A DNA stretch of 64,000 nt from positions 10,254 through 74,253 of the forward strand of contig CAZGJS010000013.1 of the NCBI GenBank assembly GCA_964525875.1, in the 5' to 3' direction. A program made the translations under genes and the position numbers. The notes under the pieces are model-generated. The model had not been told where the DNA came from. It saw nothing but the letters and a program-made list of their open reading frames with translations, and did no database searches. This stretch comes from an uncultured Eubacteriales bacterium. GTDB lineage: Bacteria; Acidobacteriota; Aminicenantia; Aminicenantales; Saccharicenantaceae. This document shows positions 1-64,000 of this stretch, one piece after another. How positions within the stretch are numbered: position 1 is the stretch's first letter; each line of letters begins with the position of its first letter.

Positions 1-2
1 GG

Positions 3-1178
3 CTGGCCGTCCTGCCCATGGAAGGGGCCGATGCGGAGGCCGACGGGGCGCCGTCCGAATGGACCTTCAGGAGGTATCAAAGGTATGCCGGCGGCGGCAG
101 CGGCCTTATCTGGTGCGAGGCGACGGCCATCCGGCGCGACGGCCGCTCCAACCCCGGCCAGCTCATGCTCACCGAAAAAACGCTCGGCGGCTTCGGCAAG
201 CTGGCCGACGCGGTCCGGGCCGCCGCGAAGAAGGAGTGGGGGCCCGCCCATCGGCCCCTTCTCGTCCTCCAGCTCACCCACTCCGGCCGTTTCTCCAAGC
301 CCGAAGGGACGCCCAACCCGATGATCGTCCAGCACAACCCGTACCTCGATCCGCTCCACGGCCTGCCTCCCGACTACCCTCTCGTTTCCGACGGAGAGCT
401 CGAGGAGGTCCGGGACGATCTCGTCGCGGCGGCCGAGCTTGCCGCCGCCGCGGGCTTCGACGGCGTCGACGTCAAGGCCTGCCACGGCTACCTCGTCTCG
501 GAGACTCTGGCCGCCTTCAACCGGACGGAAAGCCGCTACGGCGGTCCCTTCGAGAACAGGTCGCGGCTCCTCCTCGAAACCGTCCGTCTCATCCGGCAGG
601 AGGCGCCGGGGCTCCTCGTCACCTGCCGCATATCCGCCTCCGACACCGTCCCCTTCCCTTTCGGGTTCGGGATGGACCCCGACGCGCCGGAAACGATCGA
701 CCTGACTGAGACAAAGGCGCTTGTTTCGCACCTCGCCCGGGCCGGCGTCGGCTTCCTCTCGGTTTCGCTGGGCATCCCCTACTGGAAGCCGCACTTCGGC
801 CGTCCGTTCGACGAACCGGTCCCGGGCGGGAAGCTCCCCGGTGAGCACCCGCTCGAAGGGGTCGCCCGCCATCTCCGGGTCGCCTCCGAGCTCCAGCGCT
901 CCTCGCCGGGGACGGCCCTCGTCGGCGCCGGCTACTCCTGGCTCCGCGCTTTCGGTCCGGGAGTCGGGGCGGCCATGATCGCGTCCGGCCGGACGGCCGT
1001 CCTCGGCCTGGGCCGCGGCGCCCTGGCCTACCCGGATTTTGCCAAGGACCTGGCCGCGCGGGGACGCCTCGACCCGCGCAAAGTCTGCACGACCTGCTCG
1101 CTCTGCTCGCACTCTCTCCGGCAGGGCAGGCGAACGGGCTGCGCCGTCCGCGACGCCGAGGTCTACGGGGTCTCATGA
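3..1178 (+). CDS. NADH:flavin oxidoreductase, Old Yellow Enzyme family (5'-truncated by window edge)
   Basis: ORF 18..1178; motifs YAGGGSGLIWCEATAI and ACHGYLVSETL typical of OYE/2,4-dienoyl-CoA-reductase-type TIM-barrel flavoenzymes; N-terminal ~40 aa of family missing so CDS starts upstream of window. Confidence 0.7.
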   Translation: MAVLPMEGADAEADGAPSEWTFRRYQRYAGGGSGLIWCEATAIRRDGRSNPGQLMLTEKTLGGFGKLADAVRAAAKKEWGPAHRPLLVLQLTHSGRFSKPEGTPNPMIVQHNPYLDPLHGLPPDYPLVSDGELEEVRDDLVAAAELAAAAGFDGVDVKACHGYLVSETLAAFNRTESRYGGPFENRSRLLLETVRLIRQEAPGLLVTCRISASDTVPFPFGFGMDPDAPETIDLTETKALVSHLARAGVGFLSVSLGIPYWKPHFGRPFDEPVPGGKLPGEHPLEGVARHLRVASELQRSSPGTALVGAGYSWLRAFGPGVGAAMIASGRTAVLGLGRGALAYPDFAKDLAARGRLDPRKVCTTCSLCSHSLRQGRRTGCAVRDAEVYGVS

Positions 1179-1837
1179 GCGCGCCGTTCGGGGCCGTCTT
1201 CGACATGGACGGCGTCATCGTCGACAACAGGAAATACCACGTCCTGGCTTGGAAGGCGTTCGCCCGGAAGCACGGCGTCCCGTTCGACACCCGTCACTTC
1301 AAGGACCACCTTTTCGGCCGGGTCAACCGGGAGATCTTCATGGGCCTCTATGGCCACGTCCTGCCCGAGGTCGAGGTCATCGCCTGGGCCGAGGAAAAGG
1401 AAGCCTTCTACAGGTCCATCTACAAGGGCCATGTCGAACCGGCCCGCGGCCTTGTCGCGTTCCTGCGCCGGCTCGCCGACCGCGGGGTCCCGGCGGCCGT
1501 GGCCACGGCCGCGCCGCGAGTGAACCTCGATTTCGCCCTGGACGAGGCGGGCCTGCGGCCCTACTTCCAGGCTCTCGTCGACGTCGGCCAGGTCCTGCGG
1601 GGAAAGCCGGCCCCGGACCTCTATCTCAAAGCGGCCGAGGCCATCGGTATCCCCGCCGCCCGGTGCGTCGCTTTCGAGGACTCCTACCCCGGCCTCGAAT
1701 CGGCCCTGGCCGCCGGCATGAAGGTTGTCGGCGTTATGACCACGCACACGCGTCGCGAGCTCGGCCGGGTCCACCTCGCCGTTCGCGATTTCGAAGGACT
1801 CGACGTCGGCCGCGTCGAATCGCTCCTCGTCGCATAG
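1175..1837 (+). CDS. HAD-superfamily hydrolase (beta-phosphoglucomutase-like, subfamily IA)
   Basis: N-terminal motif VFDMDGVIVDN (HAD motif I DxDGx); ATGA overlap with upstream gene. Confidence 0.75.
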   Translation: MSAPFGAVFDMDGVIVDNRKYHVLAWKAFARKHGVPFDTRHFKDHLFGRVNREIFMGLYGHVLPEVEVIAWAEEKEAFYRSIYKGHVEPARGLVAFLRRLADRGVPAAVATAAPRVNLDFALDEAGLRPYFQALVDVGQVLRGKPAPDLYLKAAEAIGIPAARCVAFEDSYPGLESALAAGMKVVGVMTTHTRRELGRVHLAVRDFEGLDVGRVESLLVA

Positions 1838-1884
1838 CCCCGGCAGGGTCTTGGCGTCCCGAGGACGCTCGGCCGGCGGGCGGT

Positions 1885-1912
1885 TTGACGGCGTACGGCG
1901 AGTTGGGATAAT
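1885..1912 (+). promoter_or_regulatory. sigma70-like promoter (TTGACG-16-GATAAT) upstream of 1942 gene
   Basis: -35 TTGACG 1885-1890, 16-nt spacer, -10 GATAAT 1907-1912; RBS GGAAGGAGAGG before ATG 1942. Confidence 0.35.
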
Positions 1913-1941
1913 TTAGCCCCAGGAAGGAGAGGTCGCCGGGC

Positions 1942-4818
1942 ATGAAGAGATCGGTCATTCGGGTCGGCCGCACGGCCTATCCGGTGTATTCCCTGAACAC
2001 CCTCGTCGTCGGCAGCGGGGCGGCGGGGCTCAACGCCGCGGTCCGCCTCAACCAGTTCGGGCAGACCGACGTTGCCGTCGTCACCGACCGCTTCGGGGCC
2101 GGGACGTCGGCCAACTCCGGCTCGGACAAGCAGACTTACTACAAGCTGTCCCTCGCCGGCGACCGCCCCGACTCCGCGTTCGACATGGCCCGCGACCTCG
2201 CCGCCGGCGGCTCCATGCACGGCGACATCGCCCTGGCCGAAGCCCAGGGCTCGCTCGAGGCCTTCTTCCACCTCGTCGGTCTCGGCGTCCCTTTTCCTCA
2301 CGACCGCTTCGGCGCCTACGTCGGGTACAAGACCGACCACGACCCGGGCCAGCGGGCGACGTCGGCCGGACCGCTGACCTCCCGCCTCATGTTCCGGGCC
2401 TTGGCGGCCGAGGTCCGGCGGCGGAAAGTCCGCGTCTTCGACCGCCACGAAGTGATCGCCCTGCTGACGGAGGGCGCGGGCGCGGCGAAACGGGCCATCG
2501 GGGCCGTGGCCCTGGATAAGAAGAAGCTGTCCTCGGCGAACTTCGGCTTCGTCCTCTTCAACGCCACGAACGTCGTCATGGCGACGGGCGGCCCCGGAGG
2601 GATGTACGAGCATTCCGTCTACCCGGAGAGCCAGACAGGCTCGCACGGGCTCCTCTTCGAGGCCGGCGCCGCGGCCCAGAACCTGACCGAGTCCCAGTAC
2701 GGGCTGGCCTCCGTGAAATATCGCTGGAACGTCTCCGGCACCTACCAGCAGGTCGTGCCGCGGTACATCTCGACCGTCGCCGGCGGCGGCGGCGAGAGGG
2801 AATTCCTCAACGATTTTTTCCCGGACATGGGTTCCCTGGCGACGGCCGTTTTTCTCAAAGGGTACCAGTGGCCCTTCGACCCACGAAAAGCGGCCGACGG
2901 CGGGGCATCGCTCATCGACATCCTCGTCTACGAAGAGACCGTCGTCAAAGGGCGGCGGGTTTTCCTGGACTTCAGGCGGAACCCAGACGGCGGCGGCAAG
3001 CTCGAGCCGTTCGAACCCCGCCTGCTCGCCCCGGAAGCCAAGGCCTATCTCGAAAGGTCGGGCGCCCTGCAAGCGACGCCCATCGCCCGGCTCCTGAAGA
3101 TGAACCGGCCCGCCGCCGACCTCTACAGGTCGCACGGCATCGATCTTTTCCGCGAGCCCCTCGAGGTCGCCGTCTGCGCCCAACACAACAACGGTGGGTT
3201 CAGGGGATCGATCTGGTGGCAATCCAACGTGCGCGGCCTGTTTCCCATCGGCGAGGTCTGCGGCACCCACGGTGTCACTCGTCCGGGGGGCTCGGCCCTC
3301 AACGCCGGCCAGGTCGGAAGCGCCCGGGCAGCCCTCTTCATCGCCCACCGGCGCGTCGGACGGCCGATGCCCGTCACCGCATTCGTCCGCGCGGCCAGGG
3401 CCCAGGTCCTGGCGAAAAGCGAACAGGCCCGGGCCATGATCGGCCGAAAGGACGGGCGGGCGCTCTCGCCGGAATCTTGCCTGGCCGAGCTCCGGCGGCG
3501 GATGTCGGCCTGCGGCGCCGCGGTCAGAGATCCGGAAGAGGTCCGGACCGCAAAGACGGCGGCCCGGGATTTGTGGCTCAGGGCCCGGCGGGAGGTACGA
3601 GTTCCTTCGGGCCGAGACTTGCCGAAAGCGTTCAAGGCCCTGGACCTTGCCTTGACCCACGCCGTCTATCTCGAGGCCGTTAGCGAGTATCTCGACCGGG
3701 GCGGGAAGAGCCGGGGCTCCACCCTTGTCCCCGACCCGTCCGGCCGCAAGCCCCACCCGCTCCTCGGAGACCGCTGGGCGTTTTCCCTGGCCGAGCCGCC
3801 TGACTTCGTCAGCGGAAACATCCTCGAGGTTTGGCTCGATAAAAAAGGGCGGGTCCGCAAGCGGTGGGTCCCCGTCCGGCCCGTGCCTCCGGCGGAGGGC
3901 TGGTTCGAGACGGTCTGGAACGATTTCATGAAGGACGGGATCATCGTCGAGGGACGAGCCTTCGGCTCGCCACTCGCCCGTGATTTATATGCACGGGCGA
4001 GTACGGCGAAAACGGACCCCCGGGCAAAGCCCGGGGCCCCCGTCGCTGTCGTCACAGGCGCGGGACAGGGCATCGGCCGGGGCATCGTCCTGGCGCTGGC
4101 GCATGAGGGTTTCGACGTCGCCGGGATCGACATCGTCTTCGACCCCCGGAATAGGAAGAAAGGGCTCTTTGAAGTCAAGAGGAAAGTCGAAAAGCTCGGC
4201 CGGCGGTTCCTGCCCATCGAGGGCGACATCGCCCGGCTCGAGGACCACGACAGGATGCTCGACGCGGCCTTCGGGGAATTCGGCGCGATCGACGTCCTGG
4301 TCAACAACGCCGGCATCGCCCCGGCGAAACGAGTCGACATCCTGGAGACGGCGCCGGAAAGCTACGACCGGCTCCTCGGCGTCAACGCCCGGGGGCCGTT
4401 CTTCCTGACCCAGAACGCGGCCAGGAGGATGGCCACGCGGAACGACACGCGTCCGGGCCTTCCCCCGTCCATCATTTTCATCACCTCCATCTCGGCCGTC
4501 GTCTCCTCGGCGTCGAGGGCCGAGTACTGCGTCTCCAAGGCGGCTCTGAGCATGACCGCCGCCCTTTTCGCCGACGCGCTTGCGGCCAAGGGCATCAACG
4601 TCTACGAGGTCCGGCCGGGGATCATTTCCACCGACATGACCGCCGGCGTCAAGGACAAGTACGACCGCCTCATCGCCGGCGGCCTCGTCCCCCAGGGACG
4701 CTGGGGCCGGCCCGAAGACGTCGGCCGAACCGTAGCCGCTTTGGCCCGGGGCGACCTCGGCTTCTCGACCGGGGCCGTCGTCGAAGTCAGCGGCGGCCTG
4801 AACATCCGCCGACTCTGA
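1942..4818 (+). CDS. Fusion protein: FAD-dependent oxidoreductase (fumarate reductase/succinate dehydrogenase flavoprotein-like) + C-terminal short-chain dehydrogenase/reductase (SDR)
   Basis: N-term GxGxxG (VVGSGAAGLNAAV), HNNGGF near flavoprotein active-site region; from ~aa 690 a second Rossmann fold VVTGAGQGIGRGI with SDR catalytic S...YxxxK (SRAEYCVSKAA); 958 aa. Confidence 0.65.
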   Translation: MKRSVIRVGRTAYPVYSLNTLVVGSGAAGLNAAVRLNQFGQTDVAVVTDRFGAGTSANSGSDKQTYYKLSLAGDRPDSAFDMARDLAAGGSMHGDIALAEAQGSLEAFFHLVGLGVPFPHDRFGAYVGYKTDHDPGQRATSAGPLTSRLMFRALAAEVRRRKVRVFDRHEVIALLTEGAGAAKRAIGAVALDKKKLSSANFGFVLFNATNVVMATGGPGGMYEHSVYPESQTGSHGLLFEAGAAAQNLTESQYGLASVKYRWNVSGTYQQVVPRYISTVAGGGGEREFLNDFFPDMGSLATAVFLKGYQWPFDPRKAADGGASLIDILVYEETVVKGRRVFLDFRRNPDGGGKLEPFEPRLLAPEAKAYLERSGALQATPIARLLKMNRPAADLYRSHGIDLFREPLEVAVCAQHNNGGFRGSIWWQSNVRGLFPIGEVCGTHGVTRPGGSALNAGQVGSARAALFIAHRRVGRPMPVTAFVRAARAQVLAKSEQARAMIGRKDGRALSPESCLAELRRRMSACGAAVRDPEEVRTAKTAARDLWLRARREVRVPSGRDLPKAFKALDLALTHAVYLEAVSEYLDRGGKSRGSTLVPDPSGRKPHPLLGDRWAFSLAEPPDFVSGNILEVWLDKKGRVRKRWVPVRPVPPAEGWFETVWNDFMKDGIIVEGRAFGSPLARDLYARASTAKTDPRAKPGAPVAVVTGAGQGIGRGIVLALAHEGFDVAGIDIVFDPRNRKKGLFEVKRKVEKLGRRFLPIEGDIARLEDHDRMLDAAFGEFGAIDVLVNNAGIAPAKRVDILETAPESYDRLLGVNARGPFFLTQNAARRMATRNDTRPGLPPSIIFITSISAVVSSASRAEYCVSKAALSMTAALFADALAAKGINVYEVRPGIISTDMTAGVKDKYDRLIAGGLVPQGRWGRPEDVGRTVAALARGDLGFSTGAVVEVSGGLNIRRL

Positions 4819-4885
4819 CCACGCGCGCGGCGCGTTTGGCAGAGCCACGGGCGGTGTGATATCCTAGACGGGAACGGAGGGAAAG

Positions 4886-5578
4886 ATGAGCGCACAAAAA
4901 ATCCAAGGCCGTATTTTCTGGGGCCTGTTACTCATCGTCCTGGGCGTCCTCTTCCTGTTCGACCAGATGGGCCGCCTGGATTTCGGCGATCTCGTCGGAC
5001 GTTACTGGCCGGTCATTTTCATCCTCATCGGCATCTCGATCCTTCTCAGCAACAATTTCAAGAACGTCGGCTCCGGCGTCTTCTTCATCCTCTTCGGGGC
5101 GTTCTTCCTGCTCGTCCGGCTACGGATCTTCCATCAGACGATCTGGCACTACATCTGGCCGCTGGCCATCATCGGGGTCGGTCTGTGGATCCTCATCCGG
5201 CCGGCCTGGCGCCCGGATAAAAAAAAAATCAATGAAATGACCGCCGACGACCTGGCCATCAGCCAGGTCCTCTCGGGAACCTCGCGCAAGGTCGAGTCCC
5301 AGAACTTCAAGGGCGGCAAGGCCGACGTCGTCCTCGGCTCGGCCGAAGTCGACTTCCGCGGGGCGCGCCTCTCCGGCGGCCAGGCGACGCTTCTTCTGTC
5401 CGTCGTCCTGGGGAGCATCGAGCTCACCGTGCCGCACGAATGGCAGGTCGTCCTCGAGGGGACGCCCGTCCTCGGTTCGATGGACAGTCACAAGAAGACG
5501 ATCCCCGACGCCGAAAAAACGGGGACTCTCTTCATCAAAGGGTCGGCCGTCCTCGGCTCGATCGAAGTCAAGGAGTAG
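4886..5578 (+). CDS. LiaF-like cell-envelope stress membrane protein (DUF5668 TM region + LiaF C-terminal domain)
   Basis: Multiple N-terminal TM helices, C-terminal beta-rich domain with repeated VLGS motifs; RBS GGAGGG; contains A10 homopolymer 5219-5228. Confidence 0.5.
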   Translation: MSAQKIQGRIFWGLLLIVLGVLFLFDQMGRLDFGDLVGRYWPVIFILIGISILLSNNFKNVGSGVFFILFGAFFLLVRLRIFHQTIWHYIWPLAIIGVGLWILIRPAWRPDKKKINEMTADDLAISQVLSGTSRKVESQNFKGGKADVVLGSAEVDFRGARLSGGQATLLLSVVLGSIELTVPHEWQVVLEGTPVLGSMDSHKKTIPDAEKTGTLFIKGSAVLGSIEVKE

Positions 5579-5585
5579 GTCCATC

Positions 5586-6380
5586 ATGAAGAAATTCGTG
5601 TTCTGGTTTCTAGCCGTCGCCATCACCCTCGGTTCCGCCGTCTATCAGCGGATGACGGGCCCAACCCACGACCTGCGGGGGAAGGTCGTCGTGGAGGGGA
5701 CCGAGATCAAATACAGACTGCCGCGGAGCGCCGAAACCGTCCGGCCCGCCGAGGTCGCCGTCCCCGCGCCGGCGCCGCTTGAAGGCTACCTCGATTTCAA
5801 GCGGTATAAGACCGAGGACTCCTGGACGCGTGTGCCCCTCGTCCGGGAGGGCGAAAATCTCGTCGGGCTTCTGCCCAAACAGCCGGCGGCCGGGAAGCTC
5901 GCTTATAAGGTCTTCCTGACCGGCGGACACGTAGCGACGCCCGTCACGGGCGACGACCCGGTCATCTTCCGGTTCAAGGACCCCGTCCCGGCCTGGATCA
6001 TCTACCTTCACGTGCTGGTCATGTTCGCAGGGATGCTCCTGTCGACGGCGGCCGGCCTGGCGGCGATCGATAAGAAGCGGAATCCCCGGCGCTTCGTCCT
6101 CTGGACGGTCGCCCTTCTCTTCGTCGGGGGGTTCATCCTCGGCCCGCTCGTCCAGAAGTTCGCCTTCGGCGTCGCCTGGAGCGGTATTCCTTTCGGCACG
6201 GACCTGACGGATAACAAGACCCTCATCGCCTTCCTGTTCTGGATCGCCGCCCTCATCGCCGGGCGCAAAGGGAAACCAGCCCGGCCCTTCGTGCTGGCGG
6301 CGTCTCTCGTGACACTGTTGATCTTCCTCATCCCCCACAGCTTGAGGGGGTCCGAGCTCGATTACTCGAAAATGCAATAA
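5586..6380 (+). CDS. hypothetical integral membrane protein
   Basis: 264-aa ORF, N-terminal signal/TM helix plus 4-5 predicted TM helices in C-terminal half; no recognisable motif. Confidence 0.45.
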   Translation: MKKFVFWFLAVAITLGSAVYQRMTGPTHDLRGKVVVEGTEIKYRLPRSAETVRPAEVAVPAPAPLEGYLDFKRYKTEDSWTRVPLVREGENLVGLLPKQPAAGKLAYKVFLTGGHVATPVTGDDPVIFRFKDPVPAWIIYLHVLVMFAGMLLSTAAGLAAIDKKRNPRRFVLWTVALLFVGGFILGPLVQKFAFGVAWSGIPFGTDLTDNKTLIAFLFWIAALIAGRKGKPARPFVLAASLVTLLIFLIPHSLRGSELDYSKMQ

Positions 6381-6428
6381 GACTTGGACCGGAGCGAAAG
6401 ACAGCGCCCGGCCGTCAAGGAAAAAACA

Positions 6429-6923
6429 ATGAAACGATTGTCCGCGCTGGTCACGGTATTGATTCTGGCCCTGGCGGGCGGAGCCTGGGCCACAATGGAA
6501 ATCCCCGACGGTGTCAAGGAACTGCTCCAGAAAAGATGCGCCGGCTGTCATAAAGGGAATCATCCCCCCAAGGGGCTGAACCTCGAGCCGGCCAACATCG
6601 CCGCCATCCTCGACGCATCGAGCAAAGAGGTCCCCACCCTGAAGATCATCGACACGAATTCGCCCGGTTCGAGCTACCTCCTCAAGAAGGTCCGGAGAGG
6701 CAAAGATATCGCCGGGAGCGGAATGCCCCCCCGAAAGGCCCTGGCCGCTGCGGAACTCCAGATCATCGAAACCTGGCTCGCCGGGCTCAAGCAGTCGTCC
6801 GTCCCCGGCGGAGATCTGCGCCTCGGATTCAATATCTTCAGTCCGCTTCACTTGAGCTGGAAGCGGACGGTGACGGTGAAGACGACCGGGACGGCTTTTC
6901 CGTCGACGACCAGCGGTTCGTAG
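6429..6923 (+). CDS. small secreted mono-heme c-type cytochrome
   Basis: Signal peptide MKRLSALVTVLILALAGGAWA; single CxxCH (CAGCHK); ATG 6429 preferred over the TTG of the listed ORF start 6384. Confidence 0.55.
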   Translation: MKRLSALVTVLILALAGGAWATMEIPDGVKELLQKRCAGCHKGNHPPKGLNLEPANIAAILDASSKEVPTLKIIDTNSPGSSYLLKKVRRGKDIAGSGMPPRKALAAAELQIIETWLAGLKQSSVPGGDLRLGFNIFSPLHLSWKRTVTVKTTGTAFPSTTSGS

Positions 6924-8503
6924 ACCCACTGCCGAACGGCGTCGATGGCCGCCTGGTCGAGTAGCGGGATGGAGCGCAGGACGATGACGTCCTTGACCTT
7001 GCCTTCCTCGTCGGTCTTGACGCCGAGGATGACCACGCCTTGCACTTCGGCCAGCCTGGCGATCACGGGGTAGACCGGCGGAACTTCCTTGACGAGCTTC
7101 GGCGGCTTGATGTCGTTTTCGGCCCGGACCGCGCCCTGGGCGAATTTTTCGAGGGTCTTCACCTTGTCGCCTTCTTTAAGCATGAAACGGACGGTCACCG
7201 TGAAGAGGACCTTGCGGGCGATGCCGCCGACTATGAGAGGTTCGTACTTCCACTGCCGGACCGCGTCGATGGCCGCCTGGTCGAGGAGAGGGATGGACCT
7301 CAGGACCTTGCTATCGATGACATTGCCCTGCTCGTCGGTCTTGGCCTCGAGGATGACCGTCCCCTCGACCCGGGCTTGGCGGGCAACCTGCGGATAGATG
7401 GGAGGGACCTGCTTGATGAGCTTCGGGGGCTTGATGTCGCCCACGGCCCGGACGGCGTCCCCTTCGAACTTCTGAAGCTCCTGGGGGCTCATGACCCCGC
7501 CCTGGCCCCCCCCGGAAACGCCTCCCTCGACGCCCTTGGAAACACCGCCCTGAACTCCGCCGGTGACGCCGCCGATTCCGCTCACGACTCCGCCGTGGAC
7601 ACCGCCGATCTCGCCGGCTTTCGGCTTCTTCTCGTCGTCGAGAGTGAACTGGAGTGTCACCGTGAACGTGACCGGCCGGGGTGTACCATTGATGACCATG
7701 GGCTCGTAGACCCATTGTTTAAGGGCGTCGACGGCCGCCTGGTCGAGCAACGGAATCGACCTCAAGACCTTCACCTCGATGACCTGCCCGTAGACATCTG
7801 TCGTCGCCTCGGCGATGACGACGCCTTCCACCCGGGCTTGGCGGGCGATTTCAGGATAGACCGGTTCGACTTCTTTGATGAGTTTGGGCGGCATGATCTT
7901 TCCGCCGCCGGGGAAGTGTTCGATGGGAACCCCGCTCCAACTCACGAGTCTCAGGGAGATGAAATAGGGCTTGAGCTGGGTATCCTCGAAGCCGAACACG
8001 GCAGCGCTCTTGTCGGGAAGCGTGAACTCGGTATCGAGCAGGTTGGTTTTCTTGTCACGACTCTGCTCGTAGACCTCGATCCGAAACTGGTTGCGCTCGG
8101 GAAGACGGCCAGGAGTGACTATGACCAGGTATTCCTGTCCGTTCAGCCGGAACATGTGGAAGGCCTTCTCGGATTTCCCTTTTTCCCAGACGAGGCTTGC
8201 CTCGGTCAGAAGGCCCACATCCTTCAGGTTGTAGACTTTCTTGATCTGTTGCTCGGCGGCCAGGTCCTCCTCGAGGTCGAAATTGGCAAAGAACAGGAAC
8301 TTGAGAAACGAGGACGTGACCGGCTTGGCCAGCTCCGCCGATTTCTCCCGAACGCCCTCGAGGATACGCATCTTCAGCTCGAACCCGGAGGCGGATCCTT
8401 TTAAGCTCTGAACGGCGTCGTCCGCCCCGCGGATGGCCGGGGCCGCCGCGGCGCAGAGGACGATAAAGGCCAGCGCTACCAGAAGACAATGAACTTTTCT
8501 CAT
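6848..8503 (-). CDS. secreted protein with three tandem TonB C-terminal domains
   Basis: Signal peptide MRKVHCLLVALAFIVLCAAAAPA (start 8503, RBS GGAGG upstream); three repeats of the ~80-aa motif VxPxYPxIARQARVEG...VLRSIPLLDQAA[VI]DA[LV][KR]QW.YEP (TonB_C fold); Gly-rich linker GGVHGGVVSGIGGVTGG; last gene of sigma/anti-sigma operon. Confidence 0.7.
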   Translation of the reverse strand: MRKVHCLLVALAFIVLCAAAAPAIRGADDAVQSLKGSASGFELKMRILEGVREKSAELAKPVTSSFLKFLFFANFDLEEDLAAEQQIKKVYNLKDVGLLTEASLVWEKGKSEKAFHMFRLNGQEYLVIVTPGRLPERNQFRIEVYEQSRDKKTNLLDTEFTLPDKSAAVFGFEDTQLKPYFISLRLVSWSGVPIEHFPGGGKIMPPKLIKEVEPVYPEIARQARVEGVVIAEATTDVYGQVIEVKVLRSIPLLDQAAVDALKQWVYEPMVINGTPRPVTFTVTLQFTLDDEKKPKAGEIGGVHGGVVSGIGGVTGGVQGGVSKGVEGGVSGGGQGGVMSPQELQKFEGDAVRAVGDIKPPKLIKQVPPIYPQVARQARVEGTVILEAKTDEQGNVIDSKVLRSIPLLDQAAIDAVRQWKYEPLIVGGIARKVLFTVTVRFMLKEGDKVKTLEKFAQGAVRAENDIKPPKLVKEVPPVYPVIARLAEVQGVVILGVKTDEEGKVKDVIVLRSIPLLDQAAIDAVRQWVYEPLVVDGKAVPVVFTVTVRFQLK

Positions 8504-8516
8504 ATCACCCCTCCTA

Positions 8517-8996
8517 TCAAGGATTTTTTGTCGCCCAGACGAAGACGGTGTCCGTCCCCTGGGGCTGGTAGACGAAGGTTTGGGCGGGCGCGCCGCCGAC
8601 GTTGATATAGTCAATCTGGAACCGGGCGGCCACCCGGATGGATTCCGGGTCGAAGCCTTGCCGGTTGATTTCCCGGAGAAGCCAGAAGCCGGTCACCGCG
8701 ACGACAGCCGCAGTTGCTGCGGCAGTGGCCCATCGCCAGCCCGCAGCCGCCGAATCCGTCCGCCGCTCGAGTCTGACCGTCTCGCACGCGGCTTGAGAGG
8801 ATACCCGCTCCCACAGGGCTTCGGCATCTCCGACCTGGTCGGAGGCCACGAACAGGCTCCTCGCCTCCACCCGGCTGAGGATCCGCGCCTGGCAGCGCGG
8901 GCATCTTTCCATGTGGCTCCGGATGAGAAAAGCCCGGAGCGGACGGAGGGGCAAGGCGGCGTAGACGATATCAACCATTCTGCAAAAGGCCATGGT
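8517..8996 (-). CDS. anti-sigma factor, zf-HC2 (ChrR/RsrA-like) with single TM helix
   Basis: HMERCPRCQARI = HxxxCxxC zinc-binding anti-sigma motif; TM AAAGWRWATAAATAAVVAVTGFWLL; start ambiguous (8996 or 8981), overlaps end of sigma gene. Confidence 0.6.
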   Translation of the reverse strand, partial: TMAFCRMVDIVYAALPLRPLRAFLIRSHMERCPRCQARILSRVEARSLFVASDQVGDAEALWERVSSQAACETVRLERRTDSAAAGWRWATAAATAAVVAVTGFWLLREINRQGFDPESIRVAARFQIDYINVGGAPAQTFVYQPQGTDTVFVWATKNP

Positions 8997-9543
8997 CGTT
9001 CTCCAGCAAAGCTTTGATTTTCCGGCGGGCGTTGAAAAGATAGACACGAGCCGTAGAAGCGGAGCATTCGAGGACCTCGGAGATGTCCCGGGCCGAATAG
9101 CCCTCGTTGGCCCAGAGGCAGAGGGCCGTCCGTTCGCGCGGCGAGAGCCTGGTCAAGAGGGCCGAAGGCAATGGTTTAGGGTCGGCGGGGTGGGGATTTC
9201 CCCCCCGTTCGGCGACGGCCGGCTCGAACCGGGCCCGGGCCGAAAACTCGGAAAAGCGCCGTTTCTTCTTGATCATGTCGAGCGACCTCCTGTAGACGAT
9301 GGTCAGAAGCCAGATCCTGAAATTCCTCATCGGGTCGTAGCGATCGAGATGACGGAAGACCTGGAGGAAGGTCTCCTGGCAGACGTCCTCGGCGTCCTGC
9401 CTGTTGCCGACGACGTTGAGGGCCACGGACATGACCAGGTTCCCGTAAGCCTCGACCATCGCCCGGCTGGAAACGGGGCTCCCCCGCAAACAGCCTTCGA
9501 TGATCTCTTTCTCTTCCACGGCGGGTCTCTTCTGTTCGTCCAT
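8971..9543 (-). CDS. RNA polymerase ECF-type sigma-70 factor
   Basis: Sigma70 region 2 (DAEDVCQETFLQVFRHLDRYD) and region 4 HTH (LSPRERTALCLWANEGYSARDISEVL). Confidence 0.8.
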   Translation of the reverse strand: MDEQKRPAVEEKEIIEGCLRGSPVSSRAMVEAYGNLVMSVALNVVGNRQDAEDVCQETFLQVFRHLDRYDPMRNFRIWLLTIVYRRSLDMIKKKRRFSEFSARARFEPAVAERGGNPHPADPKPLPSALLTRLSPRERTALCLWANEGYSARDISEVLECSASTARVYLFNARRKIKALLENDHGLLQNG

Positions 9544-9712
9544 GCGAGAATACGCCGTCCCCCCGCGGGGCGTTTAGGGGGAAACGGCCCTCCTTACTAT
9601 TCCTACAACTTTCCGCCGCGGGTGTCACCTATGCGGGCCGGAAAGAGGGACAGCCCTCATTCGGGGGGAAGCAAAAATGGCCCCGAATGAGGACAGTCCC
9701 TCTTTTCCGATT

Positions 9713-9741
9713 TTGACAATCTGCGGCATCTTTGTTAAATT
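9713..9741 (+). promoter_or_regulatory. sigma70-like promoter TTGACA-17-TAAATT for PAS-GGDEF gene (near-leaderless)
   Basis: -35 TTGACA 9713-9718, 17-nt spacer, -10 TAAATT 9736-9741; ATG at 9751 only ~10 nt downstream; palindromic GAGGACAGTCCCTC immediately upstream of -35. Confidence 0.4.
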
Positions 9742-9750
9742 CATTCCCAC

Positions 9751-10728
9751 ATGGCCGAGAGACAGCGCAAAAGACCGAAACGGACGCCGCCGGACGCATC
9801 TGCCACGCCCGCCTTCGTGGTCGGCGAAGACCGCTACAAGGCGCTCGTCGAACAGCTCCCCGTCGGCGTCTACCGGACGACCCTCGACGGCATGATCATC
9901 GAGGCCAACGCCGCCCTGGTCCGGATGCTGGGCCACAAGAGGCCTCAGACCCTCTTCAACTGCAACGTCAAGGATTTCTACGTCAGGGGCGAGGACCGCT
10001 CCCGGCTCATCGAGAAATTGTCTTCGCAGCCCATATCGTTCCAGGAGTTCGAGATCCGGCGCGCCGACGGCCGGAGATTCTGGGTTCGCGACTATTGCCG
10101 CGGCGTCAAGGGGCCCGATGGGTCGATCCACCATCTCGACGGCATCCTCGTCGACATCACCGAGAGGAAAACGACGGATAGGAAGCTCAAGCTCACCCTA
10201 CGCAAGCTCCGATTGACCAACGAAAAGTACGAAAACCTGTCCCTGACCGACCATCTCACCGACCTCCATAACCGCCGGGGCTTCTTCACATTCGGCCTCC
10301 AGCAGATGAAGATCGCCAAGCGCCTCAAGGAAGACAATTACCTGCTCTTTCTCGATATCGACAACCTCAAAGAGGTCAACGACGCGCACGGCCACGCGGT
10401 CGGGGACCAGCTCCTGCAGGGCGTCGCGACCATCCTCAAGAACACGCTCCGGGAATCCGATGTCATCGGCCGGATCGGCGGGGACGAGTTCGCCGTCCTG
10501 GCCATGCGCTCTAAGGGCCTAGGCGAGCGGGCCCTCCTCGCCCGGATCGAGGATGGCGTCCAGAGGTTCCGCTTGAAAAAGTTCGGGCACCTGCGCCTGT
10601 CCGTGAGCATGGGCTTGGTCCGCGTCGACCCCCAGAAATACCAGCAGCTCGACGATTTCCTGGCCCATGCCGATTTCCTGATGTATCAACAGAAAAGAAG
10701 CAAGGAAAGACTAGCGAACCAGCCATAA
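9751..10728 (+). CDS. PAS-domain diguanylate cyclase (GGDEF)
   Basis: PAS-like N-terminus; intact GGDEF active site RIGGDEFAVL; I-site-like RESD upstream. Confidence 0.8.
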   Translation: MAERQRKRPKRTPPDASATPAFVVGEDRYKALVEQLPVGVYRTTLDGMIIEANAALVRMLGHKRPQTLFNCNVKDFYVRGEDRSRLIEKLSSQPISFQEFEIRRADGRRFWVRDYCRGVKGPDGSIHHLDGILVDITERKTTDRKLKLTLRKLRLTNEKYENLSLTDHLTDLHNRRGFFTFGLQQMKIAKRLKEDNYLLFLDIDNLKEVNDAHGHAVGDQLLQGVATILKNTLRESDVIGRIGGDEFAVLAMRSKGLGERALLARIEDGVQRFRLKKFGHLRLSVSMGLVRVDPQKYQQLDDFLAHADFLMYQQKRSKERLANQP

Positions 10729-11113
10729 TAAGGCCGGCCGAGAAAGCCGAGAATAAGTAAATTTTGAAGGGACGGGGGAGGCTCCGGGCCGCTGACACGG
10801 AGTTGAGCCCCGCCGCGTTTCCGCGGTTTCCTGGAAAGCGGCGCCTGAAACCGGACTCTTTTGGGGTTTAAAAGAAGGCTGGCTGGCGAGGCGCCAAGGT
10901 TTCAAAGGAAAAGGAAGCGGGGCTAAGGAGGATCCCTCTCCAGCCAGCGGTTTTATTATAGGTGAGGCCTTTCTCGCTTGTCAATCTCAAATTGTGTTGT
11001 TTACGAAATATTTGTTCGCCGGCGGAAGCCGGGCGCAAGGGAAGCTCCTTGATTTTATGGCGGTTCAATGTATACTATTTATATAGGGTTTATACAAAAC
11101 AGGAAACACCTAA

Positions 11114-12145
11114 ATGCGCACCAGCGTCAAGATAGCCATCCTCGCCTTGGCGACCTTCCTGAGCCTGACCGGGTGGAGGGGCATCAACGCCCTGCTCGGC
11201 CGGGACGCGCCGAGGACGGCAGCCTTCGCTTCGGGAGGACAAGACATGCCTAACAAGGTCAAAAAGACGGATAAGGAATGGAAGGCCGCGCTCACGCCGG
11301 AGCAGTACGACGTCATGCGCAAGTGCAGCACGGAGGAGCCCTTCACCGGAAAGTACAACGACTTCTGGGAGAAGGGCGTCTACATCTGCGCCGGATGTGG
11401 AACGCCTCTTTTCCTTTCCGACGCGAAATACGAGCACCGCACGGGCTGGCCGAGCTTCGCGGCTCCCGTGGAAGAGAAGAGCTTCGAATACCGCGACGAC
11501 TATTCCCTGCTGACAAAGCGCATCGAGGTCCGCTGCGCGGGCTGCGGCGCCCACCTGGGCCATATCTTCGACGACGGTCCGGCGCCGACGTTCCTCCACT
11601 ACTGCATCAACTCCGCGGCCCTGGATTTCAAGCCCGAAGCGCAAGCAAATGCCGCGGGCCGGGAGACGGCGGCCGCGGCGACGGAAACGGCGACCTTCGC
11701 GGCCGGCTGTTTCTGGGGCGTGGAACACAAGCTGGGAAAGGTTCCCGGGGTCGTCTCCACTGTCGTCGGCTACACCGGGGGGAAGACCGTCAACCCGACC
11801 TACGAGGAGATCTGCACGGATAGGACGGGTCATGCCGAGTCCGTCCAGGTGACTTTCGATACGAACCGTATCAGCTACGCCGAGCTCGTCCGCCAATTCT
11901 TCGGGATCCACGACCCGACGCAGGTCGATCGCCAGGGGCCCGATCACGGCACCCAATACCGGTCGGCCATCTTCTTCCACGGCGAAGCCCAGAGGGAGAC
12001 GGCCCGTCGCGTGATGGATGAGGTCGAAAAATCGGGTCAATACAAAAAACGACTGGCCACGGAGCTCGTCCCGGCGTCGGCCTTCTACAAGGCAGAAGAA
12101 TACCACCAAAAATACTTCGAAAAGCACGGCGTCGTCTGTTATTGA
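11114..12145 (+). CDS. msrAB: bifunctional peptide methionine sulfoxide reductase MsrB-MsrA, secreted
   Basis: Signal peptide; MsrB zinc CxxC pairs (CAGCGTPLF...CAGCGAHLGHIF, RTGWPSF) followed by MsrA motif GCFWGVE. Confidence 0.85.
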   Translation: MRTSVKIAILALATFLSLTGWRGINALLGRDAPRTAAFASGGQDMPNKVKKTDKEWKAALTPEQYDVMRKCSTEEPFTGKYNDFWEKGVYICAGCGTPLFLSDAKYEHRTGWPSFAAPVEEKSFEYRDDYSLLTKRIEVRCAGCGAHLGHIFDDGPAPTFLHYCINSAALDFKPEAQANAAGRETAAAATETATFAAGCFWGVEHKLGKVPGVVSTVVGYTGGKTVNPTYEEICTDRTGHAESVQVTFDTNRISYAELVRQFFGIHDPTQVDRQGPDHGTQYRSAIFFHGEAQRETARRVMDEVEKSGQYKKRLATELVPASAFYKAEEYHQKYFEKHGVVCY

Positions 12146-12378
12146 AGCTCATTGGGTTAGCCATAAAACGGTGTCCTCTTTACAAGACAGTCCGCACTCC
12201 ACCCTGAACGGCCTCATCGAGGCCCCCCTGGCGGAAACTTCTGGCACGAATCTTGAAGTGGGAACGAATGACCAGGAGGATAGGATGAACAGGGCAGAAA
12301 TCAAGGCCGCTATCAGGGGCGAAAGGCCTGAACGGGCCGGTATTGGCCTGGAAAAGGGCGGAAATGTAAAGTTTTTTA

Positions 12379-12407
12379 TTGACAAGGCCAGCCGGATATT
12401 GTATTCT
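12379..12407 (+). promoter_or_regulatory. sigma70-like promoter TTGACA-17-TATTCT in long rpoD leader
   Basis: -35 TTGACA 12379-12384, spacer 17, -10 TATTCT 12402-12407, A/T-rich UP-like tract upstream; ~170 nt 5'UTR before rpoD. Confidence 0.4.
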
Positions 12408-12575
12408 GCACACTTCATTTTCGACGGTCCCGCCCTCAGGGGGTGAAACGATTCCGGCCTCGGCTCCGTTGGAAGAACTGGAGTCAAGGGCTAGAAAAAA
12501 TGAAAAAAAGGCTTTACTTTTGGAACGAAAAGCTTATTATTATAGTAATCCTATCATAATAGTAATTTACAGGAG

Positions 12576-14024
12576 ATGACCATGGCTTCTCAATTCAAAT
12601 ACAAGAGCGAAGAGATCCTTCAGCTGATCCCAAGGACGCCCGGGGGCAAGCTCTTTTCGGACGAAGAGGAGACGTTCCCGGCAGCCGACGCCGGCGTCCT
12701 CGGGGCGCGGCTGGTGGAGCCGAAAAACGGCAACGGCGGGAACGGCAAGGGCCTGAACTCCCCGGAGGACATCGAGCAGACCGCCGACCTGGTCAAGATC
12801 TATCTCCGGGAAATGGGCAGCATCCTGCTCCTCTCCAGGGACCAGGAGATCCAGCTCGCCCGGAGGATGGAGCGCGGCGAAAAGGCCATCCGCAAGGCTT
12901 TGGTCAGGACCCCGTTCACGCTCGAGGAGATCTTGTCGCTCGAAACAATGCTGAAGAAGAACCCAGAATCCTTCGCCAAGCACTTCAACACCCCGGAAGA
13001 GGAATACTCCGAGGAAGGTCTTGAGGCCAGGAGACTCGATGTCCTGGACAGGATTCATAGGATACGGACGCTAAGCAGCCGGCTCCGGTCGATCCGGCCT
13101 CTCGTCCGCAACCGTTTCTCCCGGGGCCGTCTCGTCGTCCGGATCATCCGTTTGGCCCGGGAGCTCGAGATCAAACCGGAGTATCAGGATAGGATCGTCC
13201 AGTCCGTCCAGGTCCGCCTGAAGGAGGACATCAAGCGGGCGTCCAAGCAGGCCCGCAAGGACGACAGGGCTATCCTCCAGGCCATCCAGTCCGGGCGACG
13301 GGCCCGGGAGAGGGCCAAGGGCGACCTCGTTTCGGCCAACCTGCGGCTCGTCGTTTCGATCGCCAAGAAATATCAGGGCCGGGGCCTCCAGCTCCTCGAC
13401 CTCATCCAGGAAGGGAACATCGGACTGATGCGGGCCGCCGAAAAGTTCGATTACCGGAGGGGTCACAAGTTCTCGACCTACGCGACGTGGTGGATCCGCC
13501 AGTCCATCACCCGGGCCATCGCCGACCAGGGCCGGACGATCCGCATCCCGGTCCACTTAACGGAAACCATCCACCGGCTCAAGAAGATATCCCAGACGTC
13601 CGTCCAGGAGGATGGGAAGATGCCCAACCCCGACGAGCTCGCCCGCAGGATGAACCTCCCCGTCAACAAGGTCCTGGAGATGCTCTACTCCTCCCAGGAT
13701 CCCGTCTCCATCGAGACGCCTCTCGGGGAGAACGGCGAGGGCTCGCTCGGCGACCTCCTGGAGGACAAGTCCTTCCCCTCCCCTCCCGACACCGTCATCC
13801 ACATCAACCTCCGCGAGCAGATCGAAGCTGCGCTGCGCACTCTGCCCGAGCGGGAGACTTTGGTCCTGAGGATGAGATACGGCCTCGGGGACGGCCGCGA
13901 GTACACGCTCGAAGAGGTCGGCCAGCATTTCAAGCTGACCCGGGAGAGGATCCGCCAGATCGAGCTGAAGGCCCTCAAGGCCCTTCAGCTCTCGCCCCCC
14001 GGCCAGAAGTTAAAGTCCTTCTGA
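12576..14024 (+). CDS. rpoD: RNA polymerase sigma factor, sigma-70 family group 1 (RpoD-like)
   Basis: Regions 1.2 ([11 protein letters not shown]), 2.x ([41 protein letters not shown]), 3 and 4.2 ([21 protein letters not shown]); RBS AGGAG. Confidence 0.8.
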
Positions 14025-14056
14025 CCGGCCGCCTGAGCCCCCCCGTTCGCGAAGCG

Positions 14057-14965
14057 CTACGCTCTCAGATGGATGAGGGCCTGCATGGCGGCCACGCATC
14101 CTTCGCCGGCGGCGGCGACGACTTGGAGCCCGCCGCAGGTGACGTCCCCCGCGGCGAAGACGCCGGGGATGTTGGTCCGCTGGAACCGGTCCACGGCGAC
14201 GCACTGCTTGTGGTCGAGGACGAGCCCGGCCCGCTCAAAGAGCGGTCCGGCCGGGATCTCGCGGAATAAGAAGACGGCCGAAACCGGGACGGTTTCCGCC
14301 CCGGTCGCGCTCTCCACGAGGACGGCTTCCACCCGTTCGACGCCGCGGATCTCCTTGATCTTCCCGTCCCTGCGGATGGAGACCCCTTTTTCCTCGAGGG
14401 CCCGGACGGCCGGCGAGTCCAGCCCGCCGGGTTTCCCCGGCACCCAGAGGACCCGGCAGCCCATCGCCTGGAGGGCGCCGACCTCCTCCAGGGCCGCTTC
14501 GGAATGCCCGACCGCGGCGACCGTCGCGCCCCGGAAAAGCGGCCCGTCGCATGTGGCGCAGTAGCTGACGCCCTGCCCGAGGAGCCGGTCCTCTCCGCCG
14601 ATCAGGCGCTCCTTGGGCATGGGTTTCCCCATGGCCAGAATGACCGCGCCGGACTCGATCACGGCGTCCTTGGTCGTGACGTACTTCCGGTCGCCGTCGA
14701 GGGCGAAGGCGATGGCGTCGCCGGAGACGACCTCGGCCCCGAAGGACAAGGCCTGGCCTCGGAAGATGTCCAGGAGCTCCCGGCTGTCGATCGAGGGGAA
14801 GCCGGGATAATTCTCGAGCTTATAGTTGATCCCCAATCGGGAAGGTCCGCTCCCCTCGAGGATGAGGGCCTTCTTCCCGGCCCGGGCGGCGTAAATCCCC
14901 GCGGTCAGCCCGGCCGGCCCGGCCCCGACGATGAGGATATCCGTCTTGAGCGACTTGATGCTCAT
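14057..14965 (-). CDS. trxB: thioredoxin-disulfide reductase
   Basis: Redox-active CATCDG motif, two Rossmann folds (GAGPAG, GGG...); 302 aa. Confidence 0.85.
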   Translation of the reverse strand: MSIKSLKTDILIVGAGPAGLTAGIYAARAGKKALILEGSGPSRLGINYKLENYPGFPSIDSRELLDIFRGQALSFGAEVVSGDAIAFALDGDRKYVTTKDAVIESGAVILAMGKPMPKERLIGGEDRLLGQGVSYCATCDGPLFRGATVAAVGHSEAALEEVGALQAMGCRVLWVPGKPGGLDSPAVRALEEKGVSIRRDGKIKEIRGVERVEAVLVESATGAETVPVSAVFLFREIPAGPLFERAGLVLDHKQCVAVDRFQRTNIPGVFAAGDVTCGGLQVVAAAGEGCVAAMQALIHLRA

Positions 14966-14990
14966 GGCTTATCGGACATTCCCGGCGCCG

Positions 14991-15434
14991 TCAGTCGACG
15001 AGCCGGCCGCTGTCGGCGACCTTCCATACGTTCTCGTGCAGGATGTAAAGGACGGTCCGCCGGATCTCCCGGTTGTCCTCCCCCTTGATCCAGATGTCCA
15101 CGACGGCCCAATCCTCGAGGCCCTTGAACGTCATTTCCAGGACGGGGACGCCGGCCCCGACGAGCTTCGAGCCGCGGAATTTTTTGAGGACCGCGGCGTT
15201 CCGGCCGTAGTTGCGGAACTGGAAGGGCAGAAGGCCTTTCTCTTCGTAATCGGTCTTGATGGACTGCTCGAGCTCGGTCGCGGGCTGGTAATAGGCGTCC
15301 AGCGTCGTCCAAGCGAAGTCCTTGGTCGGGTCCGCGCCGGACCCCGATCCCGACCCCTTGACCAGGAAATAGACGCCCGCGGCGACGGCGTCGATGAGCA
15401 GGAAGATGAGCAGCAGGCGCAGCGGTTTACTCAT
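14991..15434 (-). CDS. hypothetical secreted/membrane-anchored protein (DUF4864-like)
   Basis: ATG 15434 (MSKPLRLLLIFLL signal/TM) chosen over the longer upstream ORF; 8-nt overlap with upstream regulator gene. Confidence 0.4.
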   Translation of the reverse strand: MSKPLRLLLIFLLIDAVAAGVYFLVKGSGSGSGADPTKDFAWTTLDAYYQPATELEQSIKTDYEEKGLLPFQFRNYGRNAAVLKKFRGSKLVGAGVPVLEMTFKGLEDWAVVDIWIKGEDNREIRRTVLYILHENVWKVADSGRLVD

Positions 15435-16518
15435 CGGACCTTCCTTTCGCCGGCGGCGCCGGCGCGTGGTCGCCCCTGGACTTCTCGAGTGCGGCGGCCT
15501 CGGCGAGGAGCAACCGGTAGCGGTCGGAAGGTATGGCCCGGGATTTCCGGAAGAGCGTTCGCGCCCGGCGCTCCTCCTGACCGGAGAGGCCGCCGAATAC
15601 CTCCTGCTCCCGGTCCTCCGGATTGCGTTTGAAGAACTCCTCAAACTTCGCCTCCGGGAGATGGCCTCGGCCGCGAAGGGTCCGCAGCATGGCCCGCGTG
15701 CTCACGCCGAAGTACCTCTTGAGGAACAGCACGTCGTCGAACCCCAGGCTCTTCGAGCGGATGTCTTTTTCGATGAGCTCCCGGAGCTTGGCCGGCGGGA
15801 CCAGGAAACGGGAGGCGAAGATCTGGGCGAACTGCTCCCGCGGCGGATAGAGGGAAACGTACTCGTCGACGACGACGTCGGAGTTGTCGATGATCGGGCT
15901 GTCGTCCCTGTCCATGAGGTAATGGCCGTAGAGGTGGGCGGCGATGAAGGTCTGGAGCCCGGGCGGCTCGCTGGCGTTGACCAGGGCGAAGGCGGCCTTT
16001 TTCTCGGCGTCGAACACGAAGACCCCGGCGATCCGGGCTTCCTCGGGAAGCGTCTGGCGGACGATCCGGCAGCCGTTGACCTCGCAGAGGGCCAGGACGT
16101 CGCGGATCGGTTCGTTGCCGAGACCCAGTCGGCGTCTTTCCTCCTCGGCCAGGCGTTCCGGGGAGATCCGGGAGTACTGGGGGGCGAGGTCGAGCCGGCG
16201 GCCCGTCTGTTCCTCGAGCAGGAGGTATTTTTCACAGGTCGTCCGGAACTTCTGGAGGTCCTTCCTGACCCGCTCGTCCGCGAACCCGGGGGCGAACAGG
16301 CTTTCGAACGCCGACCTCTTCTCTTCGAAGAAATAGGCGACGTTCTTGTTCAGGAACCCGGCGATCTTGAGGAGGGTCTCGAAGCTCGGCGTCCTCTTGC
16401 CGGACTCGAGGAGCGAGATGTATTCCGAAGACAGGCCCAGGGCCTTGGCGAACGAGCCTTGGCTGAGGTTGACCTCTTCGCGGGCCCGCTTGAGTCTTGT
16501 CCCGAGAAGCTTGTCCAT
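15427..16518 (-). CDS. XRE-family HTH transcriptional regulator fused to ImmA/IrrE-like (DUF955) metallopeptidase domain
   Basis: N-terminal Cro/C1 HTH (LSQGSFAKALGLSSEYISLLESGKRTPS); C-terminal COG2856-like domain (AAHLYGHYLMD). Confidence 0.6.
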   Translation of the reverse strand: MDKLLGTRLKRAREEVNLSQGSFAKALGLSSEYISLLESGKRTPSFETLLKIAGFLNKNVAYFFEEKRSAFESLFAPGFADERVRKDLQKFRTTCEKYLLLEEQTGRRLDLAPQYSRISPERLAEEERRRLGLGNEPIRDVLALCEVNGCRIVRQTLPEEARIAGVFVFDAEKKAAFALVNASEPPGLQTFIAAHLYGHYLMDRDDSPIIDNSDVVVDEYVSLYPPREQFAQIFASRFLVPPAKLRELIEKDIRSKSLGFDDVLFLKRYFGVSTRAMLRTLRGRGHLPEAKFEEFFKRNPEDREQEVFGGLSGQEERRARTLFRKSRAIPSDRYRLLLAEAAALEKSRGDHAPAPPAKGRSDE

Positions 16519-16713
16519 GACGGCGCACCCCTGGGCAGCGCCGGTAGGATAACACGCGGTTAGCGGTGTGTCAAACCCTCATGCTCCCCGCATAAATGCC
16601 GGGGCTCGTTCGGGTTTAACCCTGAGCCTCGCTTCGCGCATAACGTCCCCGCTTTGAAAGACCGCGCTCAGCGCCGGCGAACGGGTCAACCGGCCGGAAT
16701 GCCAAAAAAAGGA

Positions 16714-16741
16714 TTGACAAATCCCGGGGGGGATTTAGAAT
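16714..16741 (+). promoter_or_regulatory. sigma70-like promoter TTGACA-16-TAGAAT upstream of 16765 gene
   Basis: -35 TTGACA 16714-16719, spacer 16 containing G7 tract, -10 TAGAAT 16736-16741. Confidence 0.4.
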
Positions 16742-16764
16742 GAGAAAGCAAATAAGGAAAAACC

Positions 16765-17718
16765 ATGTCCGAAAAGAATATCCTCGAAATCTTCCGGGGA
16801 GCCACTAAGAATCTCTGCAACAGCGTCCTCAACCAGGTGCAGGACGCTGTCGTCTGGCTGGACAAGGACAGGAAGGTCGTCTACTGGAACAAGGCGGCCG
16901 AGCAGATGTCGGGGATCGAAGGCGCTCATATCCTGGGGAGGGCCTGCTTCGAGGAGCCGGCCCTGTTCGTGGATTTCGGCGGCGTCAACGTCTGCCGGGA
17001 CAAGTGTCCCGTCGCCATGACCCTCAAGGACGGCGCGCCGCGAGCGCTCGACATCTATCTCCAGCACAAAAAAGGGTTCCGCATGCCGGCGTCCCTTAGG
17101 ATCATCCCTGTGCTCAAGGAGGACGGCGAGATCATCGGGGCCGTCGAAATGTTCACCAGCACCTCGCCGAAGGTCACCCTGCCCCTCAACCTGGCGGAGC
17201 TCGAGAAAATGGGCCTCGTCGAGACCGAGACGGGCATCCCCTCCAAGCCGTACCTGGACATGACGCTGAACACCCGCTTGGAGGAATTTCAAAAGTACGG
17301 CCTGCCGTTCGGGCTGATCTACGTCGACCTCGACAATTACGGCAAGATCCTCGAGAAGTACGGCCGTTTCAACGCCAGCAAGATCGTCCGGACCGTCGCC
17401 CGGACCCTGCACAAGAACATCCGCTTTTTCGACATCGTCGGCCGCTGGGACACCGAGGAATTCCTGGTCGTCCTCCTCAACATCGACGACAGCCGGCTGG
17501 ACATCGTCGCCAACAAGCTCCGCCTCCTCATCGCCGAATCCTACATCACGACCGAGACGGGGATGCTCAACGCCACGGTGTCCATGGGCGCCAGCATCGT
17601 CCTCCGCTACGACACGGTCGAATCCCTCATCAAGCGCGGCGAACAGCTCATGATGCACAGCAAGTGGCTGGGCAAGAACCGCGTCAGCATGAGCTTCATC
17701 CAGAAAGAGATGAACTGA
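16765..17718 (+). CDS. PAS-domain protein with degenerate GGDEF domain (GRWDTEEF; probably catalytically inactive)
   Basis: PAS N-terminus; GGDEF-fold C-terminus with active-site motif replaced by RWDTEEF; lower GC than flanks. Confidence 0.6.
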   Translation: MSEKNILEIFRGATKNLCNSVLNQVQDAVVWLDKDRKVVYWNKAAEQMSGIEGAHILGRACFEEPALFVDFGGVNVCRDKCPVAMTLKDGAPRALDIYLQHKKGFRMPASLRIIPVLKEDGEIIGAVEMFTSTSPKVTLPLNLAELEKMGLVETETGIPSKPYLDMTLNTRLEEFQKYGLPFGLIYVDLDNYGKILEKYGRFNASKIVRTVARTLHKNIRFFDIVGRWDTEEFLVVLLNIDDSRLDIVANKLRLLIAESYITTETGMLNATVSMGASIVLRYDTVESLIKRGEQLMMHSKWLGKNRVSMSFIQKEMN

Positions 17719-17775
17719 ACAGAGGCCCCCTTCTCCGGGGGGGTGCGGAAAAGGGGGCGAAGACAGAAAGGAGGG

Positions 17776-18675
17776 TTAGAAAGAGGCCGGATTTTTGGCC
17801 TTGATATCGTTCGCTTCGGCGGCGAAAAGGATCTCGTTGTTCTCACCGGTCAGGCTGAGCCGCAGGCCGGTGCCCTGGAAAACCCACTCCGCGGTCAGAC
17901 GCAGACATCCCGTCGAAAGGGCCGTCCCCCAGCCCTCATTCCGTTCGGCGTAAGCCCTATCCTCCCGCCAGACGACGTTGTTGGTGCGCGGCTCGCCGAC
18001 TTTCTCGATGAGGAAATCCCTGATCTTGTTGTAATCGGCGACATAGCGGTCCTTATCCGCGTACTTTTCGAGGAGATGGAGGCGGACGGCGACGAGCTTC
18101 TCGTCGTTGAGGACGTAGGCGAGAAGGCACTTCTTTCCCAGGAGGTCGCGGTGATAGCTCAGGAACTCGAGGCCCCCGGAAACTTCGCGGGCGAGCGGAC
18201 GGCCTTCTGCTCGAAGGATGCCCGCCTTTGTCCTCCCCCACTCCACCATGGGCATGGACTCGCCCGTCAGGTCGATCTCCTTCGGGTCGACGATCTCTTC
18301 CTGCCCGGGGGTCAAGTTGACGACCCTGAGAGTGGAGTTGAGCTTGCGGACGAACCCATCCAGGACGTAGCCGCAGAGCGTCCGGCCCGAACGCGACGAG
18401 ACGAAGAGGATGTAGAACCAGTTGGTCCGGAACTTGATCGCGCTCGACAGCCTCACGACCGCGCCCCGGGACAGGGTCTCGACGACCGGACTGCGGCCGT
18501 CTGGCTCGAGATGGACGGCGGCCTTCTCGGCCGTGACCTCGAGCCGGACGATGGTCTCGGCGCGGGCCGGCCCGGGGGGGAACGAGACGCCGAAAAGGAG
18601 CAAGAAGGCGACGGCCGCGGACCGGGCCGCGAGGCCGGCACGGCCGCTTTCCCCGTGGTTCCTGGGCATTCTCAT
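17776..18675 (-). CDS. secreted hypothetical protein with N-terminal SH3b-like domain
   Basis: ATG 18675 (MRMPRNHG...signal peptide ending PARA); SH3b-like IVRLEVTAEKAAVHLEPDGRSPVVETLSRGAVVRL...WFYI...GYVLDGFV; last gene of the second sigma/anti-sigma operon. Confidence 0.45.
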   Translation of the reverse strand: MRMPRNHGESGRAGLAARSAAVAFLLLFGVSFPPGPARAETIVRLEVTAEKAAVHLEPDGRSPVVETLSRGAVVRLSSAIKFRTNWFYILFVSSRSGRTLCGYVLDGFVRKLNSTLRVVNLTPGQEEIVDPKEIDLTGESMPMVEWGRTKAGILRAEGRPLAREVSGGLEFLSYHRDLLGKKCLLAYVLNDEKLVAVRLHLLEKYADKDRYVADYNKIRDFLIEKVGEPRTNNVVWREDRAYAERNEGWGTALSTGCLRLTAEWVFQGTGLRLSLTGENNEILFAAEANDIKAKNPASF

Positions 18676-18780
18676 GGCAATCCCATCTTTCCGCACGCAT
18701 ACTATCGGATGGGACGATGGGGCTCACAATCCCCGCCGGAGATGATTCCGAGGGGGATATTCCTCACCCCGGGAGGGGGC

Positions 18781-19779
18781 TCATTTCAGCTGGAACCTGA
18801 CCGTCACCGTGAAAACGACGGGTCGGGGCCGCCCGTTGATGACCATGGGCTCATAGACCCACTGCCGGACGGCGTCGATGGCCGCCTGGTCTAGAAGCGG
18901 GATCGACCGCAGGACCTTCACGCCGATGACCCGCCCGTAGACGTCGGTCGTCGCTTCGACGATGACGATGCCCTCCACCCGGGCCTGGCGGGCGATCTCC
19001 GGGTAGAGCGGGTCGACCGACCTGACCAGCTTGGGCGGCTTGACGTCGCCGATGGCCCTCACGGGCGCTTCCACTTCGCCGACGACACCGCCCAGGACGC
19101 CGCCCACGACACCACCCAAGACGCCACCGACCACCCCGCCCTCGACGCCGCCCTCGACGCCGCCTTCGACGCCGATGTCCGAGAGCGTTTCCTCGGCGAT
19201 CTGCTCGGGGATCTCGATGGGCGCGACGAGTTTCCCCGCATCGACAGGCGCCGCGGCCTGGACACGCTTGATCCGCGCGCTCGCCGCCGGGCTCTTCCTC
19301 TTGGCCGGTGGCGGGGGGGGAGGCGGCGGGGGCGGAGGCGGAGCAAGAAAGGCGCTGTAGACCTCGACCGTCGGCAGCTCCCCCGTTCTCATCAGGGGAA
19401 GGACGATGAGCAGCAGGAGGATGGCCGCATGGGCCACCAGGGACAGCGGGAAGACAGCCGCCCGCACGCGCGTCACGCTTTCCGGGCGATAGAAGGAGTC
19501 CTTGAACATCTCGACCTCCGCAACACGGGATGCGGGGGCTCCGGCCTGCCGCCGGTCGATCCCGGCCCGGACGCGACCGGAAAAAGAGGCCCAGTATTCC
19601 GCTTCGCGGGGAACGGAGGGAGGCGTTTTGGGAAGTTGGTCGAGGTCCCGGATGAATTCGAGGTCCCTCCGGCACGAGGAACAGGCCTTGAGATGCTTCT
19701 CGACCCGCGAGCGGTCGGCCGCCCGGAGTTCGCCGTCGGCATAGGCCCCGATGAGTTCCTGGAATTTTCGGTGTCTCAT
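18781..19779 (-). CDS. anti-sigma factor (zf-HC2) fused to proline-rich linker, (GGV)n repeats and TonB C-terminal domain
   Basis: HLKACSSCRR (HxxxCxxC), TM helix VAHAAILLLLIVLPL, P12 run, GGVEGGVEGGV...repeats, C-terminal PPKLVRSVDPLYPEIARQARVEGIVIVEATTDVYGRV...LRSIPLLDQAAIDAVRQWVYEP (TonB_C); ATGA overlap with sigma gene. Confidence 0.75.
   Translation of the reverse strand: MRHRKFQELIGAYADGELRAADRSRVEKHLKACSSCRRDLEFIRDLDQLPKTPPSVPREAEYWASFSGRVRAGIDRRQAGAPASRVAEVEMFKDSFYRPESVTRVRAAVFPLSLVAHAAILLLLIVLPLMRTGELPTVEVYSAFLAPPPPPPPPPPPPAKRKSPAASARIKRVQAAAPVDAGKLVAPIEIPEQIAEETLSDIGVEGGVEGGVEGGVVGGVLGGVVGGVLGGVVGEVEAPVRAIGDVKPPKLVRSVDPLYPEIARQARVEGIVIVEATTDVYGRVIGVKVLRSIPLLDQAAIDAVRQWVYEPMVINGRPRPVVFTVTVRFQLK
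19110..19200. repeat. coding tandem repeat (12-nt unit gacgccgccctc and variants) encoding (GGV[EVL])n linker
   Basis: Direct nucleotide repeats within anti-sigma::TonB_C gene, GGVEGGVEGGVEGGVVGGVLGGVVGGVLGGVV. Confidence 0.6.
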
Positions 19780-19780
19780 C

Positions 19781-20371
19781 TCAAGCTCCCCTCGCCAGGG
19801 AATCCGTCAGGAGGCCTTTCAGCTTCTGTCGGGCCCGATTGAGCCGGGACATGACGGTGCCGATCGGCAGGTCGAGGGTCCGGGAGATCTCCTCGTAGCT
19901 CATGCTCTCTTGGAACCTCAGGACGAAGACGCTTCTCTGGTCGGCCGCGAGCGACGCCACCGCCCGTTCGAATCGGACCTCGAATTCGGCGCGCTCCAGC
20001 CGCTCCTCGGGACCGTCGGCCGGCGCGGAGAAAGGCGTCCTCCGCGCTCCCAGGGTCCCTTCGAGGAGCGGCCGCTCCCGCTTCCGGGCCTTGAGGTAAT
20101 TGAGCCCTGAGTTGAGGGCGATCCGCCGGAGCCAGGGGTAAATGGGCCATTGCACGTCGAACCGGTCCAGGGCGTAATAGGCCTTGATGAAGGTCTCCTG
20201 GGCCAGGTCGTCGGCCGACTGGTGGGCGCCGGTCAGGCGCCGGCAGAGGGCGTAGACCCTCTGCTGGTACTTCCGGACCAGGCTCTCGAAGGCGTCCATG
20301 TCTCCCTGCTGGGCTTTCCGGACGAGGACGGCATCCTCCGGATGCTCGGGCGGCCTCGTCGGAGCTCCCAT
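19781..20371 (-). CDS. RNA polymerase ECF-type sigma-70 factor
   Basis: Region 2 (DDLAQETFIKAYYALDRFD) and region 4 (MSYEEISRTLDLPIGTVMSRLNRAR). Confidence 0.8.
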   Translation of the reverse strand: MGAPTRPPEHPEDAVLVRKAQQGDMDAFESLVRKYQQRVYALCRRLTGAHQSADDLAQETFIKAYYALDRFDVQWPIYPWLRRIALNSGLNYLKARKRERPLLEGTLGARRTPFSAPADGPEERLERAEFEVRFERAVASLAADQRSVFVLRFQESMSYEEISRTLDLPIGTVMSRLNRARQKLKGLLTDSLARGA

Positions 20372-20481
20372 AGGTCATACACCTCGCGGCGGAAGTTATT
20401 CCTCATTTCCATGATACGCCTTTTTGAGCCGCGAATGAACTCGACCGTGGAGGGACTTGACAGCAGGGCCTGATTCTTGTA

Positions 20482-20517
20482 TTTCTACTGTTCCTATAGT
20501 ACCTATAGTACCTATAG
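20482..20517. repeat. tandem 9-bp repeat (CCTATAGTA)x3 + degenerate 4th copy in sigma/mtrA-like intergenic region
   Basis: cctatagta cctatagta cctatagta tctatatgc at 20482-20517; low-GC spacer 65-100 nt upstream of the decaheme gene ATG. Confidence 0.8.
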
Positions 20518-20583
20518 TATCTATATGCTCAGTTCTCTTCATTCATGCGACTGTAGATTGGGGAATTTGGAAAGGAGGATTAC

Positions 20584-21501
20584 ATGAAAGGTCATCGCAA
20601 GACCACGCCCCCTGCTCTCGCTGTCCTCATGACTTTCCTGGCTCTGATCGGCCTGGTCCTTCTGGTTATGCCCGAGAAGGTCGCGGCCCGTCAGGACGGG
20701 CAATATGCGGGCATCGAGCAGTGCGCGGCGTGCCACGAGGAAACTGTCGCCCAGTTCCGCGAATCGATCCACGGGAAAAAGGGGTTCGAGATGCGCTCGA
20801 GCCACTCCTGTGAAACCTGCCACGGGGCCGGCAAGGCCCACGTGGACGCGGGCGGAGGCAAGGGCTCCATGACGACGATCAAGGGGCTCTCCAAGGAAAA
20901 ACAAACGGAGATGTGCCTGCAGTGCCATGACCGCGGGAACAAGACCGACTGGCAAGGGAGTCTCCACGAGACCCGTGGGCTTTCCTGCCAGGATTGTCAC
21001 TCGGTCCACAGCCCCGGCACCGACAAGGCTCAGCTCAAGGCGTCCGAAACGGATCTGTGCTTCACCTGCCATAAGCAGAAGCAGGCGCAGTTCTTCCGGG
21101 CATCCCACCACCCGGTCCGGGAAGGTAAGATGGCATGCTCCGACTGCCACAATCCCCACGCCGTCCAGGAAGGCAAGCTCGTCGACCAAGCGGCCGTGGC
21201 AGAGACCTGTTATCAGTGCCACGCCGAAAAGCGCGGGCCCTTCCTCTGGGAGCACATCCCCGTTCGGGAGGATTGCATGACCTGCCACGAAGCCCACGGG
21301 TCCAACCACATGAAGATGCTCAAGGTGAAGGAGCCCTTCCTTTGCCAGCGCTGCCATTCCGACACTCGGCACCCCGGCACGCTCTACGACCAGACCCAGC
21401 GGAACAACGACAGCAATCGCCTGTACGGCCGCTCCTGCACCAACTGCCATTCGACGGTCCACGGTTCGAACCATCCTTCGGGCAGGACCTACCTGAGGTG
21501 A
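20584..21501 (+). CDS. periplasmic decaheme c-type cytochrome, MtrA/DmsE/PioA family-like
   Basis: 305 aa, signal peptide, exactly ten CxxCH (CAACH CETCH CLQCH CQDCH CFTCH CSDCH CYQCH CMTCH CQRCH CTNCH); RBS AAAGGAGGA. Confidence 0.8.
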   Translation: MKGHRKTTPPALAVLMTFLALIGLVLLVMPEKVAARQDGQYAGIEQCAACHEETVAQFRESIHGKKGFEMRSSHSCETCHGAGKAHVDAGGGKGSMTTIKGLSKEKQTEMCLQCHDRGNKTDWQGSLHETRGLSCQDCHSVHSPGTDKAQLKASETDLCFTCHKQKQAQFFRASHHPVREGKMACSDCHNPHAVQEGKLVDQAAVAETCYQCHAEKRGPFLWEHIPVREDCMTCHEAHGSNHMKMLKVKEPFLCQRCHSDTRHPGTLYDQTQRNNDSNRLYGRSCTNCHSTVHGSNHPSGRTYLR

Positions 21502-21514
21502 CGAGGAGTTCCCA

Positions 21515-23728
21515 ATGAAAAAAACAATCCTATCCATTGCACTTGTGGGTCTCGTCCTCGACCTGTTCTCGGGTTCCGCCTGGGCCCAGGACAAGAAGGG
21601 CGAGGAACTCGTCTTCAAGGGGGCCGCTACGGCCGGCGTCCAGGCCGTCAAGGAGATCGAAAGGTCCTCCAAGTTCACCGAATACCGCGACGTCCCTCGG
21701 GGCTTTTTTCTGCAGTCACTGACTCTGGACCTGACGAAGGGAAGCCGTTATTTCTATCTCTCCGTGATGAATGTTCAGCAGGCCGACGAGCGGATCACGG
21801 CCAGCGTCGGTGACTACGGCAAATTCGCGCTCGATCTGGGCTACGATAGCATCCCCCACCGGTTCAGCTTCGACGGCGCCACATCGTACGTCGAAAAAAC
21901 CCCGGGCGTCTTCACCCTGAACGACGTCATCCGGTCCGCCGCAGAGGCCCTCGTCCCCACGGGGACAAGCACCAATATCGCCGCCGCACGGGCCCTCGTC
22001 TCGAGCTTCCTGACAAGCGCCGCCCCTATCGACCTGGGACTTCTGCGGAAAAAGGCGACCCTCGATTTCGCCTACACGCCGTCCGTTCCCTTCAGCTTCA
22101 ACGTCGCGGGAAGCTACGAAACACGGAGTGGGAACCGGCCCTACGGCACCCCCCTCGGATTCAGCAACGCGATCGAACTCCCCGAACCGATCCATTACAA
22201 GACGACCAACATGGACACGAGCCTCGAGTACCACAAGGGTTGGGGAACAGTCCGGGCGGGTTTCGCTGCGTCCCTGTTCGACAACGACGTCCAGACCCTG
22301 ACCTGGGACAATCCCTATCGGATCACCGACTCGACCTATGCCACGGCCTACAGCGCGGGCAACGGGACCGCTCACGGCCAGATGGCCCTCTGGCCCTCCA
22401 ACGACGCCGTAAGGTTTTATCTCAGCGGGTCCTTCAAACCGCTGAAGACCACGCGGATTTCGGCGGCCGCGTCCTACGGCACCTTCAGCCAGAACCAGAA
22501 ACTCCTGCCCTTCACGGTCAACACCGCCATCCCGGGCTCCGACCCGACGGCCGTCAACGCCCTCTCCGCGCCCCGTGAATCGGCCAAGGCCAAGGCGAAC
22601 ATCACCTCGCTCGACCTCACCTTGAACTCCCGGCTCATGAAGTCCGTTTATCTCGCGGCCGGATTCCGGTACTACGACTTCGCCAACAAGATCGAAGAGC
22701 TCGATATTCCCAACGGGTATGCCCGGCTGGATCAGGTCTGGGAAAACATCCCCATCGCCGTCGAACCCTATTCCTTCGCCCGTTCGCGGCTGTTCGGCGA
22801 CCTGACCTTCAACGTCCTCAAGAACACGTCCCTCAAGGTCGGTTACTCCCTCTATAGCGTCCGCCGGCACGAGGGCACCCACGAGACGGAAAAGAACAAG
22901 TCGGACGAGGGCACCTTCAAGGTCTCCGTCGATAGCAATCCGTTGGACTGGTTGATGCTCCGCGTCACCTACCTCAACTCCAAGCGGGACTGGTCCCTCG
23001 ACGACACCTGGTACGCCTACATCCCGAGCTTCAACTTCAAGCGTTATTTCGAGGCCAGCCGGGACCGGCAGTCCATCAACGCGCTCGTCGGCCTGACCCC
23101 GATCGACAACCTGGATATCCAGCTGACCTACTCGATCGGGCGTGACGATTACCCGAAGTCCGAATACGGGCTGACGCGGGACGACTTCGACATGTACGGC
23201 ATCGACCTCAGCTACGCCTTCGCCAAGAACCAGACGCTCTACGGTTTTTACACCCGCGAGATCTATGACGCCGACCAGGCCTCGCGTCAGAGCGGCGCGA
23301 CCTTTTCGGTGAACCCGTTGGACGATTGGACGGCGAACCTGAAGGACACCGTCGACACCTTCGGGGCCGGACAGACGATCGAGCTCCTCGCGGACAAGCT
23401 CAACTTCGACCTCTCAGCCTCGTATTCCAAGGCTGCCGGCTCTTCGTTCCTCTTCTCCCCGGCCGGCGGGACCCCGAACACCGCCCTCAACTTCACCGAC
23501 CCCCTCGACTCGACCACCTGGTGGACGATCCAGTCCTCCTTCAAGTGGAAGATGATGAAGAACCTCCTCGTCGTCCTTGGCTACTGGTACGAGCAGTATA
23601 ACCTCAAGGACATCGTCCGGAACGAAATCGCCGTGGATTACGCGGCCGCCGGCGCCATCTTTCTCGGCGCCCGGGAGCCCGGCTACAAGTATCACGTCGG
23701 CTCCGTGAAGTTCATCTACAGCTGGTAA
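21515..23728 (+). CDS. outer-membrane beta-barrel, decaheme-associated MtrB/PioB family-like
   Basis: 737 aa, signal peptide MKKTILSIALVGLVLDLFSGSAWA, C-terminal ...KFIYSW aromatic terminus, alternating amphipathic beta-strand pattern; 14 nt downstream of decaheme gene. Confidence 0.7.
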   Translation: MKKTILSIALVGLVLDLFSGSAWAQDKKGEELVFKGAATAGVQAVKEIERSSKFTEYRDVPRGFFLQSLTLDLTKGSRYFYLSVMNVQQADERITASVGDYGKFALDLGYDSIPHRFSFDGATSYVEKTPGVFTLNDVIRSAAEALVPTGTSTNIAAARALVSSFLTSAAPIDLGLLRKKATLDFAYTPSVPFSFNVAGSYETRSGNRPYGTPLGFSNAIELPEPIHYKTTNMDTSLEYHKGWGTVRAGFAASLFDNDVQTLTWDNPYRITDSTYATAYSAGNGTAHGQMALWPSNDAVRFYLSGSFKPLKTTRISAAASYGTFSQNQKLLPFTVNTAIPGSDPTAVNALSAPRESAKAKANITSLDLTLNSRLMKSVYLAAGFRYYDFANKIEELDIPNGYARLDQVWENIPIAVEPYSFARSRLFGDLTFNVLKNTSLKVGYSLYSVRRHEGTHETEKNKSDEGTFKVSVDSNPLDWLMLRVTYLNSKRDWSLDDTWYAYIPSFNFKRYFEASRDRQSINALVGLTPIDNLDIQLTYSIGRDDYPKSEYGLTRDDFDMYGIDLSYAFAKNQTLYGFYTREIYDADQASRQSGATFSVNPLDDWTANLKDTVDTFGAGQTIELLADKLNFDLSASYSKAAGSSFLFSPAGGTPNTALNFTDPLDSTTWWTIQSSFKWKMMKNLLVVLGYWYEQYNLKDIVRNEIAVDYAAAGAIFLGAREPGYKYHVGSVKFIYSW

Positions 23729-23732
23729 AACG

Positions 23733-23781
23733 CCCGGGCCGGGAGGGGGACGCTCTCCCCTTCCCGGCCCGGATTCTCTTT
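23733..23781. terminator. bidirectional rho-independent terminator between convergent operons
   Basis: Hairpin cccgggccgggaggggga-cgctc-tccccttcccggcccgg followed by ATTCTCTTT on + strand and preceded by AAAA (TTTT on - strand). Confidence 0.6.
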
Positions 23782-23867
23782 ACGTCTCTCCCCCCTCCCT
23801 CAGGACCTCTCGATGCCCTGGTCGATTGAGGGGCATTTCTCCCCGGGGAGACGGTTCAAAGGGAGTG

Positions 23868-24683
23868 TCAGGGCGCCGGGACGGCTTGGCGAGCAGGCTC
23901 TGTCCCCCCGGCTTCGAGGGCCTTTTGCCTCTCGGCCAGGATCTTCCGGTATTCCAGGGCGTGAAGAGTCTTCAGCTCGTGCCCGCTGATCTTGCCGTTG
24001 ATCCATATCTTGCTCATCGGGAAGACTTCGGGGTTGAGGTGGACGTTGTACATGTGCCAGATGATGATCGCCAGGAAGGCCAGCATGGCCTCGTAGCCGT
24101 GGGCGATGACGAAAATATCGTGGACCCAGAGAGGGAAGATGCTGAGCGACAGATCCACGTTCCACATGAAGAAGCCGGAGATGATCATGATGAACGACCC
24201 CCAGGCCACGGAGAGATATTCGAGCTTCTCGACAAAATTATAGCGACCGTACTCCGGCGGATTCTCGAACCTCCAGAAGGGATGGCGGTCGAAAAACTTC
24301 CGAAGGATCCCCTTCCGGTAGAGCCAGCGCGATAAGCCGACGTTGTACCCGAAAAGGGCCACGGCGTCGAGGCCGTCCTTCGGATGCGGGATCATCTCCT
24401 TGAAGTTGTCCCGGCCCCTCCGGGTCAGGATGGTGTAGCCGGAGTGCCAGACCATATCGACGATCAGGACGATCGCCGCGACGCGGTGCAAGACCCCGCG
24501 ATAGGTGAACGCCTTCTCGATGCTGAAGATGGACTTGAAGATGCGCAGCTCGTAGAACATCAGGGGCAGCCCCGTCACGACGAGGAGCGAGAAAGAAACG
24601 ATGAGGAGGACGTGCTGGACCCTCTCGGCCGGGTTCATCCGGAGAAAAACTTCGTCGTCGCGGATGAGCGTCTTTCCGGTCAT
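23868..24683 (-). CDS. di-heme membrane cytochrome b (FdnI/HydC/cytochrome b561-like quinone-interacting subunit)
   Basis: ATG 24683 (MTGKTL...) in ATGA overlap with upstream gene; 5 TM helices with conserved His (HVLLIV, HRVAAIV, HGYEAM, WHMYNVH). Confidence 0.6.
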   Translation of the reverse strand: MTGKTLIRDDEVFLRMNPAERVQHVLLIVSFSLLVVTGLPLMFYELRIFKSIFSIEKAFTYRGVLHRVAAIVLIVDMVWHSGYTILTRRGRDNFKEMIPHPKDGLDAVALFGYNVGLSRWLYRKGILRKFFDRHPFWRFENPPEYGRYNFVEKLEYLSVAWGSFIMIISGFFMWNVDLSLSIFPLWVHDIFVIAHGYEAMLAFLAIIIWHMYNVHLNPEVFPMSKIWINGKISGHELKTLHALEYRKILAERQKALEAGGTEPARQAVPAP

Positions 24684-25918
24684 CTTTTCCATCGGATCCT
24701 CATGCGGCGATAAAGGTCGGCGGCGATGAAGGCCAGGAACACGAAGATCAATCCGCCGATGACGACCATGTAGACGATCTTGACGGTATAGGCCCAGCGG
24801 TTCTCGGTTTTCTCCGAGATGACGTGGATGCGGCCCTTGGAGAAGTTGTCGCCGGCGCCCGGATGGCAGGTCCCGCATGTTGCGGCCATGTTGGCCGGGT
24901 TGATGGACGAGAGGGGGTCGGAGGACGGCCGGATGCCGTGGTGCCCGTGGCAGCTCGAGCAGTTGGCGACCTTGACTTCGCCGAACTTCGAAGCCGTGCC
25001 GTGGTAGGACGCGGAGAAGGTCTTAAGCCGGGACGTCAGAAGGCCATACTGTCTGGCCAGGGTCTCGTCGTCGTGGCAGCGGGTGCAGACGGCGGCCACC
25101 TTCGTGGCGTAAACGCCCGAGCCGAGGTCCTCGGGGGAGCGGATGTCGTGCTCGCTGTGGCAGTCCGTGCAGACGGGGACGCCCTGGACGCCCTTGACAT
25201 AGTCTTTGCCGTGAACGCCCTCGAGATAATCCCGCTCAATGCCGGTATGGCACGTCCCGCAAGTTCGAATGATGTTCTGGCGCGAGACTTTGGACCGAGG
25301 GTCGTCGACCGTACGGACCGAGTGGCCGCCGTGGCAGCTGAGGCAGGTCGCGGAAAGACTCAGGCCCGCCTTGGACAGGGCCCGGAAATGAGCGCTGTCC
25401 TTATAGCCGCCGACGAATCCCGCCACCCGCTTGGCCTTGACGCGCTCGAGATGGCAGGTCAGGCAGGTGTCGGGGATGTTCATCGGGGAGGTGTGCGACT
25501 GGGCGTCTTTGGCGGGACGGATATCGTGAGTGCCGTGGCAATCCTTGCATTGGACGGTGATGGGCGAGTCCCCGTCATGCTGACGGCCATGGATGCTGTC
25601 GCGGATCGCGGTGGCTGCCTCCTCGTGGCAGGACGCGCAATCGACCGGCTTGAGCTTCGCGGCGTGAGGGAAATCCGTGAACTTTTTGAGGTCGGCGTGA
25701 CAGTCGACGCAGGCGATCCCGGCCGAGCCGTGGATCGAAGCGGTGAAACTAGCGCCGTCCACGAAAAGGGAGCGGCCCTGCTCCGTTTTCAACCCGGAGT
25801 CCCCATGGCAGGTCAGACAGTCGTCGTCGGATTGTCCGGCGAGGGCCGGCGCGGCGGTCCAGAGAACGACCAGCGCCGCCGGGAGGGCAAGCCGCAGGAA
25901 CGCGCCGCGGAGCTTCAT
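24680..25918 (-). CDS. undecaheme c-type cytochrome with C-terminal TM anchor
   Basis: ATG 25918 (MKLRGAFL signal peptide); 11 CxxCH; C-terminal TM VKIVYMVVIGGLIFVFLAFIAADL. Confidence 0.75.
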   Translation of the reverse strand: MKLRGAFLRLALPAALVVLWTAAPALAGQSDDDCLTCHGDSGLKTEQGRSLFVDGASFTASIHGSAGIACVDCHADLKKFTDFPHAAKLKPVDCASCHEEAATAIRDSIHGRQHDGDSPITVQCKDCHGTHDIRPAKDAQSHTSPMNIPDTCLTCHLERVKAKRVAGFVGGYKDSAHFRALSKAGLSLSATCLSCHGGHSVRTVDDPRSKVSRQNIIRTCGTCHTGIERDYLEGVHGKDYVKGVQGVPVCTDCHSEHDIRSPEDLGSGVYATKVAAVCTRCHDDETLARQYGLLTSRLKTFSASYHGTASKFGEVKVANCSSCHGHHGIRPSSDPLSSINPANMAATCGTCHPGAGDNFSKGRIHVISEKTENRWAYTVKIVYMVVIGGLIFVFLAFIAADLYRRMRIRWKR

Positions 25919-25956
25919 CGGGTCTTGAATCCTCGCCTCCGGCGGCGGAAGCGGAC

Positions 25957-26475
25957 TTACTTCCCCGGGACGGGGTGCTTGATCTTTTCCCAGAAGGAGG
26001 CGAAGTCGAAGCTGATGCCGTGGGGATTCTCGTGACACTTCAGGCACTGGGCTTTGATGGCGTCGGGGCTGCCGTAGAGGATCAGTCCGTTCTTCACGGA
26101 CTCAGCCTTGTCCTTCATCACGCTGAGCTTCTTGTACTCGCTGCCGGGGCCGTGGCAGACCTCGCAAGATACGCCATCGGACTTGAGGTCGGGGGCTTTG
26201 GCGGCGAGCGGAGAGTGGCACTTCAGACAGCGCGGGTCGTCCGCCGGCTTGTCCACGCCCATGGCCTGACAAGCCTCGGCCGCCTTGGACGAGGTCAGGG
26301 CTTCCAAGGACTTGGAATGCTTGGAGCTTTCCCAGATCACATACTGCCGTCCCTGGTTCTCCGACTTATGGCAAATCTGGCATTTCTGGGCGCCGACGTA
26401 GGCGAATTCCTGGCCGATGGCCGGGACGGCCAGAATGAGCAGACCCAAGGCTGACAGCGCAAGCTTGTTTTTCAT
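25957..26475 (-). CDS. tetraheme c-type cytochrome (cytochrome c554-like), secreted
   Basis: Signal peptide; CQICH, CLKCH, CEVCH, CLKCH. Confidence 0.75.
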   Translation of the reverse strand: MKNKLALSALGLLILAVPAIGQEFAYVGAQKCQICHKSENQGRQYVIWESSKHSKSLEALTSSKAAEACQAMGVDKPADDPRCLKCHSPLAAKAPDLKSDGVSCEVCHGPGSEYKKLSVMKDKAESVKNGLILYGSPDAIKAQCLKCHENPHGISFDFASFWEKIKHPVPGK

Positions 26476-26574
26476 GGTCACTTCCTATAACTCATATAAG
26501 GTCTATCGGATAAATATTGTATTAAACCGGCGGTGAATTGTCAACGCGAATGGACAGAATTGCTTGCCGGGCTC

Positions 26575-27843
26575 TTACGGCCGGGAACCGCCGCGGCCTT
26601 CTCCCTCTCGCCGGGCACGCGCCATGCGCCTGATTTTCAGGGCAAGGGCGGCCGCGAAGACGGCCAGGAGAACGGTGGTCACGGCCAAGCCCCGCCGCCG
26701 GAAGCGGGCCTCGTCCAGAGCCTTCTCGCCGGCGGTGCGGACCCCGGCGAGCGCCGCTTCTCCTTCGGCGACGGTCTTGGCGATCTCGGCCGTATCGAGA
26801 CCGTGGGTCAAGTTCTTGGCGGTGACGAGGACGGTCGTCACGTCCAAGAGCTTGAATTCCGCATCGCTGACTTCGACGCCCTTCTGCTTGGCCCGCGCCA
26901 AGAGGCCCTCGGCGGCCTGGAAACCGGACTCGAAGCGGTCGAGCGTCCGGCGGAGCTCGGCCGCCGCCTCGAACCCCCGCGACCCTTTTTCGTGGCACTG
27001 GACGCACACGGCACGATCGTCGGTCCCGATCATCGCCGTGGAGGGGGTAAGGATCTTGTGGTTTCCGTGGCAGGCTTCGCACTCGCTCGCCCCGAGCTCG
27101 TCGAAGGCCTTTTTATGGGGGCTCTTGGTGAAGAGCTCGCCCGTCGAGGGATGGCACTGGCGGCAGACCGAGGCCACCGACGTGACGGATGGCGGATAGG
27201 CGCCGTGGTTTCCGTGGCAGTCATTGCAGACGGGAGCGGAAAGGTCCTTCTTGTCATAGAGGGCCTTGGCGTGGACGCTGGCTTTGTAGTCGTCCAACTG
27301 GTCCGTCGGGATCCTATAGCCCTCCATGAAGGCCTTGTCGGCGTGGCAGCGGCCGCAAGTCTGGGGGATATTCCACGGAAAAGTCGGGGATTTGGGGAAC
27401 CTGGCCGATTGGATGCCATGGACACCGTGGCAGTCGGTGCAGACGGCCGCTTTCGTATCCCCGGATTTCAGGAGCTGCCCGTGGCGGCTGGTTCCATATT
27501 GACTGAGCTGGTCCGTGCGCAGGGCGGGATTGTAGGCCCGCATGGCCGCGGCGTCGGAGTGGCACCCTCCACAGAACTGGGGGATTTGGCTCCGTTTGGG
27601 CGATCCCTTGAACGATTTGTCCTTGGCCAGGTCGACGTCGTCCTTGTCCGGATTCCCTCCGTGACAGTCCTTGCAGCTCAGCCCGTACTCGGCGTGGACA
27701 TCGGCAGCGAAAGAGGCGGCCGGGACCTTGAGCTCGTCGTCGAGCTGGTTATGACACTCGATACAGCTGTTTTTCTGCCCGAAGGCTAGGAGCGGCGCAA
27801 AAAGCGCCGCCACGGTAAGAAAGCGGATCGCACGGATTTTCAT
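26575..27843 (-). CDS. nonaheme c-type cytochrome with C-terminal TM anchor
   Basis: Signal peptide MKIRAIRFLTVAALFAPLLAFG; 9 CxxCH; C-terminal helix LAVTTVLLAVFAAALAL. Confidence 0.75.
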   Translation of the reverse strand: MKIRAIRFLTVAALFAPLLAFGQKNSCIECHNQLDDELKVPAASFAADVHAEYGLSCKDCHGGNPDKDDVDLAKDKSFKGSPKRSQIPQFCGGCHSDAAAMRAYNPALRTDQLSQYGTSRHGQLLKSGDTKAAVCTDCHGVHGIQSARFPKSPTFPWNIPQTCGRCHADKAFMEGYRIPTDQLDDYKASVHAKALYDKKDLSAPVCNDCHGNHGAYPPSVTSVASVCRQCHPSTGELFTKSPHKKAFDELGASECEACHGNHKILTPSTAMIGTDDRAVCVQCHEKGSRGFEAAAELRRTLDRFESGFQAAEGLLARAKQKGVEVSDAEFKLLDVTTVLVTAKNLTHGLDTAEIAKTVAEGEAALAGVRTAGEKALDEARFRRRGLAVTTVLLAVFAAALALKIRRMARARREGEGRGGSRP

Positions 27844-27855
27844 ATTATCGTCTCG

Positions 27856-28932
27856 TCAGAGTTTCGGCAACGCATAGGTCAGGACCGTCATGACCGCGAT
27901 GTAGGCGGCCAGGACCAGACCGATCCAGGTGAAAGGGGGGCTTCGCTTCTCGCGGCCGGCGCGCCGGTCCAGGAAGGGTATCAGCATCCAGAGCAGGCCC
28001 CCGGCCATGAAGCCCAATATGGCCAGCCTCTCCCCTTCGATGGACAGGATGTGCGCGGGGACGATCTTGAGGGTCGTGAACATGAAGGTAAAATACCACT
28101 CCGGTTTGATGCCGAGCGGGGTCGCGGCCAGCGGGTCGGCTTTCGTTCCGATCTCCCATGGTAAAAATACGCACAGGACGCCGATGAGGACGAGCATCAG
28201 GGTCCAGCCGAGTGCATCCTTGTACAGGAAGTCGGGAAAGAAGGGGATTTCCTTCGTCCCGCGCTCGCCGACGGGCTTGCTCATGCCCAGGGTTTGGACG
28301 AGGAGGATGTGGATGCCGATGAGGATCAGCGCGGCCAGGGGCAGCAGGGCGACGTGGAACCAGAAGAAACGGGAAAGGGTCGCCTGGGAGACCTCGGGCC
28401 CTCCCAAGATGAACGTTTTGAGCCAATTGCCTATGAACGGGAGGCTCCCGGCGATGTCTGTCCCGACGCGGGTCGCGAAATAGGACAGCTCGTTCCAGGG
28501 GAGGAGGTAGCCGCTGAACCCGAAGGCCATGAAGAGGACTAACAGGAGGAAGCCGGTCACCCACGTCAGTTCCCGGGGTTTACGGTAGGCCTTGAGGAAG
28601 AATGTCGAGAACATGTGGACGAAGAGGAGGCCGATGAGGATGTTGGCCGTCCAGCTGTGGACGGAGCGGATGAGCCAGCCGAACTTGACCCCGCTCATGA
28701 TGAACTGGATGCTTTCGTGGGCGGCGTCGATGTGGGGAGTATAGTAAAGAAGGAGCATGGCGCCCGTCGCGACCTGGATCCCGGTCAGGAACAGGCAGAT
28801 CCCGCCGAAGAAATACCAGAATGAATGGCGGTGTTCGGGAACGGTCTTTTTCTTTCCAAAGGCGATGAGCCCTGAAAGCAGGAAGCGTTCGTCCAGGAAT
28901 TTCCAGACGCTCTGCCCGATTTTCTTGGCCAT
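27856..28932 (-). CDS. cytochrome b of a Rieske/cyt b (bc-type) complex
   Basis: ATG 28932 (MAKKIGQSVWKFL); 8+ TM helices, heme-ligand His pairs, Qo-site PEWY motif (IKPEWYF). Confidence 0.8.
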   Translation of the reverse strand: MAKKIGQSVWKFLDERFLLSGLIAFGKKKTVPEHRHSFWYFFGGICLFLTGIQVATGAMLLLYYTPHIDAAHESIQFIMSGVKFGWLIRSVHSWTANILIGLLFVHMFSTFFLKAYRKPRELTWVTGFLLLVLFMAFGFSGYLLPWNELSYFATRVGTDIAGSLPFIGNWLKTFILGGPEVSQATLSRFFWFHVALLPLAALILIGIHILLVQTLGMSKPVGERGTKEIPFFPDFLYKDALGWTLMLVLIGVLCVFLPWEIGTKADPLAATPLGIKPEWYFTFMFTTLKIVPAHILSIEGERLAILGFMAGGLLWMLIPFLDRRAGREKRSPPFTWIGLVLAAYIAVMTVLTYALPKL

Positions 28933-28933
28933 G

Positions 28934-29359
28934 TCAGCTTTTCCTGGAGACGATGATGTCGGGGCCGGAAACCTCGACGGCGTAGGTTTCGAGCGGTCTC
29001 GGCGGCGGCCCGGACAGGACGTTCCCGCTGAGGTCGAAACGGCCGTTGTGACAGGGGCAGAAGAGGGTCCCTGTTTCGCCGTCATAGCGGACCGTGCATG
29101 TCAAGTGGGTACAGATAGCCGAGAGGGCGACCAGGGTCCCCTCCGCCGTGTTGATCAAGACGGCCGGCGCCGAACCGAACTTGAAGATCTTGGCCGCGTT
29201 GGGGGGAAGCTCGCCGGCCTTGGCCGCCGCGACGCTGTTCTGGACGGCGCCGGTCCTCTTGGACGGGAGGACGTAGCGAACGACCGGATAGACGAAGGCG
29301 GCGATCGTGGCCAGAAGGCTTCCGCCGAAGAAGATGTCGAGGAAACTGCGGCGTTTCAC
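28934..29359 (-). CDS. Rieske [2Fe-2S] iron-sulfur protein
   Basis: N-terminal TM anchor; CTHLTC ... CPCHNG cluster-binding boxes; ATGA overlap with upstream gene. Confidence 0.85.
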   Translation of the reverse strand: MKRRSFLDIFFGGSLLATIAAFVYPVVRYVLPSKRTGAVQNSVAAAKAGELPPNAAKIFKFGSAPAVLINTAEGTLVALSAICTHLTCTVRYDGETGTLFCPCHNGRFDLSGNVLSGPPPRPLETYAVEVSGPDIIVSRKS

Positions 29360-31404
29360 TTTTTCTCTTCTTTTCCGCTGCCCAACGATTTTATTGTTCC
29401 CAATATTTTTGTCAAGTAGTCGTCGATAAAAAGATAGTTGTGGATGCCCGAACTCCCGTCGAGGTCGATCGTCCGCAACGCCTCCTCGATCTTCTGGACC
29501 ACGGCTTTTTCGGGGTCCGTCAAAGGGCTTTTATAGAGGGCGTGGAGGGCGGACCGGGCTTCGTCGGCGCGGCTCCGGACGCCGTCCCGCCACTCGGTGA
29601 ACGTCGCCCGGTATTTCTCGTCGTGGCAGGCGACGCAGGCGCCGCCGTCGGGCCGGACGACCTTCTTGGCTTTATCCACGTGGCAATCCGGGCAGGACGC
29701 CCCGGCCTCGGCCATCATGTCCTTCGGGACCTTGACCTCCCCGAGCGCCCCTCCCTCGTAAAACGTTTTCTGGAGGGCATGGCACTCGCCGCAGCTTTTC
29801 TTGGCCTCCTGATGATGGCAGGTTGCGCAGGACGCCTTGGTGGCCGTCAGCTCGCCATGGCGGCGGACGTTCGAATGGCACGTCGCACACTCCAGCTTCT
29901 GCCCGACAGCATGTTTGCGGTGGGAAAACTGGAGGCCGAACACGGGGCGGCTGATCTCCTCGATCCCGGCGTGGCAGGTCAGGCAGGCGTTCGGCGTTTC
30001 GCGGTTCAAGAGGGTCGTCGCCTCCGGCCGGTAGGTGGAGCCCGCGGCGGCCAGGGCTTCGCGGATTTTTTCAAGCGACGCGGTCAAGAGCTCCTGGGAA
30101 TAGGCCATGTTATGGACGCTCTTGCCCTTTTCCACGATGTCGATATTGAACCGGGCTTCATCGAGGAGGGCCGTGGGCTCTTTCTTTTTCGGCCCGGCCG
30201 CCGATCGGACGGCCACGGCCGCCCGCGCCGAAATCGCCTTGATCTCCGCCAGCCTCTTCTCGGTCGCGCTCTCCCAATTCTTTAAGATCCGGTCGAAGCC
30301 GCGGCCATGGCACGACTCGCAGGCCGCGCCGCTCGCCGTGAGCGTATCGCCCTTGTCCAGCCGGCCGCTCGCCTCATGGAACATGTGGCAGCCCTGGCAG
30401 CTAAGCCCTTTCTCCAGCATGACGTTGGGCATGGCGTGCGGGATCCCTTTTCCGCCCTGACCCGTGTAAAGGATTTTCTGGGCGCTGTGGGTCCCTTGGT
30501 GGCAGGCCTGGCAGTCGGCGATCGTCTCGATGTCCTTGACGATCTTGTGTTCGATTTCGCGGTGGCACTGCTCGCACTCGATCTTGTTGGCCGTGATGTG
30601 GGTCCGGTGCATAAGTTCCGTATCGTTGTACTTCTCCAGCCGGTCCCTCTCGAAATGGCACTTGTCGCAGTTTTCCTTCGGCACCTCGCCGTCGCCGGAC
30701 ACGATACGGCTGTGGCACTTGTCGCAGCTGTAGCCGTTGTCGAAGACGGGCATGTGGTCGAAACGCTCCTTGACGGCGAGAAGCTCGTCCTTGCGGTGGC
30801 AGACGGCGCATTCCCCTGTCCGGACCTCGGGCGCCTTGTCCTTGAAATGGCAGAGGAAACAGGACGCCGGCGTGACGGTGATGTGTTCGCCTTGCACGAT
30901 CTGGGAGTGGCAGCTCGTGCAGCGCAGGGTCTTGCCCCGTTTGAGGTCGTCGAAGTGGGCCTTGTGGTCGAAGGCGACCTTGCCGAACTCGACCTTGCCC
31001 TCGAGAAGCCTCCGGTCGTGACAGCCGGGACGGAGGCAGCTCTCGTCCTGGATTTCCGCCCAGGGCTTGGATTTCACGTAGAGGCGCGTCCAGTAGCGGC
31101 CGACCATGACCAGGCCCTCGATTTTCGTCCGGAAGAACGATTTCATGCCCGGCGGATAATGGCAGACCTTGCACTGGACGTCTTTGTGGGAGGAGGTCTT
31201 CCAGCTCTCGAAAAAGGGCTTCATGTAATGGCAGGACGAACAGAAACGTGACGTCGAGGTCACCTCGATGGAAACGACGAACAGCAGGATGACGGCCGCC
31301 GGCAGGCCGAAGAGGAGGAGACGGCGTTTCCTGCGTTTCGGCTTCTGCGGCAGGGCTTCCGAGCCCAGCACCGCGGCCGGGTCCCGAGGGCCGTCCTCAG
31401 GCAT
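29356..31404 (-). CDS. membrane-anchored multiheme (17 CxxCH) cytochrome with NapC/NirT/NrfH-type N-terminal quinol-dehydrogenase module
   Basis: ATG 31404; TM LLLFGLPAAVILLFVV then FCSSCHYMKPFFESWKTSSH (NapC/NirT signature); 17 CxxCH plus one possible CX4CH (CLRPGCH). Confidence 0.7.
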   Translation of the reverse strand: MPEDGPRDPAAVLGSEALPQKPKRRKRRLLLFGLPAAVILLFVVSIEVTSTSRFCSSCHYMKPFFESWKTSSHKDVQCKVCHYPPGMKSFFRTKIEGLVMVGRYWTRLYVKSKPWAEIQDESCLRPGCHDRRLLEGKVEFGKVAFDHKAHFDDLKRGKTLRCTSCHSQIVQGEHITVTPASCFLCHFKDKAPEVRTGECAVCHRKDELLAVKERFDHMPVFDNGYSCDKCHSRIVSGDGEVPKENCDKCHFERDRLEKYNDTELMHRTHITANKIECEQCHREIEHKIVKDIETIADCQACHQGTHSAQKILYTGQGGKGIPHAMPNVMLEKGLSCQGCHMFHEASGRLDKGDTLTASGAACESCHGRGFDRILKNWESATEKRLAEIKAISARAAVAVRSAAGPKKKEPTALLDEARFNIDIVEKGKSVHNMAYSQELLTASLEKIREALAAAGSTYRPEATTLLNRETPNACLTCHAGIEEISRPVFGLQFSHRKHAVGQKLECATCHSNVRRHGELTATKASCATCHHQEAKKSCGECHALQKTFYEGGALGEVKVPKDMMAEAGASCPDCHVDKAKKVVRPDGGACVACHDEKYRATFTEWRDGVRSRADEARSALHALYKSPLTDPEKAVVQKIEEALRTIDLDGSSGIHNYLFIDDYLTKILGTIKSLGSGKEEKK

Positions 31405-32185
31405 AAGAGTGCAGCCCCGAGAGGAGGTAATTGACTCCGAAATAGGTAAACAGCGCGGCCAGGAAACCGAGGATGGCAATGAGCGCCGAGCGTTTCCCTT
31501 TCCACCCCATGACGATCCGCGTATGGAGATAGAGGGCGAAGACGAACCAGGTGATAAGGCTCCAGACCTCCTTGGGGTCCCAGCTCCAATACCTCCCCCA
31601 GGCCTTGTAAGCCCAGACCATGCCGAAGACGAGCCCCCCGAGGGTGAAGAGAGGGAAGCCCACGGCGACGGCCCGGTAGCTCAGGGAGTCCATTTTCTGT
31701 TTTTTCTCCTCCGTGTCGGCCCTGAGATAGAGCAAGCTGGCGATGAAAGCCACGGCGAAAAACGCCTCGCCGAGGAGGGTGACGGACACGTGGAGCCAAA
31801 GCCAATAGCTCTGGAGGGCAGGGACGAGGGGCGCCGTGTCCTTGGGCATGAGCGGGGACGACGCCAGGGCGACAAGGCCGACGGCGATCAGCATGACATA
31901 GGGCGCAACCCGGGGAATGCGGAATTTCCTGTCGAAAACGATCAAGGCCAGGACCGTTGCCCAGGCCAGGAAAGATAGGGATTCATACATATTGGTGAAG
32001 GGCGCGTGCCGGCTGACGACGGTCCTGAGGATGAGGGCCCCGGTGTGGACCGCGAAGCCGGCTGCGGCCAGCACAAGGCCCGCCCCGGCCCATTTCTCCT
32101 TCCCAACAAAAAGAGAAGCGAGGTAGACGAGCGCCGACAGGATGTAAAGAATGAAAGTGATGGTGAAGAGCGTGGCTTCGGTCAT
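31397..32185 (-). CDS. ccsA: cytochrome c biogenesis protein CcsA (System II heme handling, ResC)
   Basis: WWD-domain motif WGRYWSWDPKE, 7-8 TM helices; ATGA overlap with resB. Confidence 0.85.
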   Translation of the reverse strand: MTEATLFTITFILYILSALVYLASLFVGKEKWAGAGLVLAAAGFAVHTGALILRTVVSRHAPFTNMYESLSFLAWATVLALIVFDRKFRIPRVAPYVMLIAVGLVALASSPLMPKDTAPLVPALQSYWLWLHVSVTLLGEAFFAVAFIASLLYLRADTEEKKQKMDSLSYRAVAVGFPLFTLGGLVFGMVWAYKAWGRYWSWDPKEVWSLITWFVFALYLHTRIVMGWKGKRSALIAILGFLAALFTYFGVNYLLSGLHSYA

Positions 32186-33537
32186 GTTGTCCTCCTGAGG
32201 GATTCGACGAGGGTATCGAATTCGGTCTGGAAAGCTTCGCGACTTTTCGAGGCGAAGCCGCCGAGGACCGCTTCGGTCCTCCCCTGGACCTCCTCGAGGA
32301 CGACCCGGATCTCGCGGGGAGGCCAGTAGAAGGCGAGGAAAAAGCCCGCCGTTACGAAAATGCAGCCGAGCCAGATGAAGGTCACGCCCGGGTCCTTGGC
32401 CGCTTCGAGGACGGAGTATTGGGGGGCCTCATAGTTCTTCAGGATAAAGGAAAGAGAGGCTTGGCCCACCTTGTGCCCCTCCCCGAAATCGGGAAACTTG
32501 GCGAAGGTCCAGCCCGAGTAGACCCGCTCCTCCCCTTTCCAGACCTCGACCAGGGCGGCGGGGTTGTTGGGTTCCATGGAACGGGTTTGGACCTCGTTTC
32601 CCTCACCGATGACGAAATCGGGAACGAACCGGCGGACGGCGAGATGGGTAAAATCCGGGTCCTCTACAGCCAGACGTTCGCCGACCTTCAGGGACAAGGA
32701 TTTGAGATAAGCGGGGTCGGCAGGCTTCTTGACCACGATCTCGAGGCGCGGGTTTTCCCAGTCCCAGCCGTAGCTTGTCTGGTAAAAGGAGAAACGTTTA
32801 TAGGTCAACGGGTGGTTGACCTCGACGACACGCGTCAGGACGGGCGCGCTGTTCTCGAGGACGCTGACGGTGCTCTTCCAGTCCTTGACCCCGCCCTGCG
32901 GATAATATTCCGTTTCGAACCGGTCCAGGCGCACCTGGAACGCGGCATGAGGAACATCGGCCGTCTGGCCGACGCGGAGTTCCAGGTCCGCCCGGCGGCT
33001 GGTCAATCCGCTGATGACGCCCCCGGCCAGGATGATCAGCAGGCCGACGTGGACGGTATCCGACCCGAACCAGCCGAGCCTGCGCTTTTGAGCAACGACG
33101 GCGATGCGGGTTCCTGCGCCCGATGTCCTTAGGCGGTAGTGGCGGGAAGCAAGGGCTTCCCGGACCTTCTCGACGGCCGCGGGAAGAGGACCGGGAATCC
33201 GAGCCCGGCCCTTGATTTTCATGGCCTGGAGGCTTTTGTCATCGACCTCTGGGGAGGCCCGGAAGGCCCGTCTCCACTTGGGTCCGAGCCGGGCAAGAGT
33301 GCAGACGATCGTATTGAGCGCGAACAGGAAGAGTAGCGCGAGATACCAGGCCGAGTGATAAAGGCCCGTCAGCTGGAGCTTGACGAAAAGACCCGAGAGG
33401 CTGCCATAACGGGCGGCGTATTCCGCCGCGCTCCTTCCCTGGGGGATGAGCGTCCCCAGGACGGATGCGAGGGTCAGGATAATGAACAGGACGATGGCCA
33501 GCTTGACCGATTCGAAGAATTTCCAAATTGATTTCAT
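32182..33537 (-). CDS. resB: cytochrome c biogenesis protein ResB/CcsB (System II)
   Basis: N-terminal TM pair flanking large periplasmic domain, typical ResB layout and start MKSIWKFFESVKLAIVLFIILTLASVLGT. Confidence 0.75.
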   Translation of the reverse strand: MKSIWKFFESVKLAIVLFIILTLASVLGTLIPQGRSAAEYAARYGSLSGLFVKLQLTGLYHSAWYLALLFLFALNTIVCTLARLGPKWRRAFRASPEVDDKSLQAMKIKGRARIPGPLPAAVEKVREALASRHYRLRTSGAGTRIAVVAQKRRLGWFGSDTVHVGLLIILAGGVISGLTSRRADLELRVGQTADVPHAAFQVRLDRFETEYYPQGGVKDWKSTVSVLENSAPVLTRVVEVNHPLTYKRFSFYQTSYGWDWENPRLEIVVKKPADPAYLKSLSLKVGERLAVEDPDFTHLAVRRFVPDFVIGEGNEVQTRSMEPNNPAALVEVWKGEERVYSGWTFAKFPDFGEGHKVGQASLSFILKNYEAPQYSVLEAAKDPGVTFIWLGCIFVTAGFFLAFYWPPREIRVVLEEVQGRTEAVLGGFASKSREAFQTEFDTLVESLRRTT

Positions 33538-33691
33538 GACGGCTCCAATCGGCCGGCTGCCGTTTCCCGGCCTAAACTCTATCGATATTATCGGATTTAT
33601 TATTTTTTCGCAACTTGAACCTTACCTGCGTATAATCGTAAAATGACGTAGGGAAAACCTAATAATGCCGTCTTCCCGAGGGGAGGTCGCT

Positions 33692-34636
33692 ATGAATATT
33701 CTATTCATGGAACCGCTTGGCCGCGCCTGGAACCGGATGAAAATCGCGCTGTTCAGGCCGTTCGACATCCACAAGTGGTTCGTCGTCGGCTTCAACGCCT
33801 TCCTGGCCGGCCTCATGGACGCCGCCAATGGCTCGGGCGGAGGGCGCGGAGGGAAAGGCGGGAGCTTCGGCGAGTTCATCCACTTCCCCCGGACGGCCTG
33901 GGCCTGGCTGATGGACAATCCCGGCTGGGCCATCGCCATCCTCTTCCTCGCTGTCGTCGCTATCGTCATCGGGGTCGTCCTCACCTGGGCCAGCTCGCGG
34001 GGCGTTTTCATGTTCCTCGACAGCGTCGTCCATGGCCGCGTCGAGATCGCCCGGCCGTGGCGGGAATACCGGAAGGAAGGCAATTCGCTTTTCGTCTGGC
34101 GGCTCCTATTCGGCCTCGTCTGTATCGCCCTGTTCGCGGGGCTCGCCGCCTGGTTTTTCATACAGGGGGCCGCCCTCTATGACGCCGGTTACAGCCGAGC
34201 TTTTCCCATCGCCCTCATCGTCAGCCTGGGCTTGCTGGCCTTGGTGATTCTGCTCGTATGTGGTTACATCACGCTCTTCCTCAAGGACTTCGTCGCCGCC
34301 CTGATGTACAAGAACAGGATTTCGGCCGTCGCGGCCTGGAAGATCTTCATGGGGCTATTCGGGAAGTATGCCTTCCACTTCCTCGGCTACGGGGTCCTCC
34401 TCTTCTTGCTGATGCTGATGTTCGTCTTCGTCGTCATCATCGCCGGGTTGATTACTTGCTGCATCGGCTGGCTGCTCCTGGTCATCCCCTACATCGGGAC
34501 GGTCGTGACGCTTCCGTTCTGGTACACGCTCCGGGTCTTCAGCCTGGAGTTCCTGGCCCAGTTCGGTCCGGAATACAATGTGTTCCCGGTCCCGGTCGCT
34601 CCTGTGACCGCAGCCCCGGCCGTGCCCGCCGTCTGA
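33692..34636 (+). CDS. hypothetical polytopic membrane protein
   Basis: ATG 33692 with RBS GGGGAGG (alternative ATG 33665); 6+ TM helices; Gly-rich loop GSGGGRGGKGGS. Confidence 0.45.
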   Translation: MNILFMEPLGRAWNRMKIALFRPFDIHKWFVVGFNAFLAGLMDAANGSGGGRGGKGGSFGEFIHFPRTAWAWLMDNPGWAIAILFLAVVAIVIGVVLTWASSRGVFMFLDSVVHGRVEIARPWREYRKEGNSLFVWRLLFGLVCIALFAGLAAWFFIQGAALYDAGYSRAFPIALIVSLGLLALVILLVCGYITLFLKDFVAALMYKNRISAVAAWKIFMGLFGKYAFHFLGYGVLLFLLMLMFVFVVIIAGLITCCIGWLLLVIPYIGTVVTLPFWYTLRVFSLEFLAQFGPEYNVFPVPVAPVTAAPAVPAV

Positions 34637-34674
34637 CCGGAACGAGAGGCGGGACTCTCGTCGTCGGTGAGTTC

Positions 34675-34697
34675 AGAGGGGCTGTCCCTCTTTTAAT
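34675..34697 (+). terminator. hairpin + T-tract terminator (member of GGGACAGTCCC-type motif family)
   Basis: AGAGGG-GCTGT-CCCTCT followed by TTTTAATT, 40 nt after stop of 33692 gene. Confidence 0.45.
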
Positions 34698-34712
34698 TCG
34701 GAAAGACGGGGG

Positions 34713-34757
34713 TGGAGCCAGCGAGAGGGATCGAACCTCCGATCTGCAGATCAGTTG
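34713..34757 (-). repeat. R1: degenerate direct copy of tRNA-Thr 3' end (oldest/outermost island junction)
   Basis: tggagccagcgagagggatcgaacctccga identical to 3' 30 nt of tRNA-Thr at 58560; next 15 nt partially similar. Confidence 0.7.
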
Positions 34758-34849
34758 CCCGTCAGCCCGGCCAGTCACAGCCGGGCGTCCCCTTAAAAAT
34801 TCCATCGTTCAATCCTTTGTTCGACAAAACTCATTTTCGGAAGAATAAA

Positions 34850-35638
34850 ATGAAGATGAGCTTGACGAGAGCCAGCCTTGTCCTCTTCGGAGTCGCTGTT
34901 GCCTGGTTCTCCGGATGTCAAGCGGGCCTCCGAGTCATCCCTCCCTCCGCTCCTCCTATAACCCCCGCTCCCGCTGCGCCCAGCGCCGCCGTGACGCGGA
35001 CGGGCTGCACCGTGCAGGTGGGCGCCTTCTCCATCCTGGACAATGCTCGACGGCTGGCCCAGGCCCTGAACGACATTGGCCTGGATGCTTATTATTTTTC
35101 ACAGGGGTCGGGGCTCTTTAGAGTTCGTTTCGGGGACTTCCCTTCCAGGGACGCCGCCGTCCGCGAGGCCGAGCGACTTCTCGAGCAAGAGCTCGTCGAG
35201 GACTACTTCATCGTCGGCCCCGAGGATCACCCCGTTTACGGGCGGAGCTTGTCGGGAGAGGACCTCCGGGAAAATCTGGTGGCCACAGCGGAGAGTTTCA
35301 TCGGTGTGGAGTACACGTGGGGCGGAACATCGAGCCCCGAAGGCGTCGATTGCAGCGGACTGGTCCGGGCGGTCTACCAGCTGAACGGCATCAGCGTGCC
35401 TCGGACGATGATGGATCAATACCAAGCGGGAACGACGGTCGCCCGGGACCGGCTGCAAAAGGGCGACCTCGTCTTCTTCTCCGTCTCTCCGGGCCGGCCG
35501 ATATCCCATGTGGGGATCTACGTCGGGGAGAACTTCTTTATTCATGCCCCGGGGAAAGGCCAAAAGGTCCGCGAGGAATCACTCGACGGCCTTTATTTCA
35601 AGGAGCGTTTCTCCGGAGCCAGAGCTTACTTGAACTAG
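34850..35638 (+). CDS. lipoprotein with SPOR domain and NlpC/P60 peptidoglycan endopeptidase domain
   Basis: ATG 34850 (MKMSLTRASLVLFGVAVAWFSGC lipobox); SPOR-like CTVQVGAFS...FRVRFGDF; NlpC/P60 Cys (GVDCSGLV) and His (ISHVGIYVG); ORF N-terminal extension MEPARGIEPP is translation of repeat R1. Confidence 0.7.
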   Translation: MKMSLTRASLVLFGVAVAWFSGCQAGLRVIPPSAPPITPAPAAPSAAVTRTGCTVQVGAFSILDNARRLAQALNDIGLDAYYFSQGSGLFRVRFGDFPSRDAAVREAERLLEQELVEDYFIVGPEDHPVYGRSLSGEDLRENLVATAESFIGVEYTWGGTSSPEGVDCSGLVRAVYQLNGISVPRTMMDQYQAGTTVARDRLQKGDLVFFSVSPGRPISHVGIYVGENFFIHAPGKGQKVREESLDGLYFKERFSGARAYLN

Positions 35639-35678
35639 CCCCCTCCCCGTTACTTGGCTTGAAGATATCGTCGAGGCC

Positions 35679-36155
35679 TTAAGGGAAGAGCTTCTTCGTC
35701 AAGGCGGCCAGGTTCTTGGCGTGGGATTCGCAACAGTCGAGCGACCTCTTATCGGGCCGGCCGATCGAGACCGGGCCGTAGTGGTCGAACCGGTGGTCCC
35801 CCTGGACGACCATGCCGTGAATGAGGAGCGCCTGGAGGATATCGAGGACCGTCGTCTCGTTGCCGCCTCCGATGTTGGCCGAGGAGGTGAAAGCCCCGCC
35901 GACCTTCCCCCGGAGCTTCCCGTGGAACTTGACGCTCTCGTCGAGGAGCTTCTTCAGCTCCCAGGCCATGGTGCCGTAGTAGGTCGGGGACCCGAGGACG
36001 ATGCAGTCGTAGCCGAGGAGGCCGGCCGGGGACGTGTCCTCGACCGTCATCAGGTCTACCTCGAGGCCTTGCGACTCGAGGACCTCGGCGATCCGGGCCG
36101 CCATCTTCTTGGTATTTCCCGTCCGGGAATAATAGGAAACCAGGGCTTTGGGCAT
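35679..36155 (-). CDS. flavodoxin-like fold protein (WrbA/NAD(P)H:quinone oxidoreductase-type)
   Basis: ATG 36155 with RBS GGAGGAG; MPKALVSYYSRTGNTKKMA flavodoxin FMN-binding signature. Confidence 0.65.
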   Translation of the reverse strand: MPKALVSYYSRTGNTKKMAARIAEVLESQGLEVDLMTVEDTSPAGLLGYDCIVLGSPTYYGTMAWELKKLLDESVKFHGKLRGKVGGAFTSSANIGGGNETTVLDILQALLIHGMVVQGDHRFDHYGPVSIGRPDKRSLDCCESHAKNLAALTKKLFP

Positions 36156-36228
36156 CGGACTCCTCCTGCGACGCTGCCGATTATGGCTTAGGAAGGAAGT
36201 CAAGTCAAACCGACAGGTGCCAGCTTGG

Positions 36229-36295
36229 TGTCGACTTTTTGTCGTGTTGAACACTAAAAAGGGCTTAAAACGGCTTAAAAGGACATAAAGCCCGA
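36229..36295. repeat. solo IS21-family terminal repeat (TGTCGACTTTTTGTCGTGTTGAAC...GGCTTAAAAC GGCTTAAAAG)
   Basis: ~85% identical to 44153-44217 next to IS21 istB remnant; both begin TGTCGAC with different flanks; internal tandem GGCTTAAAA repeats typical of IS21 multi-site termini. Confidence 0.5.
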
Positions 36296-36352
36296 TTATC
36301 ACCAGATCTCCCGTAAGTGATTGAATCATCTGTTCTATATGGGGAGAATCAA

Positions 36353-36480
36353 TGGAGCCAGCGAGAGGGATCGAACCTCCGACCTGCTGATTACGAAGGG
36401 ACTGCTCTAGCGTTTCAAATTACTGATAATAAATGTATTAGGTGGGGCGCCCAATCAATTGTGCTCATCTAAGGCGCCGG
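36353..36480 (-). repeat. R2: tRNA-Thr 3'-end copy (46 nt identical) continuing into degenerate pseudo-tRNA and conserved arm
   Basis: tggagcc...ctgattacgaa identical to tRNA; then gggactgctctagcgtttcaaattactgataataaa... shared with R4/R5; second tRNA-3'-like segment at 36504-36533 resembles R6 variant (ctccgacctttgg). Confidence 0.7.
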
Positions 36481-36776
36481 AAGAGGGCGGATTGAATGTC
36501 GTGCCCGAGAGGATATGAATCTCCGACCTTTGGATGTGGAGTCTATTGCCTTTCCTCGCTTTTTTGTGCTCTCGCTCTTTCCACCCGCATAATTGCTGCG
36601 TAGATACCACAACGATATAGCCCGGATGGCATCATCAGTGAATTCTTCGATAGCAAGCCAGCATAAATCTATGAGATTCGCATCATCGACAACCGTAGGC
36701 GCGAGCACCTGACCCGCAAAATACCGCAACTCATCAAAAGAAGGAAACAGACCTGGCCAGAGCGGACGGTAAGCTG

Positions 36777-37325
36777 CTAAAGCCTGATACCGGCAAAAAT
36801 GCCGATGCGGGCGCCTCCCAGCTTGAACTTGACGTCCCCGATTGTCTCCGTTGCGGAGATATACCCAACCTTGACTTCCGCAAAAACGATCTTCCCGGCC
36901 ACGAGCAGACCCGCCTTGGCTTGATAACCGAGTTTCGATCCAAAGAAGCTGGACTCCAGAGCATCTTCGGTGTACATCACATCGGCCAGGCCCGCCTCGA
37001 GCTTAAACATCAGTATCTTTCCTATCCTATCGACGAATCCGAACCCGGCCGAAAGGAAACTCTGCGTCGACCGGGCATCGAAGCCGAAGTCCGGGATTTT
37101 GCCGCTCCTGCTGACGGCCCCGTACCCTCCCATCACATAGAGGCTCCGGTAGATCCTGAAGCCGATCTCAAATTCAGGCTGGACGGCGCCGCTGCCGTAG
37201 ATTGCGCGGTAATTGGCATCCGCATGCTTCAAATAACTCGCCCCGACCGAGAGCAACAAGCGGTCGGCAGCTCGACCCGATCCGGACACGCACAGGAAGA
37301 CAAGAATGAGAGCAACCTTTTTCAT
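36777..37325 (-). CDS. small outer-membrane beta-barrel protein (OmpA-like barrel family)
   Basis: Signal peptide MKKVALILVFLCVSGSGRA; alternating-hydrophobic strands; C-terminal aromatic-rich end. Confidence 0.5.
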   Translation of the reverse strand: MKKVALILVFLCVSGSGRAADRLLLSVGASYLKHADANYRAIYGSGAVQPEFEIGFRIYRSLYVMGGYGAVSRSGKIPDFGFDARSTQSFLSAGFGFVDRIGKILMFKLEAGLADVMYTEDALESSFFGSKLGYQAKAGLLVAGKIVFAEVKVGYISATETIGDVKFKLGGARIGIFAGIRL

Positions 37326-37331
37326 GGCCTT

Positions 37332-40300
37332 CTACCTCTTCACGATTCTACGCAGGGGATCCTTCTCCTGCTTCTGCCGCTGAGGAGAAGGCGCAAGGTC
37401 AAGCCCCTGCGAGGTATAGATCACGAAGCCCCGGCAGTCCAACGCATCGATCCTATAGGCATAACTCACCTTGCTCTCGAGGTACATGTCGGTGTACGTC
37501 CACTGACCTGCCACAGTATCGTCCCACGTGAAAAGTTTAATGCCCCGGTAGGAAGCGCTACCCGCCTTCCGCATCAAGCGAAAGGTGACCGCGCTCTGAG
37601 GCGCCGACAGAGTGACCTCCGCGTTGATCCGGGCATAATCCATCCGCGCGATCCAGGCCCTGACGAATCCGCGCTCGACTTGGAGCTGCGCCGAAACGGA
37701 TAGAGAGATGCCGTGGCCGGTGGCCGTGAAGGGGGCGCTGCCGTTCACGGGATCGTTCGAAAGGATAGAAAAGACGGCGGACACCGGGCCTGTCCCCCCG
37801 GAGGGCAGAAACCCGATCCCAATCTCGGCAGATCCTCCCGGCGCGATGGAGAACGGCGTGGGCGGGCCCAGGTAGCCGAAATCCGAGGACCCGGAGGCCC
37901 ATATAACGCGGTTCACGACCAGGGGAGCGTCACCGTCGTTGTAAAGGAACGTCGTTTCGTAGACGCCCGTACACACGTTCACGTAACCGAAGCTGAGGTC
38001 CCAGATCGGCAGCCTTAGGACGGACTTGTAAGCCGGAGTCGTCAGCGGAACCTCGTCGGAGTACCCGGAGTTCCCGGCTCCGTTATAAGCGCAGACCCTG
38101 TAGAAGTAAGTCGTATTCTCCAGAGCGCTCCTGTCCACGAAAGCATACGAGCCGATCAATGTGCTGCCGATTTGGCTCCAGGCGCCGGCGGCGCCCGTTT
38201 TCCGATCGATCTTGAAACCCGCCGCGTTGAAGGCGTTGTTGAGCCATGTCAAGGTGACCTGGGTGGCCAACGGGGCCGTCGCTTGAAGGCCCGACGGCGC
38301 GATCGGGAGCGACAAGGGAGGTGTTGTCACCGAGGCTTCATTGGATGGGAAAGACTCCGTATGGTCGTGAACCAAGGCCAGGACCCTGTAGAAGTACGTT
38401 GTGTCTTCCGCCACGTAGTTGGTGTCGACATACGATGTCGCGTCATAGGACCGGCGGGCAAGAATCGTCCACGAACCGTTGGCATGGACCTTGCGTTCGA
38501 CGAGATGCTCGATCGCGTGATTCGAATTGTTGACCCAGGAAAGTTCGATCCGCCGTTCGTTGACGGCCGTCGCCGTGAGGTTCGTCGCGGCTGCCGGCCG
38601 CGTGAAGAACAGGCAGGGGATCGAATACTCCGAGTCGCCGAAATCATTGTAGGCCCGGATACGGTAGATATAGGGCCACCCTTCCGTGAGGCCTGTGTCT
38701 TCGTAGGTTATGACATTGGCGTCGACCGTGGCTATCTGGACCCATTCTTGAGGTGGATTATTCTGCCGTTCGATCTTGAAACCGGTTTCGTTTGTCGACT
38801 CGTCGGTCCAGGTTATTTCGATTTCGGCAGTCGTGACATTCCCCTTCCGCAAAAGATAGGGTCCGCAGGGGGGCAAGTCTTCGGAGATCCTGGCGATGAA
38901 CGCGTCGTCGGAGAGCCCTGAAGGTACCGCGCCGGAGGCGGGAATCGCGCCCAGGGAAATGGGGAAGTCGGCCGAGCGCGTGTAACCGGCGACAAACACG
39001 TTCCCGGACCCGTCCGTGGCGACCCCCGCGGCCTCATCGTCTTGCGAGCCGCCGAGATAGCTGCAATAGAGCAAACTCTCGCCGGTGGAGCCGACCGTGG
39101 CCGCAAACGCGTCCGTTAATCCCGCATGAACAAGGAACGGGCCGCCGGTGACCGGGAAATCCGCGGCGGAGGACGTCGAACCGGCGACATAGGCCCGCCC
39201 GGCGAAATCGACCGCGATGGCTTTTCCCTGGTCGTCGCCCGAACCGCCGATGAATCCACAGTAGTAAAGGTTGCCGCCGAGTTCGAAGACTTTGGCCACG
39301 AAGGCGTCGTTGCCGCCGTGATGAACCAGGTCCGGCCCTTCCTTGACGGGAAACAGCGATCCGGAATTGGTCGTCCCCGTGACATAGGCGCTGCCGTGTG
39401 AGTCGACAGCGATCGCGGCTCCGGAGTCGACGCCTGCGCCCCCGATATAGCCGCAGTACTCAATCATGGCCCACGGGTTCACTTTGGCCACGAAGGCGTC
39501 CTGGTTTCCGTTATAGGTGTATGACGGCCCTACCCAGACGCGGAAATTTTCAGTCGGGGAGGAACTCGTGCTGCCTGTGATGTAGGCATATCCCGAGGAG
39601 TCGACGGCGATGCCCGACCCGACGTCTGCCTGCGAGCCGCCGATGTATCCGGAATAGACGAGCGATGTACCTGCGGCATTCACCTCAGTCACGAAAGCGT
39701 CACGGCCCCCTTTGGGCGACGTTTCGGGTCCTGACTTGACCGGGAAATCGCCCGATTCCGTCCAGCCCGTGAGGTAGGCGCGTCCTGAACTATCGACCGC
39801 GATCGCGTTGGCCTGGTCGGACCGGCTCCCGCCGACGAAGCCGGAATAGATGAGTGACGTGCCCTCGGCGTTTACTTTAGTTACGAACGCGTCGCTGTAT
39901 TGCGAGATCTCAGGGCGATGCGTTAAGTATGGGCCGACGAGGACCGGAAAGTCCGAGGAAAACGTCCTTCCCGAAACGTAAGCGTTGCCGGCGGAATCGA
40001 CCGCCACGCCGGTGCCGACATCCTCCGCGATTCCTCCGATGAACCCACAATAGACCAGGGCCGTGCCGTCGGCGGTCACCTTGGCCACGAACGCGTCGCT
40101 TTTCCCCGAGGCGTCGTTGAACGTCAGGTCGGGGCCCGCCGTCACGGGGAAATCGAGGGAGGCGGTCCAACCCGTCAAGTAAGCATTGCCGGAACCGTCG
40201 ACGGCCACCGCCGTTGCGCGGTCGTCCGCGGCGCCTCCAATAAATCCGCAATAAATGACTGTGGCCGGATCGATCACAAGCGGCAGGCTCCGGTCATACG

Positions 40301-41087
40301 CGCCGACCGCAAAGCCAAAGGCAGCGGATGGGTCCGCCGATCCCTCGATCTGGAAAGCGACAGGGACGGGCACTCTGTCTCCGTGACGATCCTGATATGC
40401 GAGGGGCGCTTGATCATGGAAACCGCCCAGGGGTGTGTCCACCTCGAGCTGCCTTCCGGCATTGACCGCGACTCGTGAGGCCCCACGATAGGCCAGCCGG
40501 ATCGTCGAGGGGTCGACCCCCGGCTGGACGACAAACTCATACTTGAGACAATCGGTGCTGCCCGAATACGCGAGGTCGACTCCCGGCCAGAGATTCCTAT
40601 AAACGATCCGGGAATAAGACGGGAGGCCCGATTTCCATTCATCCGGACGGCCCCTAAAATAGGAGATGACCGATCCGGTCTTCTCGTCTCCACAGGGCAT
40701 CACACCGGCGGCAACCCCGAGGAAGTCCAGTTTGACGGTCCAGCGGCTCTTCTGATCGTGCTTGTTCATTAAGAAGGGGCCAGCCATAGGGAAGATTGGC
40801 GCGGCCTTCTCGGGCGTGGCGAAACGCATGAGAGATATCGAGACTCCCGTGGGCCCAAAATAGATACATGTGTCCCGGCCCGCGACGTAATAGATCACGC
40901 TGTTGTCGAGTTGGCCCTCGTTTGGGATAAAAGAAAGGGACATCCGTCCGAATTTGGCGTCTGTTCGTGGGGCGCCGGCATTGAGATTCCACCCCGCTGT
41001 GTCTGCCGGCTGCGGACGTTCGGCTATCGAGCCTGAGGATGCTCCGAAAATAAGGCAACCCAAAACCGACGTGATAATGGTCTTCAT
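37332..41087 (-). CDS. large secreted SBBP beta-propeller-repeat / fibronectin type III domain protein
   Basis: ATG 41087 (MKTIITSVLGCLIFGASSGS), RBS AGGGAAG; >8 repeats of AxDxxGNAYxTGxTxSxDFPV (SBBP); two FN3-like modules; 1251 aa. Confidence 0.65.
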   Translation of the reverse strand: MKTIITSVLGCLIFGASSGSIAERPQPADTAGWNLNAGAPRTDAKFGRMSLSFIPNEGQLDNSVIYYVAGRDTCIYFGPTGVSISLMRFATPEKAAPIFPMAGPFLMNKHDQKSRWTVKLDFLGVAAGVMPCGDEKTGSVISYFRGRPDEWKSGLPSYSRIVYRNLWPGVDLAYSGSTDCLKYEFVVQPGVDPSTIRLAYRGASRVAVNAGRQLEVDTPLGGFHDQAPLAYQDRHGDRVPVPVAFQIEGSADPSAAFGFAVGAYDRSLPLVIDPATVIYCGFIGGAADDRATAVAVDGSGNAYLTGWTASLDFPVTAGPDLTFNDASGKSDAFVAKVTADGTALVYCGFIGGIAEDVGTGVAVDSAGNAYVSGRTFSSDFPVLVGPYLTHRPEISQYSDAFVTKVNAEGTSLIYSGFVGGSRSDQANAIAVDSSGRAYLTGWTESGDFPVKSGPETSPKGGRDAFVTEVNAAGTSLVYSGYIGGSQADVGSGIAVDSSGYAYITGSTSSSPTENFRVWVGPSYTYNGNQDAFVAKVNPWAMIEYCGYIGGAGVDSGAAIAVDSHGSAYVTGTTNSGSLFPVKEGPDLVHHGGNDAFVAKVFELGGNLYYCGFIGGSGDDQGKAIAVDFAGRAYVAGSTSSAADFPVTGGPFLVHAGLTDAFAATVGSTGESLLYCSYLGGSQDDEAAGVATDGSGNVFVAGYTRSADFPISLGAIPASGAVPSGLSDDAFIARISEDLPPCGPYLLRKGNVTTAEIEITWTDESTNETGFKIERQNNPPQEWVQIATVDANVITYEDTGLTEGWPYIYRIRAYNDFGDSEYSIPCLFFTRPAAATNLTATAVNERRIELSWVNNSNHAIEHLVERKVHANGSWTILARRSYDATSYVDTNYVAEDTTYFYRVLALVHDHTESFPSNEASVTTPPLSLPIAPSGLQATAPLATQVTLTWLNNAFNAAGFKIDRKTGAAGAWSQIGSTLIGSYAFVDRSALENTTYFYRVCAYNGAGNSGYSDEVPLTTPAYKSVLRLPIWDLSFGYVNVCTGVYETTFLYNDGDAPLVVNRVIWASGSSDFGYLGPPTPFSIAPGGSAEIGIGFLPSGGTGPVSAVFSILSNDPVNGSAPFTATGHGISLSVSAQLQVERGFVRAWIARMDYARINAEVTLSAPQSAVTFRLMRKAGSASYRGIKLFTWDDTVAGQWTYTDMYLESKVSYAYRIDALDCRGFVIYTSQGLDLAPSPQRQKQEKDPLRRIVKR

Positions 41088-41239
41088 GGTCGCTTCCCTA
41101 TTTCCATTCGAACCACGCTCACTTTTAAAGACTGGCAGCAATCCCCCTCTTAGCTAACAGTATCTCCGGTCTCGATCCCATGTCAAGAGCCTGAGCCCGG
41201 GTCCGAATACGGTCTGCATATCGAGGAGCCAACGAGCGG

Positions 41240-41290
41240 CTGGGCCGACGAGACTCGAACTCGCGACCTCCGGCGTGACAGGCCTTGCGA
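41240..41290 (-). other. tRNA-derived 3' fragment (T-arm + acceptor-like), possible second att scar
   Basis: Minus-sense ...GGTCGCGAGTTCGAGTCTCGTCGGCCCAGCC: T-loop TTCGAGT with GCGAG/CTCGT stem and 7-nt acceptor-like strand; no matching 5' half nearby. Confidence 0.3.
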
Positions 41291-41309
41291 GGAGTCGCTT
41301 AATATCGGC

Positions 41310-41852
41310 CTATTTCTTCTTTTCCGCTATCGGCCTCAGCTCCATGCCGAGCTGCTGATAAAAATCCAGATAATTTTCGACTGCCCAGAATTCCTTGACT
41401 TTCCCGTCGGCGATAACGAATAGGCATTGGGCCGGCACTGTCACTTCTTTGCCCGTCGGGGGGATCCCCTCATATTCGGCTTTGTGAGTCCCATTTTGAT
41501 TGAGCCTAACCGCTACATTGTCGCCCTCTGCAACAAGAGTCTCGATTTTGTGTCTCCAATCCGGGAAGGCGGCATAATGAGTTTTTGCTACTTGAGATAG
41601 CACGTCGATCCTCAACGGCTCGGGCAGCCCGGGAGACTGAAACGAAAAATCGTCTGCGGAAAGTTCCTTCATGCGCGAGTAGTCTTGAGCGTCAATGGCT
41701 TCGAAAAACTGACGCACGATGGCTTTGTTCTGGTCCTCTATTTGAGCCAGGTTTTTTGCTTTCTCAAGCTCGGCCATTGCCGCCTTGTCCTGGCAAGCGA
41801 TGGTGAAACAAAACAGAAGGACCAAGGGACCGGCACAGAGATACTTTTTCAT
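41310..41852 (-). CDS. SnoaL-like/NTF2-fold ester cyclase-type lipoprotein (low GC)
   Basis: Signal peptide/lipobox LLFCFTIAC; SnoaL-like polyketide cyclase fold motifs; GC ~50% vs ~67% host. Confidence 0.5.
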   Translation of the reverse strand: MKKYLCAGPLVLLFCFTIACQDKAAMAELEKAKNLAQIEDQNKAIVRQFFEAIDAQDYSRMKELSADDFSFQSPGLPEPLRIDVLSQVAKTHYAAFPDWRHKIETLVAEGDNVAVRLNQNGTHKAEYEGIPPTGKEVTVPAQCLFVIADGKVKEFWAVENYLDFYQQLGMELRPIAEKKK

Positions 41853-42233
41853 TATTTCCCTCCAATTAAGCTGTCCTGAGTATCGACCTTTGGTCGCTGG
41901 TTGTCAAGAACGTGGGTTTACCTGGCTGTCCATCCGACAAGACCCTAGCTCTTAGCCGCCTAGGAATGTGGCCAGAAAAAAATTTCCCGGGTACTCGGAG
42001 CATAGGTTGGATGCTCCCGGCTCGAACCCAGCACCTTTTTCGTTATCACGCCCCTTGAAAATCCACTCTGGGACCCGCCCTTGCTGGCCTTCGTCCGGCG
42101 TCCTGGTGGGGATGCAGACTCCGCCCCGTGTAACGCCGGTGTAACAGATTTTTCTAAATCCCCGTAGTTGACTCCGCCTCCCAGCCGGCAGTATAGTTTC
42201 ATCATAGGTAAGGGGTTATTTCGGGAGAAAACT

Positions 42234-43193
42234 ATGCAAGAAAACAAGACCATGCCAGTAATCCGTCTTGCGGCCTGCCTGATACTATGCCTAAGCCTGC
42301 CGGCCCCAGCTCAAACTCCGGAGACGCCTCCACCCCCATCGATGAAGGCAAGGACCCTGGCCCGTCCTGACCTGGTTCTCCACTACAAGGACTACGGCCA
42401 GGGGGAGCCCGTGCTGGTGCTCATGGGCGGCCCGGGGTTTTCTGGCGAAGGCATGGAACCCGTGGCCCGGATAATAGCCAAACGGGGCCGGGCTATCGTT
42501 CCGGACCAACGTGGTTCGGGGGGTTCCATGCCTAAAGACCCCAAGGCTATCACCTTGGACGCCACCATCGCTGACCTGGAGGCCCTTCGAAAGGAGCTGG
42601 GCCTGGAAAAATGGACCGTGTGGGGTTGCTCCTGGGGCGGCATGATGGCTTTGGACTATGCATCAAAATCCCCGTCGAGCATCAAGGGCCTCGTCCTAGT
42701 GGGCTCCGGCGGGGCCTCTTGGGCCTTTGCCAAAGCCTTTTCCGACAATATGAAAGCACGTATGAGCGCCGATGACCTGAGCGCTCAGAGATATTGGTCA
42801 CAACCCGACGTGGTATCGAAAGACCCCACGCGAGCTACCATTGAAGGAATGCGTGCCATCCTGCCCTCCCAGTTCTACGACCGCACAAAGGCGCACGAAG
42901 CTATTGCCATCCTGAAGGCCGGGAAGGAGCACTACAATACTGAGGCCGGCGACCACCTGAGCCCCGCCTATGAGGAGGGAGCACTTTCCCGCATTGAGGC
43001 CCTGAGGAAGCTGAACATTCCTGCCCTAATCCTCCATGGCCGCCAGGACCCCATGCCCGAATGTGTGGCGCTCGAAAACCAAAAACTTCTCAAGGGCAGC
43101 CGTCTTGTGTGGCTCGATAGATGTGGCCACTGGCCATGGATAGAGCAGCCCGCTGCAGTCGAAAAGGCGCTGTTCGAGTTCCTGTTCAGGTGA
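42234..43193 (+). CDS. alpha/beta hydrolase (secreted)
   Basis: ATG 42234; signal peptide; nucleophile elbow GCSWGG, HGxxD region LILHGRQD; low-GC. Confidence 0.65.
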   Translation: MQENKTMPVIRLAACLILCLSLPAPAQTPETPPPPSMKARTLARPDLVLHYKDYGQGEPVLVLMGGPGFSGEGMEPVARIIAKRGRAIVPDQRGSGGSMPKDPKAITLDATIADLEALRKELGLEKWTVWGCSWGGMMALDYASKSPSSIKGLVLVGSGGASWAFAKAFSDNMKARMSADDLSAQRYWSQPDVVSKDPTRATIEGMRAILPSQFYDRTKAHEAIAILKAGKEHYNTEAGDHLSPAYEEGALSRIEALRKLNIPALILHGRQDPMPECVALENQKLLKGSRLVWLDRCGHWPWIEQPAAVEKALFEFLFR

Positions 43194-43225
43194 GGCGAAC
43201 CCAGCTTACGGTTTCTTGAGGCCGA

Positions 43226-43720
43226 CTATTTTCCATCGGAGCCATCCCTCTTGTCGAGGGAATAGGCGTTCCATTCGAATTGCCAAGTCTTCTTTTCAGA
43301 CAGTTTCAAGATGCACATGCCTTTGCCGGTCTGTTCGATCTTCTCTCCGCCAGCCAACGGCGTCATCTGTTGCACGAAGCTGTAGCTTGCAGCAACGCGG
43401 TCCCCGATGAATCTGATGTCGATGAACTTGAAATCCTCGTGGAAGTCATATGTTTTGTATAGATCAGCCATAGTAGTCCGAATCCATTCTTTGCCATAAA
43501 GAATGGGCTCGTCAGGAGGGATGGTGATCATATCGGATGTGTAATACTGCAAGATGCCTTCGATGTCCTTGGCGTTAATGGCAGCACGGTGCCCGGTTTC
43601 CATGGCTCGAAGTTGTTCTTCCACGGCAACAGCGTCCAGGGCGGGATTTTCGGCGGGTTTCGAGCAACCTGAGGCAAAGATAACCAATCCAATAGCAAAT
43701 GCATAACCAACGCTTCTCAT
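43226..43720 (-). CDS. NTF2-like (DUF4440/SnoaL-like) lipoprotein
   Basis: Lipobox VIFASGC; NTF2-fold pattern; low-GC. Confidence 0.45.
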   Translation of the reverse strand: MRSVGYAFAIGLVIFASGCSKPAENPALDAVAVEEQLRAMETGHRAAINAKDIEGILQYYTSDMITIPPDEPILYGKEWIRTTMADLYKTYDFHEDFKFIDIRFIGDRVAASYSFVQQMTPLAGGEKIEQTGKGMCILKLSEKKTWQFEWNAYSLDKRDGSDGK

Positions 43721-44187
43721 TTTTGAATCCCCTCCTTGATTACTGATGAGGTCATTGAACTTCGGTTGATTGCCCTTGTCAAGCCGAGTATGTGTCAGAC
43801 CAGTTAGGGCCCTCCCAAAAAAATCCTCTCTGGACGATTTCTATGCGAAAAGCAGATGCCATGTTCGAAGGGCCCCTTTAGTGAAAAAATATGATAAATT
43901 TCCGCAGAGAATTACAATCACGGGTCAGCGCACGAGCGGCCAGGCCGCCCCATACCCCCCTCCCGGGAGCGCCAGAGCTCGCTGAGACTAACGGAGCCAC
44001 CCACTCAGGTGGATCTCCAACTCCGGCCTTCCAGGTTGCCGCCGGCTGTCGGTGCCGCCACGAGCCAGCCAGCGGTCCGTCGGAAGGGCTGCGCCATCGG
44101 GCGCCGATGACCGGCCAAGGCCTGAAGCCAATTGAGGGGCTGCGAGGGGACTGTCGACTTTTTGTCGTGTTGAACGCTAATAATGGC

Positions 44188-45009
44188 TTAAAACAGCTTA
44201 AAGGGACTGAAAGCCCGAACGTGCGTATTCCGACGATTCCGGCCACCCATTCCGAACGAAGGCGGCCACATGTCGGAGCGGAGCGACGCTGGGCAACTTC
44301 TATGTACCTGAGTGGCCGGAATAGGCCCGGCGTTGTGGACGAGCCGGTCGAGGATGGCGTCGGCCAGGGTCGGGTCGCCGATCATCTCGTGCCAGCCTGA
44401 GACCGGCAGCTGACCGGTGACGATCGTGGAGCGGACGTCGTGGCGGTCCTCAAGGATCTCCAGGATATCGCGCCGGCCGTGGTCGTCCAAGGGGGCCAGG
44501 CCCCAGTCGTCGATAAGCAAGAGGTCCATCCGCGCCAAGCCGGCCAGGACCTTGCCGTAACGGCCGTCGCCCCGGGCGATGTGGAGCTCCTGGAGGAGCC
44601 GGGGCAGCCGCACGTAGAGCGTTCGATAGCCCTCCCGGCAGGCCTTGTTGCCCAGGGCGCAGGCGAGATAGCTCTTGCCCACGCCTGTCGGCCCGGTGAT
44701 GAGGATGTTCTGTCGCTCCTTGATCCAGCGACAAGAGACAAGCTCCAGCAGAAGTCCCTTGTCGAGGCCGCGGGGCTGGCGGTAGTCGATGTCCTCGACG
44801 CAGGCTGTAAGGCGAAGCCGGGCCATCTTCAGCCGGACGCGAAGTCTCAGGTCGCGCCGCTCCGTCATCTCCCGGTCGACCAAGAGGCCGAAGCGCTCCT
44901 CGAAGCTAAGCTCCCTGAGGTCCGTCATCCGCATCTGCTCTTCCCAGCCCCTGGCCATACCCCAGAGCCTCAGACTATAGAGCTTCTCCAGAGTCGGATG
45001 GGCTAACAT
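44188..45009 (-). pseudogene. istB: IS21 helper ATPase IstB, C-terminally corrupted
   Basis: Conserved through ...ADAILDRLVHNA then diverges (GPIPATQ...) instead of canonical HRIELKGESMRK ending. Confidence 0.7.
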
Positions 45010-45422
45010 GAGGGCTTCTCCTCGAAGTAGGCGGCGCCGCGGATATTGGGATGAGCGATCGTCCTGGGCTCGGCCGCGATGTCGGCGGCGCGGTCAAGCC
45101 CGCACTTCAGGATCGAGGCCAGGCTCCGGTAGCTCAGGGCCCCGAAGCGAAGGGCCCTCTCCGCCGCGGCCTCGAGCCGCTCCGGCCCGTAGATCTTGCC
45201 CAGCCGCATGATCCCCAAGGCTGAACGGAAGCCCTGCTGGGGATGAGGCTTGGAGGCGATGATCCTCTCGACGAGCTCCCGTGTCGCCGGGCCGGCCGCG
45301 CGAGACCGACATCGTCTTCGCCGCCGCGCTCGGCCGCCTGACGGGGCCGATCGAGCGGAACCGGATTCCAGGGTTTTCCTTGTAGGCGAACAAAGCCCCT
45401 TCGCGGGACGTCGAATCGTCAA
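45003..45422 (-). pseudogene. istA: IS21 transposase IstA, C-terminal ~130-aa fragment only
   Basis: Matches IstA C-terminus (…RSALGIMRLGKIYGPERLEAAAERALRFGALSYRSLASILK…NIRGAAYF); DDE catalytic region absent. Confidence 0.65.
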
Positions 45423-45477
45423 TGGGAAAGGCGGGATATTGTTGCGGGACTTCTAATGTCGGGAGCGGGGTGGCGGC

Positions 45478-46584
45478 TCAGGGAGTGCGGCTCGACGACC
45501 CGAGCCTCGTCAAGGCAGGATCCCCCGGCCGAAATGGGCCGTCGGCCGACGCGGGATAGGGCCGGAGCGCCACGGAGATGTCTCCGCCGTTCGCGAACGG
45601 ACTCGCCTGGAAAAACGACGAAATGGACAGGGTTTCGTGGCCCTTCCCCATGCAGGACAGGACTCCCTCGAATGGTTCATATGGCCCCGACGTGGGGATT
45701 TCCACGAGCGTGTAGTGGTTTTTCTTGGTGAACCGGGGCTCTGCCACGGCGGGCTCCAGGAAGTTTCTCTGGCCCCCACCCCCCGTAATGATCATGAGGA
45801 CGCCGTTGTGGACCATGGACGCGTGAACGTGTCTGTGGCCGAAGGCGGCCAGGACGACGTTGTGGCGGGCGAGAATGTCAAGGAATTCCCCCTCGTTTTC
45901 GAGCCGCGGGGTAAAGAGGGAGGACAGGCCCGGATTGATCCTCTTGAACGGAGCCTTCGGCGGAACGTGGGCGAAAAAGAATTTTCTCGACGGGTAGGGC
46001 GCCTTCAGCTTGTCTTCGAGCCAGCCCAGCTGCTCCCGGCTGAAACCGAAATCCCCATCCCCGCGGACGTTGCTCATGAACACGAAGCGCATGTCGTCCC
46101 TGTCGAAGAAGAAATCCTTATCGCCGAAGAAGGCCCTCGAAATCCGCTCGCCTTCCTCCCTGACGTCATGGTTCCCGTCGACATGGAGGATGGGGCAGGG
46201 AGGATCGCTGATGGTCTCGAGGTACGTGCCGTAGTAATCGACGACGGGCGAGACGACCCGGTCTCCCAGATGGACGATGAACGACGGACGCGGATCGAGA
46301 GTGGCGATCTCGTCGAGAAAGGTCCGGAAGGTCTCGTTGTTGTCGGAAATCGTGTCCCCGATGATGACGAACCTCAAATCTCCTCCATCGTTTTGGGCTG
46401 AGATCGCCCGCGCGGCTTCGCCGTTGGTCGGGACGATGCCCCGGAGCTCGTCGGGGACGGAGCTCAGCTCAGCGTTTTCCCGGAACCGGGACAGGTCATA
46501 TCCCCCGTCTCCGAGGGAGTACTTGCATCGGCCCGTGAGAAGGGCTATAAAAAAAAGCATATATATTATTCTCTTTCGGAACAT
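45478..46584 (-). CDS. calcineurin-like metallophosphoesterase (secreted/lipoprotein)
   Basis: Motifs GDTISDN, HLGDRV, GNHD, GHRHVH. Confidence 0.7.
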   Translation of the reverse strand: MFRKRIIYMLFFIALLTGRCKYSLGDGGYDLSRFRENAELSSVPDELRGIVPTNGEAARAISAQNDGGDLRFVIIGDTISDNNETFRTFLDEIATLDPRPSFIVHLGDRVVSPVVDYYGTYLETISDPPCPILHVDGNHDVREEGERISRAFFGDKDFFFDRDDMRFVFMSNVRGDGDFGFSREQLGWLEDKLKAPYPSRKFFFAHVPPKAPFKRINPGLSSLFTPRLENEGEFLDILARHNVVLAAFGHRHVHASMVHNGVLMIITGGGGQRNFLEPAVAEPRFTKKNHYTLVEIPTSGPYEPFEGVLSCMGKGHETLSISSFFQASPFANGGDISVALRPYPASADGPFRPGDPALTRLGSSSRTP

Positions 46585-46740
46585 TTATCTTTTCCATCTC
46601 TCTGCTACTATTATAGCCGACGCCAAAAACCGGCTGAAAGAATCCCATTTTTCCTCTTGGCCGGGCATAGGGTTAATGTGAAGCGGATTTCAGGCCGGGT
46701 CAATCGCCCATGAGAGTGAATCGGGGGGTTAGGGATATGG

Positions 46741-46940
46741 TGGAGCCAGCGAGAGGGATCGAACCTCCGACCTGCTGATTACGAACGAACTGCGCTAGTC
46801 GGTTAACTGACTGATAACAAAGATATTTCGATGGGCTGCGCGGGAGATTGTGCACAACTTGTGCTCACCTGCAGCGCTGCCATGAATTGGTGATCAGCCG
46901 CCTGTTAGCCCGGCCAGCCGCCTCCAAGCATTATAGACTT
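46741..46940 (-). repeat. R3: tRNA-Thr 3'-end copy (46 nt identical) + pseudo-tRNA + ~130-bp conserved arm shared with R5
   Basis: Identical 46 nt; then cgaactgcgctagtcggttaactgactgataacaaag (degenerate D/anticodon-arm homologue); gattgtgc...tcacctgc.gc.ctgcc..gaattggtgatcagc...agcccggccagccgc shared with 52850-52930. Confidence 0.7.
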
Positions 46941-46963
46941 CGGGATGGCCGGGGTCGGCGCCC

Positions 46964-49834
46964 TCACTTCTTTCCGCTGGGGACAAGCCGCTTGAGTTCC
47001 TCGAACCAGTTCAGCACGAGGATCATTTCGGTGACAGGCGTGGGTTTTCTTTGCTCTTGCTTGGCCATGAGAAATCTCTGCGAATCAAGGGACAAGTCAT
47101 AGGCGGGTAGGGGGAACGAGTGCTGGTAACCCGGTTTCTCAAAAAGCAGGCGCGGCTTGCCGGGCGAGAACACGCCGTCCGTCCGGACATCCACGACCCA
47201 CATTTGACCCGACGGGAACTTTCGGTAGAAAAGCTGTTTGCCGTTTCTGGCCCACAGCGGCTCGCGGCCGCCTTCGCTCGAGACAAGGTATTTCGGGCCC
47301 GGTCCCGGGAACGGCCTGACGTAGACCTCTTCGCGATTCGACTCATTGGATGTGTACACTATCCAACGACCGTCTGGCGAGAATTCCGGATATTGCTCAT
47401 CGAATGGAGAATTTAGGAAAGGGGTCACGCGTCCGGAACCGACGTCAAGCATAACGATGTCGGCGCCGGTATCCGGGGGGTGATCAATTATAGCGATTGT
47501 CTTCCCATCCGGAGACCAGGATGCCGGCTGTTGACCGTATTCGCTTTTTATCAGGCGCTCCATCGGTGAGCTGCCATCGGAAGGTAGCCAATACAGGTTC
47601 ATCGGCGGGAATTTAGACCAGCAGAAAAGAAGCCGTTTTCCGTCGGGGCTCCAGATCACATTATAAGCCCTTCCCTCGCTGGTCAGCCGGTCGTTCGTGC
47701 CTCTGCCCAAGTCATACACCCAGACCCGTTCAAAAGCCATATAGGCGATTCTCTGGCCATCAGGCGAGAGACGCGGACCGCCAACGCTAAGAGAGAGCTC
47801 AGAGGCCGTGGCCAGCCGCTCTTCGCCTCTCTGATCTACCCACACGAGCGATTTCTTTGGATCCGGGACGATGCCGCCTGCGGCATAGATGAGCGTCCCT
47901 GTGTCAGAGATGCCGAACTGACCGGCCCCAGTGTGTCCATAATACCTGGCGCCGGTAAACGCTTGCATGACGTTTTCCACAAGCTCGACCGGTTGTCCGA
48001 TACGCTCCAGCTTGGCCGGATCGAATCGGACGGCCATGAGCGTTCCCTGCCTCAGAAAGACAAGGTGTCCCGTGGGAACGTACCTGGCATCTGCCGCGTC
48101 CTCGAGCAGAACACGCCAGTCGCCCTTATCCGGTCTGAGGAGAGCAAGGCAGGGTTGCCTGTCCCAGTCGTTTCTCGTTATGGTGAACAGCACAGCTTTC
48201 CCGTTGGGAAGCCAGAACGGCAGACGGTGACCATACTCCTCACGCTTCGGGTCAGGCTTGGTTAGGGTCTCGAGTTTCCCGCCCTCAGCTGAAATCCTCG
48301 AGAGCCCGGCTGTCCATCCGTCCGCAAACACGATGCTGTTATTGTGACCCCAAGTCGCACCCAAGAACCAAGCTGAAAGGTCGCACAACGTGCCGGGGAC
48401 ACCACCTTCGACAGGCACCTTCTTCAGCTTCCCGTCCGCCGAGAACCCCACCCACCGGTTGTCGGGCGAGAGGAAGGGATTTTCCCCGCCCTCCGTTCCG
48501 GCGATGGGTTCGGCTTCCGATCGGTCCAATCTCCGCAGGTACAACCGAGGCTTCGCCTGAGGGCCTGGATTCTCCTCGATCGCGCTGTAGACGACGAACC
48601 TGCCATCGCTCGAAATGGCTATGGCCGTGCAGGTCGGGCGGTCCATTTCTTCATAGGTGCGCCTGCCTTGGAGCCTGTGACCTGGTTCGATCTTGATGGT
48701 TGATGTGATAACTGAAGCGGGAGGGCCGGGTTGGGGACGCCCGCTCACCAATCGGTCGATCAGGAAGCCGGCAAGAAGCATGACAACCGCACTTGCGGCC
48801 AGCGACAGAAGTGAGAATCTCCGGTGAGCAGGCGCTGCTTCGGAGGGATAAGCCTCCGGGGACGCGATTTCGAGCCGGGCATCGGCGATGTCATGAAGGC
48901 GTTCTCTCGGGCTTTTCTCAAGGCAGCGGCGGAGGAGGACCTTAATGCGCGTCGGCGTTTCTGCAGGCAACCTGCTCAAATCCGGCTCGCCCTTCAGGAT
49001 GTGCGCGAGGGTGTCCGACACCGTTTCCCCATGAAACGCCCGGCTCCCCGTCAGGCACTCATAGAGCACGCAACCGAAAGCCCAGATGTCGGACCGCCTG
49101 TCTGCTGCCCGTCCTCGCGCCTGCTCGGGACTCATGTAGGCCGCCGTCCCCAGGATGACACCCGGCTCGGTCATCTGGGCAGTGATCGTAGGAGACTTCT
49201 CGATATCGACCCCGGTTGTCTCTCCCCCGTATGCCTTGGCCAGCCCGAAATCCAGGACCTTCACCTTGCCCTCGGGGGTGACCATGATGTTTCCGGGCTT
49301 CAGGTCACGGTGGATGATTCCTTTCTCGTGGGCCGCCTCAAGCCCCTCGGCTATCAATCGACACGTCTCGAGGGCCTCATCGACGGGGAGGGCCCCGCGA
49401 TTCAACCGCGCCTGGAGCGTCTCCCCCTCCGCAAGCTCGAGAACAAGGAAGCGCCGTCCCTCAAATTCCTCGAGCCCGTGTATCGCGGCGATATTGGGAT
49501 GGTTCAAGACGGCAAGAAGTTTTGCCTCCCGCTCGAACCGGGCCATTCGCTCCTTGTCCTGGGCGAAGGCAGCCGGGAGGATCTTGATGGCGATGTGGCG
49601 CCCAAGGTTCTTATCAATGGCCCGATAGACCTCGCCCATCCCGCCAGCGCCGATGTGTTCGAGAATTTCATAGCGGCCAGCGAAAACGGTCCCCGGGGTA
49701 ACTGCACGGACAGGCGATTCGAGGGTTTCGGTGAGGGAAGGAGGAGCGGCTTTAGCCGAAGTCAGCGAGGTTGCGCAGTTGCTGCAGAATCGGGATGTGT
49801 CGGGATTATCGGTGTTACATTTCGGGCATTTCAT
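46964..49834 (-). CDS. Ser/Thr protein kinase with N-terminal zinc-ribbon, TM helix and C-terminal PD40/TolB-like beta-propeller
   Basis: CPKCNTDNPDTSRFCSNC; kinase subdomains GAGGMGEVYRA, HRDLKPGNIMV, DFGLA, APE; PD40-type repeats (SPDGR...). Confidence 0.75.
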   Translation of the reverse strand: MKCPKCNTDNPDTSRFCSNCATSLTSAKAAPPSLTETLESPVRAVTPGTVFAGRYEILEHIGAGGMGEVYRAIDKNLGRHIAIKILPAAFAQDKERMARFEREAKLLAVLNHPNIAAIHGLEEFEGRRFLVLELAEGETLQARLNRGALPVDEALETCRLIAEGLEAAHEKGIIHRDLKPGNIMVTPEGKVKVLDFGLAKAYGGETTGVDIEKSPTITAQMTEPGVILGTAAYMSPEQARGRAADRRSDIWAFGCVLYECLTGSRAFHGETVSDTLAHILKGEPDLSRLPAETPTRIKVLLRRCLEKSPRERLHDIADARLEIASPEAYPSEAAPAHRRFSLLSLAASAVVMLLAGFLIDRLVSGRPQPGPPASVITSTIKIEPGHRLQGRRTYEEMDRPTCTAIAISSDGRFVVYSAIEENPGPQAKPRLYLRRLDRSEAEPIAGTEGGENPFLSPDNRWVGFSADGKLKKVPVEGGVPGTLCDLSAWFLGATWGHNNSIVFADGWTAGLSRISAEGGKLETLTKPDPKREEYGHRLPFWLPNGKAVLFTITRNDWDRQPCLALLRPDKGDWRVLLEDAADARYVPTGHLVFLRQGTLMAVRFDPAKLERIGQPVELVENVMQAFTGARYYGHTGAGQFGISDTGTLIYAAGGIVPDPKKSLVWVDQRGEERLATASELSLSVGGPRLSPDGQRIAYMAFERVWVYDLGRGTNDRLTSEGRAYNVIWSPDGKRLLFCWSKFPPMNLYWLPSDGSSPMERLIKSEYGQQPASWSPDGKTIAIIDHPPDTGADIVMLDVGSGRVTPFLNSPFDEQYPEFSPDGRWIVYTSNESNREEVYVRPFPGPGPKYLVSSEGGREPLWARNGKQLFYRKFPSGQMWVVDVRTDGVFSPGKPRLLFEKPGYQHSFPLPAYDLSLDSQRFLMAKQEQRKPTPVTEMILVLNWFEELKRLVPSGKK

Positions 49835-49886
49835 TTCCCTATGACCCCTATCCGTTCGTGACCCAAGGATATAGAACCAGGGCCGG

Positions 49887-51017
49887 TCAGGTCAAGAGGT
49901 CCCGTGCGCCGGCAACACGGACCACGAGCCCTCCGAAACGCCGCTCATAGGCTTTCCGGATCCCCGGGCAGACAACGTAATTCCGGCCGCCGGGATAGGA
50001 CGCGCGGAAAACGGCCAGGGAGGCCGGGTCGAAGCGGTCGGGATTGACCTTGCATTCGACCGCATCGACTTCTTTGCCGCGCCGGACGACGAAGTCCACC
50101 TCCCGGCCGGATTTATCGCGCCAGTGGAACAACCCTTCTCCGCCGGTCGCGGTCCGTAAGGTGTCCAGGACCAGATGCTCCCAAAGCAGTCCGCGGTCGT
50201 CGTCGCGGATGTCTTTCCATCCCCGCGCGTAGGTCACAAAGCCCGTGTCGAATCCGTAAACCTTGGGCCGCTTCAGGAGCTCCCGCCGTCCGCCGCCGTG
50301 GAAGGGAGGTACGATCGAAAGAGCGCAGGCGATGCTCATCGCTTCTAAGTAAGCTTTGACCGTCTGACGGCTGATGTCGCATTCCCTGGAGAGCGCGGTA
50401 TAATCGGCCCGCCCGCCACTCGTCCTGAGCATGAGGCGGAAAAGGTTGAGAAAGCCCGTGCGCTCCCGGACAGCGAAGAGCTCTTGGATGTCCCGGGCAT
50501 AAAAGCTGTCCATCCATTCTGAAAACAGCGTCTCGTCCTTTTCGGGGCTGAGCAGAAACTCGGGGAGGCCGCCGTGATGAAGCCGGCGATCGAGATCGGC
50601 GATGCCGAAATGGTCCTCGCATTCGGTCCAGAGAACGGGTGTCAATTGGAGGACCTGCTTCCGGCCGGTCAGAGTGTCCCTGAACTTGCGCGTCGCGGCC
50701 AGCGTGGACGAGCCGGTAGCGAGGATGCGAAGCCTAGGAAAGGCGTCGGCGGCGATCTTCAGGATGCGGCTGGGGTCGGCCAGCCTGTGGACCTCGTCGA
50801 GGACGATGACGGCGGCTTCGGGCTGGGCCCGGAAAAAAAGCTCGGGATCCTCGAGGCGCCGCGCGTCGGAGGGCAGGTCGCAATTGATGTAGATGGTATC
50901 GGGCAGCATCCTCGCCAGGGTCGTCTTCCCGACGCGGCGGACTCCGGCCAGCCAGACGATCGGACGCTTTTCCCAAGCGTCCTGGATGCGCTTCAGCCAA
51001 TAGGGACGATCAATCAT
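49887..51017 (-). CDS. AAA+ ATPase with DUF4143 (COG1373 family)
   Basis: Walker A GVRRVGKTT; start ATG 51017 (MIDRPYWLKRIQ) chosen by alignment with paralog 51353; the listed ORF start 51053 is a TTG. Confidence 0.6.
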   Translation of the reverse strand: MIDRPYWLKRIQDAWEKRPIVWLAGVRRVGKTTLARMLPDTIYINCDLPSDARRLEDPELFFRAQPEAAVIVLDEVHRLADPSRILKIAADAFPRLRILATGSSTLAATRKFRDTLTGRKQVLQLTPVLWTECEDHFGIADLDRRLHHGGLPEFLLSPEKDETLFSEWMDSFYARDIQELFAVRERTGFLNLFRLMLRTSGGRADYTALSRECDISRQTVKAYLEAMSIACALSIVPPFHGGGRRELLKRPKVYGFDTGFVTYARGWKDIRDDDRGLLWEHLVLDTLRTATGGEGLFHWRDKSGREVDFVVRRGKEVDAVECKVNPDRFDPASLAVFRASYPGGRNYVVCPGIRKAYERRFGGLVVRVAGARDLLT

Positions 51018-51138
51018 GATTTCATAATTAACATATAGACGTCTATTTGTCAACCATTATTTCATTCGAACGGACCTCTCCCCTTCTTATCAGGGAAGTC
51101 AAACGGCGGATTGCTGATGCCTTGGGGGGGGGAATTGC

Positions 51139-51215
51139 TGGAGCCAGCGAGAGTTCCGGCCTACTCATTGCGAAGGGACTGCCTTAGCGTTTCAACTTAC
51201 TGATAATAAAGGCTT
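51139..51215 (-). repeat. R4: internally deleted tRNA-Thr 3'-end copy + pseudo-tRNA arm (R2-like)
   Basis: tggagccagcgagag then T-arm segment missing; continues ...cattgcgaagggactgccttagcgtttcaacttactgataataaagg as in R2; followed by ~170 bp at ~25% GC. Confidence 0.6.
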
Positions 51216-51352
51216 GTTGATAATAACTATTTGTTCTTATACGTAAAAAAGCTATAATAGCATATATAATAATACAAAAAATATAAAATACAGGCTTGAC
51301 AATTTAACAACTAATAGACTACGATCTAGCTGCTTAAGCAAGAAGGAGGAAC

Positions 51353-52699
51353 ATGTTCAAGAGGGAGATCCTGCGGCGACTTGGCGACTGGAAGAACAAA
51401 CCGGACCGCAAGCCCCTCATTCTCCGCGGCGCGCGCCAGGTCGGGAAAACCACGGCCGTGGAGCTTTTCTCGGCAGCCTACGACCAGTTCATTTCCCTCA
51501 ACCTCGAGAAGCCCGAGGAGGCGAAGCTCTTTGCCCGGTCTTTGCCGGCCGCTGACCTCCTGCAGGCCATTCGGTTTTCCAAAGGGCTCCCGAGCGTCCA
51601 AGGCCGGACGCTTCTGTTCCTCGACGAGGTCCAGAACTCCCCCGAAGCTGTCTCTTCGTTGCGGTATTTCTATGAAGACCTCCCCGAGCTCCACGTGATC
51701 GCGGCCGGCTCGCTCCTCGAGATCGCCCTGACCCAGAAGCAGATCGGTGTTCCCGTGGGACGAGTTGAATACGCCCTGATGTCCCCACTTTCCTTTCGGG
51801 AGTTCCTCGAAGCCACGGGCGAAACACAGGCCCTCGAGGCCCTGGACGTCATTCCCGCCCCTGTCTTTGCCCTTCCCCGGCTGATGGATTTGTTTCACCG
51901 ATTTACCCTTGTCGGCGGCATGCCCGAGATCGTAGCGCATTATGCCGGGAATCGCGACGCCGTGGCTCTCGCGCCGCTCTACCGCTCTTTATGGACGTCC
52001 TTCCTGGACGACATCCCCAAGTACGCGCGGAACGAGACGATGAAACGCGTTATCCGGCATTGTCTCGAGGCGGCCCCGCTGGAGGCCGGCGAACGGATCA
52101 AGTTCGCCGGCTTCGGCAAATCGAACTACCGTTCGCGGGAGGCCGGCGAGTCCCTGAGGACTCTCGAGCAGGCCATGCTCCTTCACCTCCTCGCCCCCAC
52201 GACTTCCACGGAAATCCCCCTCATCCCCGACCGCCGGAAGTCCCCCAAGCTCCTGTTCCTGGATATCGGCTTGATCAACTTCACGGCCGGCATCCAGGGC
52301 CACTATTTCGAGTATCCCGATCTTTATTCCTTCTATCGCGGCCGGATCGCGGAAATGATCGTCGGGCAGGAGCTGATCGCCGCGGATCCCGGACATCACA
52401 AGCCTGTCTTCTGGGTCAGGGAAAAACGCCAGGCCCCCGCGGAAGTGGATTATGTGCTCCAGCATGGAAGCCTCGCCGTCCCCATCGAGGTCAAGGCCGG
52501 CGCGAAGGGCACACTGAAATCGCTCCACCAGTATATCAACAGGTGCCCCCACGGATTCGCCGTCCGGCTTTATGCGGGCCCCCTCGAGATCGTCCGGACG
52601 AAAACGCCGGAAGGCAAACCTTTTTCCCTCCTCAATCTCCCCTATTGCCTTGCTGGAAAGCTGGGGGCTTACATGGGCTGGATGATCGAAGGCGCCTGA
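51353..52699 (+). CDS. AAA+ ATPase with DUF4143 (COG1373 family), paralog of 49887..51017
   Basis: Walker A GARQVGKTT; RBS GGAGGA; AT-rich promoter region upstream (TTGACA at ~51296). Confidence 0.65.
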   Translation: MFKREILRRLGDWKNKPDRKPLILRGARQVGKTTAVELFSAAYDQFISLNLEKPEEAKLFARSLPAADLLQAIRFSKGLPSVQGRTLLFLDEVQNSPEAVSSLRYFYEDLPELHVIAAGSLLEIALTQKQIGVPVGRVEYALMSPLSFREFLEATGETQALEALDVIPAPVFALPRLMDLFHRFTLVGGMPEIVAHYAGNRDAVALAPLYRSLWTSFLDDIPKYARNETMKRVIRHCLEAAPLEAGERIKFAGFGKSNYRSREAGESLRTLEQAMLLHLLAPTTSTEIPLIPDRRKSPKLLFLDIGLINFTAGIQGHYFEYPDLYSFYRGRIAEMIVGQELIAADPGHHKPVFWVREKRQAPAEVDYVLQHGSLAVPIEVKAGAKGTLKSLHQYINRCPHGFAVRLYAGPLEIVRTKTPEGKPFSLLNLPYCLAGKLGAYMGWMIEGA

Positions 52700-52732
52700 A
52701 GTGCCCAACCAGGTCTCGAATTGGTGAATCGA

Positions 52733-52960
52733 TGGAGCCAGCGAGAGGGATCGAACCTCCGACCTGCTGATTGCGAACGAACTGCCCAAGCGTTTCAACT
52801 TACTGTTAATAAAGGTAATTAGGTGGGGCGCCCAATCGATTGTGCGCAGATTGTGCTCACCTGCGGCCCTGCCCCGAATTGGTGATCAGCTGCACTTCAG
52901 CCCGGTCAGCCGCAACCGGGCATCCACAACTTCTTGAAGGCCTGAAGCCTCGACTGCTAA
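52733..52960 (-). repeat. R5: chimeric tRNA-Thr 3'-end copy + pseudo-tRNA + extended conserved arm
   Basis: 45/46 nt identical to tRNA 3' part; middle segment R2/R4-like (agcgtttcaacttactg.taataaaggtaattaggtggggcgcccaatcgattgtgc), distal segment R3-like. Confidence 0.7.
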
Positions 52961-53011
52961 TATTAGTCGCCATAGCCGAGATAGCTCTGCCAGGCCTCTC
53001 GCCGACCCGGA

Positions 53012-54775
53012 CTACTTCTTGTCCGCGCCACGCTCAATCATGAACTCCCATTTGTAGATCAGATCCTTGGCCTCCCGGGCGTTCGGGGCGCCTGGGGAGA
53101 GCTCAAGATAGGCGTTCATGTGCATGATAGCCTGGCTGAACTTGCCGAGTTCCGCGGCAAGCAGCGCGGCGTCATAACGGAGAGTGGGACAGAACGGGGC
53201 AGCGCGGAGGGCGGAGGTGTATTCGCCGAGGGCCCCTTCGAGGTCCTTTTCCTTGACCAGGACTTCGCCCCGCAGAGAGTATTTCCGGGCCTCCTCTGGA
53301 AGCGCGGCAAGCTCGGGATGGGCCGTGAGCAGGGCCGCCGCCCGGGACATGATCGCTTTCGATCCAGCTTGGTCGGCGATTTGCAGGGCCAAAGTGTTTT
53401 CCCCGAGGGCACCACGGGGATCGCCCCCAGCTTCCAGGGAATTGGCCTTCTCCAAGTGTCCCTGAACGGTGGGCTTTAGAAGATCAGCAAGGATCCCGGC
53501 GTTCTTGACGAAGAGAAAATTTGTGGAGGAAAGCATGAGTCCCCCGATCGGAGCGAAGATTCTTTCGGCCTCCGTCACATCCCCTCTTTTGGAGTAAGCG
53601 ATGGCCGCGAGGACGCGAGCCAAAGTGAAGTCGTTGTCCCTGATCGAGGAAAGTTGCTTGACGGCCTCGTCATAACTCCCCCGGTCGAGCGCGACGACCC
53701 CCGAGGAGAACAGTGACCAGTCATGTCCAGGTTCGATCGACCCGGCCTTCTCGGCGCTGCTCGCCGCCTCGTCGGCCCGGCCGTTTTCCCGGCAAAGGAA
53801 GCTTCGAAGCCCGAGCACCTCGACACTGTCTTTGGGTTCCATCTTTCCGAGGAGCCTATCGGCCGCAGCGATAGCTTTATCCAGTTCCCCCATTCGAGCC
53901 CAGGTGTTCATCAGGGACCGGATCGGGTCGGATTCGTCGGGGGCAAGCTCGGCGGCCGCTTGGTAATTTACGACGGCCGCGGGGTAATTGCCGAGGCTGT
54001 AGAAGGCATTGCCGAGCCGGTTGTAGGTCCAAGGATTCTTGGGGTTCAGCCCGATGCCCTTCTTCAGCGGCTCAACCGCCTTGGCGAAATCTCCCATGCC
54101 CATGAGCGAGTCGGCGAGTCCCACATGGGCGTCGGAGTTGTCCGGGGCCAGCTTGATGGCACTCTCGGCCGCGGCCTTAGCTTCGTCATATTTCTTCAAC
54201 GCGATTTTGGAGAAGGCCAACCCGATGAAGTTCTTGGGATCCTGAGGGTTCACCCGAGCCCTCGCCTGAAAGACCGAGGCGGCCTTTTCGTACTCGCCGG
54301 ATGAATAAAAGGCCATGCCCGCCCGGCTCTGGATCAAACCCATGCCTTGGACGATCTTCGCCGCGGCCTTGGCAGAGGCGCTGCCGGCCCATTCCGCCAT
54401 GATCTTCATGCCCGCAATGGCCTGGTCGATATCGGCGCCCTTGCTGATCAGGAGGTCGATCATGTCGCCGTAGCCTTCCGCGGCGGCGCAACCGAGCGCC
54501 GTCCAGCCGTTCTTGCCCAGAGAGTTCACGTCGGCGCCCCTGTCAATCAGGAGCTTGGCGATCTCCAGCCTGTTCTCGCTAGCCGCCCATATGAGCGCGG
54601 TGCCGAAATTCCATTCGTTGATATCGGCCCCTTTATCCAGGAGATCCTGGACCTTTTTGATATCCCCCTTGTGGACGGCCTTCTGCAGAGCCGTCATGCC
54701 GGAAGCGGTGCCGACGGTGATAAAGCCGATGGCGAGAAAAGCCGCTAACGCTCCGATATGCCTAAAGAGTCTCAT
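53012..54775 (-). CDS. ankyrin-repeat + TPR-repeat protein with N-terminal signal/TM anchor
   Basis: ATG 54775 (MRLFRHIGALAAFLAIGFITV); 4 ANK repeats (G.TAL..A...G....v.lLl..GAD.N); ≥8 TPR-like helices. Confidence 0.65.
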   Translation of the reverse strand: MRLFRHIGALAAFLAIGFITVGTASGMTALQKAVHKGDIKKVQDLLDKGADINEWNFGTALIWAASENRLEIAKLLIDRGADVNSLGKNGWTALGCAAAEGYGDMIDLLISKGADIDQAIAGMKIMAEWAGSASAKAAAKIVQGMGLIQSRAGMAFYSSGEYEKAASVFQARARVNPQDPKNFIGLAFSKIALKKYDEAKAAAESAIKLAPDNSDAHVGLADSLMGMGDFAKAVEPLKKGIGLNPKNPWTYNRLGNAFYSLGNYPAAVVNYQAAAELAPDESDPIRSLMNTWARMGELDKAIAAADRLLGKMEPKDSVEVLGLRSFLCRENGRADEAASSAEKAGSIEPGHDWSLFSSGVVALDRGSYDEAVKQLSSIRDNDFTLARVLAAIAYSKRGDVTEAERIFAPIGGLMLSSTNFLFVKNAGILADLLKPTVQGHLEKANSLEAGGDPRGALGENTLALQIADQAGSKAIMSRAAALLTAHPELAALPEEARKYSLRGEVLVKEKDLEGALGEYTSALRAAPFCPTLRYDAALLAAELGKFSQAIMHMNAYLELSPGAPNAREAKDLIYKWEFMIERGADKK

Positions 54776-55131
54776 GTCATCCTCCCAGTAAAATCTGCTC
54801 TGGCCGGGGCGAAAATATCCGCCTCTCCACACGCGTCGGACCGCTTCAGATCGAGCGGACACTATCGAGATTTTAGTTTCCGTCGATTCCCAGTCTAATG
54901 GACCTACAAAGCGAGTCCATCATCCACTCAGGTGGAATGAGGGGTGATTTTTACCATGCAGCCATCATCGTCCCCATGAGCGGCCCCTTCGGCTCCGGAA
55001 CGAAAGCTGTCACTCTAACTCAGAAGAGTCGGGAATCGACCAGGCTTTGGCTTCCCGAAGAGTTGGCAGACGAGGCCTAAGATGTCTCAGTTGTGTGAAC
55101 TGATGCTAACAATAAGAAACAGGATAAAGGG

Positions 55132-55165
55132 TGGAGCCAGCGAGAGGGATCGAACCTCCGACCTT
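55132..55165 (-). repeat. R6: tRNA-Thr 3'-end copy (34 nt), variant crossover (gacctttggg)
   Basis: tggagccagcgagagggatcgaacctccgacct identical, then diverges; the variant tail is also found at 36521-36533. Confidence 0.7.
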
Positions 55166-55298
55166 TGGGCTTTGCCGTGCGCGCCGTCTGAAAAGAACCG
55201 TCAATCATCGCTCTTTTGGGCCCTCTGGGCCGAGGACGTCTCCCTCTATTTGTCCCAGGCGGGCAATATCATCGTTTCATATGCCAACGTCCCGGCGC

Positions 55299-56465
55299 CT
55301 ATTCCCAGACGATCCGGTAGCGCGTCAGGACGCGCACGCCCGTGTCCGGGTCCTCCTTGTACCGGTACATCCTTCCGGCGGCGAATTTCGCGGGATTGAA
55401 ATCGAGCCAGCCCCTGGCATCATAGCGCCCCTCGGCGTCGAAGACGTCGTAGGCTGTGAGCTTGCGCCCGCCCTCGTCTTTCGTCTCGTTTGTCGCCACC
55501 CATAAGAATCCCCGGTCGTCGCAGAGCATCCGCTCCGTCACCGTCTTGACCTTCGGCCAGGGCATGTCTCGATAGATCTCTGCAAGCTCCTTGGGGCCGC
55601 TCGTTCTGGCCGTGTACTCCTCCCTGTCCGCGTCGGTGAACGAGACCCGCTCGTAGGGCCTGTCGATCTTCCGGAAGATCCGGCCGGCGGCATCGAAGAC
55701 CTCGATGAGATACGCGTCGTTCATGCAGTGATAGACCCGCCGGAGCACGGGGTCACCCGTCAGGACCGAACGCGGACTGTAAGGGATGCTCACGGTGATG
55801 GCGACTTCGCCCCTGGTAACGAATTTTGTCCCGGGAAGGACGAATTCGCCCCAGTTCTTGATCTCGGCACCTTCGAAATCGTAGGTCTTTACGAAAAGCT
55901 TCGATGCGCCGGCGTCATAGAAGGACTCGTGGACGACGTAGGCGTTTTCGAGGACGAGGAGAGGGATCGAGATGTTCTTCGTCCATTGATAGCTGGCCAG
56001 GAAGTCGCCTTCGGGACCGAAAAACGACGTCCGCTTGTTCTGGAAGTCCGTGACGAGGAGCCGTCCGTCGGGGCAGAACCCGAGAAAAAAGGCCTGGGCG
56101 AACTCGCCCGGACCCTGTCCCTTCCGGCCGACCGTCTGCAGGAACCGCCCGTCTTCACCGAAGACCTTGATCGTGCCTTCCCCGGATTCGTAGATATAGA
56201 CCTGGTTCCGGCCGTCGACCGCAAATTGGCCGGGCTTGTAGACCGCCCCGGGCCCCGATTCCTCGGCGCCGAAGGATACCTCCTCCTCGAATCGCACGGC
56301 CTTGCGGGGATTGAGCGGCTCCGGAGGATTGTGGACAAGGGTCACGCCGTCCACGGTCTCCGTTCGGACCTTCGCACCTCGGGACCCAACCGGCCCCTTC
56401 CGGCAGCCGGACAGAAGAAGGGCCGGAACGAGAACGAGAAGCCAGAGAGATCGATGCGCCGTCAT
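55299..56465 (-). CDS. lipoprotein, predicted 6-bladed beta-propeller (TolB/NHL-like)
   Basis: ATG 56465 (MTAHRSLWLLVLVPALLLSGC lipobox); repeated hydrophobic-Gly-Asp blade motifs. Confidence 0.45.
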   Translation of the reverse strand: MTAHRSLWLLVLVPALLLSGCRKGPVGSRGAKVRTETVDGVTLVHNPPEPLNPRKAVRFEEEVSFGAEESGPGAVYKPGQFAVDGRNQVYIYESGEGTIKVFGEDGRFLQTVGRKGQGPGEFAQAFFLGFCPDGRLLVTDFQNKRTSFFGPEGDFLASYQWTKNISIPLLVLENAYVVHESFYDAGASKLFVKTYDFEGAEIKNWGEFVLPGTKFVTRGEVAITVSIPYSPRSVLTGDPVLRRVYHCMNDAYLIEVFDAAGRIFRKIDRPYERVSFTDADREEYTARTSGPKELAEIYRDMPWPKVKTVTERMLCDDRGFLWVATNETKDEGGRKLTAYDVFDAEGRYDARGWLDFNPAKFAAGRMYRYKEDPDTGVRVLTRYRIVWE

Positions 56466-56701
56466 GATAGCCTCCTTTGGCAACCCCCTACGGAATGGGA
56501 TCATTATGTCCCAAGAGGCGGCGCAGATTCAAGCCCGGGCGCGGAACGGTTCGGACCCGCGGGAAGGCCGCCCCAGAAGGAAATAGAAGGCGGAAACGAG
56601 GCGTGCCGGAGAGGATTCGACCCTCCGACCTTAGGATCCATTTGCCAGAAAACTCACATTGTGTCTACACCATTTTTCAGGGATGAGGTCCCCCCAGCAA
56701 T

Positions 56702-58396
56702 TCATTCCAACCGAGGAATCCTATACTCCACCCTTCGACTGGGAGGCTGGAGAACGATATCCTCGTACCCACTCGCTCTCCTGAACCACAACCGGACTTG
56801 CTCCATGAAACCCGTGAATACCAGGAAGATCCCCTTCAGGATCACCCCCGGGCCGGCTTTGCCAAGAACCTTTGCGTACAATCTCATCGCCTTCCGGGCC
56901 TTCATCCTGGCAGCCCTGTTGGGTGCGAACAAGAGGGCGGGAAGCAGGATGGGGCGCAGGTTCAAGGCGATCTTCTGGAGACGTCTGATCCTCTGGCGCA
57001 TGAACACGTCGTCAGCAGCATGGTCGCTCTTCTCGTATCGCAGACTCTCGGGGTTCCAGACAAGCGATTCCGCCTCCCTCCATGTTCTATCGGCCTCGGC
57101 CTTCGCATAGCCTCGGACGGCGGTGATCGCCATGTTGAGGATACCAGGTCCGCTGGCCTCGTATTTCCTCCTGAATGCTTTTTTCAGCAGGTTAGCCTGT
57201 TCCTTTGGATCAACGATGTGCGGGTGGTTCCAGTTCAGTTCTCCCGCGCCGTGGTGGAAGCGCCAGTGGATGTCCTTGAGCCTTCCCTCGCCGGCAAGTC
57301 TTGCGTACAAGCCGGTGCATGGGCAGGGTGTGTAGTTCATGAACTGGGTCATGTCGGAACCGAGACCGATGATCCACTCGATGTCTTCCCTGATGGTCAC
57401 CTGGTCATGGTGGTCAAGGAAAAGGATGCCAGACGTTATCACCGAGATGCCCTTGTCCTGGAGCTGAGCTATCAGTTTGCCGATGTCTATGTCCTTAAGC
57501 TTCGCATGGGTGTTGGCCCTTGACTCGACACCGATCCAAATCATGTGTATGCCGAGTCGCACGAGGAAATCGATGCCCACATCGGTGGTCACCTCAGCAG
57601 AGGAGAATATGTCGAAGACGTAGGCCTTTCCCTGTGCCTCCAACTGGGTAAGAAGTTCCCTGGCTCGTTGGGGTTTCTTGAGGAAATTCTCATCGATAAT
57701 GGTAAATCCCCTTGAACCCAGTTCCTTTTCGGACTTCAGACAGGCATCGAACACCTGGGCCCCGGTCGACATAAAGGGCACATACTCCTTGCCGAACTTG
57801 AAGGAAGTGGCGCAGAACTCACAGGCATTGTTGCACCCCACCCCGGTGAGCAGGATCGACCCCTTCGTGGGAGTTCTTGCCCCATAGATGTACTCGTAAG
57901 CTGGGCCCAAGAGGGCAGGATGCACGATAGGTGCCGATGGGTCTTCCCCGAAGTACCGCCTCAGCCACTCCACACCCTCGCCCTCGCATACACCGTCGTG
58001 GGGTACGATGGTCTCCAGGGCAGGGACCATGGTGCCGAAGCCGCCCAGTATTATCTTCATCTCAGGGTGCTTAGATCTGATGTGCTCGGCCATCCTTCGA
58101 GCCTTTAGGATGTTGGGGACGATGAAGGTGATGCCCACGTGAGTGTAACCCTTTTCCAGTTCCCTCGTGAATTCTTCCCAGGTGGGAAAATCGAGAACAG
58201 TTGCAGGCACCGAGACCTTCTCCGCGAGCAGGTACAGCGGGAAGCTCCAGTAGGACTGCCGGGGCGAGTGGACTCCCTGCTGCCTCGTGATCTGATTGTT
58301 TAAGAGCTCCATCTGCATTCCAGTTCCCTCCGCGTAATCGTCTCTCACCCCGAAGGGACCGAAGACAGAAACCAGAAGAAGTCTTATCGGATTCAT
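56702..58396 (-). CDS. B12-binding-domain radical SAM protein (low GC)
   Basis: CNNACEFC (CxxxCxxC) radical SAM cluster motif preceded by cobalamin-binding-like Rossmann segment (KIILGGFG); GC ~52%. Confidence 0.65.
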   Translation of the reverse strand: MNPIRLLLVSVFGPFGVRDDYAEGTGMQMELLNNQITRQQGVHSPRQSYWSFPLYLLAEKVSVPATVLDFPTWEEFTRELEKGYTHVGITFIVPNILKARRMAEHIRSKHPEMKIILGGFGTMVPALETIVPHDGVCEGEGVEWLRRYFGEDPSAPIVHPALLGPAYEYIYGARTPTKGSILLTGVGCNNACEFCATSFKFGKEYVPFMSTGAQVFDACLKSEKELGSRGFTIIDENFLKKPQRARELLTQLEAQGKAYVFDIFSSAEVTTDVGIDFLVRLGIHMIWIGVESRANTHAKLKDIDIGKLIAQLQDKGISVITSGILFLDHHDQVTIREDIEWIIGLGSDMTQFMNYTPCPCTGLYARLAGEGRLKDIHWRFHHGAGELNWNHPHIVDPKEQANLLKKAFRRKYEASGPGILNMAITAVRGYAKAEADRTWREAESLVWNPESLRYEKSDHAADDVFMRQRIRRLQKIALNLRPILLPALLFAPNRAARMKARKAMRLYAKVLGKAGPGVILKGIFLVFTGFMEQVRLWFRRASGYEDIVLQPPSRRVEYRIPRLE

Positions 58397-58559
58397 GTGA
58401 ATCCAACCTCCTCATCGACGGATAACTTCGAAATAGCAATTGACCTATTAATAGAATGCCAAGGTAGGAATGTCAAATCACCTAAAAGGACTTATAGCGC
58501 AATTCTGCCCGGATCCTTGGTAACTAACTGAATTATGTGCTCCATATGCAAGGAATCGA

Positions 58560-58636
58560 TGGAGCCAGCGAGAGGGATCGAACCTCCGACCTGCTGATTA
58601 CGAATCAGCTGCTCTACCGACTGAGCTACGCTGGCC
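58560..58636 (-). tRNA. tRNA-Thr (anticodon CGU)
   Basis: GCCAGCG-TA-GCTC-AGTCGGTA-GAGC-A-GCTGA-TTCGTAA-TCAGC-AGGTC-GGAGG-TTCGATC-CCTCT-CGCTGGC-T-CCA; cloverleaf with U33, anticodon CGT, A37; encoded CCA. Confidence 0.85.
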
Positions 58637-58846
58637 TGGAGGGGCTCGGATAAATTAAACGAAACGTGCCTTCCTGTCAACTCAGAGGGACAGTCCCCAA
58701 CGGGACGGATAGCTGTCCGCGTTGGGGGCAGTCCCTCCCTGAGAAAGCGGGGACACGCACCGCTTCTCTCAAAGCGGTGCATGTCCCCTATCGCGGCGGG
58801 AACGGAAAAGAGGGACAGCCCCCTTCCAGGGGGACAGTCCCTCTTT

Positions 58847-59566
58847 TCATTTCAATACAAAGCGGACGGTGACGGTGAAGGTCACGGGGCGCGGCCGGCC
58901 GTTTATGACCATCGGCTCGTAGACCCATTGCCTGACGGCGTCGACGGCGGCCGCGTCGAGGAGCGGGAGCGACCGCAGTACGCGGACACCGGTGACACGG
59001 CCGTAAACATCGGTCGTCGCCTCGAGGATGACGACGCCCTCGACCCGGGCCTGCCGGGCGATTTCCGGATAGTCCGGTTCGACCCTCCGGGCGAGCCGGG
59101 GGGCTTTGATGTCGCCGACCGCCCGGACGACGGGCTCCGGCTCGCCGACGATCGCGAAGAGCGCCCTGCCGATAAGGTTCCCGGCGAAGCCGCCGGCGTC
59201 TCCGTAGTCGACGCCGCCGGGGATGCCGCCTTCTTCGCCTCCCATCCCGAAGCCCTCCTCGACGATGCCGTCGGGGATGTCGACGGGAGCGACCCTCCAG
59301 CTGCCAACGGCGGCGGCCGCGGGCTTCTTCACGAGGCGCGAGCCGGGATTCCCGGACCGTGCTTTCGGCGGCGGAAGCGGCGTTGCCGGCGGCGCGGGGA
59401 CCAAAACGACGCTGGTAAAACCGACCTCCGGCACGTCGCCCACCCGAAGCAGAGGGACCGTCACCAGTAGGGCCAGCGCCACCGCATGAACGAGGGCAGC
59501 GGCCGGAAGAGCCGCGGCTTTCGCCCGGAAATTCCTGTCCGGGACAAACAACGCGTCTTGGAACAT
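58847..59566 (-). CDS. TonB-like energy transducer (N-terminal TM anchor, Pro-rich spacer, TonB C-terminal domain)
   Basis: ATG 59566 with RBS AAGGAGG; TM AALVHAVALALLVTVPLL; PPATPLPPP; C-terminal domain near-identical to the other TonB_C copies in this window. Confidence 0.7.
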   Translation of the reverse strand: MFQDALFVPDRNFRAKAAALPAAALVHAVALALLVTVPLLRVGDVPEVGFTSVVLVPAPPATPLPPPKARSGNPGSRLVKKPAAAAVGSWRVAPVDIPDGIVEEGFGMGGEEGGIPGGVDYGDAGGFAGNLIGRALFAIVGEPEPVVRAVGDIKAPRLARRVEPDYPEIARQARVEGVVILEATTDVYGRVTGVRVLRSLPLLDAAAVDAVRQWVYEPMVINGRPRPVTFTVTVRFVLK

Positions 59567-59777
59567 ATTCGCCTCCTTGCGGCGGATTCCCGGAAGCTTT
59601 CGCTTCCAACATTGATACATTCGACCGGACTGGATATTCCGCTTCCAAGAGGGACAGTCCCCTCCGAGGACAGTCCCTCTTCAGTCCCCCCTTTCAAAAT
59701 CCGGGCGAATCGCATACAATACCCCTCTTGTTCGACCCCGCGGTTGGACCTATTCGACCGAAAGCGCCGCGACAACC

Positions 59778-62700
59778 ATGAACATGATCATCAAGAAGCT
59801 CGAGTTGCAGGGATTCAAGTCCTTCGCCGACAGGACGAAGATCGTCTTCCACCCCGGCATCACGGCCATCGTTGGCCCCAACGGCACGGGCAAGAGCAAC
59901 CTCGTCGACGCCATGCTCTGGGTCCTCGGCGGGCACCGCCAGAAAGTCGTGCGCGGCGACCGGACCGAGGACGTCATCTTCAACGGCAACGCCAAGAAGC
60001 CCGCCCTGAGCATGGTCGACGCGGTCCTGACCCTGGCCAGCGAGGAGGAAGAGCTCGTCGTATCGCACCGGGCCTTCCGCTCCGGGGAGAGCGAATACCG
60101 GATGAACGGCAAATCCGTCCGCCTCAAGGACATCCAGGACGAGCTCTGGCGGCACGCCATCGGCGAGAAGGAATACTTCGTCATCGAGCAGGGCTCTATT
60201 GGTAACTTCGTCACCGCCAAGCCGACCGAGAAGAGAGCGTTCATCGAGGAGGCCGCCGGCACGGCCTACTACAAGGACAAGAGGCGCCAGGCCCAGGCGA
60301 AGCTCGACAGCACCGGGCAGAACCTCATCCGCCTCGAAGACATCATCATCGAAGTCGATAAGGCGAAAAACTCCCTTCAGCGCCAGGCCCAGGCGGCCAA
60401 CCGCTACCGGCGCCTGCGCGAGCGCATCCGGGAGCTGACGTCCCACCACTACCAGAGAAAACTCGTCCTGCTCGAGAATTCCCAGGGCGAGGCCTCCGCC
60501 CTCTACGAGAAAGGTCTCCTCCGCGAACGGGACATCACGGCCCGCCTGCGGAGCGAGGAGAAGGACGCGGCGGCCCGGCGGAAGGAGCTCTGGGATCTGG
60601 AGAGGGGCCTCAAGGAGAGCCAGGAAAAGCTCTTCGGGCTGAAGTCCCTCGTCGCCAGGGTCGAGAGCGACATCGAGCGCGAATCGAAAAGGGTCGAGTT
60701 TTTCGAGGAGAAGAAAAAGCGCGCCGAAAGCGACCGCGACGAACTCCTCGAAGACGTCCTCATGCTGACCCAGGAATTCGAAGACCTCCGGGCAAGGCTC
60801 GGCGGTTTCGAGGAAACGCTCGGGACGAACCGGTCCGACGTCGTCCGCGCCGAGGCGGATCTCGAGGCGGCGCGCGAAGTCCGGCTTGCCGAGGAGAAGG
60901 ACATCGAGCGCCTGCGGGGCGACTACCTCCAGGCGCTGCAGGGGCTGACGGAGGCCAAGAACGAAAGCGTCAGGACCGACAAGGAGATCGAGCTCCTCAG
61001 CCGCCAGGAGGAGAAGCTCGCGGCCCAGTTCGGCGAGCAGGCCGGACTCATTGTCGAGACCACGGACCGGACGGGTGTCCTCGAACGGGATATCGCCGAG
61101 CACCGCGACCTCCGGCAAGCCCTGGTCAGCGGGGCGGAGGACGTCAAGACGGCGCTCGGCTCCCTGCGTTCTTCCCTGGAAGAAACCCGGCGCCGGCTCG
61201 AGGCGCTGAAAACGCGGCGGGACGAATCCGCCTACCATCTCCAGGCCCTCCGCAAGATCGACGAGAAAGAGCGCGGCGAGTTCCCGGCCGACGATGTCCC
61301 CGGCGGGCTGGGCATCCTGGCCGACCTCATCCGGACGAATCCGGAGAACGCCCTCCTCTTCGACACGTTCTGGCGGGAGGGGGCCAGGTCCCGCGTCGTC
61401 CCGGTCGAAGAATTCCTGAGGGGCCTTCCGGAGGGCCTGCGCGGAAACTACCTGCTCATCCCGGCCGCGGCCAGGCCGGCCATCCCCGAGGAGGTCCTTA
61501 GCCGCCCCGGAGTCATCGGACTGCTCAAGAGCCTCATCGAACCCGACGACCGTCTCAAGGACCGACTTCCCGGCCTCGAGGACGCCGTCATCGTCAGGGA
61601 CGCCGGCGAAGCGGTTCGGGCCTGGGTCGAACATCCCGGGCTGAACTTCCTGACGCCTTCGGGCGACCTGCTCTTGTCCTCCGGGCTCCTCCGGCTCGGC
61701 GAGAAGGCCGAAGGCGCGATCGCCCTGACCTCGGAGATGCGCCGGCTCGATGCGGAAATCGCCCGCCTCGAGTCCGAATCCGCCCCCGTCACCGCCGACC
61801 TCGAAGAAAAACAGAAGGGCATCGGAGCCCTCGAGGCGGAGCTTGCGGGCGTCCGCGAAAACCTCGAGCGGGCGGAGCGCGTCCTCCAGGATAGGGAGCG
61901 CGAACATCGCTACGGGCTCGGCGAGAGCGAAAGGATCCGGACGACGCAGACGATCCTCGGCCGCGAGCTCGGCCTCCTGCGCGACGAGAAAGGGCGGCTC
62001 GGCGAGACCCTCCGCAGCGCGGGCCAAGGCCTGTCGCTCCGCGAGTCCGAAACCCGGGAGCTCAAAGAAAGGATCGAAGCGAAGGAGACGGCCTTGGCCG
62101 CCCTCACGGCCGAAGCCGCCGGTCTCGAGCGCCGCTTCTTCGAAACGAAGGCCGGTCTCGACCTCGTCCAGGAAAAGATGAACGGCATCGGCGACCAGAT
62201 GCGGGCGACCGCGAAACGGAAGGAAGCCGCGACGGCCAAGATCCATCAGCTCGAGACCGACGCCCGGGGCAGCGAGGAGGACAAGGCCCGCCTCCGGGAC
62301 GAGATCCTGGCCCTCCGGGAAAGCGCCAAGACCCGCGGCGAAGAGCGCCTCCGGGCCGAGGCCGGATTGGAGGCGACAGAAGAAGAACTCGAGGAGGTCC
62401 GCAAGGCCCTCGAAGGGTCCGAGACGGTCGTCCAGAAAAGCCGGGAAGAGGAAGAGGCGGCCAAGAACGAGCGGGTCAGACACGAGATCCGCAAGGCCGA
62501 GGTCGAGCGCGACCTGGTCAACCTCGACGAAATGTGCTGGCAGGAGCTCAAGAAGACCCTGGCCGAGCTCCGGGCGGAGGCCAAGTCCGCCGGCGAGGCC
62601 GCTCCCGCGGCCGTCCCCGCCGACGACCAGGAGACCGAAGAGCCGGCCGAAGAAGAAGCCGAGGACGCCGACACCGAGGCTTCCGGGCCGGCGGACAAGG

Positions 62701-63449
62701 CCGTCCTTCCGGGCGAGGCCGTGAAGCCCAGGCGGACCGCGAAGAAATGGCGGCCCCTCGCCGAGATGGCCGACGACGAGGTCGAAAAAGAGCTCGAGGA
62801 TGCCCGCGAAACGCTCTCCCGCTTCAAGGCGGTCAACCTCATGGCCGAGGAGGAATACCTCGAGCAGAAGAAACGCTTCGACTTCCTCTTCGAGCAGCGC
62901 CGCGACCTCCGGGATTCCATCTCCTCCACCGAAGAGGCCATCCGCAAGATCGACGAAGAGAGCAAGACCCAATTCCTCAAGGCCCTGGAGGAGGTCAACA
63001 AGAACTTCCAGGAGATCTTCGCGGCCCTCTTCAAGGGCGGCAACGCCGAGGTCAAGCTCCTCGAGCCGGACAACCCCCTGGAGAGCGGCGTCGAGATCGT
63101 CGCCCAACCGCCGGGCAAGCGTGTCCAGAACCTCAACCTGCTCTCCGGCGGCGAGAAATCCCTGACCAGCCTGTCGTTCCTGTTCGCCCTCTTCCGCTAC
63201 CGGCCCTCGCCCTTCTGTTTCCTGGACGAAGTGGACGCCGCCCTCGACGACGTCAACCTGGCCCGCTTCCTCGACCTCCTGAAGACGATCAAGCACCAGA
63301 CCCAGTTCATCCTCATCACCCACAACTATAAGACGATGGAAGTGGCCGACTACATCTACGGCACGACCATGTCCGAACCCAACATGACCAAGCTCCTATC
63401 GGTGAAGTTCGAGAAAAAAAAGGGCGAAGAACCGAACAATTTGTTATGA
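59778..63449 (+). CDS. smc: chromosome segregation protein SMC
   Basis: N-terminal Walker A FHPGITAIVGPNGTGKSNLVDA, long coiled coils, hinge, C-terminal signature LSGGEKSLTSLSF and Walker B FCFLDEVDAALD; 1223 aa. Confidence 0.9.
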   Translation: MNMIIKKLELQGFKSFADRTKIVFHPGITAIVGPNGTGKSNLVDAMLWVLGGHRQKVVRGDRTEDVIFNGNAKKPALSMVDAVLTLASEEEELVVSHRAFRSGESEYRMNGKSVRLKDIQDELWRHAIGEKEYFVIEQGSIGNFVTAKPTEKRAFIEEAAGTAYYKDKRRQAQAKLDSTGQNLIRLEDIIIEVDKAKNSLQRQAQAANRYRRLRERIRELTSHHYQRKLVLLENSQGEASALYEKGLLRERDITARLRSEEKDAAARRKELWDLERGLKESQEKLFGLKSLVARVESDIERESKRVEFFEEKKKRAESDRDELLEDVLMLTQEFEDLRARLGGFEETLGTNRSDVVRAEADLEAAREVRLAEEKDIERLRGDYLQALQGLTEAKNESVRTDKEIELLSRQEEKLAAQFGEQAGLIVETTDRTGVLERDIAEHRDLRQALVSGAEDVKTALGSLRSSLEETRRRLEALKTRRDESAYHLQALRKIDEKERGEFPADDVPGGLGILADLIRTNPENALLFDTFWREGARSRVVPVEEFLRGLPEGLRGNYLLIPAAARPAIPEEVLSRPGVIGLLKSLIEPDDRLKDRLPGLEDAVIVRDAGEAVRAWVEHPGLNFLTPSGDLLLSSGLLRLGEKAEGAIALTSEMRRLDAEIARLESESAPVTADLEEKQKGIGALEAELAGVRENLERAERVLQDREREHRYGLGESERIRTTQTILGRELGLLRDEKGRLGETLRSAGQGLSLRESETRELKERIEAKETALAALTAEAAGLERRFFETKAGLDLVQEKMNGIGDQMRATAKRKEAATAKIHQLETDARGSEEDKARLRDEILALRESAKTRGEERLRAEAGLEATEEELEEVRKALEGSETVVQKSREEEEAAKNERVRHEIRKAEVERDLVNLDEMCWQELKKTLAELRAEAKSAGEAAPAAVPADDQETEEPAEEEAEDADTEASGPADKAVLPGEAVKPRRTAKKWRPLAEMADDEVEKELEDARETLSRFKAVNLMAEEEYLEQKKRFDFLFEQRRDLRDSISSTEEAIRKIDEESKTQFLKALEEVNKNFQEIFAALFKGGNAEVKLLEPDNPLESGVEIVAQPPGKRVQNLNLLSGGEKSLTSLSFLFALFRYRPSPFCFLDEVDAALDDVNLARFLDLLKTIKHQTQFILITHNYKTMEVADYIYGTTMSEPNMTKLLSVKFEKKKGEEPNNLL

Positions 63450-63485
63450 TAGCGCCGGTCGAACCGGACGTTTAGGAGGGCGGCA

Positions 63486-64000
63486 TGTCGAGTTATCTCA
63501 TCATCATCCTCGTCTATCTCCTCGCCTTGACGGTCCTGAACTTCGTCCGCTCCCGGCGGATCAAGAGCCAGGAGGAGTTCATGGTCGCCGGCCGGAGCCT
63601 GAAGTGGCAGGTCATGGTCTTCACCCTGATCTGCACCTGGATCGGCTCCGGGACGTTCATCAGCGGCGCCGAATTCGCCTCCAAGGCCGGCTTCTCGGCC
63701 CTCTGGCTGGCCGCCGGGGCCTGGGTGGGGATCATCCTCATCTATTTCCTCGCCGCCAAGATCCACACTTTCGGGCAGTACACGGTCGGCGACGTCCTCG
63801 AAGTCCGCTACGGACCGGCCGCTCGCCTCTTCGGGGCCGTCGCCCTGATCCTGTCGTTCGTTTCCATCGTCTCCTACCAGTTCGTCGCCGGCGGGTTCAT
63901 CCTCAACGTCATCACCGACGGCAAGATCTCCGAAGCGACGGGCACGTTCATCGCCGCCGCCTTCGTCATCCTCTTCACCGCCCTGGGCGGCATGGTCGCC
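63486..64000 (+). CDS. sodium:solute symporter family transporter (3'-truncated by window edge)
   Basis: RBS AGGAGGG; N-terminal TM helices with SSF-like motifs (FMVAGRSL, GSGTFISGAEFA); ORF open to end of window. Confidence 0.6.

Follow-up and report, generated by a model that had tools for sequence, protein, structure and literature searches.

We analyzed a two-gene operon on the minus strand of a 64,000-nucleotide stretch of DNA (the whole stretch that was analysed; hereafter, the window), in which the gene for an ECF sigma factor is followed by a gene encoding an anti-sigma factor fused to TonB. The features of the operon, and of a second site in the window that carries the same promoter motif, are as follows.

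20377–20402, minus strand: ECF-type promoter GGAATA-N15-TGTAT of the sigma/anti-sigma operon, conserved in 51 loci
19781–20371, minus strand: ECF (group 4) sigma factor, 196 aa, RpoE/AlgU/SigW-like (Pfam, TIGR02937 and PDB matches)
18781–19779, minus strand: anti-sigma::TonB fusion, 332 aa, whole gene (zf-HC2 and TonB_C)
19525–19779, minus strand: cytoplasmic class-I zinc-binding anti-sigma domain, aa 1 to ~85 (zf-HC2, profile matches)
19390–19509, minus strand: TonB-type N-terminus MFKDSFY (M91) and TM helix FPLSLVAHAAILLLLIVLPLM, with P111 and S113-x3-H117
19306–19341, minus strand: Pro12 run, aa 147–158, a TonB-type proline-rich periplasmic spacer (direct reading)
19078–19173, minus strand: (GGV)n segment, aa 203–234, the best conserved part of the fusion
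18784–19059, minus strand: TonB C-terminal domain, aa 241–332, with the YP motif LYPEIA (Pfam, phmmer, AF2 and Foldseek)
59615–59640, minus strand: second exact GGAATA-N15-TGTAT, promoter of a stand-alone tonB paralog (motif scan)
58847–59566, minus strand: stand-alone TonB paralog, 239 aa, starting MFQDALF (TonB_C, E = 3e-20)

A preliminary description had placed an ECF sigma factor and a zf-HC2 anti-sigma factor here, and both open reading frames lie at exactly the coordinates it assigned to them. The sigma factor matches Sigma70_r2 (E = 1.4e-16) and Sigma70_r4_2 (E = 5e-16) in Pfam with no r3 domain, and thus has sigma-2 and sigma-4 domains only. It has the features of ECF (group 4) members of the sigma-70 family, scoring 105.6 bits with the sigma70-ECF model TIGR02937 against a cut-off of 42.9, and its PDB matches include AlgU (6in7, 7e-30), RpoE (1or7, 8e-28) and SigW (5wuq_A, 3e-27). 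The RpoE equivalog model TIGR02939 gave 133.4 bits, under its cut-off of 236; judged by these scores, the protein resembles RpoE but is not an RpoE ortholog.

The N-terminus of the fusion combines a zf-HC2 match at aa 4–37 (Pfam; E = 5e-12, 46 bits against a cut-off of 22.2), an H-x3-C-x2-C motif and an N-terminal ligand, the features of class I of the ZAS subtype. The zinc ligands H3, H29, C33 and C36 are present without exception among orthologs, and a profile of the orthologs matched RsiW (5wuq_C, 4.5e-5) and also DdvA, ChrR and RslA. AF2 placed helices at aa 2–48 (pLDDT 74–88); a full-length model built from a 3-sequence alignment was poor (pLDDT 47), and a domain model was used instead. 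Gene adjacency, with 1 nt separating the stop codon of the sigma gene from the ATG of the anti-sigma gene, leads us to predict that this domain binds and inhibits its cognate sigma factor. The other features that had been attributed to the anti-sigma factor, namely HLKACSSCRR, one TM helix (~aa 107–130), Pro12 and (GGV)n, can all be read directly in the translation, the last as seven GG[V/I/L] repeats.

The TonB_C domain of the preliminary description is genuine, and the condition that was to refute that description, a C-terminal domain not folding as TonB_C, did not hold. It covers aa 257–331 (profile positions 3–79 of 79; Pfam, E = 9e-18), and a phmmer search of the PDB matched it to TonB2 (2k9k, 3e-8). 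The AF2 domain model reached a pLDDT of 94.2, and its top 17 Foldseek matches in the PDB were all TonB-family C-terminal domains, several of them bound to TonB boxes; the best was 6i97_D (TM 0.75/0.80, rmsd 1.7 Å), and others included 1u07, 2gsk_B and 2grx_C. What had been understated is the extent of the fusion, which takes in the TM helix and spacer as well as the C-terminal domain. Over their full length, aa 91–332 can be aligned with stand-alone TonBs, S-x3-H helix, Pro-rich spacer and YP motif included. The protein thus joins an anti-sigma domain of the ZAS type to an entire TonB and not to TonB_C alone. In a profile search, Met1 of stand-alone TonBs of ~245 aa aligned with M91, and FPLSLVAH of the fusion, which contains the S-x3-H of the TonB signal anchor (S16/H20 in E. 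coli TonB), aligned with their TM helix.

Docking of the C-terminal domain onto TonB-box proteins is plausible, since its fold is that of TonB_C and its structural matches are TonB-family domains, several with TonB boxes. It is made more plausible by comparison with the genome’s own stand-alone TonB, which is ~54% identical to the TonB part of the fusion overall and 81.5% identical in the C-terminal domain. Public gene calls record an identical product for this 239-aa TonB.

Conservation of the sigma–fusion pair

The pair was found in ~53 species-level Aminicenantes genomes, with the sigma gene directly upstream of the fusion gene in every locus. The host organisms are uncultured. Neither misassembly nor a frameshift produced the fusion: 36 complete orthologous open reading frames of 326–342 aa share the same architecture. 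Among orthologs that reach the TM helix, P-x-S-x3-H has one exception (A-x3-H in L058) and the histidine is retained in all. The MFxD N-terminus of the TonB part is kept in nearly all orthologs, the 12-residue proline run is present in most, and the YP motif is also conserved. Two loci, L072 and L078, encode zf-HC2 and TonB_C without the TonB-type TM helix.

Mean pairwise identity among the orthologs was 59% in the anti-sigma domain, 85% in TonB_C, 88% in the segment with the proline run (aa 132–160) and 97% in the GGV segment (96.8% over aa 201–240 in the 36 complete sequences). That the strongest constraint falls on the periplasmic TonB part is as expected if partner binding is important.

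Many public copies of the fusion are truncated or frameshifted at the DNA encoding the poly-Pro and GGV segments and are labelled by one half only, as ‘zf-HC2 protein’ or ‘energy transducer TonB’, a likely annotation trap that the present analysis corrects. A search with the N-terminus alone returned mainly such broken orthologs, and a full-length search was dominated by secreted proteins of ~550 aa with three TonB_C domains, which matched the low-complexity and TonB_C parts.

A promoter motif shared by the sigma operon and tonB

GGAATA-N15-TGTAT lies upstream of the sigma gene in nearly all loci, at fixed spacing in the 51 that carry it, those of the distant clade included. It is of the same style as the SigW promoter, GAAAC-N16-CGTAT, and similar elements stand before related sigma genes in other phyla. 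With just 5 nt between the end of the −10 element and the sigma ATG, transcription may yield a leaderless mRNA. An AGGTG in the conserved upstream block was considered as the main ribosome-binding site and rejected, as the distant clade keeps only GGAATA and TGTAT; in the close clade, it may be the ribosome-binding site of transcripts from an upstream sigma70-like promoter. The operon is bicistronic: the next gene downstream has a conserved promoter of its own, of sigma70-like type, and a hairpin often lies between that gene and the fusion. A GGAAT-N16-TGTGA-like element before this gene in the window, where it encodes 306 aa, was discarded as a promoter candidate, being not conserved. A simple scan of 17600–20700 for sigma70 promoters and terminators returned nothing significant.

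At up to one mismatch, the window contains only two sites of the motif, where 0.13 would be expected; one precedes the sigma gene and the other the stand-alone tonB. Metagenomic tonB genes of this subfamily, retrieved with a pattern designed from a four-sequence alignment, were preceded by the motif in 49 of 52 independent loci (45 exact and 4 with one mismatch), where it starts 73–77 nt before the start codon. The tonB genes of L023, L032, L044 and L046 are also preceded by it, and a PWM scan of 1.16 Mb returned essentially the sigma and tonB sites only.

A conserved −35/−10 pair at fixed spacing before a sigma factor’s own operon is the arrangement of positive autoregulation, and by this logic we infer that the motif is read by this sigma factor rather than by another ECF sigma factor. 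On the same motif evidence, the stand-alone tonB (58847–59566) is predicted to be a member of its regulon.

A predicted link between Ton-system status and tonB expression

TonB is usually viewed as an energy coupler only, and a signal from the outer membrane to transcription is commonly taken to require a specialised transducer and a FecR-type regulator. The conserved union of a complete TonB and an anti-sigma domain in one protein suggests a direct readout of Ton-system load or energisation. We propose, with evenly balanced confidence, that a TonB-mimicking anti-sigma factor couples the status of the Ton system, as the presumed release signal, to tonB expression. The anti-sigma domain would keep the sigma factor at the inner membrane, the TonB half would occupy ExbB/ExbD as an ordinary TonB would, and the C-terminal domain would sample the TonB boxes that the real TonB also contacts. 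When the status of the Ton system changes, through either many exposed TonB boxes (demand) or a loss of ExbBD/PMF coupling, the fusion would be destabilised or opened to regulated proteolysis, as in RsiW and FecR, and the released sigma factor would increase transcription from its own operon and from tonB. This would amount to signalling of the cell-surface type with TonB itself as the anti-sigma factor and Ton capacity as the output. We know of no earlier case in which demand is sensed by a loop that relies on a competitor of TonB. The sequence shows neither a releasing signal nor a protease site. Among the window ORFs scanned, none encodes ExbB, ExbD or a TonB-dependent transporter, and an ExbD-like probe had no match in the 1.55 Mb of DNA examined. 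The near-invariance of the GGV segment is not accounted for by this model.

More tentatively, and with the balance against it, the fusion might be a motor-coupled sensor. Sitting in ExbB/ExbD and binding the TonB boxes of transporters loaded with ligand, it would report engagement or PMF straight through the inner membrane to the sigma factor and so set the level of TonB. If so, a single polypeptide would carry out cell-surface signalling without a dedicated transducer or FecR-type regulator, and mechanical force might control sigma release. The compact system of two genes and two promoters could be rebuilt in E. coli to study how TonB–ExbBD engagement is converted into a cytoplasmic signal.

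In the FecA–FecR–FecI systems of E. coli and Pseudomonas, a regulator that crosses the inner membrane once holds an ECF sigma factor, signalling needs TonB-box exposure and the TonB–ExbBD motor, and FecR release proceeds via a cleavage cascade (PMC12036975, PMC9249621). The fusion likewise pairs an ECF sigma factor with a single-pass inner-membrane regulator, but the sigma factor is RpoE/SigW-like rather than FecI-like, the regulator has no FecR-family domain by Pfam or NCBIfam, and no transducer with a signalling domain lies near the pair. Three proteins act in the Fec system, whereas a single polypeptide combines TonB with the sigma regulator here, and the predicted output is tonB itself rather than a transporter operon. 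The has operon of Serratia marcescens, which includes hasB, a dedicated TonB paralog, is under an ECF sigma factor of the HasI/HasS system (PMC9249621). As with HasI, our sigma factor is predicted to control a TonB paralog; HasB, however, is an output only, and the anti-sigma factor HasS is a separate FecR-type protein, with signalling by way of the transducer HasR.

RsiW–SigW, the best PDB match for both the anti-sigma domain and the sigma factor, shares with ChrR, RslA, DdvA and the fusion an N-terminal helical domain, an H-x3-C-x2-C zinc site and one TM helix, but the extracytoplasmic parts of these proteins are unrelated to TonB, having no S-x3-H helix, Pro-rich spacer or TonB_C. In Bacteroides thetaiotaomicron TonB1 and TonB10, a Peptidase_M56/BlaR1-like domain is added N-terminally to TonB, and such proteins were functionally uncharacterized to the knowledge of the authors describing them (PMC10350073). 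The fusion is similarly a signal-transduction-type module appended to a protein ending in TonB_C, although here the module is an anti-sigma domain whose cognate sigma factor is co-transcribed, an arrangement that would give a direct transcriptional output. The layout of Dma (an anti-sigma domain, a TM helix, a long tether and a C-terminal module acting at the outer membrane; PMC13088901) recurs in the fusion with its outer-membrane-directed C-terminal module. The C-terminus of Dma is an integral outer-membrane beta-barrel, of which AF2 and Foldseek gave no sign in the fusion; that of the fusion is a soluble alpha/beta TonB domain of ~90 residues, predicted to bind outer-membrane proteins reversibly. 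The two proteins also differ in phylum and ECF group. We found no published fusion of zf-HC2 or another anti-sigma domain with TonB_C, including in the ECF reclassification paper and its supplements.

Alternative readings and the neighbouring MtrAB genes

The fusion could instead be a generic envelope-stress anti-sigma factor, its TonB-like half a periplasm-spanning tether or anchor (e.g., to peptidoglycan or the outer membrane), and RsiW/RseA-style intramembrane proteolysis upon envelope damage would free the sigma factor without ExbBD or TonB boxes. We consider this unlikely, although the sigma factor is closest to AlgU, RpoE and SigW, the anti-sigma domain is closest to RsiW, and the lineage uses TonB_C widely in secreted non-TonB proteins such as the triple-TonB_C family; the zf-HC2–TonB_C proteins of L072 and L078 also fit a tether. 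A mere tether needs neither the S-x3-H helix nor MFxD, yet nearly all orthologs keep both, and the sole recurrent target beyond the operon is tonB and not envelope-repair genes.

Less probable still is a cytoplasmic redox/thiol or zinc sensor, in which an RsrA-like H-x3-C-x2-C site would free the sigma factor on oxidation or metal stress and the TonB half would be an ordinary energy transducer, coupling stress to TonB supply. The invariance of the four zinc ligands, a weak match to the RsrA model TIGR03988 (E = 3e-5, far under the cut-off) and the abundance of redox proteins in the window are consistent with such a sensor. The same ligands, however, occur in the non-redox RsiW, ChrR and RslA, which match better, RsrA-type sensors are soluble, and this reading leaves unaccounted for that the periplasmic part is the best conserved region.

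Divergent to the sigma gene, across an intergenic region of 212 bp in the window, lie genes for a decahaem cytochrome of the DmsE/MtrA family (TIGR03508, 267.6 bits, cut-off 192) and an MtrB/PioB porin (PF11854, 324 bits), as the preliminary description had recognized. From this position it had suggested that the sigma system senses outer-membrane status and regulates the porin–cytochrome locus. The divergent arrangement recurs in ten further loci (L005, L006, L008, L021, L022, L025, L027, L031, L035 and L039), and every close-clade locus adjoins some cytochrome c gene cluster. Among informative species genomes of the close clade, however, only 8 of 35 have MtrAB genes themselves next to the pair, and none of the 16 distant-clade genomes that retain the pair do. 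The preliminary description had also proposed a search for ECF motifs upstream of mtrA. At up to two mismatches, no ECF-like motif faces mtrA in 9 of the 10 loci with adjacent MtrAB genes, and a TTGACA-type −35 precedes the gene in 8 of the 10. With no third copy of GGAATA-N15-TGTAT (up to one mismatch) in the window, the motif preceding the tonB paralog instead, and MtrB-type porins having, to our knowledge, neither a plug domain nor a TonB box, control of the MtrAB genes by this sigma factor is very improbable. By these comparisons the MtrAB genes are neighbours of the pair and not demonstrable targets of the sigma factor, and gene adjacency would mislead toward control of extracellular-electron-transfer genes.

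Architecture and conservation of the fusion

Two genes encode an ECF sigma factor and the anti-sigma::TonB fusion (together, the pair), and both ORFs lie exactly where a preliminary description had placed them:

18781-19779 (-), fusion gene, 332-aa product with zf-HC2 and TonB_C domains
19078-19173 (-), (GGV)n segment, residues 203-234 of the fusion, read in translation
19781-20371 (-), ECF sigma factor, 196 aa, with Sigma70_r2 and r4_2 and without r3
58847-59566 (-), stand-alone TonB, the window's own example of the ~245-aa type

The sigma factor scored 105.6 bits against TIGR02937 (cut-off 42.9) and 133 bits against the RpoE equivalog profile, below the cut-off of 236, and is therefore RpoE-like, not an RpoE ortholog; in PDB comparison its closest solved structures were AlgU, RpoE, and SigW. 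A 1-nt gap separates its stop codon from the fusion gene start. In the fusion, zf-HC2 spans residues 4-37 (E = 5e-12) and TonB_C residues 257-331 (E = 9e-18, profile covered in full), and the HLKACSSCRR motif, single TM helix, 12-Pro run, and seven GG[V/I/L] repeats described earlier are all legible in the translation.

An exhaustive search returned many ~245-aa proteins that match positions 91-332 of the fusion profile from their own residue 1. These stand-alone TonBs start with MFKD or MFQD, aligned with M91-F-K-D of the fusion, followed by a TM helix with (S/A)-x3-H, a Pro-rich spacer, a Gly-rich segment, and TonB_C. Because they align from Met1 to M91, residues 91-332 of the fusion represent a complete TonB, to which residues 1 to about 85 add a cytoplasmic domain. 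The preliminary description, which placed a TonB_C domain at the periplasmic end, named a real domain but understated the fused part. The added domain matches class-I zinc-binding anti-sigma structures (RsiW at 4.5e-5, then DdvA, ChrR, and RslA) and forms a confident helical bundle in the predicted model (pLDDT 74-88). The C-terminal domain, modeled on a 30-sequence alignment (pLDDT 94.2), is predicted to fold as TonB_C, as had been claimed: 17 of its top 17 PDB matches were TonB-family C-terminal domains (best TM 0.75/0.80, rmsd 1.7 Å), including TonB complexes with FoxA, BtuB, FhuA, and TbpA, and sequence-level matches to TonB2 and TonB structures concurred.

With one genome scanned per species, about 53 loci proved to encode the full anti-sigma domain and TM region (39-90% identity); nearly all came from Aminicenantes, among them Ca. 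Aminicenans sakinawicola. The sigma gene lies directly upstream of the fusion at every ortholog locus, H-x3-C-x2-C and the N-terminal His are present throughout, and P-x-S-x3-H occurs in the TM helix of all but one ortholog reaching it (L058 has A-x3-H). Complete ORFs encode 326-342 aa with the Pro run, about seven GGV repeats, and TonB_C, with the exception of the frameshifted loci L005 and L023. The periplasmic half is the best-conserved part, with mean pairwise identities of 88% in the segment that follows the TM helix and includes the Pro run and 85% in TonB_C, compared with 59% in the anti-sigma domain; the C-terminal domains of the fusion and the window's stand-alone TonB are 81.5% identical. 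Identity peaks at residues 201-240, the GGV segment (96.8% across 36 species), far above the anti-sigma domain or TM helix, while the corresponding part of the stand-alone TonB is only 45% identical, a pattern that suggests a specific structural or partner role.

MAG annotations systematically give this gene in shortened or split form (P0121-P0134; L003-L006, L019, L022, L027-L036, and others). Truncated copies reflect contig ends or frameshifts within poly-Pro/GGV DNA; about 20 fetched loci end within poly-Pro/GGV/TonB_C DNA, and frameshifts in the poly-C run affect P0125, P0128, L005, and L023. Public labels consequently read 'zf-HC2 domain-containing protein, partial' or 'energy transducer TonB'.

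Promoter motif and predicted regulon

The sole upstream element kept in both the close and distant clades (loci nearer to and farther from the window locus) was GGAATA-N15-TGTAT, which has the layout of an RpoE/SigW-type ECF promoter and ends 4-5 nt ahead of the sigma start codon. Related sigma genes from Zixibacteriota, WOR-3, Cloacimonadota, and other MAGs carry upstream elements related to this one, and this tracking of the sigma family across phyla is a signature of autoregulation. We infer that the motif would be recognized by the fusion's partner sigma. At one mismatch or fewer the window held two sites (0.13 expected), the sigma promoter and a copy directly before the stand-alone tonB:

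59615-59640 (-), second motif copy
59567-59614 (-), conserved tonB 5' leader downstream of this promoter

The motif also preceded the other stand-alone TonB genes in fetched genome loci (4/4). Among 52 non-redundant tonB loci from an independent metagenome set, 45 had the exact motif and four more a one-mismatch version, and in each case the motif began 73-77 nt upstream of the ATG. When 1.16 Mb of Aminicenantes DNA was scanned with a PWM, 57 sites lay ahead of tonB genes and 60 ahead of sigma genes; of the latter, 53 were assigned by automatic classification and 7 from their position. The single further good site (L055, around position 1432, minus strand; 26.6 bits, exact GGAAT-N16-TGTAT) precedes a gene for a 242-aa secreted protein, which may be an additional member of the regulon there.

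The tonB leader contains a perfect hairpin with a GNRA loop (GGAAGC-GAAA-GCTTCC, 59592-59607), then a strong AAGGAGG ribosome-binding site; the hairpin recurs in L023, L032, and L044 and may have a post-transcriptional role. Just upstream of the sigma-operon ECF -35 is a AAAAGGTGTATCATG-type element (20411-20420, minus strand), conserved at equivalent close-clade positions. It resembles a housekeeping-type extended -10, which suggests that a basal promoter is stacked onto the autoregulated promoter. AGGTG within the ECF spacer could serve as a ribosome-binding site for the longer transcript from the basal promoter. Directly downstream of the fusion gene lies:

17776-18696 (-), gene for a 306-aa secreted protein, conserved in the close clade

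A Pfam search assigned this protein to no family (faint SH3_3 match, E = 0.11). Conserved inverted repeats lie upstream of its gene, which has its own conserved sigma70-like promoter, GATTGA-N17-GATA(G/C)T, and the sigma/fusion operon is therefore bicistronic.

Proposed mechanism and related systems

From computational evidence we propose a model, to which we give an even chance, in which Ton-system status controls sigma release; the anatomy of the pair is much firmer than the releasing signal. From knowledge of these families, the ZAS domain would hold the co-translated sigma at the membrane, the S-x3-H helix would place the fusion in ExbB/ExbD, like TonB, and the C-terminal domain would bind TonB boxes via beta-strand addition, as in the matched solved complexes. 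A change in Ton-system status, read as the abundance of exposed TonB boxes or as loss of ExbBD or PMF coupling, might free the sigma, with regulated proteolysis as the simplest route, as for RsiW or in the FecR cascade (PMC12036975), and the freed sigma would increase expression of its own operon and tonB.

The pair shares its sigma and anti-sigma families with SigW/RsiW, but RsiW lacks the TonB part; that the fusion is a generic envelope-stress tether seems unlikely, and that it is an RsrA-like redox switch quite improbable. Our Ton-status model shares TonB-box exposure and Ton motor logic with FecA-FecR-FecI, which consists, in contrast, of three separate proteins of different families. Also among the closest systems are TonB homologs with BlaR1-like N-terminal extensions, which according to their authors are not functionally characterized (PMC10350073); Bacteroidota Dma anti-sigmas, which reach the outer membrane via a beta-barrel (PMC13088901); and HasB, a TonB paralog that is an ECF output under HasI (PMC9249621). 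Our literature search turned up no account of a protein that joins a ZAS anti-sigma to a complete TonB.

The broad architecture is not unique to the window lineage, since loci L072 (9713-11011) and L078 of unclassified MAGs encode an anti-sigma of 386-432 aa that carries zf-HC2 (E = 8e-10) together with a divergent TonB_C scoring above cut-off (34.5 bits). This protein has neither an S-x3-H helix nor a Pro run. Its sigma shares about 45% identity with the window sigma, and GGAAT-N17-GGTAG precedes the sigma gene. The protein may represent a fusion of independent origin or a degenerate form of the one described here.

Cytochrome neighbors and other window features

The pair is divergently adjacent to MtrAB-like genes, as first described: a DmsE/MtrA-family decahaem cytochrome and an MtrB/PioB porin, each above its curated cut-off. 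In the close clade the pair is always flanked by a cytochrome c gene cluster on one side and a conserved block (306-aa gene, PAS-GGDEF, HTH/M78, pyridine-nucleotide oxidoreductase, rpoD) on the other. The immediate upstream neighbor is MtrA/MtrB in 8 of 35 informative close-clade species genomes, as well as in the window and two metagenome contigs, cytochrome b561-like in 12, a c554-type cytochrome in about 9, and ResB/Ccs in about 5; one genome has MtrAB 3 kb away in opposite orientation, and none of 16 distant-clade genomes has cytochrome neighbors. In 8 of 10 MtrAB-adjacent loci, mtrA has a TTGACA-type -35 with a TAT-rich -10 about 17 nt on, and in nine of the ten the mtrA strand lacks any ECF-like motif at up to two mismatches; the tenth, L008, has one two-mismatch match, which overlaps its own TTGACA promoter. 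The adjacency is best explained by inherited synteny in which the cytochrome cassette varies. That the sigma directly controls mtrAB is not supported, though it might affect these genes indirectly, and the preliminary proposal that the pair regulates MtrAB is very improbable.

The mtrA side of the divergent intergenic region has a perfect TTGACA -35 (20457-20462, plus strand) and three tandem 9-mers (20493-20519; CCTATAGTA on the plus strand, TACTATAGG on the minus strand), with two TATAGGAA repeats at the equivalent place in L005, L035, and L039; these repeats might represent stacked -10 boxes or bind a regulator of mtrAB. Three further features of the window are:

20584-33537, dense extracellular-electron-transfer-type gene set
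6848-9543 (-), second ECF-to-TonB_C cluster, three genes
44188-45009 (-), IstB-like IS21 helper ATPase gene (E = 1e-70), indicating a mobile element

The electron-transfer set comprises MtrA-/MtrB-like proteins, cytochrome b561, several multihaem cytochromes (one, 29356-31479, with MtrC/MtrF-like domains), cytochrome b, a c554-type cytochrome, and ResB; it is notable in an Aminicenantes genome, and its content differs among relatives. The second cluster encodes an ECF sigma (8971-9543, minus strand), a ~158-aa single-TM protein within ORF 8517-9047 (minus strand) that has an H-x3-C-x2-C-like motif (HMERCPRC) and no Pfam match, and a secreted 588-aa protein (6848-8614, minus strand) whose three tandem TonB_C domains have GGV repeats between them. 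Its promoter did not match GGAATA-N15-TGTAT. The gene order is repeated in L087, L088, and L089, and the triple-TonB_C family is very abundant in Aminicenantes metagenomes. A representative search within the TonB_C subfamily of the anti-sigma::TonB fusion also returned other unusual fusions: proteins combining TonB_C with an ExbD-like domain (P0183) or a trypsin-like peptidase (P0184), and a full TonB with a ~170-aa cytoplasmic N-terminal extension (P0258).

Follow-up and report, generated by a model that had tools for sequence, protein, structure and literature searches.

The 64-kb stretch of DNA that we analysed (the window) belongs to an uncultured Candidatus Aminicenantes (Acidobacteriota) bacterium and encodes a decaheme cytochrome followed directly by an outer-membrane beta-barrel, which very probably form an MtrAB-type trans-outer-membrane electron conduit. 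Taken as a whole, the reading that this Aminicenantes conduit is clustered with inner-membrane electron-transfer modules and most likely runs outward has, in our view, somewhat better than even prospects.

Aminicenantes are abundant and uncultured in anoxic sediments and aquifers, and a role in iron or humic redox has been inferred for them from marker-gene counts only. The locus encodes a candidate route, complete and compact, that would link the quinone pool with the cell surface, and its kept linkage to a Rieske/cytochrome b complex gives a concrete hypothesis on energy conservation. Knowledge of Mtr-type conduits is unchanged by it. The pair is an ordinary member of the MtrA/MtrB family. 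The initial annotation described such a pair as lacking functional characterization in Acidobacteriota-type genomes, which holds within the searchable literature; genomic reports exist (PMC5900883, PMC7399161, PMC8805035, PMC12740246).

The decaheme and barrel genes

The mtrA-like gene (ORF A; 20584-21501, plus strand) encodes a secreted decaheme c-type cytochrome of 305 aa. Counting motifs on the translation gave exactly 10 CxxCH (20 Cys and 25 His in total), and ten heme motifs within 305 aa cannot have arisen by chance. The N-terminus is hydrophobic from residue 7 to 36, ending VAA/RQ, and the first Cys, which opens the first heme motif, is residue 47; with no Cys upstream of this position, the protein is secreted and not a lipoprotein. 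Against TIGR03508, a model for DmsE-family decahemes that includes MtrA as well (curated cut-off 192.2 bits), ORF A reached 267.6 bits and spanned profile positions 1-258 of 258. TIGR03507, which the initial annotation had named as the decaheme model, is instead the model for MtrC/OmcA (PMC7005843). Aligned with the MtrA chain 6r2q_A (E 5e-61, 43% identity across 263 residues), ORF A matched at all 10 CxxCH motifs and at 11 further His.

The mtrB-like gene (ORF B; 21515-23728, plus strand) encodes a 737-aa protein without a single Cys, with an N-terminal signal ending AWA/QD and the C-terminus KFIYSW. It exceeded the curated cut-off of the MtrB/PioB model TIGR03509 (279.4 versus 240.05 bits) and matched the MtrB/PioB family PF11854 over its full length (324.3 bits against a cut-off of 23; profile positions 6-635 of 635). 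Its sequence match to the MtrB chain 6r2q_B (E 1e-18) reached only 19% identity. An AlphaFold2 model (pLDDT 86.5, pTM 0.81) has 26 long beta-strands, the strand count of MtrB, MtoB and PioB (PMC10654088), so that the protein is predicted to be a 26-strand outer-membrane sheath. When this model was searched against the PDB with Foldseek, MtrB (6r2q_B) was the sole close match (E 2e-38, TM 0.78/0.88, rmsd 4.0 Å), and the runners-up were 22-strand TonB-dependent transporters with a TM of about 0.35-0.4. Both genes thus lie exactly where the initial annotation placed them, with the signal peptides, lengths, heme count and C-terminus that it gave, and its reading of an MtrA/MtrB-like pair with a barrel of MtrB/PioB type is borne out by the family HMMs, the 6R2Q sequence matches and the MtrB fold.

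Thirteen nucleotides, including a GAGG ribosome-binding site, separate the stop codon of ORF A from the ATG of ORF B; the fourteen reported previously describe the same gap counted up to the A of the ATG. The adjacency of A and B, with ten hemes, is kept in 10 of 10 related loci at gaps of -4 to +49 nt and at barrel identities down to 30%. Six nucleotides past the end of ORF B begins an intrinsic-terminator-like hairpin (23734..23772, plus strand; repeat I8) with a 17-bp stem, 14 GC pairs and a T-rich tail, which lies between two convergent operons. A hairpin scan found no strong terminator-like hairpin between or within A and B; its four other hits, some of them intragenic, have stems of 5-7 pairs. 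The gap, the ribosome-binding site, the placement of the hairpin and the kept adjacency agree with probable co-transcription of A and B. That there is no conduit here, and a periplasmic decaheme is merely encoded beside an ordinary diffusion porin, is very improbable, given that both proteins pass curated family cut-offs, that the predicted barrel is close to MtrB only, and that the two genes are immediate neighbours in every one of these loci.

Upstream of the pair we noted a candidate sigma-70-type promoter, TTGACA - 17 nt - TATTTC (20458..20486, plus strand), read from the sequence and missed by a consensus scan on account of its weak -10 hexamer; the block TTGACA...TTATTTCT is kept in a related locus (L006, 69% identical). 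Between this candidate and the ribosome-binding site lies a tandem 9-bp repeat, CCTATAGTA x 3.7, with the palindromic core CTATAG (20493..20525, plus strand; TRF score 59, 95% matches). Its three exact copies occur nowhere else in the window, and the repeat appears operator-like. A divergent operon (17776..20371, minus strand), identified by Pfam and NCBIfam hits, encodes an ECF sigma factor (19781-20371), an anti-sigma factor (18781-19779) that combines a zf-HC2 N-terminus with a TonB domain at the C-terminus, and a secreted, conserved protein whose function is unknown (17776-18696). The sigma/anti-sigma operon adjoins the pair in the window and in L006 and is nearby in L001, and it possibly regulates the mtrAB-like genes.

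The convergent cytochrome operon and related loci

The operon convergent with the pair, on the minus strand, is headed (31397..33537) by the System II cytochrome c maturation genes resB/ccsB (32182-33537; PF05140, 264.8 bits) and ccsA (31397-32185; PF01578, 170.7 bits). A 17-heme cytochrome follows (29356..31479; 17 CxxCH; about 682-707 aa, the start codon being uncertain), with one N-terminal transmembrane segment forming a NapC/NirT-type anchor (PF03264, 37.6 bits) and further multiheme domains. Next come a Rieske [2Fe-2S] subunit of 141 aa with an N-terminal anchor (28934..29359; PF00355, 59.5 bits; PF25471) and a cytochrome b of the fused b6 plus subunit IV type (27856..28932; PF00033, 173 bits; PF13631; PF00032), about 358 aa long from an internal Met, as against 358-362 aa for its homologues in related loci. 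PF00355, PF00033 and PF00032 exceed their Pfam thresholds, but the best NCBIfam models for the cytochrome b, those for cytochrome b6 and Geobacter ExtP, fall under cut-off (ExtP 199.9 bits versus 290), as do the PetC-like hits of the Rieske subunit, which marks the complex as a distinct subtype. In the Rieske proteins of bc1 and b6f, Ser and Tyr in box II raise the potential. Here the cluster boxes read CTHLTC and CPCHNGRF, and the lack of that Ser and Tyr in box II suggests a low-potential, menaquinol-type complex.

Downstream, a 422-aa cytochrome (26575..27843) has nine hemes, a signal peptide and a C-terminal membrane anchor by CxxCH count, Pfam and topology. It is followed by a soluble periplasmic tetraheme cytochrome of 174 aa (25957..26481; 4 CxxCH; c554-like, PF13435, 49 bits) with a signal peptide only, a candidate periplasmic shuttle that is kept in L001, L003, L006, L011 and L013. 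The operon ends with an 11-heme cytochrome of 412 aa, the same length as in L008 (24680..25918; 11 CxxCH; Pfam multiheme domains; signal peptide, then a C-terminal transmembrane anchor and basic tail), and a membrane di-heme b-type cytochrome, cyt b561/FdnI-HydC-like, of 274 aa (23868..24692; PF01292, 44.7 bits). The latter has weak FdnI-gamma matches and four hydrophobic helices, and its length was called from L008, an identical public contig. Together these last two proteins resemble a split CbcL/MtrH/MtoC-type quinol oxidoreductase (PMC6295460).

Five ORFs in the window carry at least two CxxCH motifs, namely ORF A and four in this operon, and none matched the MtrC/OmcA model TIGR03507 (NCBIfam; E ≤ 1 for ORF A and E ≤ 0.001 for its four neighbours). 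The topology of these neighbours, with N- or C-terminal anchors and basic tails or a signal peptide alone, places them at the inner membrane or in the periplasm.

The nearest relatives of the pair are in Candidatus Aminicenantes MAGs and are already auto-named MtrB/PioB. In all eight loci with a barrel identity of 49-100% (the window, L001, L002, L003, L006, L008, L011 and L013), the pair is linked to the cytochrome operon, in three relative orientations: convergent, co-directional and divergent. The adjacency of the conduit and the Rieske/cytochrome b genes has outlasted at least three rearrangements. L003 and L013 both have an 11-subunit nuo operon adjoining the cluster, and L013 also has a [NiFe] hydrogenase after cyt b561. 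Farther off, in L012 (barrel 47% identical), the pair is adjoined by genes for a molybdopterin oxidoreductase and its FeS and NrfD subunits, and L007 (30% identical) has a more Mto-like layout with a CymA-like protein and a monoheme cytochrome.

Proposed mechanism and direction of electron flow

We propose that the 305-aa protein, once exported into the periplasm, would receive ten c-type hemes with bis-His ligation, System II maturation genes being nearby, and would thread the lumen of the 737-aa, 26-strand barrel. The result would be an insulated wire of hemes that reaches from periplasm to cell surface. As there is no MtrC-type surface cytochrome, the last heme of the wire would itself make contact with the outside, as is the case for MtoAB and PioAB. 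In the electron-transfer chain whose genes cluster here, the conduit would form the outer end, and three putative quinone-interacting modules would lie in the inner membrane: the NapC/NirT-anchored 17-heme cytochrome, the Rieske/cytochrome b complex with the membrane-anchored 9-heme protein as acceptor, and the 11-heme cytochrome with cyt b561. The tetraheme shuttle would be supplied by the same convergent operon. In anoxic sediment, electrons from quinol would then be passed out of the cell to Fe(III) in soluble or chelated form, to Mn(IV) or humic quinones, or to shuttles or partner cells. While the data show the family membership, the fold, the heme ligands, the operon structure and the kept linkage, we infer that the two proteins form a complex, how the modules are wired together and which way electrons flow. 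One tentative extension is that the Rieske/cytochrome b complex may be hard-wired to the Mtr-type conduit, with a membrane-anchored multiheme protein in place of c1 or f as acceptor, which would bring a proton-motive Q-cycle into extracellular respiration or uptake in addition to quinol dehydrogenases of the CymA/CbcL/ImcH type known from model organisms. The molybdopterin/FeS/NrfD (ACIII-like) module in the same place in one sister lineage would suggest a modular slot for a 'quinol:MtrA oxidoreductase'.

The initial annotation considered the direction of flow unreadable from sequence, in line with the finding that MtoA and PioA form no function-specific clades and that MtrCAB runs both ways in experiments (PMC8805035). 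We nevertheless favour outward export, which we judge to have about an even chance, over an MtoAB/PioAB-like oxidation of Fe(II) or uptake of electrons, which we regard as rather unlikely. In such an inward route, Fe(II) outside the cell, minerals or a partner would donate electrons that pass through the decaheme and the tetraheme to the Rieske/cytochrome b or CbcL-like modules and the quinone pool; complex I would then drive some of them uphill to NAD(P)+, and others would go to a terminal acceptor encoded elsewhere. The window's lack of an MtrC-family surface cytochrome fits this route, this being the criterion that splits Mto/Pio-type from Mtr-type loci; FeGenie labels pairs without MtrC 'probable iron oxidation, possible reduction' (PMC7005843). 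An architecturally equivalent cluster in RBG-1 (MtrAB, multihemes and Rieske/cytochrome b) was likewise read as more likely serving Fe(II) oxidation (PMC3903129). The Rieske/cytochrome b complex beside the conduit, together with the nuo operon in L003 and L013, would suit reverse electron transport, as the reduction of NAD+ with electrons taken from Fe(II) also requires complex I and a bc-type complex. Markers of Fe oxidation, for example cyc2, occur in some Aminicenantia MAGs (PMC7914226, PMC12740246), and CbcL/MtrH/MtoC-type modules are found in reducers and oxidisers alike (PMC6295460).

Against an inward route, Pfam and NCBIfam searches of the locus returned no terminal oxidase, nitrate reductase, HiPIP (PioC-like), cupredoxin, MtoD-like or other monoheme class I cytochrome, or carbon-fixation gene, an absence that covers the locus only, so that the genome may encode an oxidase or nitrate reductase of this kind elsewhere. 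Three separate quinone-interacting modules leading into one exit are the pattern of metal reducers (PMC6295460). The modules that adjoin the cluster in relatives are suited to electron input: nuo in both L003 and L013, plus the [NiFe] hydrogenase of L013, which would supply electrons and not consume them. The Rieske box II hints at a low-potential complex, which would also fit export. The Aminicenantia lineage is reported mostly from anoxic sediments (PMC12740246, PMC7914226), and MAGs from ferruginous anoxic sediment were scored as iron reducers (PMC12740246).

Export to metals also has to be weighed against a non-metal extracellular reaction, as with DmsEF serving the surface DMSO/iodate reductase DmsAB, or a condition-dependent two-way valve. 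The best NCBIfam model of ORF A is named for DmsE, L012 has its molybdopterin oxidoreductase beside the pair, and MtrCAB is reversible in experiments (PMC8805035). However, TIGR03508 is a subfamily model that covers MtrA too, and the NrfD membrane subunit of the L012 module makes it look like an inner-membrane quinol module of the ACIII/Psr type and not an extracellular enzyme. In the window and the seven other loci closest to it, the genes beside the pair include no molybdoenzyme and no other catalytic partner at the surface, and a Pfam scan of the neighbouring and larger window proteins found no molybdopterin domain. We therefore consider this explanation improbable and retain outward export as the preferred reading.

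Comparison with known systems

The pair shares with Shewanella MtrAB (MtrCAB structure 6R2Q, from S. baltica) the ten CxxCH motifs and aligned distal His at 43% identity, the 26-strand barrel (TM 0.78/0.88) and the order of A before B. It differs from MtrCAB in lacking mtrC/omcA, in a barrel that is just 19% identical and in an inner-membrane partner other than CymA. MtrB of gammaproteobacterial metal reducers carries an N-terminal CXXC, which ORF B, lacking any Cys, cannot bear. DmsEF of Shewanella oneidensis belongs to the same decaheme and barrel families, as the name of TIGR03508 reflects, but dmsAB-like genes for an extracellular molybdoenzyme are not adjacent here.

Similar in plan are MtoAB of Sideroxydans lithotrophicus ES-1 and PioAB of Rhodopseudomonas palustris TIE-1, two-gene decaheme-barrel conduits without a surface cytochrome, for both of which 26-strand barrels are predicted (PMC10654088). 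As in the MtoAB cluster, what appears to be a CbcL/MtoC-like c-type plus b-type module adjoins the pair (PMC6295460). Unlike that cluster, with its MtoD and CymA/MtoC, the locus has no MtoD-like monoheme cytochrome, and its NapC/NirT-type anchor sits on the 17-heme protein. Unlike PioABC, it has no PioC-like HiPIP, and ORF A, at 305 aa with its first heme motif at residue 47, lacks the long N-terminal extension of PioA. The partners here, a Rieske/cytochrome b complex and large multihemes, set the locus apart from both.

Geobacter sulfurreducens offers a parallel in the several alternative quinol-oxidising cytochrome modules (CbcL, ImcH and Cbc complexes) that feed one periplasmic pool, in the ext cluster, where an outer-membrane conduit lies beside a b-type cytochrome complex (ExtP and others), and in CbcL, whose domain content is mirrored by the 11-heme and cyt b561 pair (PMC6295460). 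The scores here are all under the curated cut-offs; the conduit, unlike that of Geobacter, is of Mtr type and not Pcc/Ext type, and a Rieske subunit is present.

By description, a cluster of the same type exists in RBG-1, an aquifer bacterium (Castelle et al. 2013, PMC3903129); it combines MtrA/MtrB with periplasmic and inner-membrane multihemes and a PetAB Rieske/cytochrome b and also lacks an extracellular cytochrome; L001, the closest relative found here, comes from an 'RBG' aquifer-sediment MAG series too. RBG-1 belongs to another phylum, has two monoheme cytochromes of its own and carries aa3-type oxidase genes elsewhere in its genome. As its layout was described in 2013, the Aminicenantes locus adds one member to an already known type of cluster.

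Family and fold of the decaheme–barrel pair

The initial annotation had read two adjacent plus-strand genes, A and B, as an MtrA/MtrB-like porin–cytochrome conduit. Upon ORF listing and translation, we recovered ORF A (20584-21501, 305 aa) with the coordinates and the exactly ten CxxCH motifs it had reported. These motifs use all 20 Cys of the protein, which also contains 25 His and begins with a long hydrophobic signal ending VAA/RQ that lacks a lipobox Cys. Against TIGR03508, the NCBIfam DmsE-family decaheme model, A scored 267.6 bits (curated cut-off 192.2), consistent with the proposed MtrA-family membership; TIGR03507, which the annotation had named as the decaheme model, is in fact the model for MtrC (PMC7005843). 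Searching solved structures with A returned MtrA of the Shewanella baltica Mtr complex (6r2q_A, E 5e-61; 263 aligned residues, 43% identity). All ten CxxCH His and eleven further His of A fall in columns shared with this chain, sufficient for ten bis-His hemes.

ORF B (21515-23728, same strand) encodes a 737-aa protein without Cys, with an N-terminal signal peptide (…SAWA/QD) and a C-terminal KFIYSW; coordinates, length and terminus were all as first described. B exceeded the cut-off of TIGR03509, the model for MtrB/PioB decaheme-associated outer-membrane proteins (279.4 versus 240.05 bits), and was matched over its full length by Pfam PF11854 (324 bits). MtrB (6r2q_B, E 1e-18) was its sole match among solved structures. 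An AlphaFold2 model built from an alignment of 42 homologues (25-87% identity) had a mean pLDDT of 86.5, a pTM of 0.81 and 26 long strands by DSSP, the number reported for each of MtrB, MtoB and PioB (PMC10654088). This bore out the predicted barrel: in a Foldseek search of the PDB with the model, MtrB was the only close match (E 2e-38, rmsd 4.0 Å, TM-score 0.78 by query and 0.88 by target), and the next matches were 22-strand TonB-dependent transporters (TM about 0.35-0.4). The observation of the pair is thus confirmed, the family of A and B and the fold of B are unambiguous, and their reading as an MtrA/MtrB-like conduit is supported.

A also scored 258.8 bits against the GSU2203-family decaheme model, below that model's cut-off of 325 and close behind its TIGR03508 score. 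Separately, B matched the GSU2204 family of CXXCH-containing (seleno)proteins weakly, at 30 bits. Sequence likeness hints that the Geobacter GSU2203/2204 pair may be a diverged relative of MtrAB.

Operon signals and flanking genes

A and B are separated by 13 nt containing GAGG. In ten related loci, a decaheme gene with ten heme motifs is likewise separated from the barrel gene by -4 to +49 nt. No strong terminator-like hairpin was found between or inside A and B. The one strong hairpin lies 6 nt past B (17-bp stem, 14 GC, T-rich tail) and separates the pair from a convergent cytochrome operon; the other four matches of the scan have stems of 5-7 pairs. A search around the pair for inverted repeats and the ends of mobile elements gave, besides this terminator hairpin, only short imperfect matches.

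The promoter scan called no consensus sigma-70 promoter upstream of the pair; by eye, a candidate (TTGACA-17 nt-TATTTC) precedes A and is conserved in L006, a locus with 69% identity. Between this candidate and the RBS of the decaheme gene lies a tandem array of the 9-mer CCTATAGTA (20493-20525, 3.7 copies) with a palindromic core, CTATAG. The exact unit is absent elsewhere in the window, and a related CTATAG-containing sequence also precedes the decaheme gene in two related loci (L003 and L006). The array looks like a candidate repressor operator.

Divergent from A is a single operon encoding an ECF sigma factor, an anti-sigma factor (18781-19779, minus strand) and a conserved secreted protein (17776-18696) with no family match. 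The anti-sigma factor carries an N-terminal zf-HC2 domain, one TM helix, a poly-proline/Gly-rich linker and a C-terminal TonB domain. This sigma/anti-sigma operon is kept in L006 and in L001, the locus of the 84%-identical Candidatus Aminicenantes bacterium RBG_16_66_30. An XRE/M78 protein is another regulator encoded in the neighbourhood. L001 additionally has a histidine kinase and a sigma-54 response regulator after the barrel gene, both missing from that position in the window.

Genes for cyclic-di-GMP signalling recur near the pair. In the window, two PAS-GGDEF proteins (9751-10728 and 16765-17718) are encoded within 11 kb of it; L004, a more distant locus, has genes for a GGDEF sensor and for a PilZ protein directly upstream of it (5174-8874). 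The 985-aa L004 protein was considered as a hidden surface cytochrome and rejected: it has no heme motifs and consists of a beta-propeller sensor with a GGDEF domain, the PilZ protein being next.

Farther away, a minus-strand gene (37332-41141) encodes a probable large surface protein of 1269 aa, which combines DUF7948 with seven SBBP beta-propeller repeats and a fibronectin type III domain and has no heme motifs. Where GC content shifts (0.55-0.65), an IstB-like IS21 helper ATPase (44188-45009, minus strand, 238 bits) marks the remnant of a mobile element. Two adjoining, divergent AAA_14/DUF4143 ATPase genes (49887-51053, minus; 51353-52699, plus) lie close to two other genes, one (46964-49834) for a Ser/Thr kinase of 956 aa that bears PD40 repeats and one (53012-54862) for a TPR/ankyrin protein.

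The cytochrome operon and its linkage to the pair

The operon converging on B comprises nine genes. The first two encode ResB and CcsA; next come genes for a 17-heme cytochrome anchored by a NapC/NirT-type N-terminus, a Rieske protein, cytochrome b, a 9-heme cytochrome anchored at its C-terminus, a soluble c554-like tetraheme cytochrome, an 11-heme cytochrome that is likewise anchored C-terminally, and a membrane protein resembling cyt b561/FdnI. At least two heme motifs occur in just five ORFs of the 64-kb window: A and four in this operon. Hydropathy and basic tails place the operon's products in the inner membrane or periplasm, and none matched the NCBIfam MtrC/OmcA model. In the mechanism supported here, the ten-heme wire of A would be insulated inside the 26-strand barrel, and up to three inner-membrane modules that interact with quinones would feed it by way of the periplasmic tetraheme.

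Where named, the closest barrel homologues (to roughly 45% identity) are labelled Candidatus Aminicenantes, Aminicenantales, Aminicenantia or Acidobacteriota, with one from Candidatus Fischerbacteria; many have already been annotated automatically as 'MtrB/PioB family decaheme-associated outer membrane protein'. Genes identical to those of the window occur in public read-set assemblies (runs SRR13723396 and SRR13723397), and extended synteny in one species genome, RBG_16_66_30. The cytochrome operon adjoins the pair in every locus with a barrel at least 49% identical, in three orientations: convergent (the window, L002, L006 and the identical contig L008), co-directional with the operon upstream (L001) and divergent (L003, L011 and L013). 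Such adjacency, kept through rearrangement, argues for functional coupling of the pair with the operon. Compared with L001 (9070-12211, all co-directional), the segment 20584-23728 is inverted relative to the operon; no flanking repeats that would explain the inversion were found.

Content also varies. Between the tetraheme and 11-heme genes (together 24680-26481 in the window), relatives encode an extra multiheme cytochrome of about 402-421 aa (L001 5176-6414; L003 3915-5171; L006 14234-15442; L013 3993-5258), which shares about 34% identity with the 11-heme protein. The single copy in the window, versus two in these relatives, indicates that a paralogue was lost or gained. After the pair, L003 and L013 carry an 11-subunit nuo operon; L013 also has a [NiFe] hydrogenase after cyt b561. 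Among more distant loci, L014 has the pair amid arsenic and thioredoxin genes, and L007 resembles the Mto arrangement, with both a CymA-like tetraheme cytochrome and a monoheme one. In L012 (Candidatus Aminicenantes RBG_16_63_16), whose decaheme gene (1429-2301) was overlooked by the public gene call, an ACIII/Psr-like module (4623-10931; molybdopterin oxidoreductase, 4Fe-4S protein, NrfD, cytochrome c and multiheme cytochrome) takes the place beside the barrel gene, from which the Rieske/cyt b operon is absent.

Direction of electron flow and known conduits

The initial annotation held that sequence does not reveal the direction of electron flow, and the literature agrees: MtoA and PioA form no function-specific clades in published trees and MtrCAB is reversible, so direction is not determinable in this way (PMC8805035). 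We lean towards outward flow, at about even odds. In its favour are the several quinol modules at the locus together with the absence there of an oxidase, HiPIP or monoheme carrier, and the hydrogenase and complex I beside the locus in relatives. Box II of the window's Rieske protein, CPCHNGRF, lacks the Ser and Tyr that are a feature of high-potential Rieske proteins, which would also favour outward flow, as does the scoring of Aminicenantia MAGs from anoxic ferruginous sediment as iron reducers (PMC12740246). Against it, Mto/Pio-type loci are usually recognised by their lack of MtrC (PMC7005843), and a bc-type complex with complex I is equally what reverse electron flow needs. In domain content, the 11-heme and b-type proteins resemble the CbcL/MtrH/MtoC family, known beside mtrAB and mtoAB in reducers and oxidisers alike (PMC6295460).

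Acidobacteria genomes with MtrAB homologues have been reported before (PMC5900883, PMC7399161, PMC8805035), and Aminicenantia were flagged in FeGenie-type surveys (PMC12740246, PMC7914226); the searchable literature yielded no functional study of an Aminicenantes conduit. As a probable MtrAB conduit, the pair is ordinary in kind; that its linkage to a Rieske/cyt b-multiheme complex is conserved adds modest interest. For the aquifer bacterium RBG-1, an MtrA/MtrB cluster with multiheme cytochromes, a PetAB Rieske/cytochrome b complex and no extracellular cytochrome was described by Castelle et al. (2013), who judged Fe(II) oxidation likelier than Fe(III) reduction (PMC3903129). The architecture was therefore already known, and the present pair is a further case of it from another lineage.

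What the first reader, a model, noticed from the sequence alone, without database searches (positions are those of the whole stretch)
23868..33537. Nine-gene translationally coupled operon combining System II cytochrome c maturation, three quinol-oxidising modules and 41 c-heme sites
On the minus strand the order is resB-ccsA, NapC/NirT-type 17-heme cytochrome, Rieske, cytochrome b (PEWY), 9-heme, 4-heme, 11-heme (TM-anchored) and di-heme cytochrome b. ATGA start/stop overlaps occur at resB/ccsA, ccsA/17-heme, 17-heme/Rieske and 11-heme/cyt b. The last two genes look like a split version of the Geobacter CbcL architecture, where an FdnI/HydC-like di-heme b subunit is fused to a multiheme c domain. 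A Rieske/cyt b complex, a NapC-type quinol dehydrogenase and a CbcL-like unit in one operon is unusual. Dedicated ccsA/resB maturation genes at the head of the operon are also unusual. The operon converges on the MtrAB-like pair and shares a bidirectional terminator with it. Together the two could form a complete inner-membrane-to-cell-surface electron path.
Basis: partly seen in the sequence, partly recalled or inferred. Interest (0 to 1): 0.85.

Follow-up and report, generated by a model that had tools for sequence, protein, structure and literature searches.

The report
Modular quinol-to-outer-membrane cytochrome gene cluster
An uncultured sediment bacterium (Candidatus Aminicenantes) carries a conserved cluster of three membrane modules that take electrons from the quinone pool, with about 42 c-type haems, next to an outer-membrane electron conduit; this suggests that a group usually regarded as fermenters can respire with acceptors outside the cell.

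Summary
The nine minus-strand genes are real and intact, and independent gene calls on identical metagenome contigs agree with them. The haem count is right: 17+9+4+11 = 41 CXXCH. An invariant CX4CH in the "17-haem" protein makes 42 likely.

The cluster is not one uniformly translationally coupled operon. Only two junctions can be ATGA. One gap is 99 nt and another is 38 nt. Two near-consensus sigma-70 promoters sit at module boundaries and are conserved across Aminicenantes species. One of them is written into rare codons at the 3' end of the 17-haem gene. It occurs in 26/33 loci where a Rieske gene follows and in 1/40 where none does.

There are three units:
- resB-ccsA plus an 18-haem cytochrome with an NrfH-like anchor
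- Rieske, cytochrome b and a 9-haem cytochrome
- a 4-haem cytochrome, an 11-haem cytochrome and an FdnI-like dihaem b

The last pair aligns end to end with natural fusion proteins, so it is a split CbcL-type protein.

The arrangement is common rather than unusual: 23 of 29 Aminicenantes loci have all three modules. The 18-haem family occurs in at least 583 species genomes across several phyla.

Most likely function: menaquinol oxidation feeding MtrAB. The direction of electron flow is not shown. I rate it a new variant of a known kind, of moderate to high interest.

The parts
33585..33613 (-). P1, candidate promoter of the first unit (TTGCGA-17-TAATAT), about 50 nt upstream of resB
   Evidence: Below the threshold of the scan (8/12 matches). 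The -10-like box (CC[T/G]ATAAT) and the TTGC -35 are conserved in 8 Aminicenantes loci while the flanks diverge (alignment A3). Coordinates.
32182..33537 (-). resB (ccsB-type System II cytochrome c biogenesis protein), 451 aa
   Evidence: PF05140, 264.8 bits. Four hydrophobic segments. ATGA overlap with ccsA.
31397..32185 (-). ccsA (System II haem-handling/lyase subunit), 262 aa
   Evidence: TIGR03144 equivalog, 257 bits against a cut-off of 187.6. PF01578. WWD motif WGRYWSWD at residue 196.
29356..31404 (-). h17: inner-membrane-anchored cytochrome with 17 CXXCH + 1 CX4CH (682 aa). It has an NrfH/NapC-like N-terminus, 12 haem motifs, a 112-residue helical insert, then a 6-haem OcwA/NrfA-like C-terminal module with terminal helices.
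   Evidence: PF03264, 37.5 bits against 24.1. One N-terminal TM helix at residues 30-48. The profile hits NrfH 2j7a_C (E 1.7e-10) and OcwA 6i5b_A (E 1.5e-11, residues 469-673). All haem motifs and CXXCHxM are conserved in 80 loci down to 39 % identity. AF2 model mean pLDDT 67.
29388..29415 (-). P2, internal promoter embedded in the last codons of h17 (TTGACA-16-TAAAAT), about 30-55 nt before the Rieske start
   Evidence: 11/12 match to consensus. CTTGACAA is invariant in 8 loci. It is built from rare codons: TTG is 8.5 % of Leu, ACA 7.6 % of Thr and ATA 3.8 % of Ile. Present in 26/33 loci where Rieske follows and in 1/40 where it does not.
28934..29359 (-). Rieske [2Fe-2S] subunit, 141 aa, GTG start, Tat motif KRRSFL
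   Evidence: PF00355, 59.5 bits. CTHLTC at residue 83 and CPCH at 101. Box II reads CPCHNGRF, lacking the Ser and Tyr that raise the potential. I infer a low-potential, menaquinol-type Rieske from the logic of PMC4122944.
27856..28932 (-). Cytochrome b (b6 + subunit IV fused), 358 aa, 7 predicted TM helices
   Evidence: PF00033, 174 bits, and PF00032. PDB cytochrome b6/b hits at E about 1e-48. H92/H106 with 13 residues between and H193/H208 with 14 between; PEWY at 277.
26575..27843 (-). h9: 9-haem cytochrome with a signal peptide and a C-terminal TM anchor (422 aa). Inferred c-subunit of the Rieske/cytochrome b complex.
   Evidence: 9 CXXCH. TM segment at 386-404. Accompanies Rieske + cytochrome b in 25/25 Aminicenantes loci and 7/7 loci of other phyla.
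26516..26544 (-). P3, internal promoter (TTGACA-17-TACAAT) in the 99-nt gap before the 4-haem gene
   Evidence: 11/12 match. TTGACAA and TAnAAT are invariant at fixed spacing in 8 loci with otherwise divergent spacers (A2). Pattern found upstream of h4 in 25/38 loci, against 0/19 upstream of h11. No RNA structure in the gap (z = +0.8).
25957..26475 (-). h4: soluble periplasmic tetrahaem cytochrome, c554-like (172 aa)
   Evidence: PF13435, 49 bits. Signal peptide and no other TM segment. Next to h17 in many loci that lack Rieske/cytochrome b.
24680..25918 (-). h11: 11-haem cytochrome with a signal peptide and a C-terminal TM anchor (412 aa). This is the c-half of a split CbcL-type protein.
   Evidence: 11 CXXCH. 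TM segment at 381-399. Collinear with the N-terminal halves of natural fusions.
23868..24692 (-). b561: FdnI/HydC-like dihaem cytochrome b (274 aa, or 271 aa from the ATGA start at 24683). This is the b-half of the split CbcL-type protein.
   Evidence: PF01292, 41.9 bits against 30.1. FdnI 1kqf_C hit at E 1.6e-3. H27, H69, H198 and H213 conserved in at least 96 % of 68 sequences, including the fusions.
23734..23772 (.). GC-rich hairpin between the convergent stop codons of mtrB (23728) and b561 (23868). Probable shared terminator.
   Evidence: 17-bp stem with 14 GC pairs, followed by a T-rich tail on the + strand. -41.4 kcal/mol, z = -5.0. On the - strand it is followed by GCGUUUUAC.
21515..23728 (+). 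MtrB/PioB-family outer-membrane porin (737 aa)
   Evidence: PF11854, 324 bits. TIGR03509, 279.4 bits against 240.
20584..21501 (+). MtrA/DmsE-family periplasmic decahaem cytochrome (305 aa, 10 CXXCH)
   Evidence: TIGR03508, 267.6 bits against 192.2. 10 CXXCH.
18781..20371 (-). ECF sigma factor (19781-20371) and zf-HC2/TonB_C anti-sigma-like protein (18781-19779), divergent from mtrA. Candidate regulators; context only.
   Evidence: Pfam and NCBIfam. The regulatory link is not tested.

Best explanation
This is a chromosomal island of a Candidatus Aminicenantes bacterium. It encodes three separable inner-membrane modules that interact with menaquinol, plus their haem-attachment machinery, next to an MtrAB-type outer-membrane conduit.

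**Module 1 (promoter P1): resB-ccsA and h17.** h17 is an 18-haem cytochrome. Its N-terminus is an NrfH-type membrane anchor with the CXXCHxM haem-1 motif of quinol dehydrogenases. Its C-terminal third is homologous to OcwA, a terminal metal reductase of the NrfA family.

**Module 2 (promoter P2, written into the last codons of h17): a Rieske/cytochrome b complex.** It has a complete Qo site. Its c subunit is a 9-haem cytochrome with a C-terminal anchor. The Rieske protein looks low-potential, that is, menaquinol-type.

**Module 3 (promoter P3): h4, h11 and b561.** h4 is a soluble tetrahaem cytochrome. h11 plus b561 form a split CbcL-type quinol oxidoreductase: an 11-haem c subunit with a C-terminal helix, and an FdnI-like dihaem b.

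**Inferred mechanism.** The three modules oxidise menaquinol in parallel. This would resemble ImcH, CbcL and CbcBA of Geobacter, each suited to a different acceptor potential or energy yield. They pass electrons through anchored multihaem chains and the soluble tetrahaem to decahaem MtrA inside the MtrB porin, and from there to extracellular acceptors.

**Shown:** gene content, motifs, homologies, conserved linkage, conserved promoters.

**Inferred:** which proteins contact which, the direction of flow, and the division of labour by potential.
For: **Domain and motif evidence for each subunit**

**Conservation of h17**
- The h17 family has exactly 17 CXXCH + CX4CH + CXXCHxM in 80 loci from Aminicenantes, Ignavibacteria, Zixibacteria, Marinimicrobia, Calditrichota, Gemmatimonadota and others.

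**Recurrent linkage of the same modules in shuffled orders**
- Aminicenantes order: resB-ccsA-h17-Rieske-cytb-h9-h4-(h11')-h11-b561.
- Ignavibacteria order: h11-b561-h17-h4.
- Zixibacteria order: Rieske-cytb-h9-h17.
- 23/29 Aminicenantes loci have all three modules.

**Separability of modules**
- L007 lacks h11-b561, and several loci lack Rieske-cytb-h9.
- The fused h11+b561 homologues are solitary genes.

**Link to outer-membrane conduits of more than one kind and position**
- MtrAB lies convergent downstream in the window and in L003 and L005-L007.
- MtrAB lies upstream in L013, L018 and L038.
- A decahaem + Porin_4-like barrel + multihaem trio lies upstream in L021.
- 25/29 Aminicenantes loci have an MtrA-like decahaem within 10 kb.

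**Conserved promoters at module boundaries**

**Published analogue**
- The Geobacter extHIJKLMNOPQS cluster encodes a porin plus 12-haem, 10-haem, Rieske, cytochrome b, membrane protein and 4-haem products (PMC5877670).
Against: - There are no expression, biochemical or physiological data, and I found no cultured organism carrying the cluster.
- No MtrC-like extracellular cytochrome is in the 64-kb window. An MtrAB pair without MtrC is the pattern of the Fe(II)-oxidising MtoAB/PioAB systems.
- The CbcL/MtoC family occurs in both reducers and oxidisers, with no sequence feature that tells direction (PMC6295460).
- The C-terminal module of h17 belongs to a superfamily that includes soluble-substrate reductases (NrfA, MccA).
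- The promoters are consensus matches supported by conservation, not mapped transcription starts.
- Canonical MtrB is adjacent in only 7/29 Aminicenantes loci.
- Aminicenantes genomes have mostly been read as fermentative (PMC5569505).
Confidence: 0.55

Rival explanations
1. The hardware is the same but electrons flow inward. MtrAB acts like MtoAB/PioAB and takes electrons from Fe(II), a reduced mineral, humics or a syntrophic partner. The CbcL-type module reduces menaquinone, as MtoC is proposed to do. The Rieske/cytochrome b or NrfH-like module then handles the quinol, for example for reverse electron transport or for delivery to another periplasmic acceptor.
For: - MtrA and MtrB are present without an MtrC gene in 64 kb.
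- CbcL/MtoC/MtrH and CymA-type proteins occur in both Fe(III) reducers and Fe(II) oxidisers and are considered reversible (PMC6295460).
- FdnI-type dihaem b proteins normally reduce quinone (established knowledge of FdnGHI, PDB 1kqf).
Against: - No terminal oxidase, nitrate reductase or carbon-fixation genes are near, though only 64 kb is visible.
- The Rieske box II lacks the residues that raise its potential.
- OcwA, the closest solved relative of the h17 C-terminus, is a terminal reductase.
Confidence: 0.2
2. The core (h17, with h4) is a membrane-bound quinol:soluble-substrate reductase. It would be a covalent NrfH-NrfA-like fusion reducing a periplasmic compound such as nitrite, hydroxylamine, sulfite, tetrathionate or selenite. 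The neighbouring MtrAB pair would be functionally independent.
For: - The h17 profile hits NrfH at the N-terminus. At the C-terminus it hits the OcwA/MccA/NrfA superfamily, including the terminal helices.
- The weak Foldseek hits are all to MccA, NrfA, ONR and NrfH.
- OcwA itself reduces nitrite and hydroxylamine in vitro (PMC9250108).
- The Geobacter ext cluster is implicated in selenite and tellurite reduction (PMC5877670).
- A haem lyase gene next to NrfA/MccA-type genes has precedent in Wolinella nrfI and ccsA1 (my own knowledge).
- In phyla other than Aminicenantes no canonical MtrB was found near h17.
Against: - There is no CXXCK motif.
- 15 invariant and 2 near-invariant non-motif His, plus 3 invariant Met, give 20 candidate distal ligands for 18 haems. 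No open-coordination haem is required.
- The Foldseek E-values are all at least 0.019, on a model with mean pLDDT 67.
- The cluster is linked to outer-membrane conduits of two kinds in Aminicenantes.
Confidence: 0.15
3. There is no integrated system. Three independent, partly redundant respiratory modules merely sit side by side because cytochrome genes cluster near the cell's only System II maturation genes.
For: - Each module has its own conserved promoter.
- Modules occur separately in other lineages.
- Fused CbcL-type homologues are solitary.
Against: - The same modules are linked in different orders in unrelated phyla that have no resB-ccsA nearby (0/16). Proximity to maturation genes cannot explain that.
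- The h17/Rieske and h11/b561 reading frames overlap.
- No terminators lie between the units.
Confidence: 0.1

Closest known systems
Geobacter sulfurreducens extHIJKLMNOPQS cluster (ExtHIJKL conduit plus ExtMNOPQS), PMC5877670
   Same: An outer-membrane porin/cytochrome unit sits beside genes for a Rieske protein, a b6-type cytochrome b, a subunit-IV-like membrane protein, two large multihaem cytochromes (12 and 10 haems) and a 4-haem cytochrome. The window's cytochrome b scores 200 bits on the NCBIfam ExtP model.
   Different: - The ExtP score is below the equivalog cut-off (290), and ExtN/ExtO matches are only marginal.
- Here b6 and subunit IV are fused.
- The porin is MtrB/PioB-type, not ExtI-type.
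- An NrfH-anchored 18-haem protein, a CbcL-type pair and resB-ccsA are part of this cluster.
CbcL (G. sulfurreducens) / MtoC / MtrH family of inner-membrane quinol oxidases or quinone reductases, PMC6295460
   Same: A periplasmic multihaem c domain is followed by an FdnI/HydC-like dihaem b membrane domain, with six TM helices in total. Here that is one C-terminal helix on h11 and about five on b561. Four conserved His residues are present. Genes of this family are often near mtrAB/mtoAB.
   Different: - It is encoded as two overlapping genes instead of one polypeptide.
- It has 11 haems rather than the 9 of CbcL.
- I could not compare it directly with the Geobacter CbcL sequence. Natural fusions at 42-47 % identity stand in for that comparison.
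NrfH / NapC / CymA tetrahaem quinol dehydrogenases (PDB 2j7a, 2vr0) and the 7-haem ImcH
   Same: Single N-terminal TM helix. First haem motif CXXCHxM as in NrfH. Four haem motifs in the first roughly 170 residues. Pfam PF03264 is above threshold.
   Different: - The protein is 682 aa with 18 haem motifs.
- The third motif is CX4CH.
- It is fused to about 14 further haems and two helical segments.
- It scores far below the NrfH and TorC equivalog cut-offs.
OcwA, nonahaem cell-surface terminal reductase of Thermincola potens (PDB 6I5B; PMC6703420), and the NrfA/MccA/ONR superfamily
   Same: h17 residues 469-673 align with OcwA residues 276-497 (E 1.5e-11). The alignment includes the C-terminal helices and the DGSxGxHNY motif.
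   Different: - OcwA is a soluble surface protein of a Gram-positive bacterium, whereas h17 is anchored in the inner membrane.
- Only the C-terminal module is shared.
- Structural confirmation is weak.
MtrAB (Shewanella) / MtoAB (Sideroxydans) / PioAB (Rhodopseudomonas)
   Same: A decahaem of the DmsE/MtrA family and a porin of the MtrB/PioB family, both above the NCBIfam cut-offs, in the gene order A then B.
   Different: There is no MtrC/OmcA gene. The inner-membrane partner set is far larger than CymA or MtoC/MtoD.
Rieske/cytochrome b complexes with multihaem subunits in anammox bacteria (PMC12954380)
   Same: A Rieske/cytochrome b core combined with multihaem c-type subunits in place of a monohaem c1 or f.
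   Different: Those complexes are linked to HAO-like and NAD(P)-related subunits and to nitrogen metabolism. I did not test any sequence relationship here.

Membership tests
System II cytochrome c biogenesis (ResB/CcsB + CcsA) | ResB-like membrane protein | tested here: met
   PF05140, 264.8 bits against 24.6.
System II cytochrome c biogenesis (ResB/CcsB + CcsA) | CcsA with a Trp-rich WWD haem-handling motif | tested here: met
   TIGR03144, 257.2 bits against 187.6. WGRYWSWD at residue 196.
System II cytochrome c biogenesis (ResB/CcsB + CcsA) | Dedicated to this cluster rather than being the cell's general system | not testable with these tools
   Only 64 kb of the genome is visible. resB-ccsA is adjacent to h17 in 26/29 Aminicenantes loci and in 0/16 loci of other phyla. 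The CX4CH motif is conserved in both groups.
NapC/NirT/NrfH quinol dehydrogenases | N-terminal TM anchor followed by a tetrahaem domain matching PF03264 | tested here: met
   TM segment at residues 30-48. PF03264, 37.5 bits against 24.1, over residues 35-170. Motifs at 55, 78, 123 (CX4CH) and 162.
NapC/NirT/NrfH quinol dehydrogenases | NrfH-type haem-1 motif CXXCHxM | tested here: met
   C55, C58, H59 and M61 are invariant in 67 sequences. The motif is present in every homologue whose N-terminus lies within the fetched locus.
NapC/NirT/NrfH quinol dehydrogenases | Orthology to NrfH or TorC (equivalog score) | tested here: not met
   TIGR03153, 36.9 bits against 134.2. TorC models, 33.5 and 27.8 bits against 455 and 478. 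h17 is a much larger fusion protein.
NapC/NirT/NrfH quinol dehydrogenases | Menaquinol oxidation activity | not testable with these tools
   This needs biochemistry.
Rieske/cytochrome b (bc1/b6f-type) complexes | Rieske 2Fe-2S ligands CxH...CxxH with the disulphide cysteines, and Tat export | tested here: met
   CTHLTC at residue 83 and CPCH at 101. N-terminal KRRSFL. PF00355.
Rieske/cytochrome b (bc1/b6f-type) complexes | Cytochrome b with four haem-ligating His on helices B and D, and a Qo motif | tested here: met
   H92/H106, H193/H208 and PEWY at 277. 170 bits to cytochrome b6 of PDB 6rqf.
Rieske/cytochrome b (bc1/b6f-type) complexes | Membrane-anchored c-type cytochrome subunit encoded alongside | tested here: met
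   The 9-haem protein has a C-terminal TM segment 12 nt downstream. It always co-occurs with Rieske + cytochrome b. It is multihaem, not c1 or f.
Rieske/cytochrome b (bc1/b6f-type) complexes | b6f-type haem ci cysteine | tested here: inconclusive
   The only helix-A Cys is C46. By eye it is not at the position of b6 Cys35. I made no rigorous alignment.
CbcL/MtoC/MtrH | FdnI/HydC-like dihaem b domain with conserved His ligands | tested here: met
   PF01292, 41.9 bits against 30.1. H27, H69, H198 and H213 conserved in at least 96 % of 68 sequences.
CbcL/MtoC/MtrH | Multihaem c domain and b domain in one polypeptide | tested here: not met
   They are two genes overlapping by 4 or 13 nt. The concatenate aligns collinearly with natural fusions P0146 (689 aa, 47 % identity, 95 % coverage), P0161 and others.
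CbcL/MtoC/MtrH | Sequence relationship to G. sulfurreducens CbcL itself | not tested
   The reference sequence was not obtainable with these tools.
MtrAB/MtoAB/PioAB outer-membrane conduit | Periplasmic decahaem of the DmsE/MtrA family | tested here: met
   TIGR03508, 267.6 bits against 192.2. 10 CXXCH.
MtrAB/MtoAB/PioAB outer-membrane conduit | MtrB/PioB beta-barrel | tested here: met
   TIGR03509, 279.4 bits against 240.05. PF11854, 324 bits.
MtrAB/MtoAB/PioAB outer-membrane conduit | MtrC/OmcA-type extracellular cytochrome (MtrCAB subtype) | tested here: not met
   The only multihaem ORFs in the window are the five described.
Geobacter ExtMNOPQS | Equivalog-level matches to ExtN, ExtO and ExtP | tested here: not met
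   ExtP, 200.5 bits against 290. ExtN and ExtO, 20-26 bits against 200.
NrfA/OcwA/MccA multihaem superfamily (C-terminal module of h17) | Sequence-profile match that includes the C-terminal helices | tested here: met
   OcwA 6i5b_A at E 1.5e-11 over h17 residues 469-673. MccA at E 5.7e-3 and NrfA at E 0.019.
NrfA/OcwA/MccA multihaem superfamily (C-terminal module of h17) | Fold match and a five-coordinate catalytic haem | tested here: inconclusive
   AF2 mean pLDDT 67. Best Foldseek E-value is 0.019. There are 20 conserved candidate distal ligands for 18 haems.

The most novel reading that the evidence does not exclude
The three modules would not be alternatives but parts of one machine. The strictly conserved 18-haem NrfH-OcwA fusion would be an inner-membrane-anchored wire long enough to reach MtrA across the periplasm. 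The CbcL-type unit would have its quinone site on the cytoplasmic side, and the Rieske/cytochrome b and NrfH-type units would have theirs on the periplasmic side. Together they would form a quinone loop or a potential-gated switch. The cell could then conserve, or spend, proton-motive force according to the potential of the extracellular partner. The nested promoters would set subunit stoichiometry. This would be a new type of respiratory supercomplex, shared by Aminicenantes and several phyla of the Fibrobacteres-Chlorobi-Bacteroidetes group.
Probability: 0.15. Interest if true: 0.85.

Novelty: new variant of a known kind. Interest (0 to 1): 0.58.

Why it matters
Aminicenantes are abundant in anoxic sediments, aquifers and peat and are usually modelled as fermenters. 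A conserved, intact cluster linking the quinone pool to an outer-membrane conduit suggests that many of them respire with extracellular acceptors or exchange electrons with partners.

The cluster also exposes an unnamed but very widespread cytochrome family. It is present in at least 583 species-level genomes and always has 17 CXXCH + 1 CX4CH. It joins a quinol-dehydrogenase anchor to a module resembling a terminal metal reductase.

Three different quinol-interacting modules sit together here, each with its own conserved promoter. This is a natural system for asking why electroactive bacteria keep several quinol oxidases. Until now that question has been studied almost only in Geobacter (ImcH, CbcL, CbcBA).

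A promoter encoded in rare codons inside a gene, present only when the downstream module is present, is a clear example of regulatory sequence embedded in coding DNA.

Tried and rejected
- **Literature.** Eight full-text searches found no paper describing this cluster or the 18-haem family. Only analogues turned up (Geobacter ext cluster, CbcL family, OcwA). The library lacks most subscription journals, so this is absence in that library only.
- **Cultured carrier.** I queried with an Ignavibacteria homologue to look for a cultured organism. The top 120 hits are all metagenome-assembled or unbinned sequences with generic names.
- **Structure of h17.** The AF2 model is mediocre (pLDDT 67). Foldseek against PDB gave no hit with E at or below 1e-3. 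I use it only as weak support for the sequence-profile result and did not measure the length of the haem chain.
- **resB-ccsA as a lyase dedicated to the CX4CH site.** This is not supported by co-location. CX4CH is equally conserved in phyla whose h17 genes have no resB-ccsA within 10 kb. It is not excluded either.
- **A shared operator.** TCCGATAR is not enriched in the window (6 matches against 3.3 expected). A 9-bp-phased ATAK repeat is enriched (11 against 0.79) at the mtrA promoter and at P3. However, the array is not conserved in relative L005, so I report it only as noticed.
- **Cis-regulatory RNA.** Rfam at gathering thresholds finds nothing in 19000-36000.
- **Internal terminator between h9 and h4.** None is apparent (fold z = +0.8).
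- **Fused CbcL-type homologues in the same cluster context.** They do not sit there; they are solitary genes.
- **Equating the cluster with Geobacter ExtMNOPQS.** Rejected, because all scores are below the equivalog cut-offs.

Full report
**1. What is in the sequence**

ORF listing and translation show nine intact reading frames on the minus strand between 23868 and 33537. Pfam and NCBIfam assign them as follows.

| Gene | Length (aa) | Assignment and key evidence |
|---|---|---|
| resB | 451 | PF05140 |
| ccsA | 262 | TIGR03144 above its equivalog cut-off |
| h17 | 682 | NapC/NirT-type N-terminus, 17 CXXCH |
| Rieske | 141 | Rieske protein |
| cytochrome b | 358 | b6 and subunit IV domains fused |
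| h9 | 422 | 9-haem cytochrome |
| h4 | 172 | c554-like 4-haem cytochrome |
| h11 | 412 | 11-haem cytochrome |
| b561 | 274 | PF01292, FdnI-like cytochrome b |

Gene calls on two 100 % identical contigs from independent sequencing runs give the same nine proteins.

The "17-haem" protein also has a CX4CH (CLRPGCH). This motif is invariant in 67 homologues and in every homologue whose fetched sequence covers that part of the protein, across several phyla. Eighteen haems, and 42 sites in all, are therefore likely.

Simple hydropathy analysis gives this topology:
- h17 has one N-terminal anchor.
- Rieske has a Tat-type anchor (KRRSFL).
- Cytochrome b has seven helices.
- h9 and h11 each have a signal peptide and one C-terminal helix.
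- h4 is soluble.
- b561 has four or five helices.

**2. Junctions, promoters and terminator**

The claim of translational coupling is only partly right.

| Junction | Arrangement |
|---|---|
| resB/ccsA | ATGA overlap |
| ccsA/h17 | 8-nt overlap (ATGCCTGA) |
| h17/Rieske | GTGA overlap |
| Rieske/cytochrome b | 1-nt gap |
| cytochrome b/h9 | 12-nt gap |
| h9/h4 | 99-nt gap |
| h4/h11 | 38-nt gap |
| h11/b561 | 4- or 13-nt overlap, depending on which ATG is the start |

The promoter scan found seven sigma-70-like sites in 15 kb, against 2.3 expected. The two best (11 of 12 matches) are both on the coding strand and both lie at module boundaries.

- **P3** is TTGACA-17-TACAAT at 26544-26516, in the 99-nt gap.
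  - In an alignment of this spacer from eight Aminicenantes loci, TTGACAA and TAnAAT are invariant at fixed spacing. The rest of the spacer is not conserved.
  - The pattern lies upstream of h4 in 25 of 38 loci and upstream of h11 in 0 of 19.
- **P2** is TTGACA-16-TAAAAT at 29415-29388, inside the last codons of h17.
  - The octamer CTTGACAA is invariant in eight loci.
  - It is built from codons that are rare in this cluster: TTG is 8.5 % of Leu, ACA 7.6 % of Thr and ATA 3.8 % of Ile.
  - The full motif is present in the last 100 nt of h17 in 26 of 33 loci where a Rieske gene follows. It is present in only 1 of 40 loci where none follows, although many of those encode the same Leu-Thr residues. 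This points to selection on the DNA, tied to the downstream module.
- **P1** is a weaker promoter with a conserved -10-like box, upstream of resB.

The h9/h4 gap has no significant RNA structure (z = +0.8). Read-through is therefore plausible, and the best description is nested transcription units rather than one simple operon or three isolated ones.

Between the stop codons of mtrB and b561 lies a 17-bp GC-rich hairpin (-41.4 kcal/mol, z = -5). It has a T-rich tail on the + strand and GCGUUUUAC on the - strand. A shared terminator is plausible. The scan flagged it on the + strand only.

**3. Source organism and frequency**

Homologues of h17 at 79-87 % identity are labelled Candidatus Aminicenantes. 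The window also carries housekeeping genes: an RpoD-like sigma factor, SMC and MsrAB. It is therefore chromosomal.

Relatives in Aminicenantes are 51-76 % identical. Relatives at 39-45 % identity occur in Ignavibacteria, other Bacteroidota, Zixibacteria, Marinimicrobia, Calditrichota, Gemmatimonadota, Glassbacteria and Kryptonia.

I mapped the window's proteins onto the 80 fetched loci by tblastn.
- The canonical Aminicenantes order is resB-ccsA-h17-Rieske-cytb-h9-h4-(extra gene)-h11-b561.
- The extra gene is a further multihaem cytochrome with a C-terminal anchor, a paralogue of h11 (L003:15459-16697). The window lacks it.

Counts for loci with at least 6 kb on both sides of h17:

| Feature within the locus | Aminicenantes (29 loci) | Other phyla (16 loci) |
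|---|---|---|
| Rieske + cytb + h9 | 25 | 7 |
| h4 | 28 | 12 |
| h11 + b561 | 27 | 13 |
| resB + ccsA | 26 | 0 |
| All three modules | 23 | 4 |
| MtrA-like decahaem | 25 | 9 |
| Canonical MtrB | 7 | 0 |

Gene order differs between phyla: h11-b561-h17-h4 in Ignavibacteria and Rieske-cytb-h9-h17 in Zixibacteria. Some Aminicenantes lack one module. L007 has no h11-b561, and L010, L026 and L033 have no Rieske-cytb-h9.

The cluster is thus made of three separable modules: h17 (with h4), Rieske-cytb-h9, and h11-b561. They are repeatedly found together in different orders. This argues for a functional relationship and against the combination being rare.

**4. The parts in detail**

*h17*
- The N-terminus matches NrfH (PDB 2j7a_C; E 2.3e-7 with the single sequence and 1.7e-10 with the profile).
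- It carries the CXXCHxM motif of NrfH haem 1, invariant throughout.
- Twelve haem motifs lie in residues 55-366. A 112-residue helical insert follows, then six more motifs and a helical C-terminus.
- The profile's best solved relative is 6i5b_A (E 1.5e-11, h17 residues 469-673). This is OcwA, the nonahaem cell-surface terminal reductase of Thermincola potens (PMC6703420). It belongs to the NrfA/MccA/ONR superfamily (PMC9250108).
- The AF2 model is only moderately confident (pLDDT 67). Foldseek finds nothing at E below 1e-3. The weak top hits are MccA, NrfA, ONR and NrfH.
- Conserved non-motif His and Met residues number 20 for 18 haems. An open catalytic haem is neither required nor excluded.
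- Public annotations of the family are only generic: "cytochrome c3 family" or "NapC/NirT family".

*Rieske/cytochrome b*
- The Rieske cluster ligands and disulphide cysteines are present: CTHLTC and CPCH.
- All four cytochrome b haem ligands are present: H92/H106 and H193/H208.
- PEWY is present.
- Box II of the Rieske protein reads CPCHNGRF. It lacks the Ser and Tyr that raise the potential in high-potential Rieske proteins. By the reasoning of PMC4122944 this suggests a low-potential, menaquinol-type centre. This is my inference.
- h9 has the same topology as cytochrome c1 or f (C-terminal anchor) and always accompanies the pair.

*h11 + b561*
- The concatenated pair, used as one query, finds natural single-chain proteins that cover 91-95 % of it at 42-47 % identity (P0146, 689 aa; P0161; P0175 and others).
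- These proteins have 10-19 CXXCH motifs in the N-terminal part. A helix follows, then the PF01292 domain.
- Four His residues are conserved across 68 split and fused sequences.
- This is the architecture described for CbcL/MtoC/MtrH (PMC6295460).
- The fused genes are solitary, so the unit can work alone.

*MtrAB*
- Both proteins pass the NCBIfam cut-offs for the DmsE/MtrA and MtrB/PioB families.
- No MtrC-like gene, and no other multihaem gene, is in the window.

**5. Link to the outer membrane**

Three arrangements link the inner-membrane cluster to a conduit.
- The window and its closest relatives (L003, L005-L007) have mtrAB convergent downstream.
- L013, L018 and L038 have mtrAB directly upstream of h17, in place of resB-ccsA.
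- L021, a complete Aminicenantes chromosome, has a different set on the same strand just upstream of resB. It comprises a histidine kinase, a sigma-54 response regulator, an MtrA-like decahaem, a 628-aa Porin_4-like barrel and a 416-aa multihaem cytochrome.

Repeated association with conduits of different type and position is the strongest argument that the inner-membrane modules serve electron exchange across the outer membrane.

**6. Mechanism**

The best-supported reading is parallel oxidation of menaquinol by three modules. Each has its own promoter. Electrons would feed anchored multihaem chains and a soluble tetrahaem carrier (h4), then MtrA inside MtrB. P3 directly precedes h4 and is near-consensus. 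This may allow the small carrier to be made in excess, though that is my inference.

The analogy is Geobacter, where ImcH, CbcL and CbcBA serve different potential windows (my own knowledge; the families are listed in PMC11492766). The closest published gene-level analogue is the Geobacter ext cluster. It has a porin plus 12-haem, 10-haem, Rieske, cytochrome b, membrane protein and 4-haem products (PMC5877670). Its function is also unresolved.

The direction of flow is not determined. MtrAB without MtrC is typical of Fe(II) oxidisers, and CbcL/MtoC-type proteins work in both kinds of organism. A soluble-substrate reductase role for h17 also remains possible.

**7. Novelty and verdict**

Every component belongs to a known kind. 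These points are new relative to the literature I could search:
- The 18-haem NrfH-OcwA fusion family, its strict conservation and its breadth.
- Its recurrent linkage with a Rieske/cytb/9-haem complex and a split CbcL.
- The nested conserved promoters, one of them embedded in coding sequence.
- The implication that Aminicenantes are widely equipped for extracellular electron exchange.

I classify it as a new variant of a known kind. Interest is moderate to high (0.58). The coupling and single-operon claim is too strong. The haem count is probably 42 rather than 41. The claim that the combination is rare does not hold.

Noticed in passing
window 20457-20526 (upstream of mtrA) and 26485-26506 (P3 region): A 9-bp tandem repeat, CCTATAGTA x 3.7 (20493-20525), lies just downstream of a TTGACA (20457-20462) in front of mtrA. 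9-bp-phased ATAG/ATAT elements also follow the -10 box of P3. The pattern ATAKN5ATAK occurs 11 times in the window against 0.79 expected, and 8 of the 11 are at these two promoters. It could be a shared operator. The array is not conserved in relative L005.
   Followed up: partly
window 18781-20371 (-); also 6848-9543 (-) and 58847-59620 (-): An ECF sigma factor and an anti-sigma-like protein with zf-HC2 and TonB_C domains lie divergent from mtrA. A second ECF sigma gene sits just upstream, on the same strand, of a gene for a protein with three TonB_C domains. A third TonB_C protein lies elsewhere in the window. I did not test whether the first pair regulates mtrAB.
   Followed up: no
L003:15459-16697 (also L005, L006, L008 and others, between h4 and h11): Most Aminicenantes relatives carry an extra 412-aa multihaem cytochrome with a C-terminal TM helix between h4 and h11. 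It is a paralogue of h11. The window, L037, L038 and L047 lack it.
   Followed up: partly
L021:12-7742: In a complete Aminicenantes chromosome, five gene products are encoded on the same strand just before resB: a histidine kinase, a sigma-54 response regulator, an MtrA-like decahaem, a 628-aa Porin_4-like barrel and a 416-aa multihaem cytochrome. This is a different porin-cytochrome conduit with two-component control.
   Followed up: partly
window 29356-31404 (-), h17 residues 427-432 and 649-656: The motif G-K/S-S-V/I-H-N occurs twice, once in each helical segment (GKSVHN, DGSSGIHN). It is invariant in 67 homologues, and the second copy aligns with DGSNGVHNY of OcwA. These are probably distal haem ligands supplied by the helices.
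   Followed up: partly
window 33665-34636 (+): A DUF7544 membrane protein gene lies divergent from resB. It keeps this position in the closest relatives (L003, L005-L007; 65-67 % identity) and lies nearby in L047. Its function is unknown.
   Followed up: no
window 44188-45422 (-): An IstB-like IS21 ATPase ORF (273 aa) is followed by a short overlapping ORF. No IstA transposase appeared among the ORFs I scanned. It may be an insertion-sequence remnant.
   Followed up: no
window 49887-52699: Two divergent paralogous AAA_14/DUF4143 ATPase genes lie next to a 956-aa Ser/Thr kinase with PD40 beta-propeller repeats (46964-49834).
   Followed up: no
window 9751-10728 (+) and 16765-17718 (+): Two PAS-GGDEF diguanylate cyclase genes lie within 11 kb upstream of the mtrAB side of the cluster.
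   Followed up: no
L083:10001-11962, L085:3194-5263: The single-chain (fused) relatives of h11+b561 sit in a conserved housekeeping neighbourhood: rhomboid protease upstream, LOG-like lysine-decarboxylase-family protein and a small OMP beta-barrel downstream. No other cytochrome genes are nearby.
   Followed up: partly
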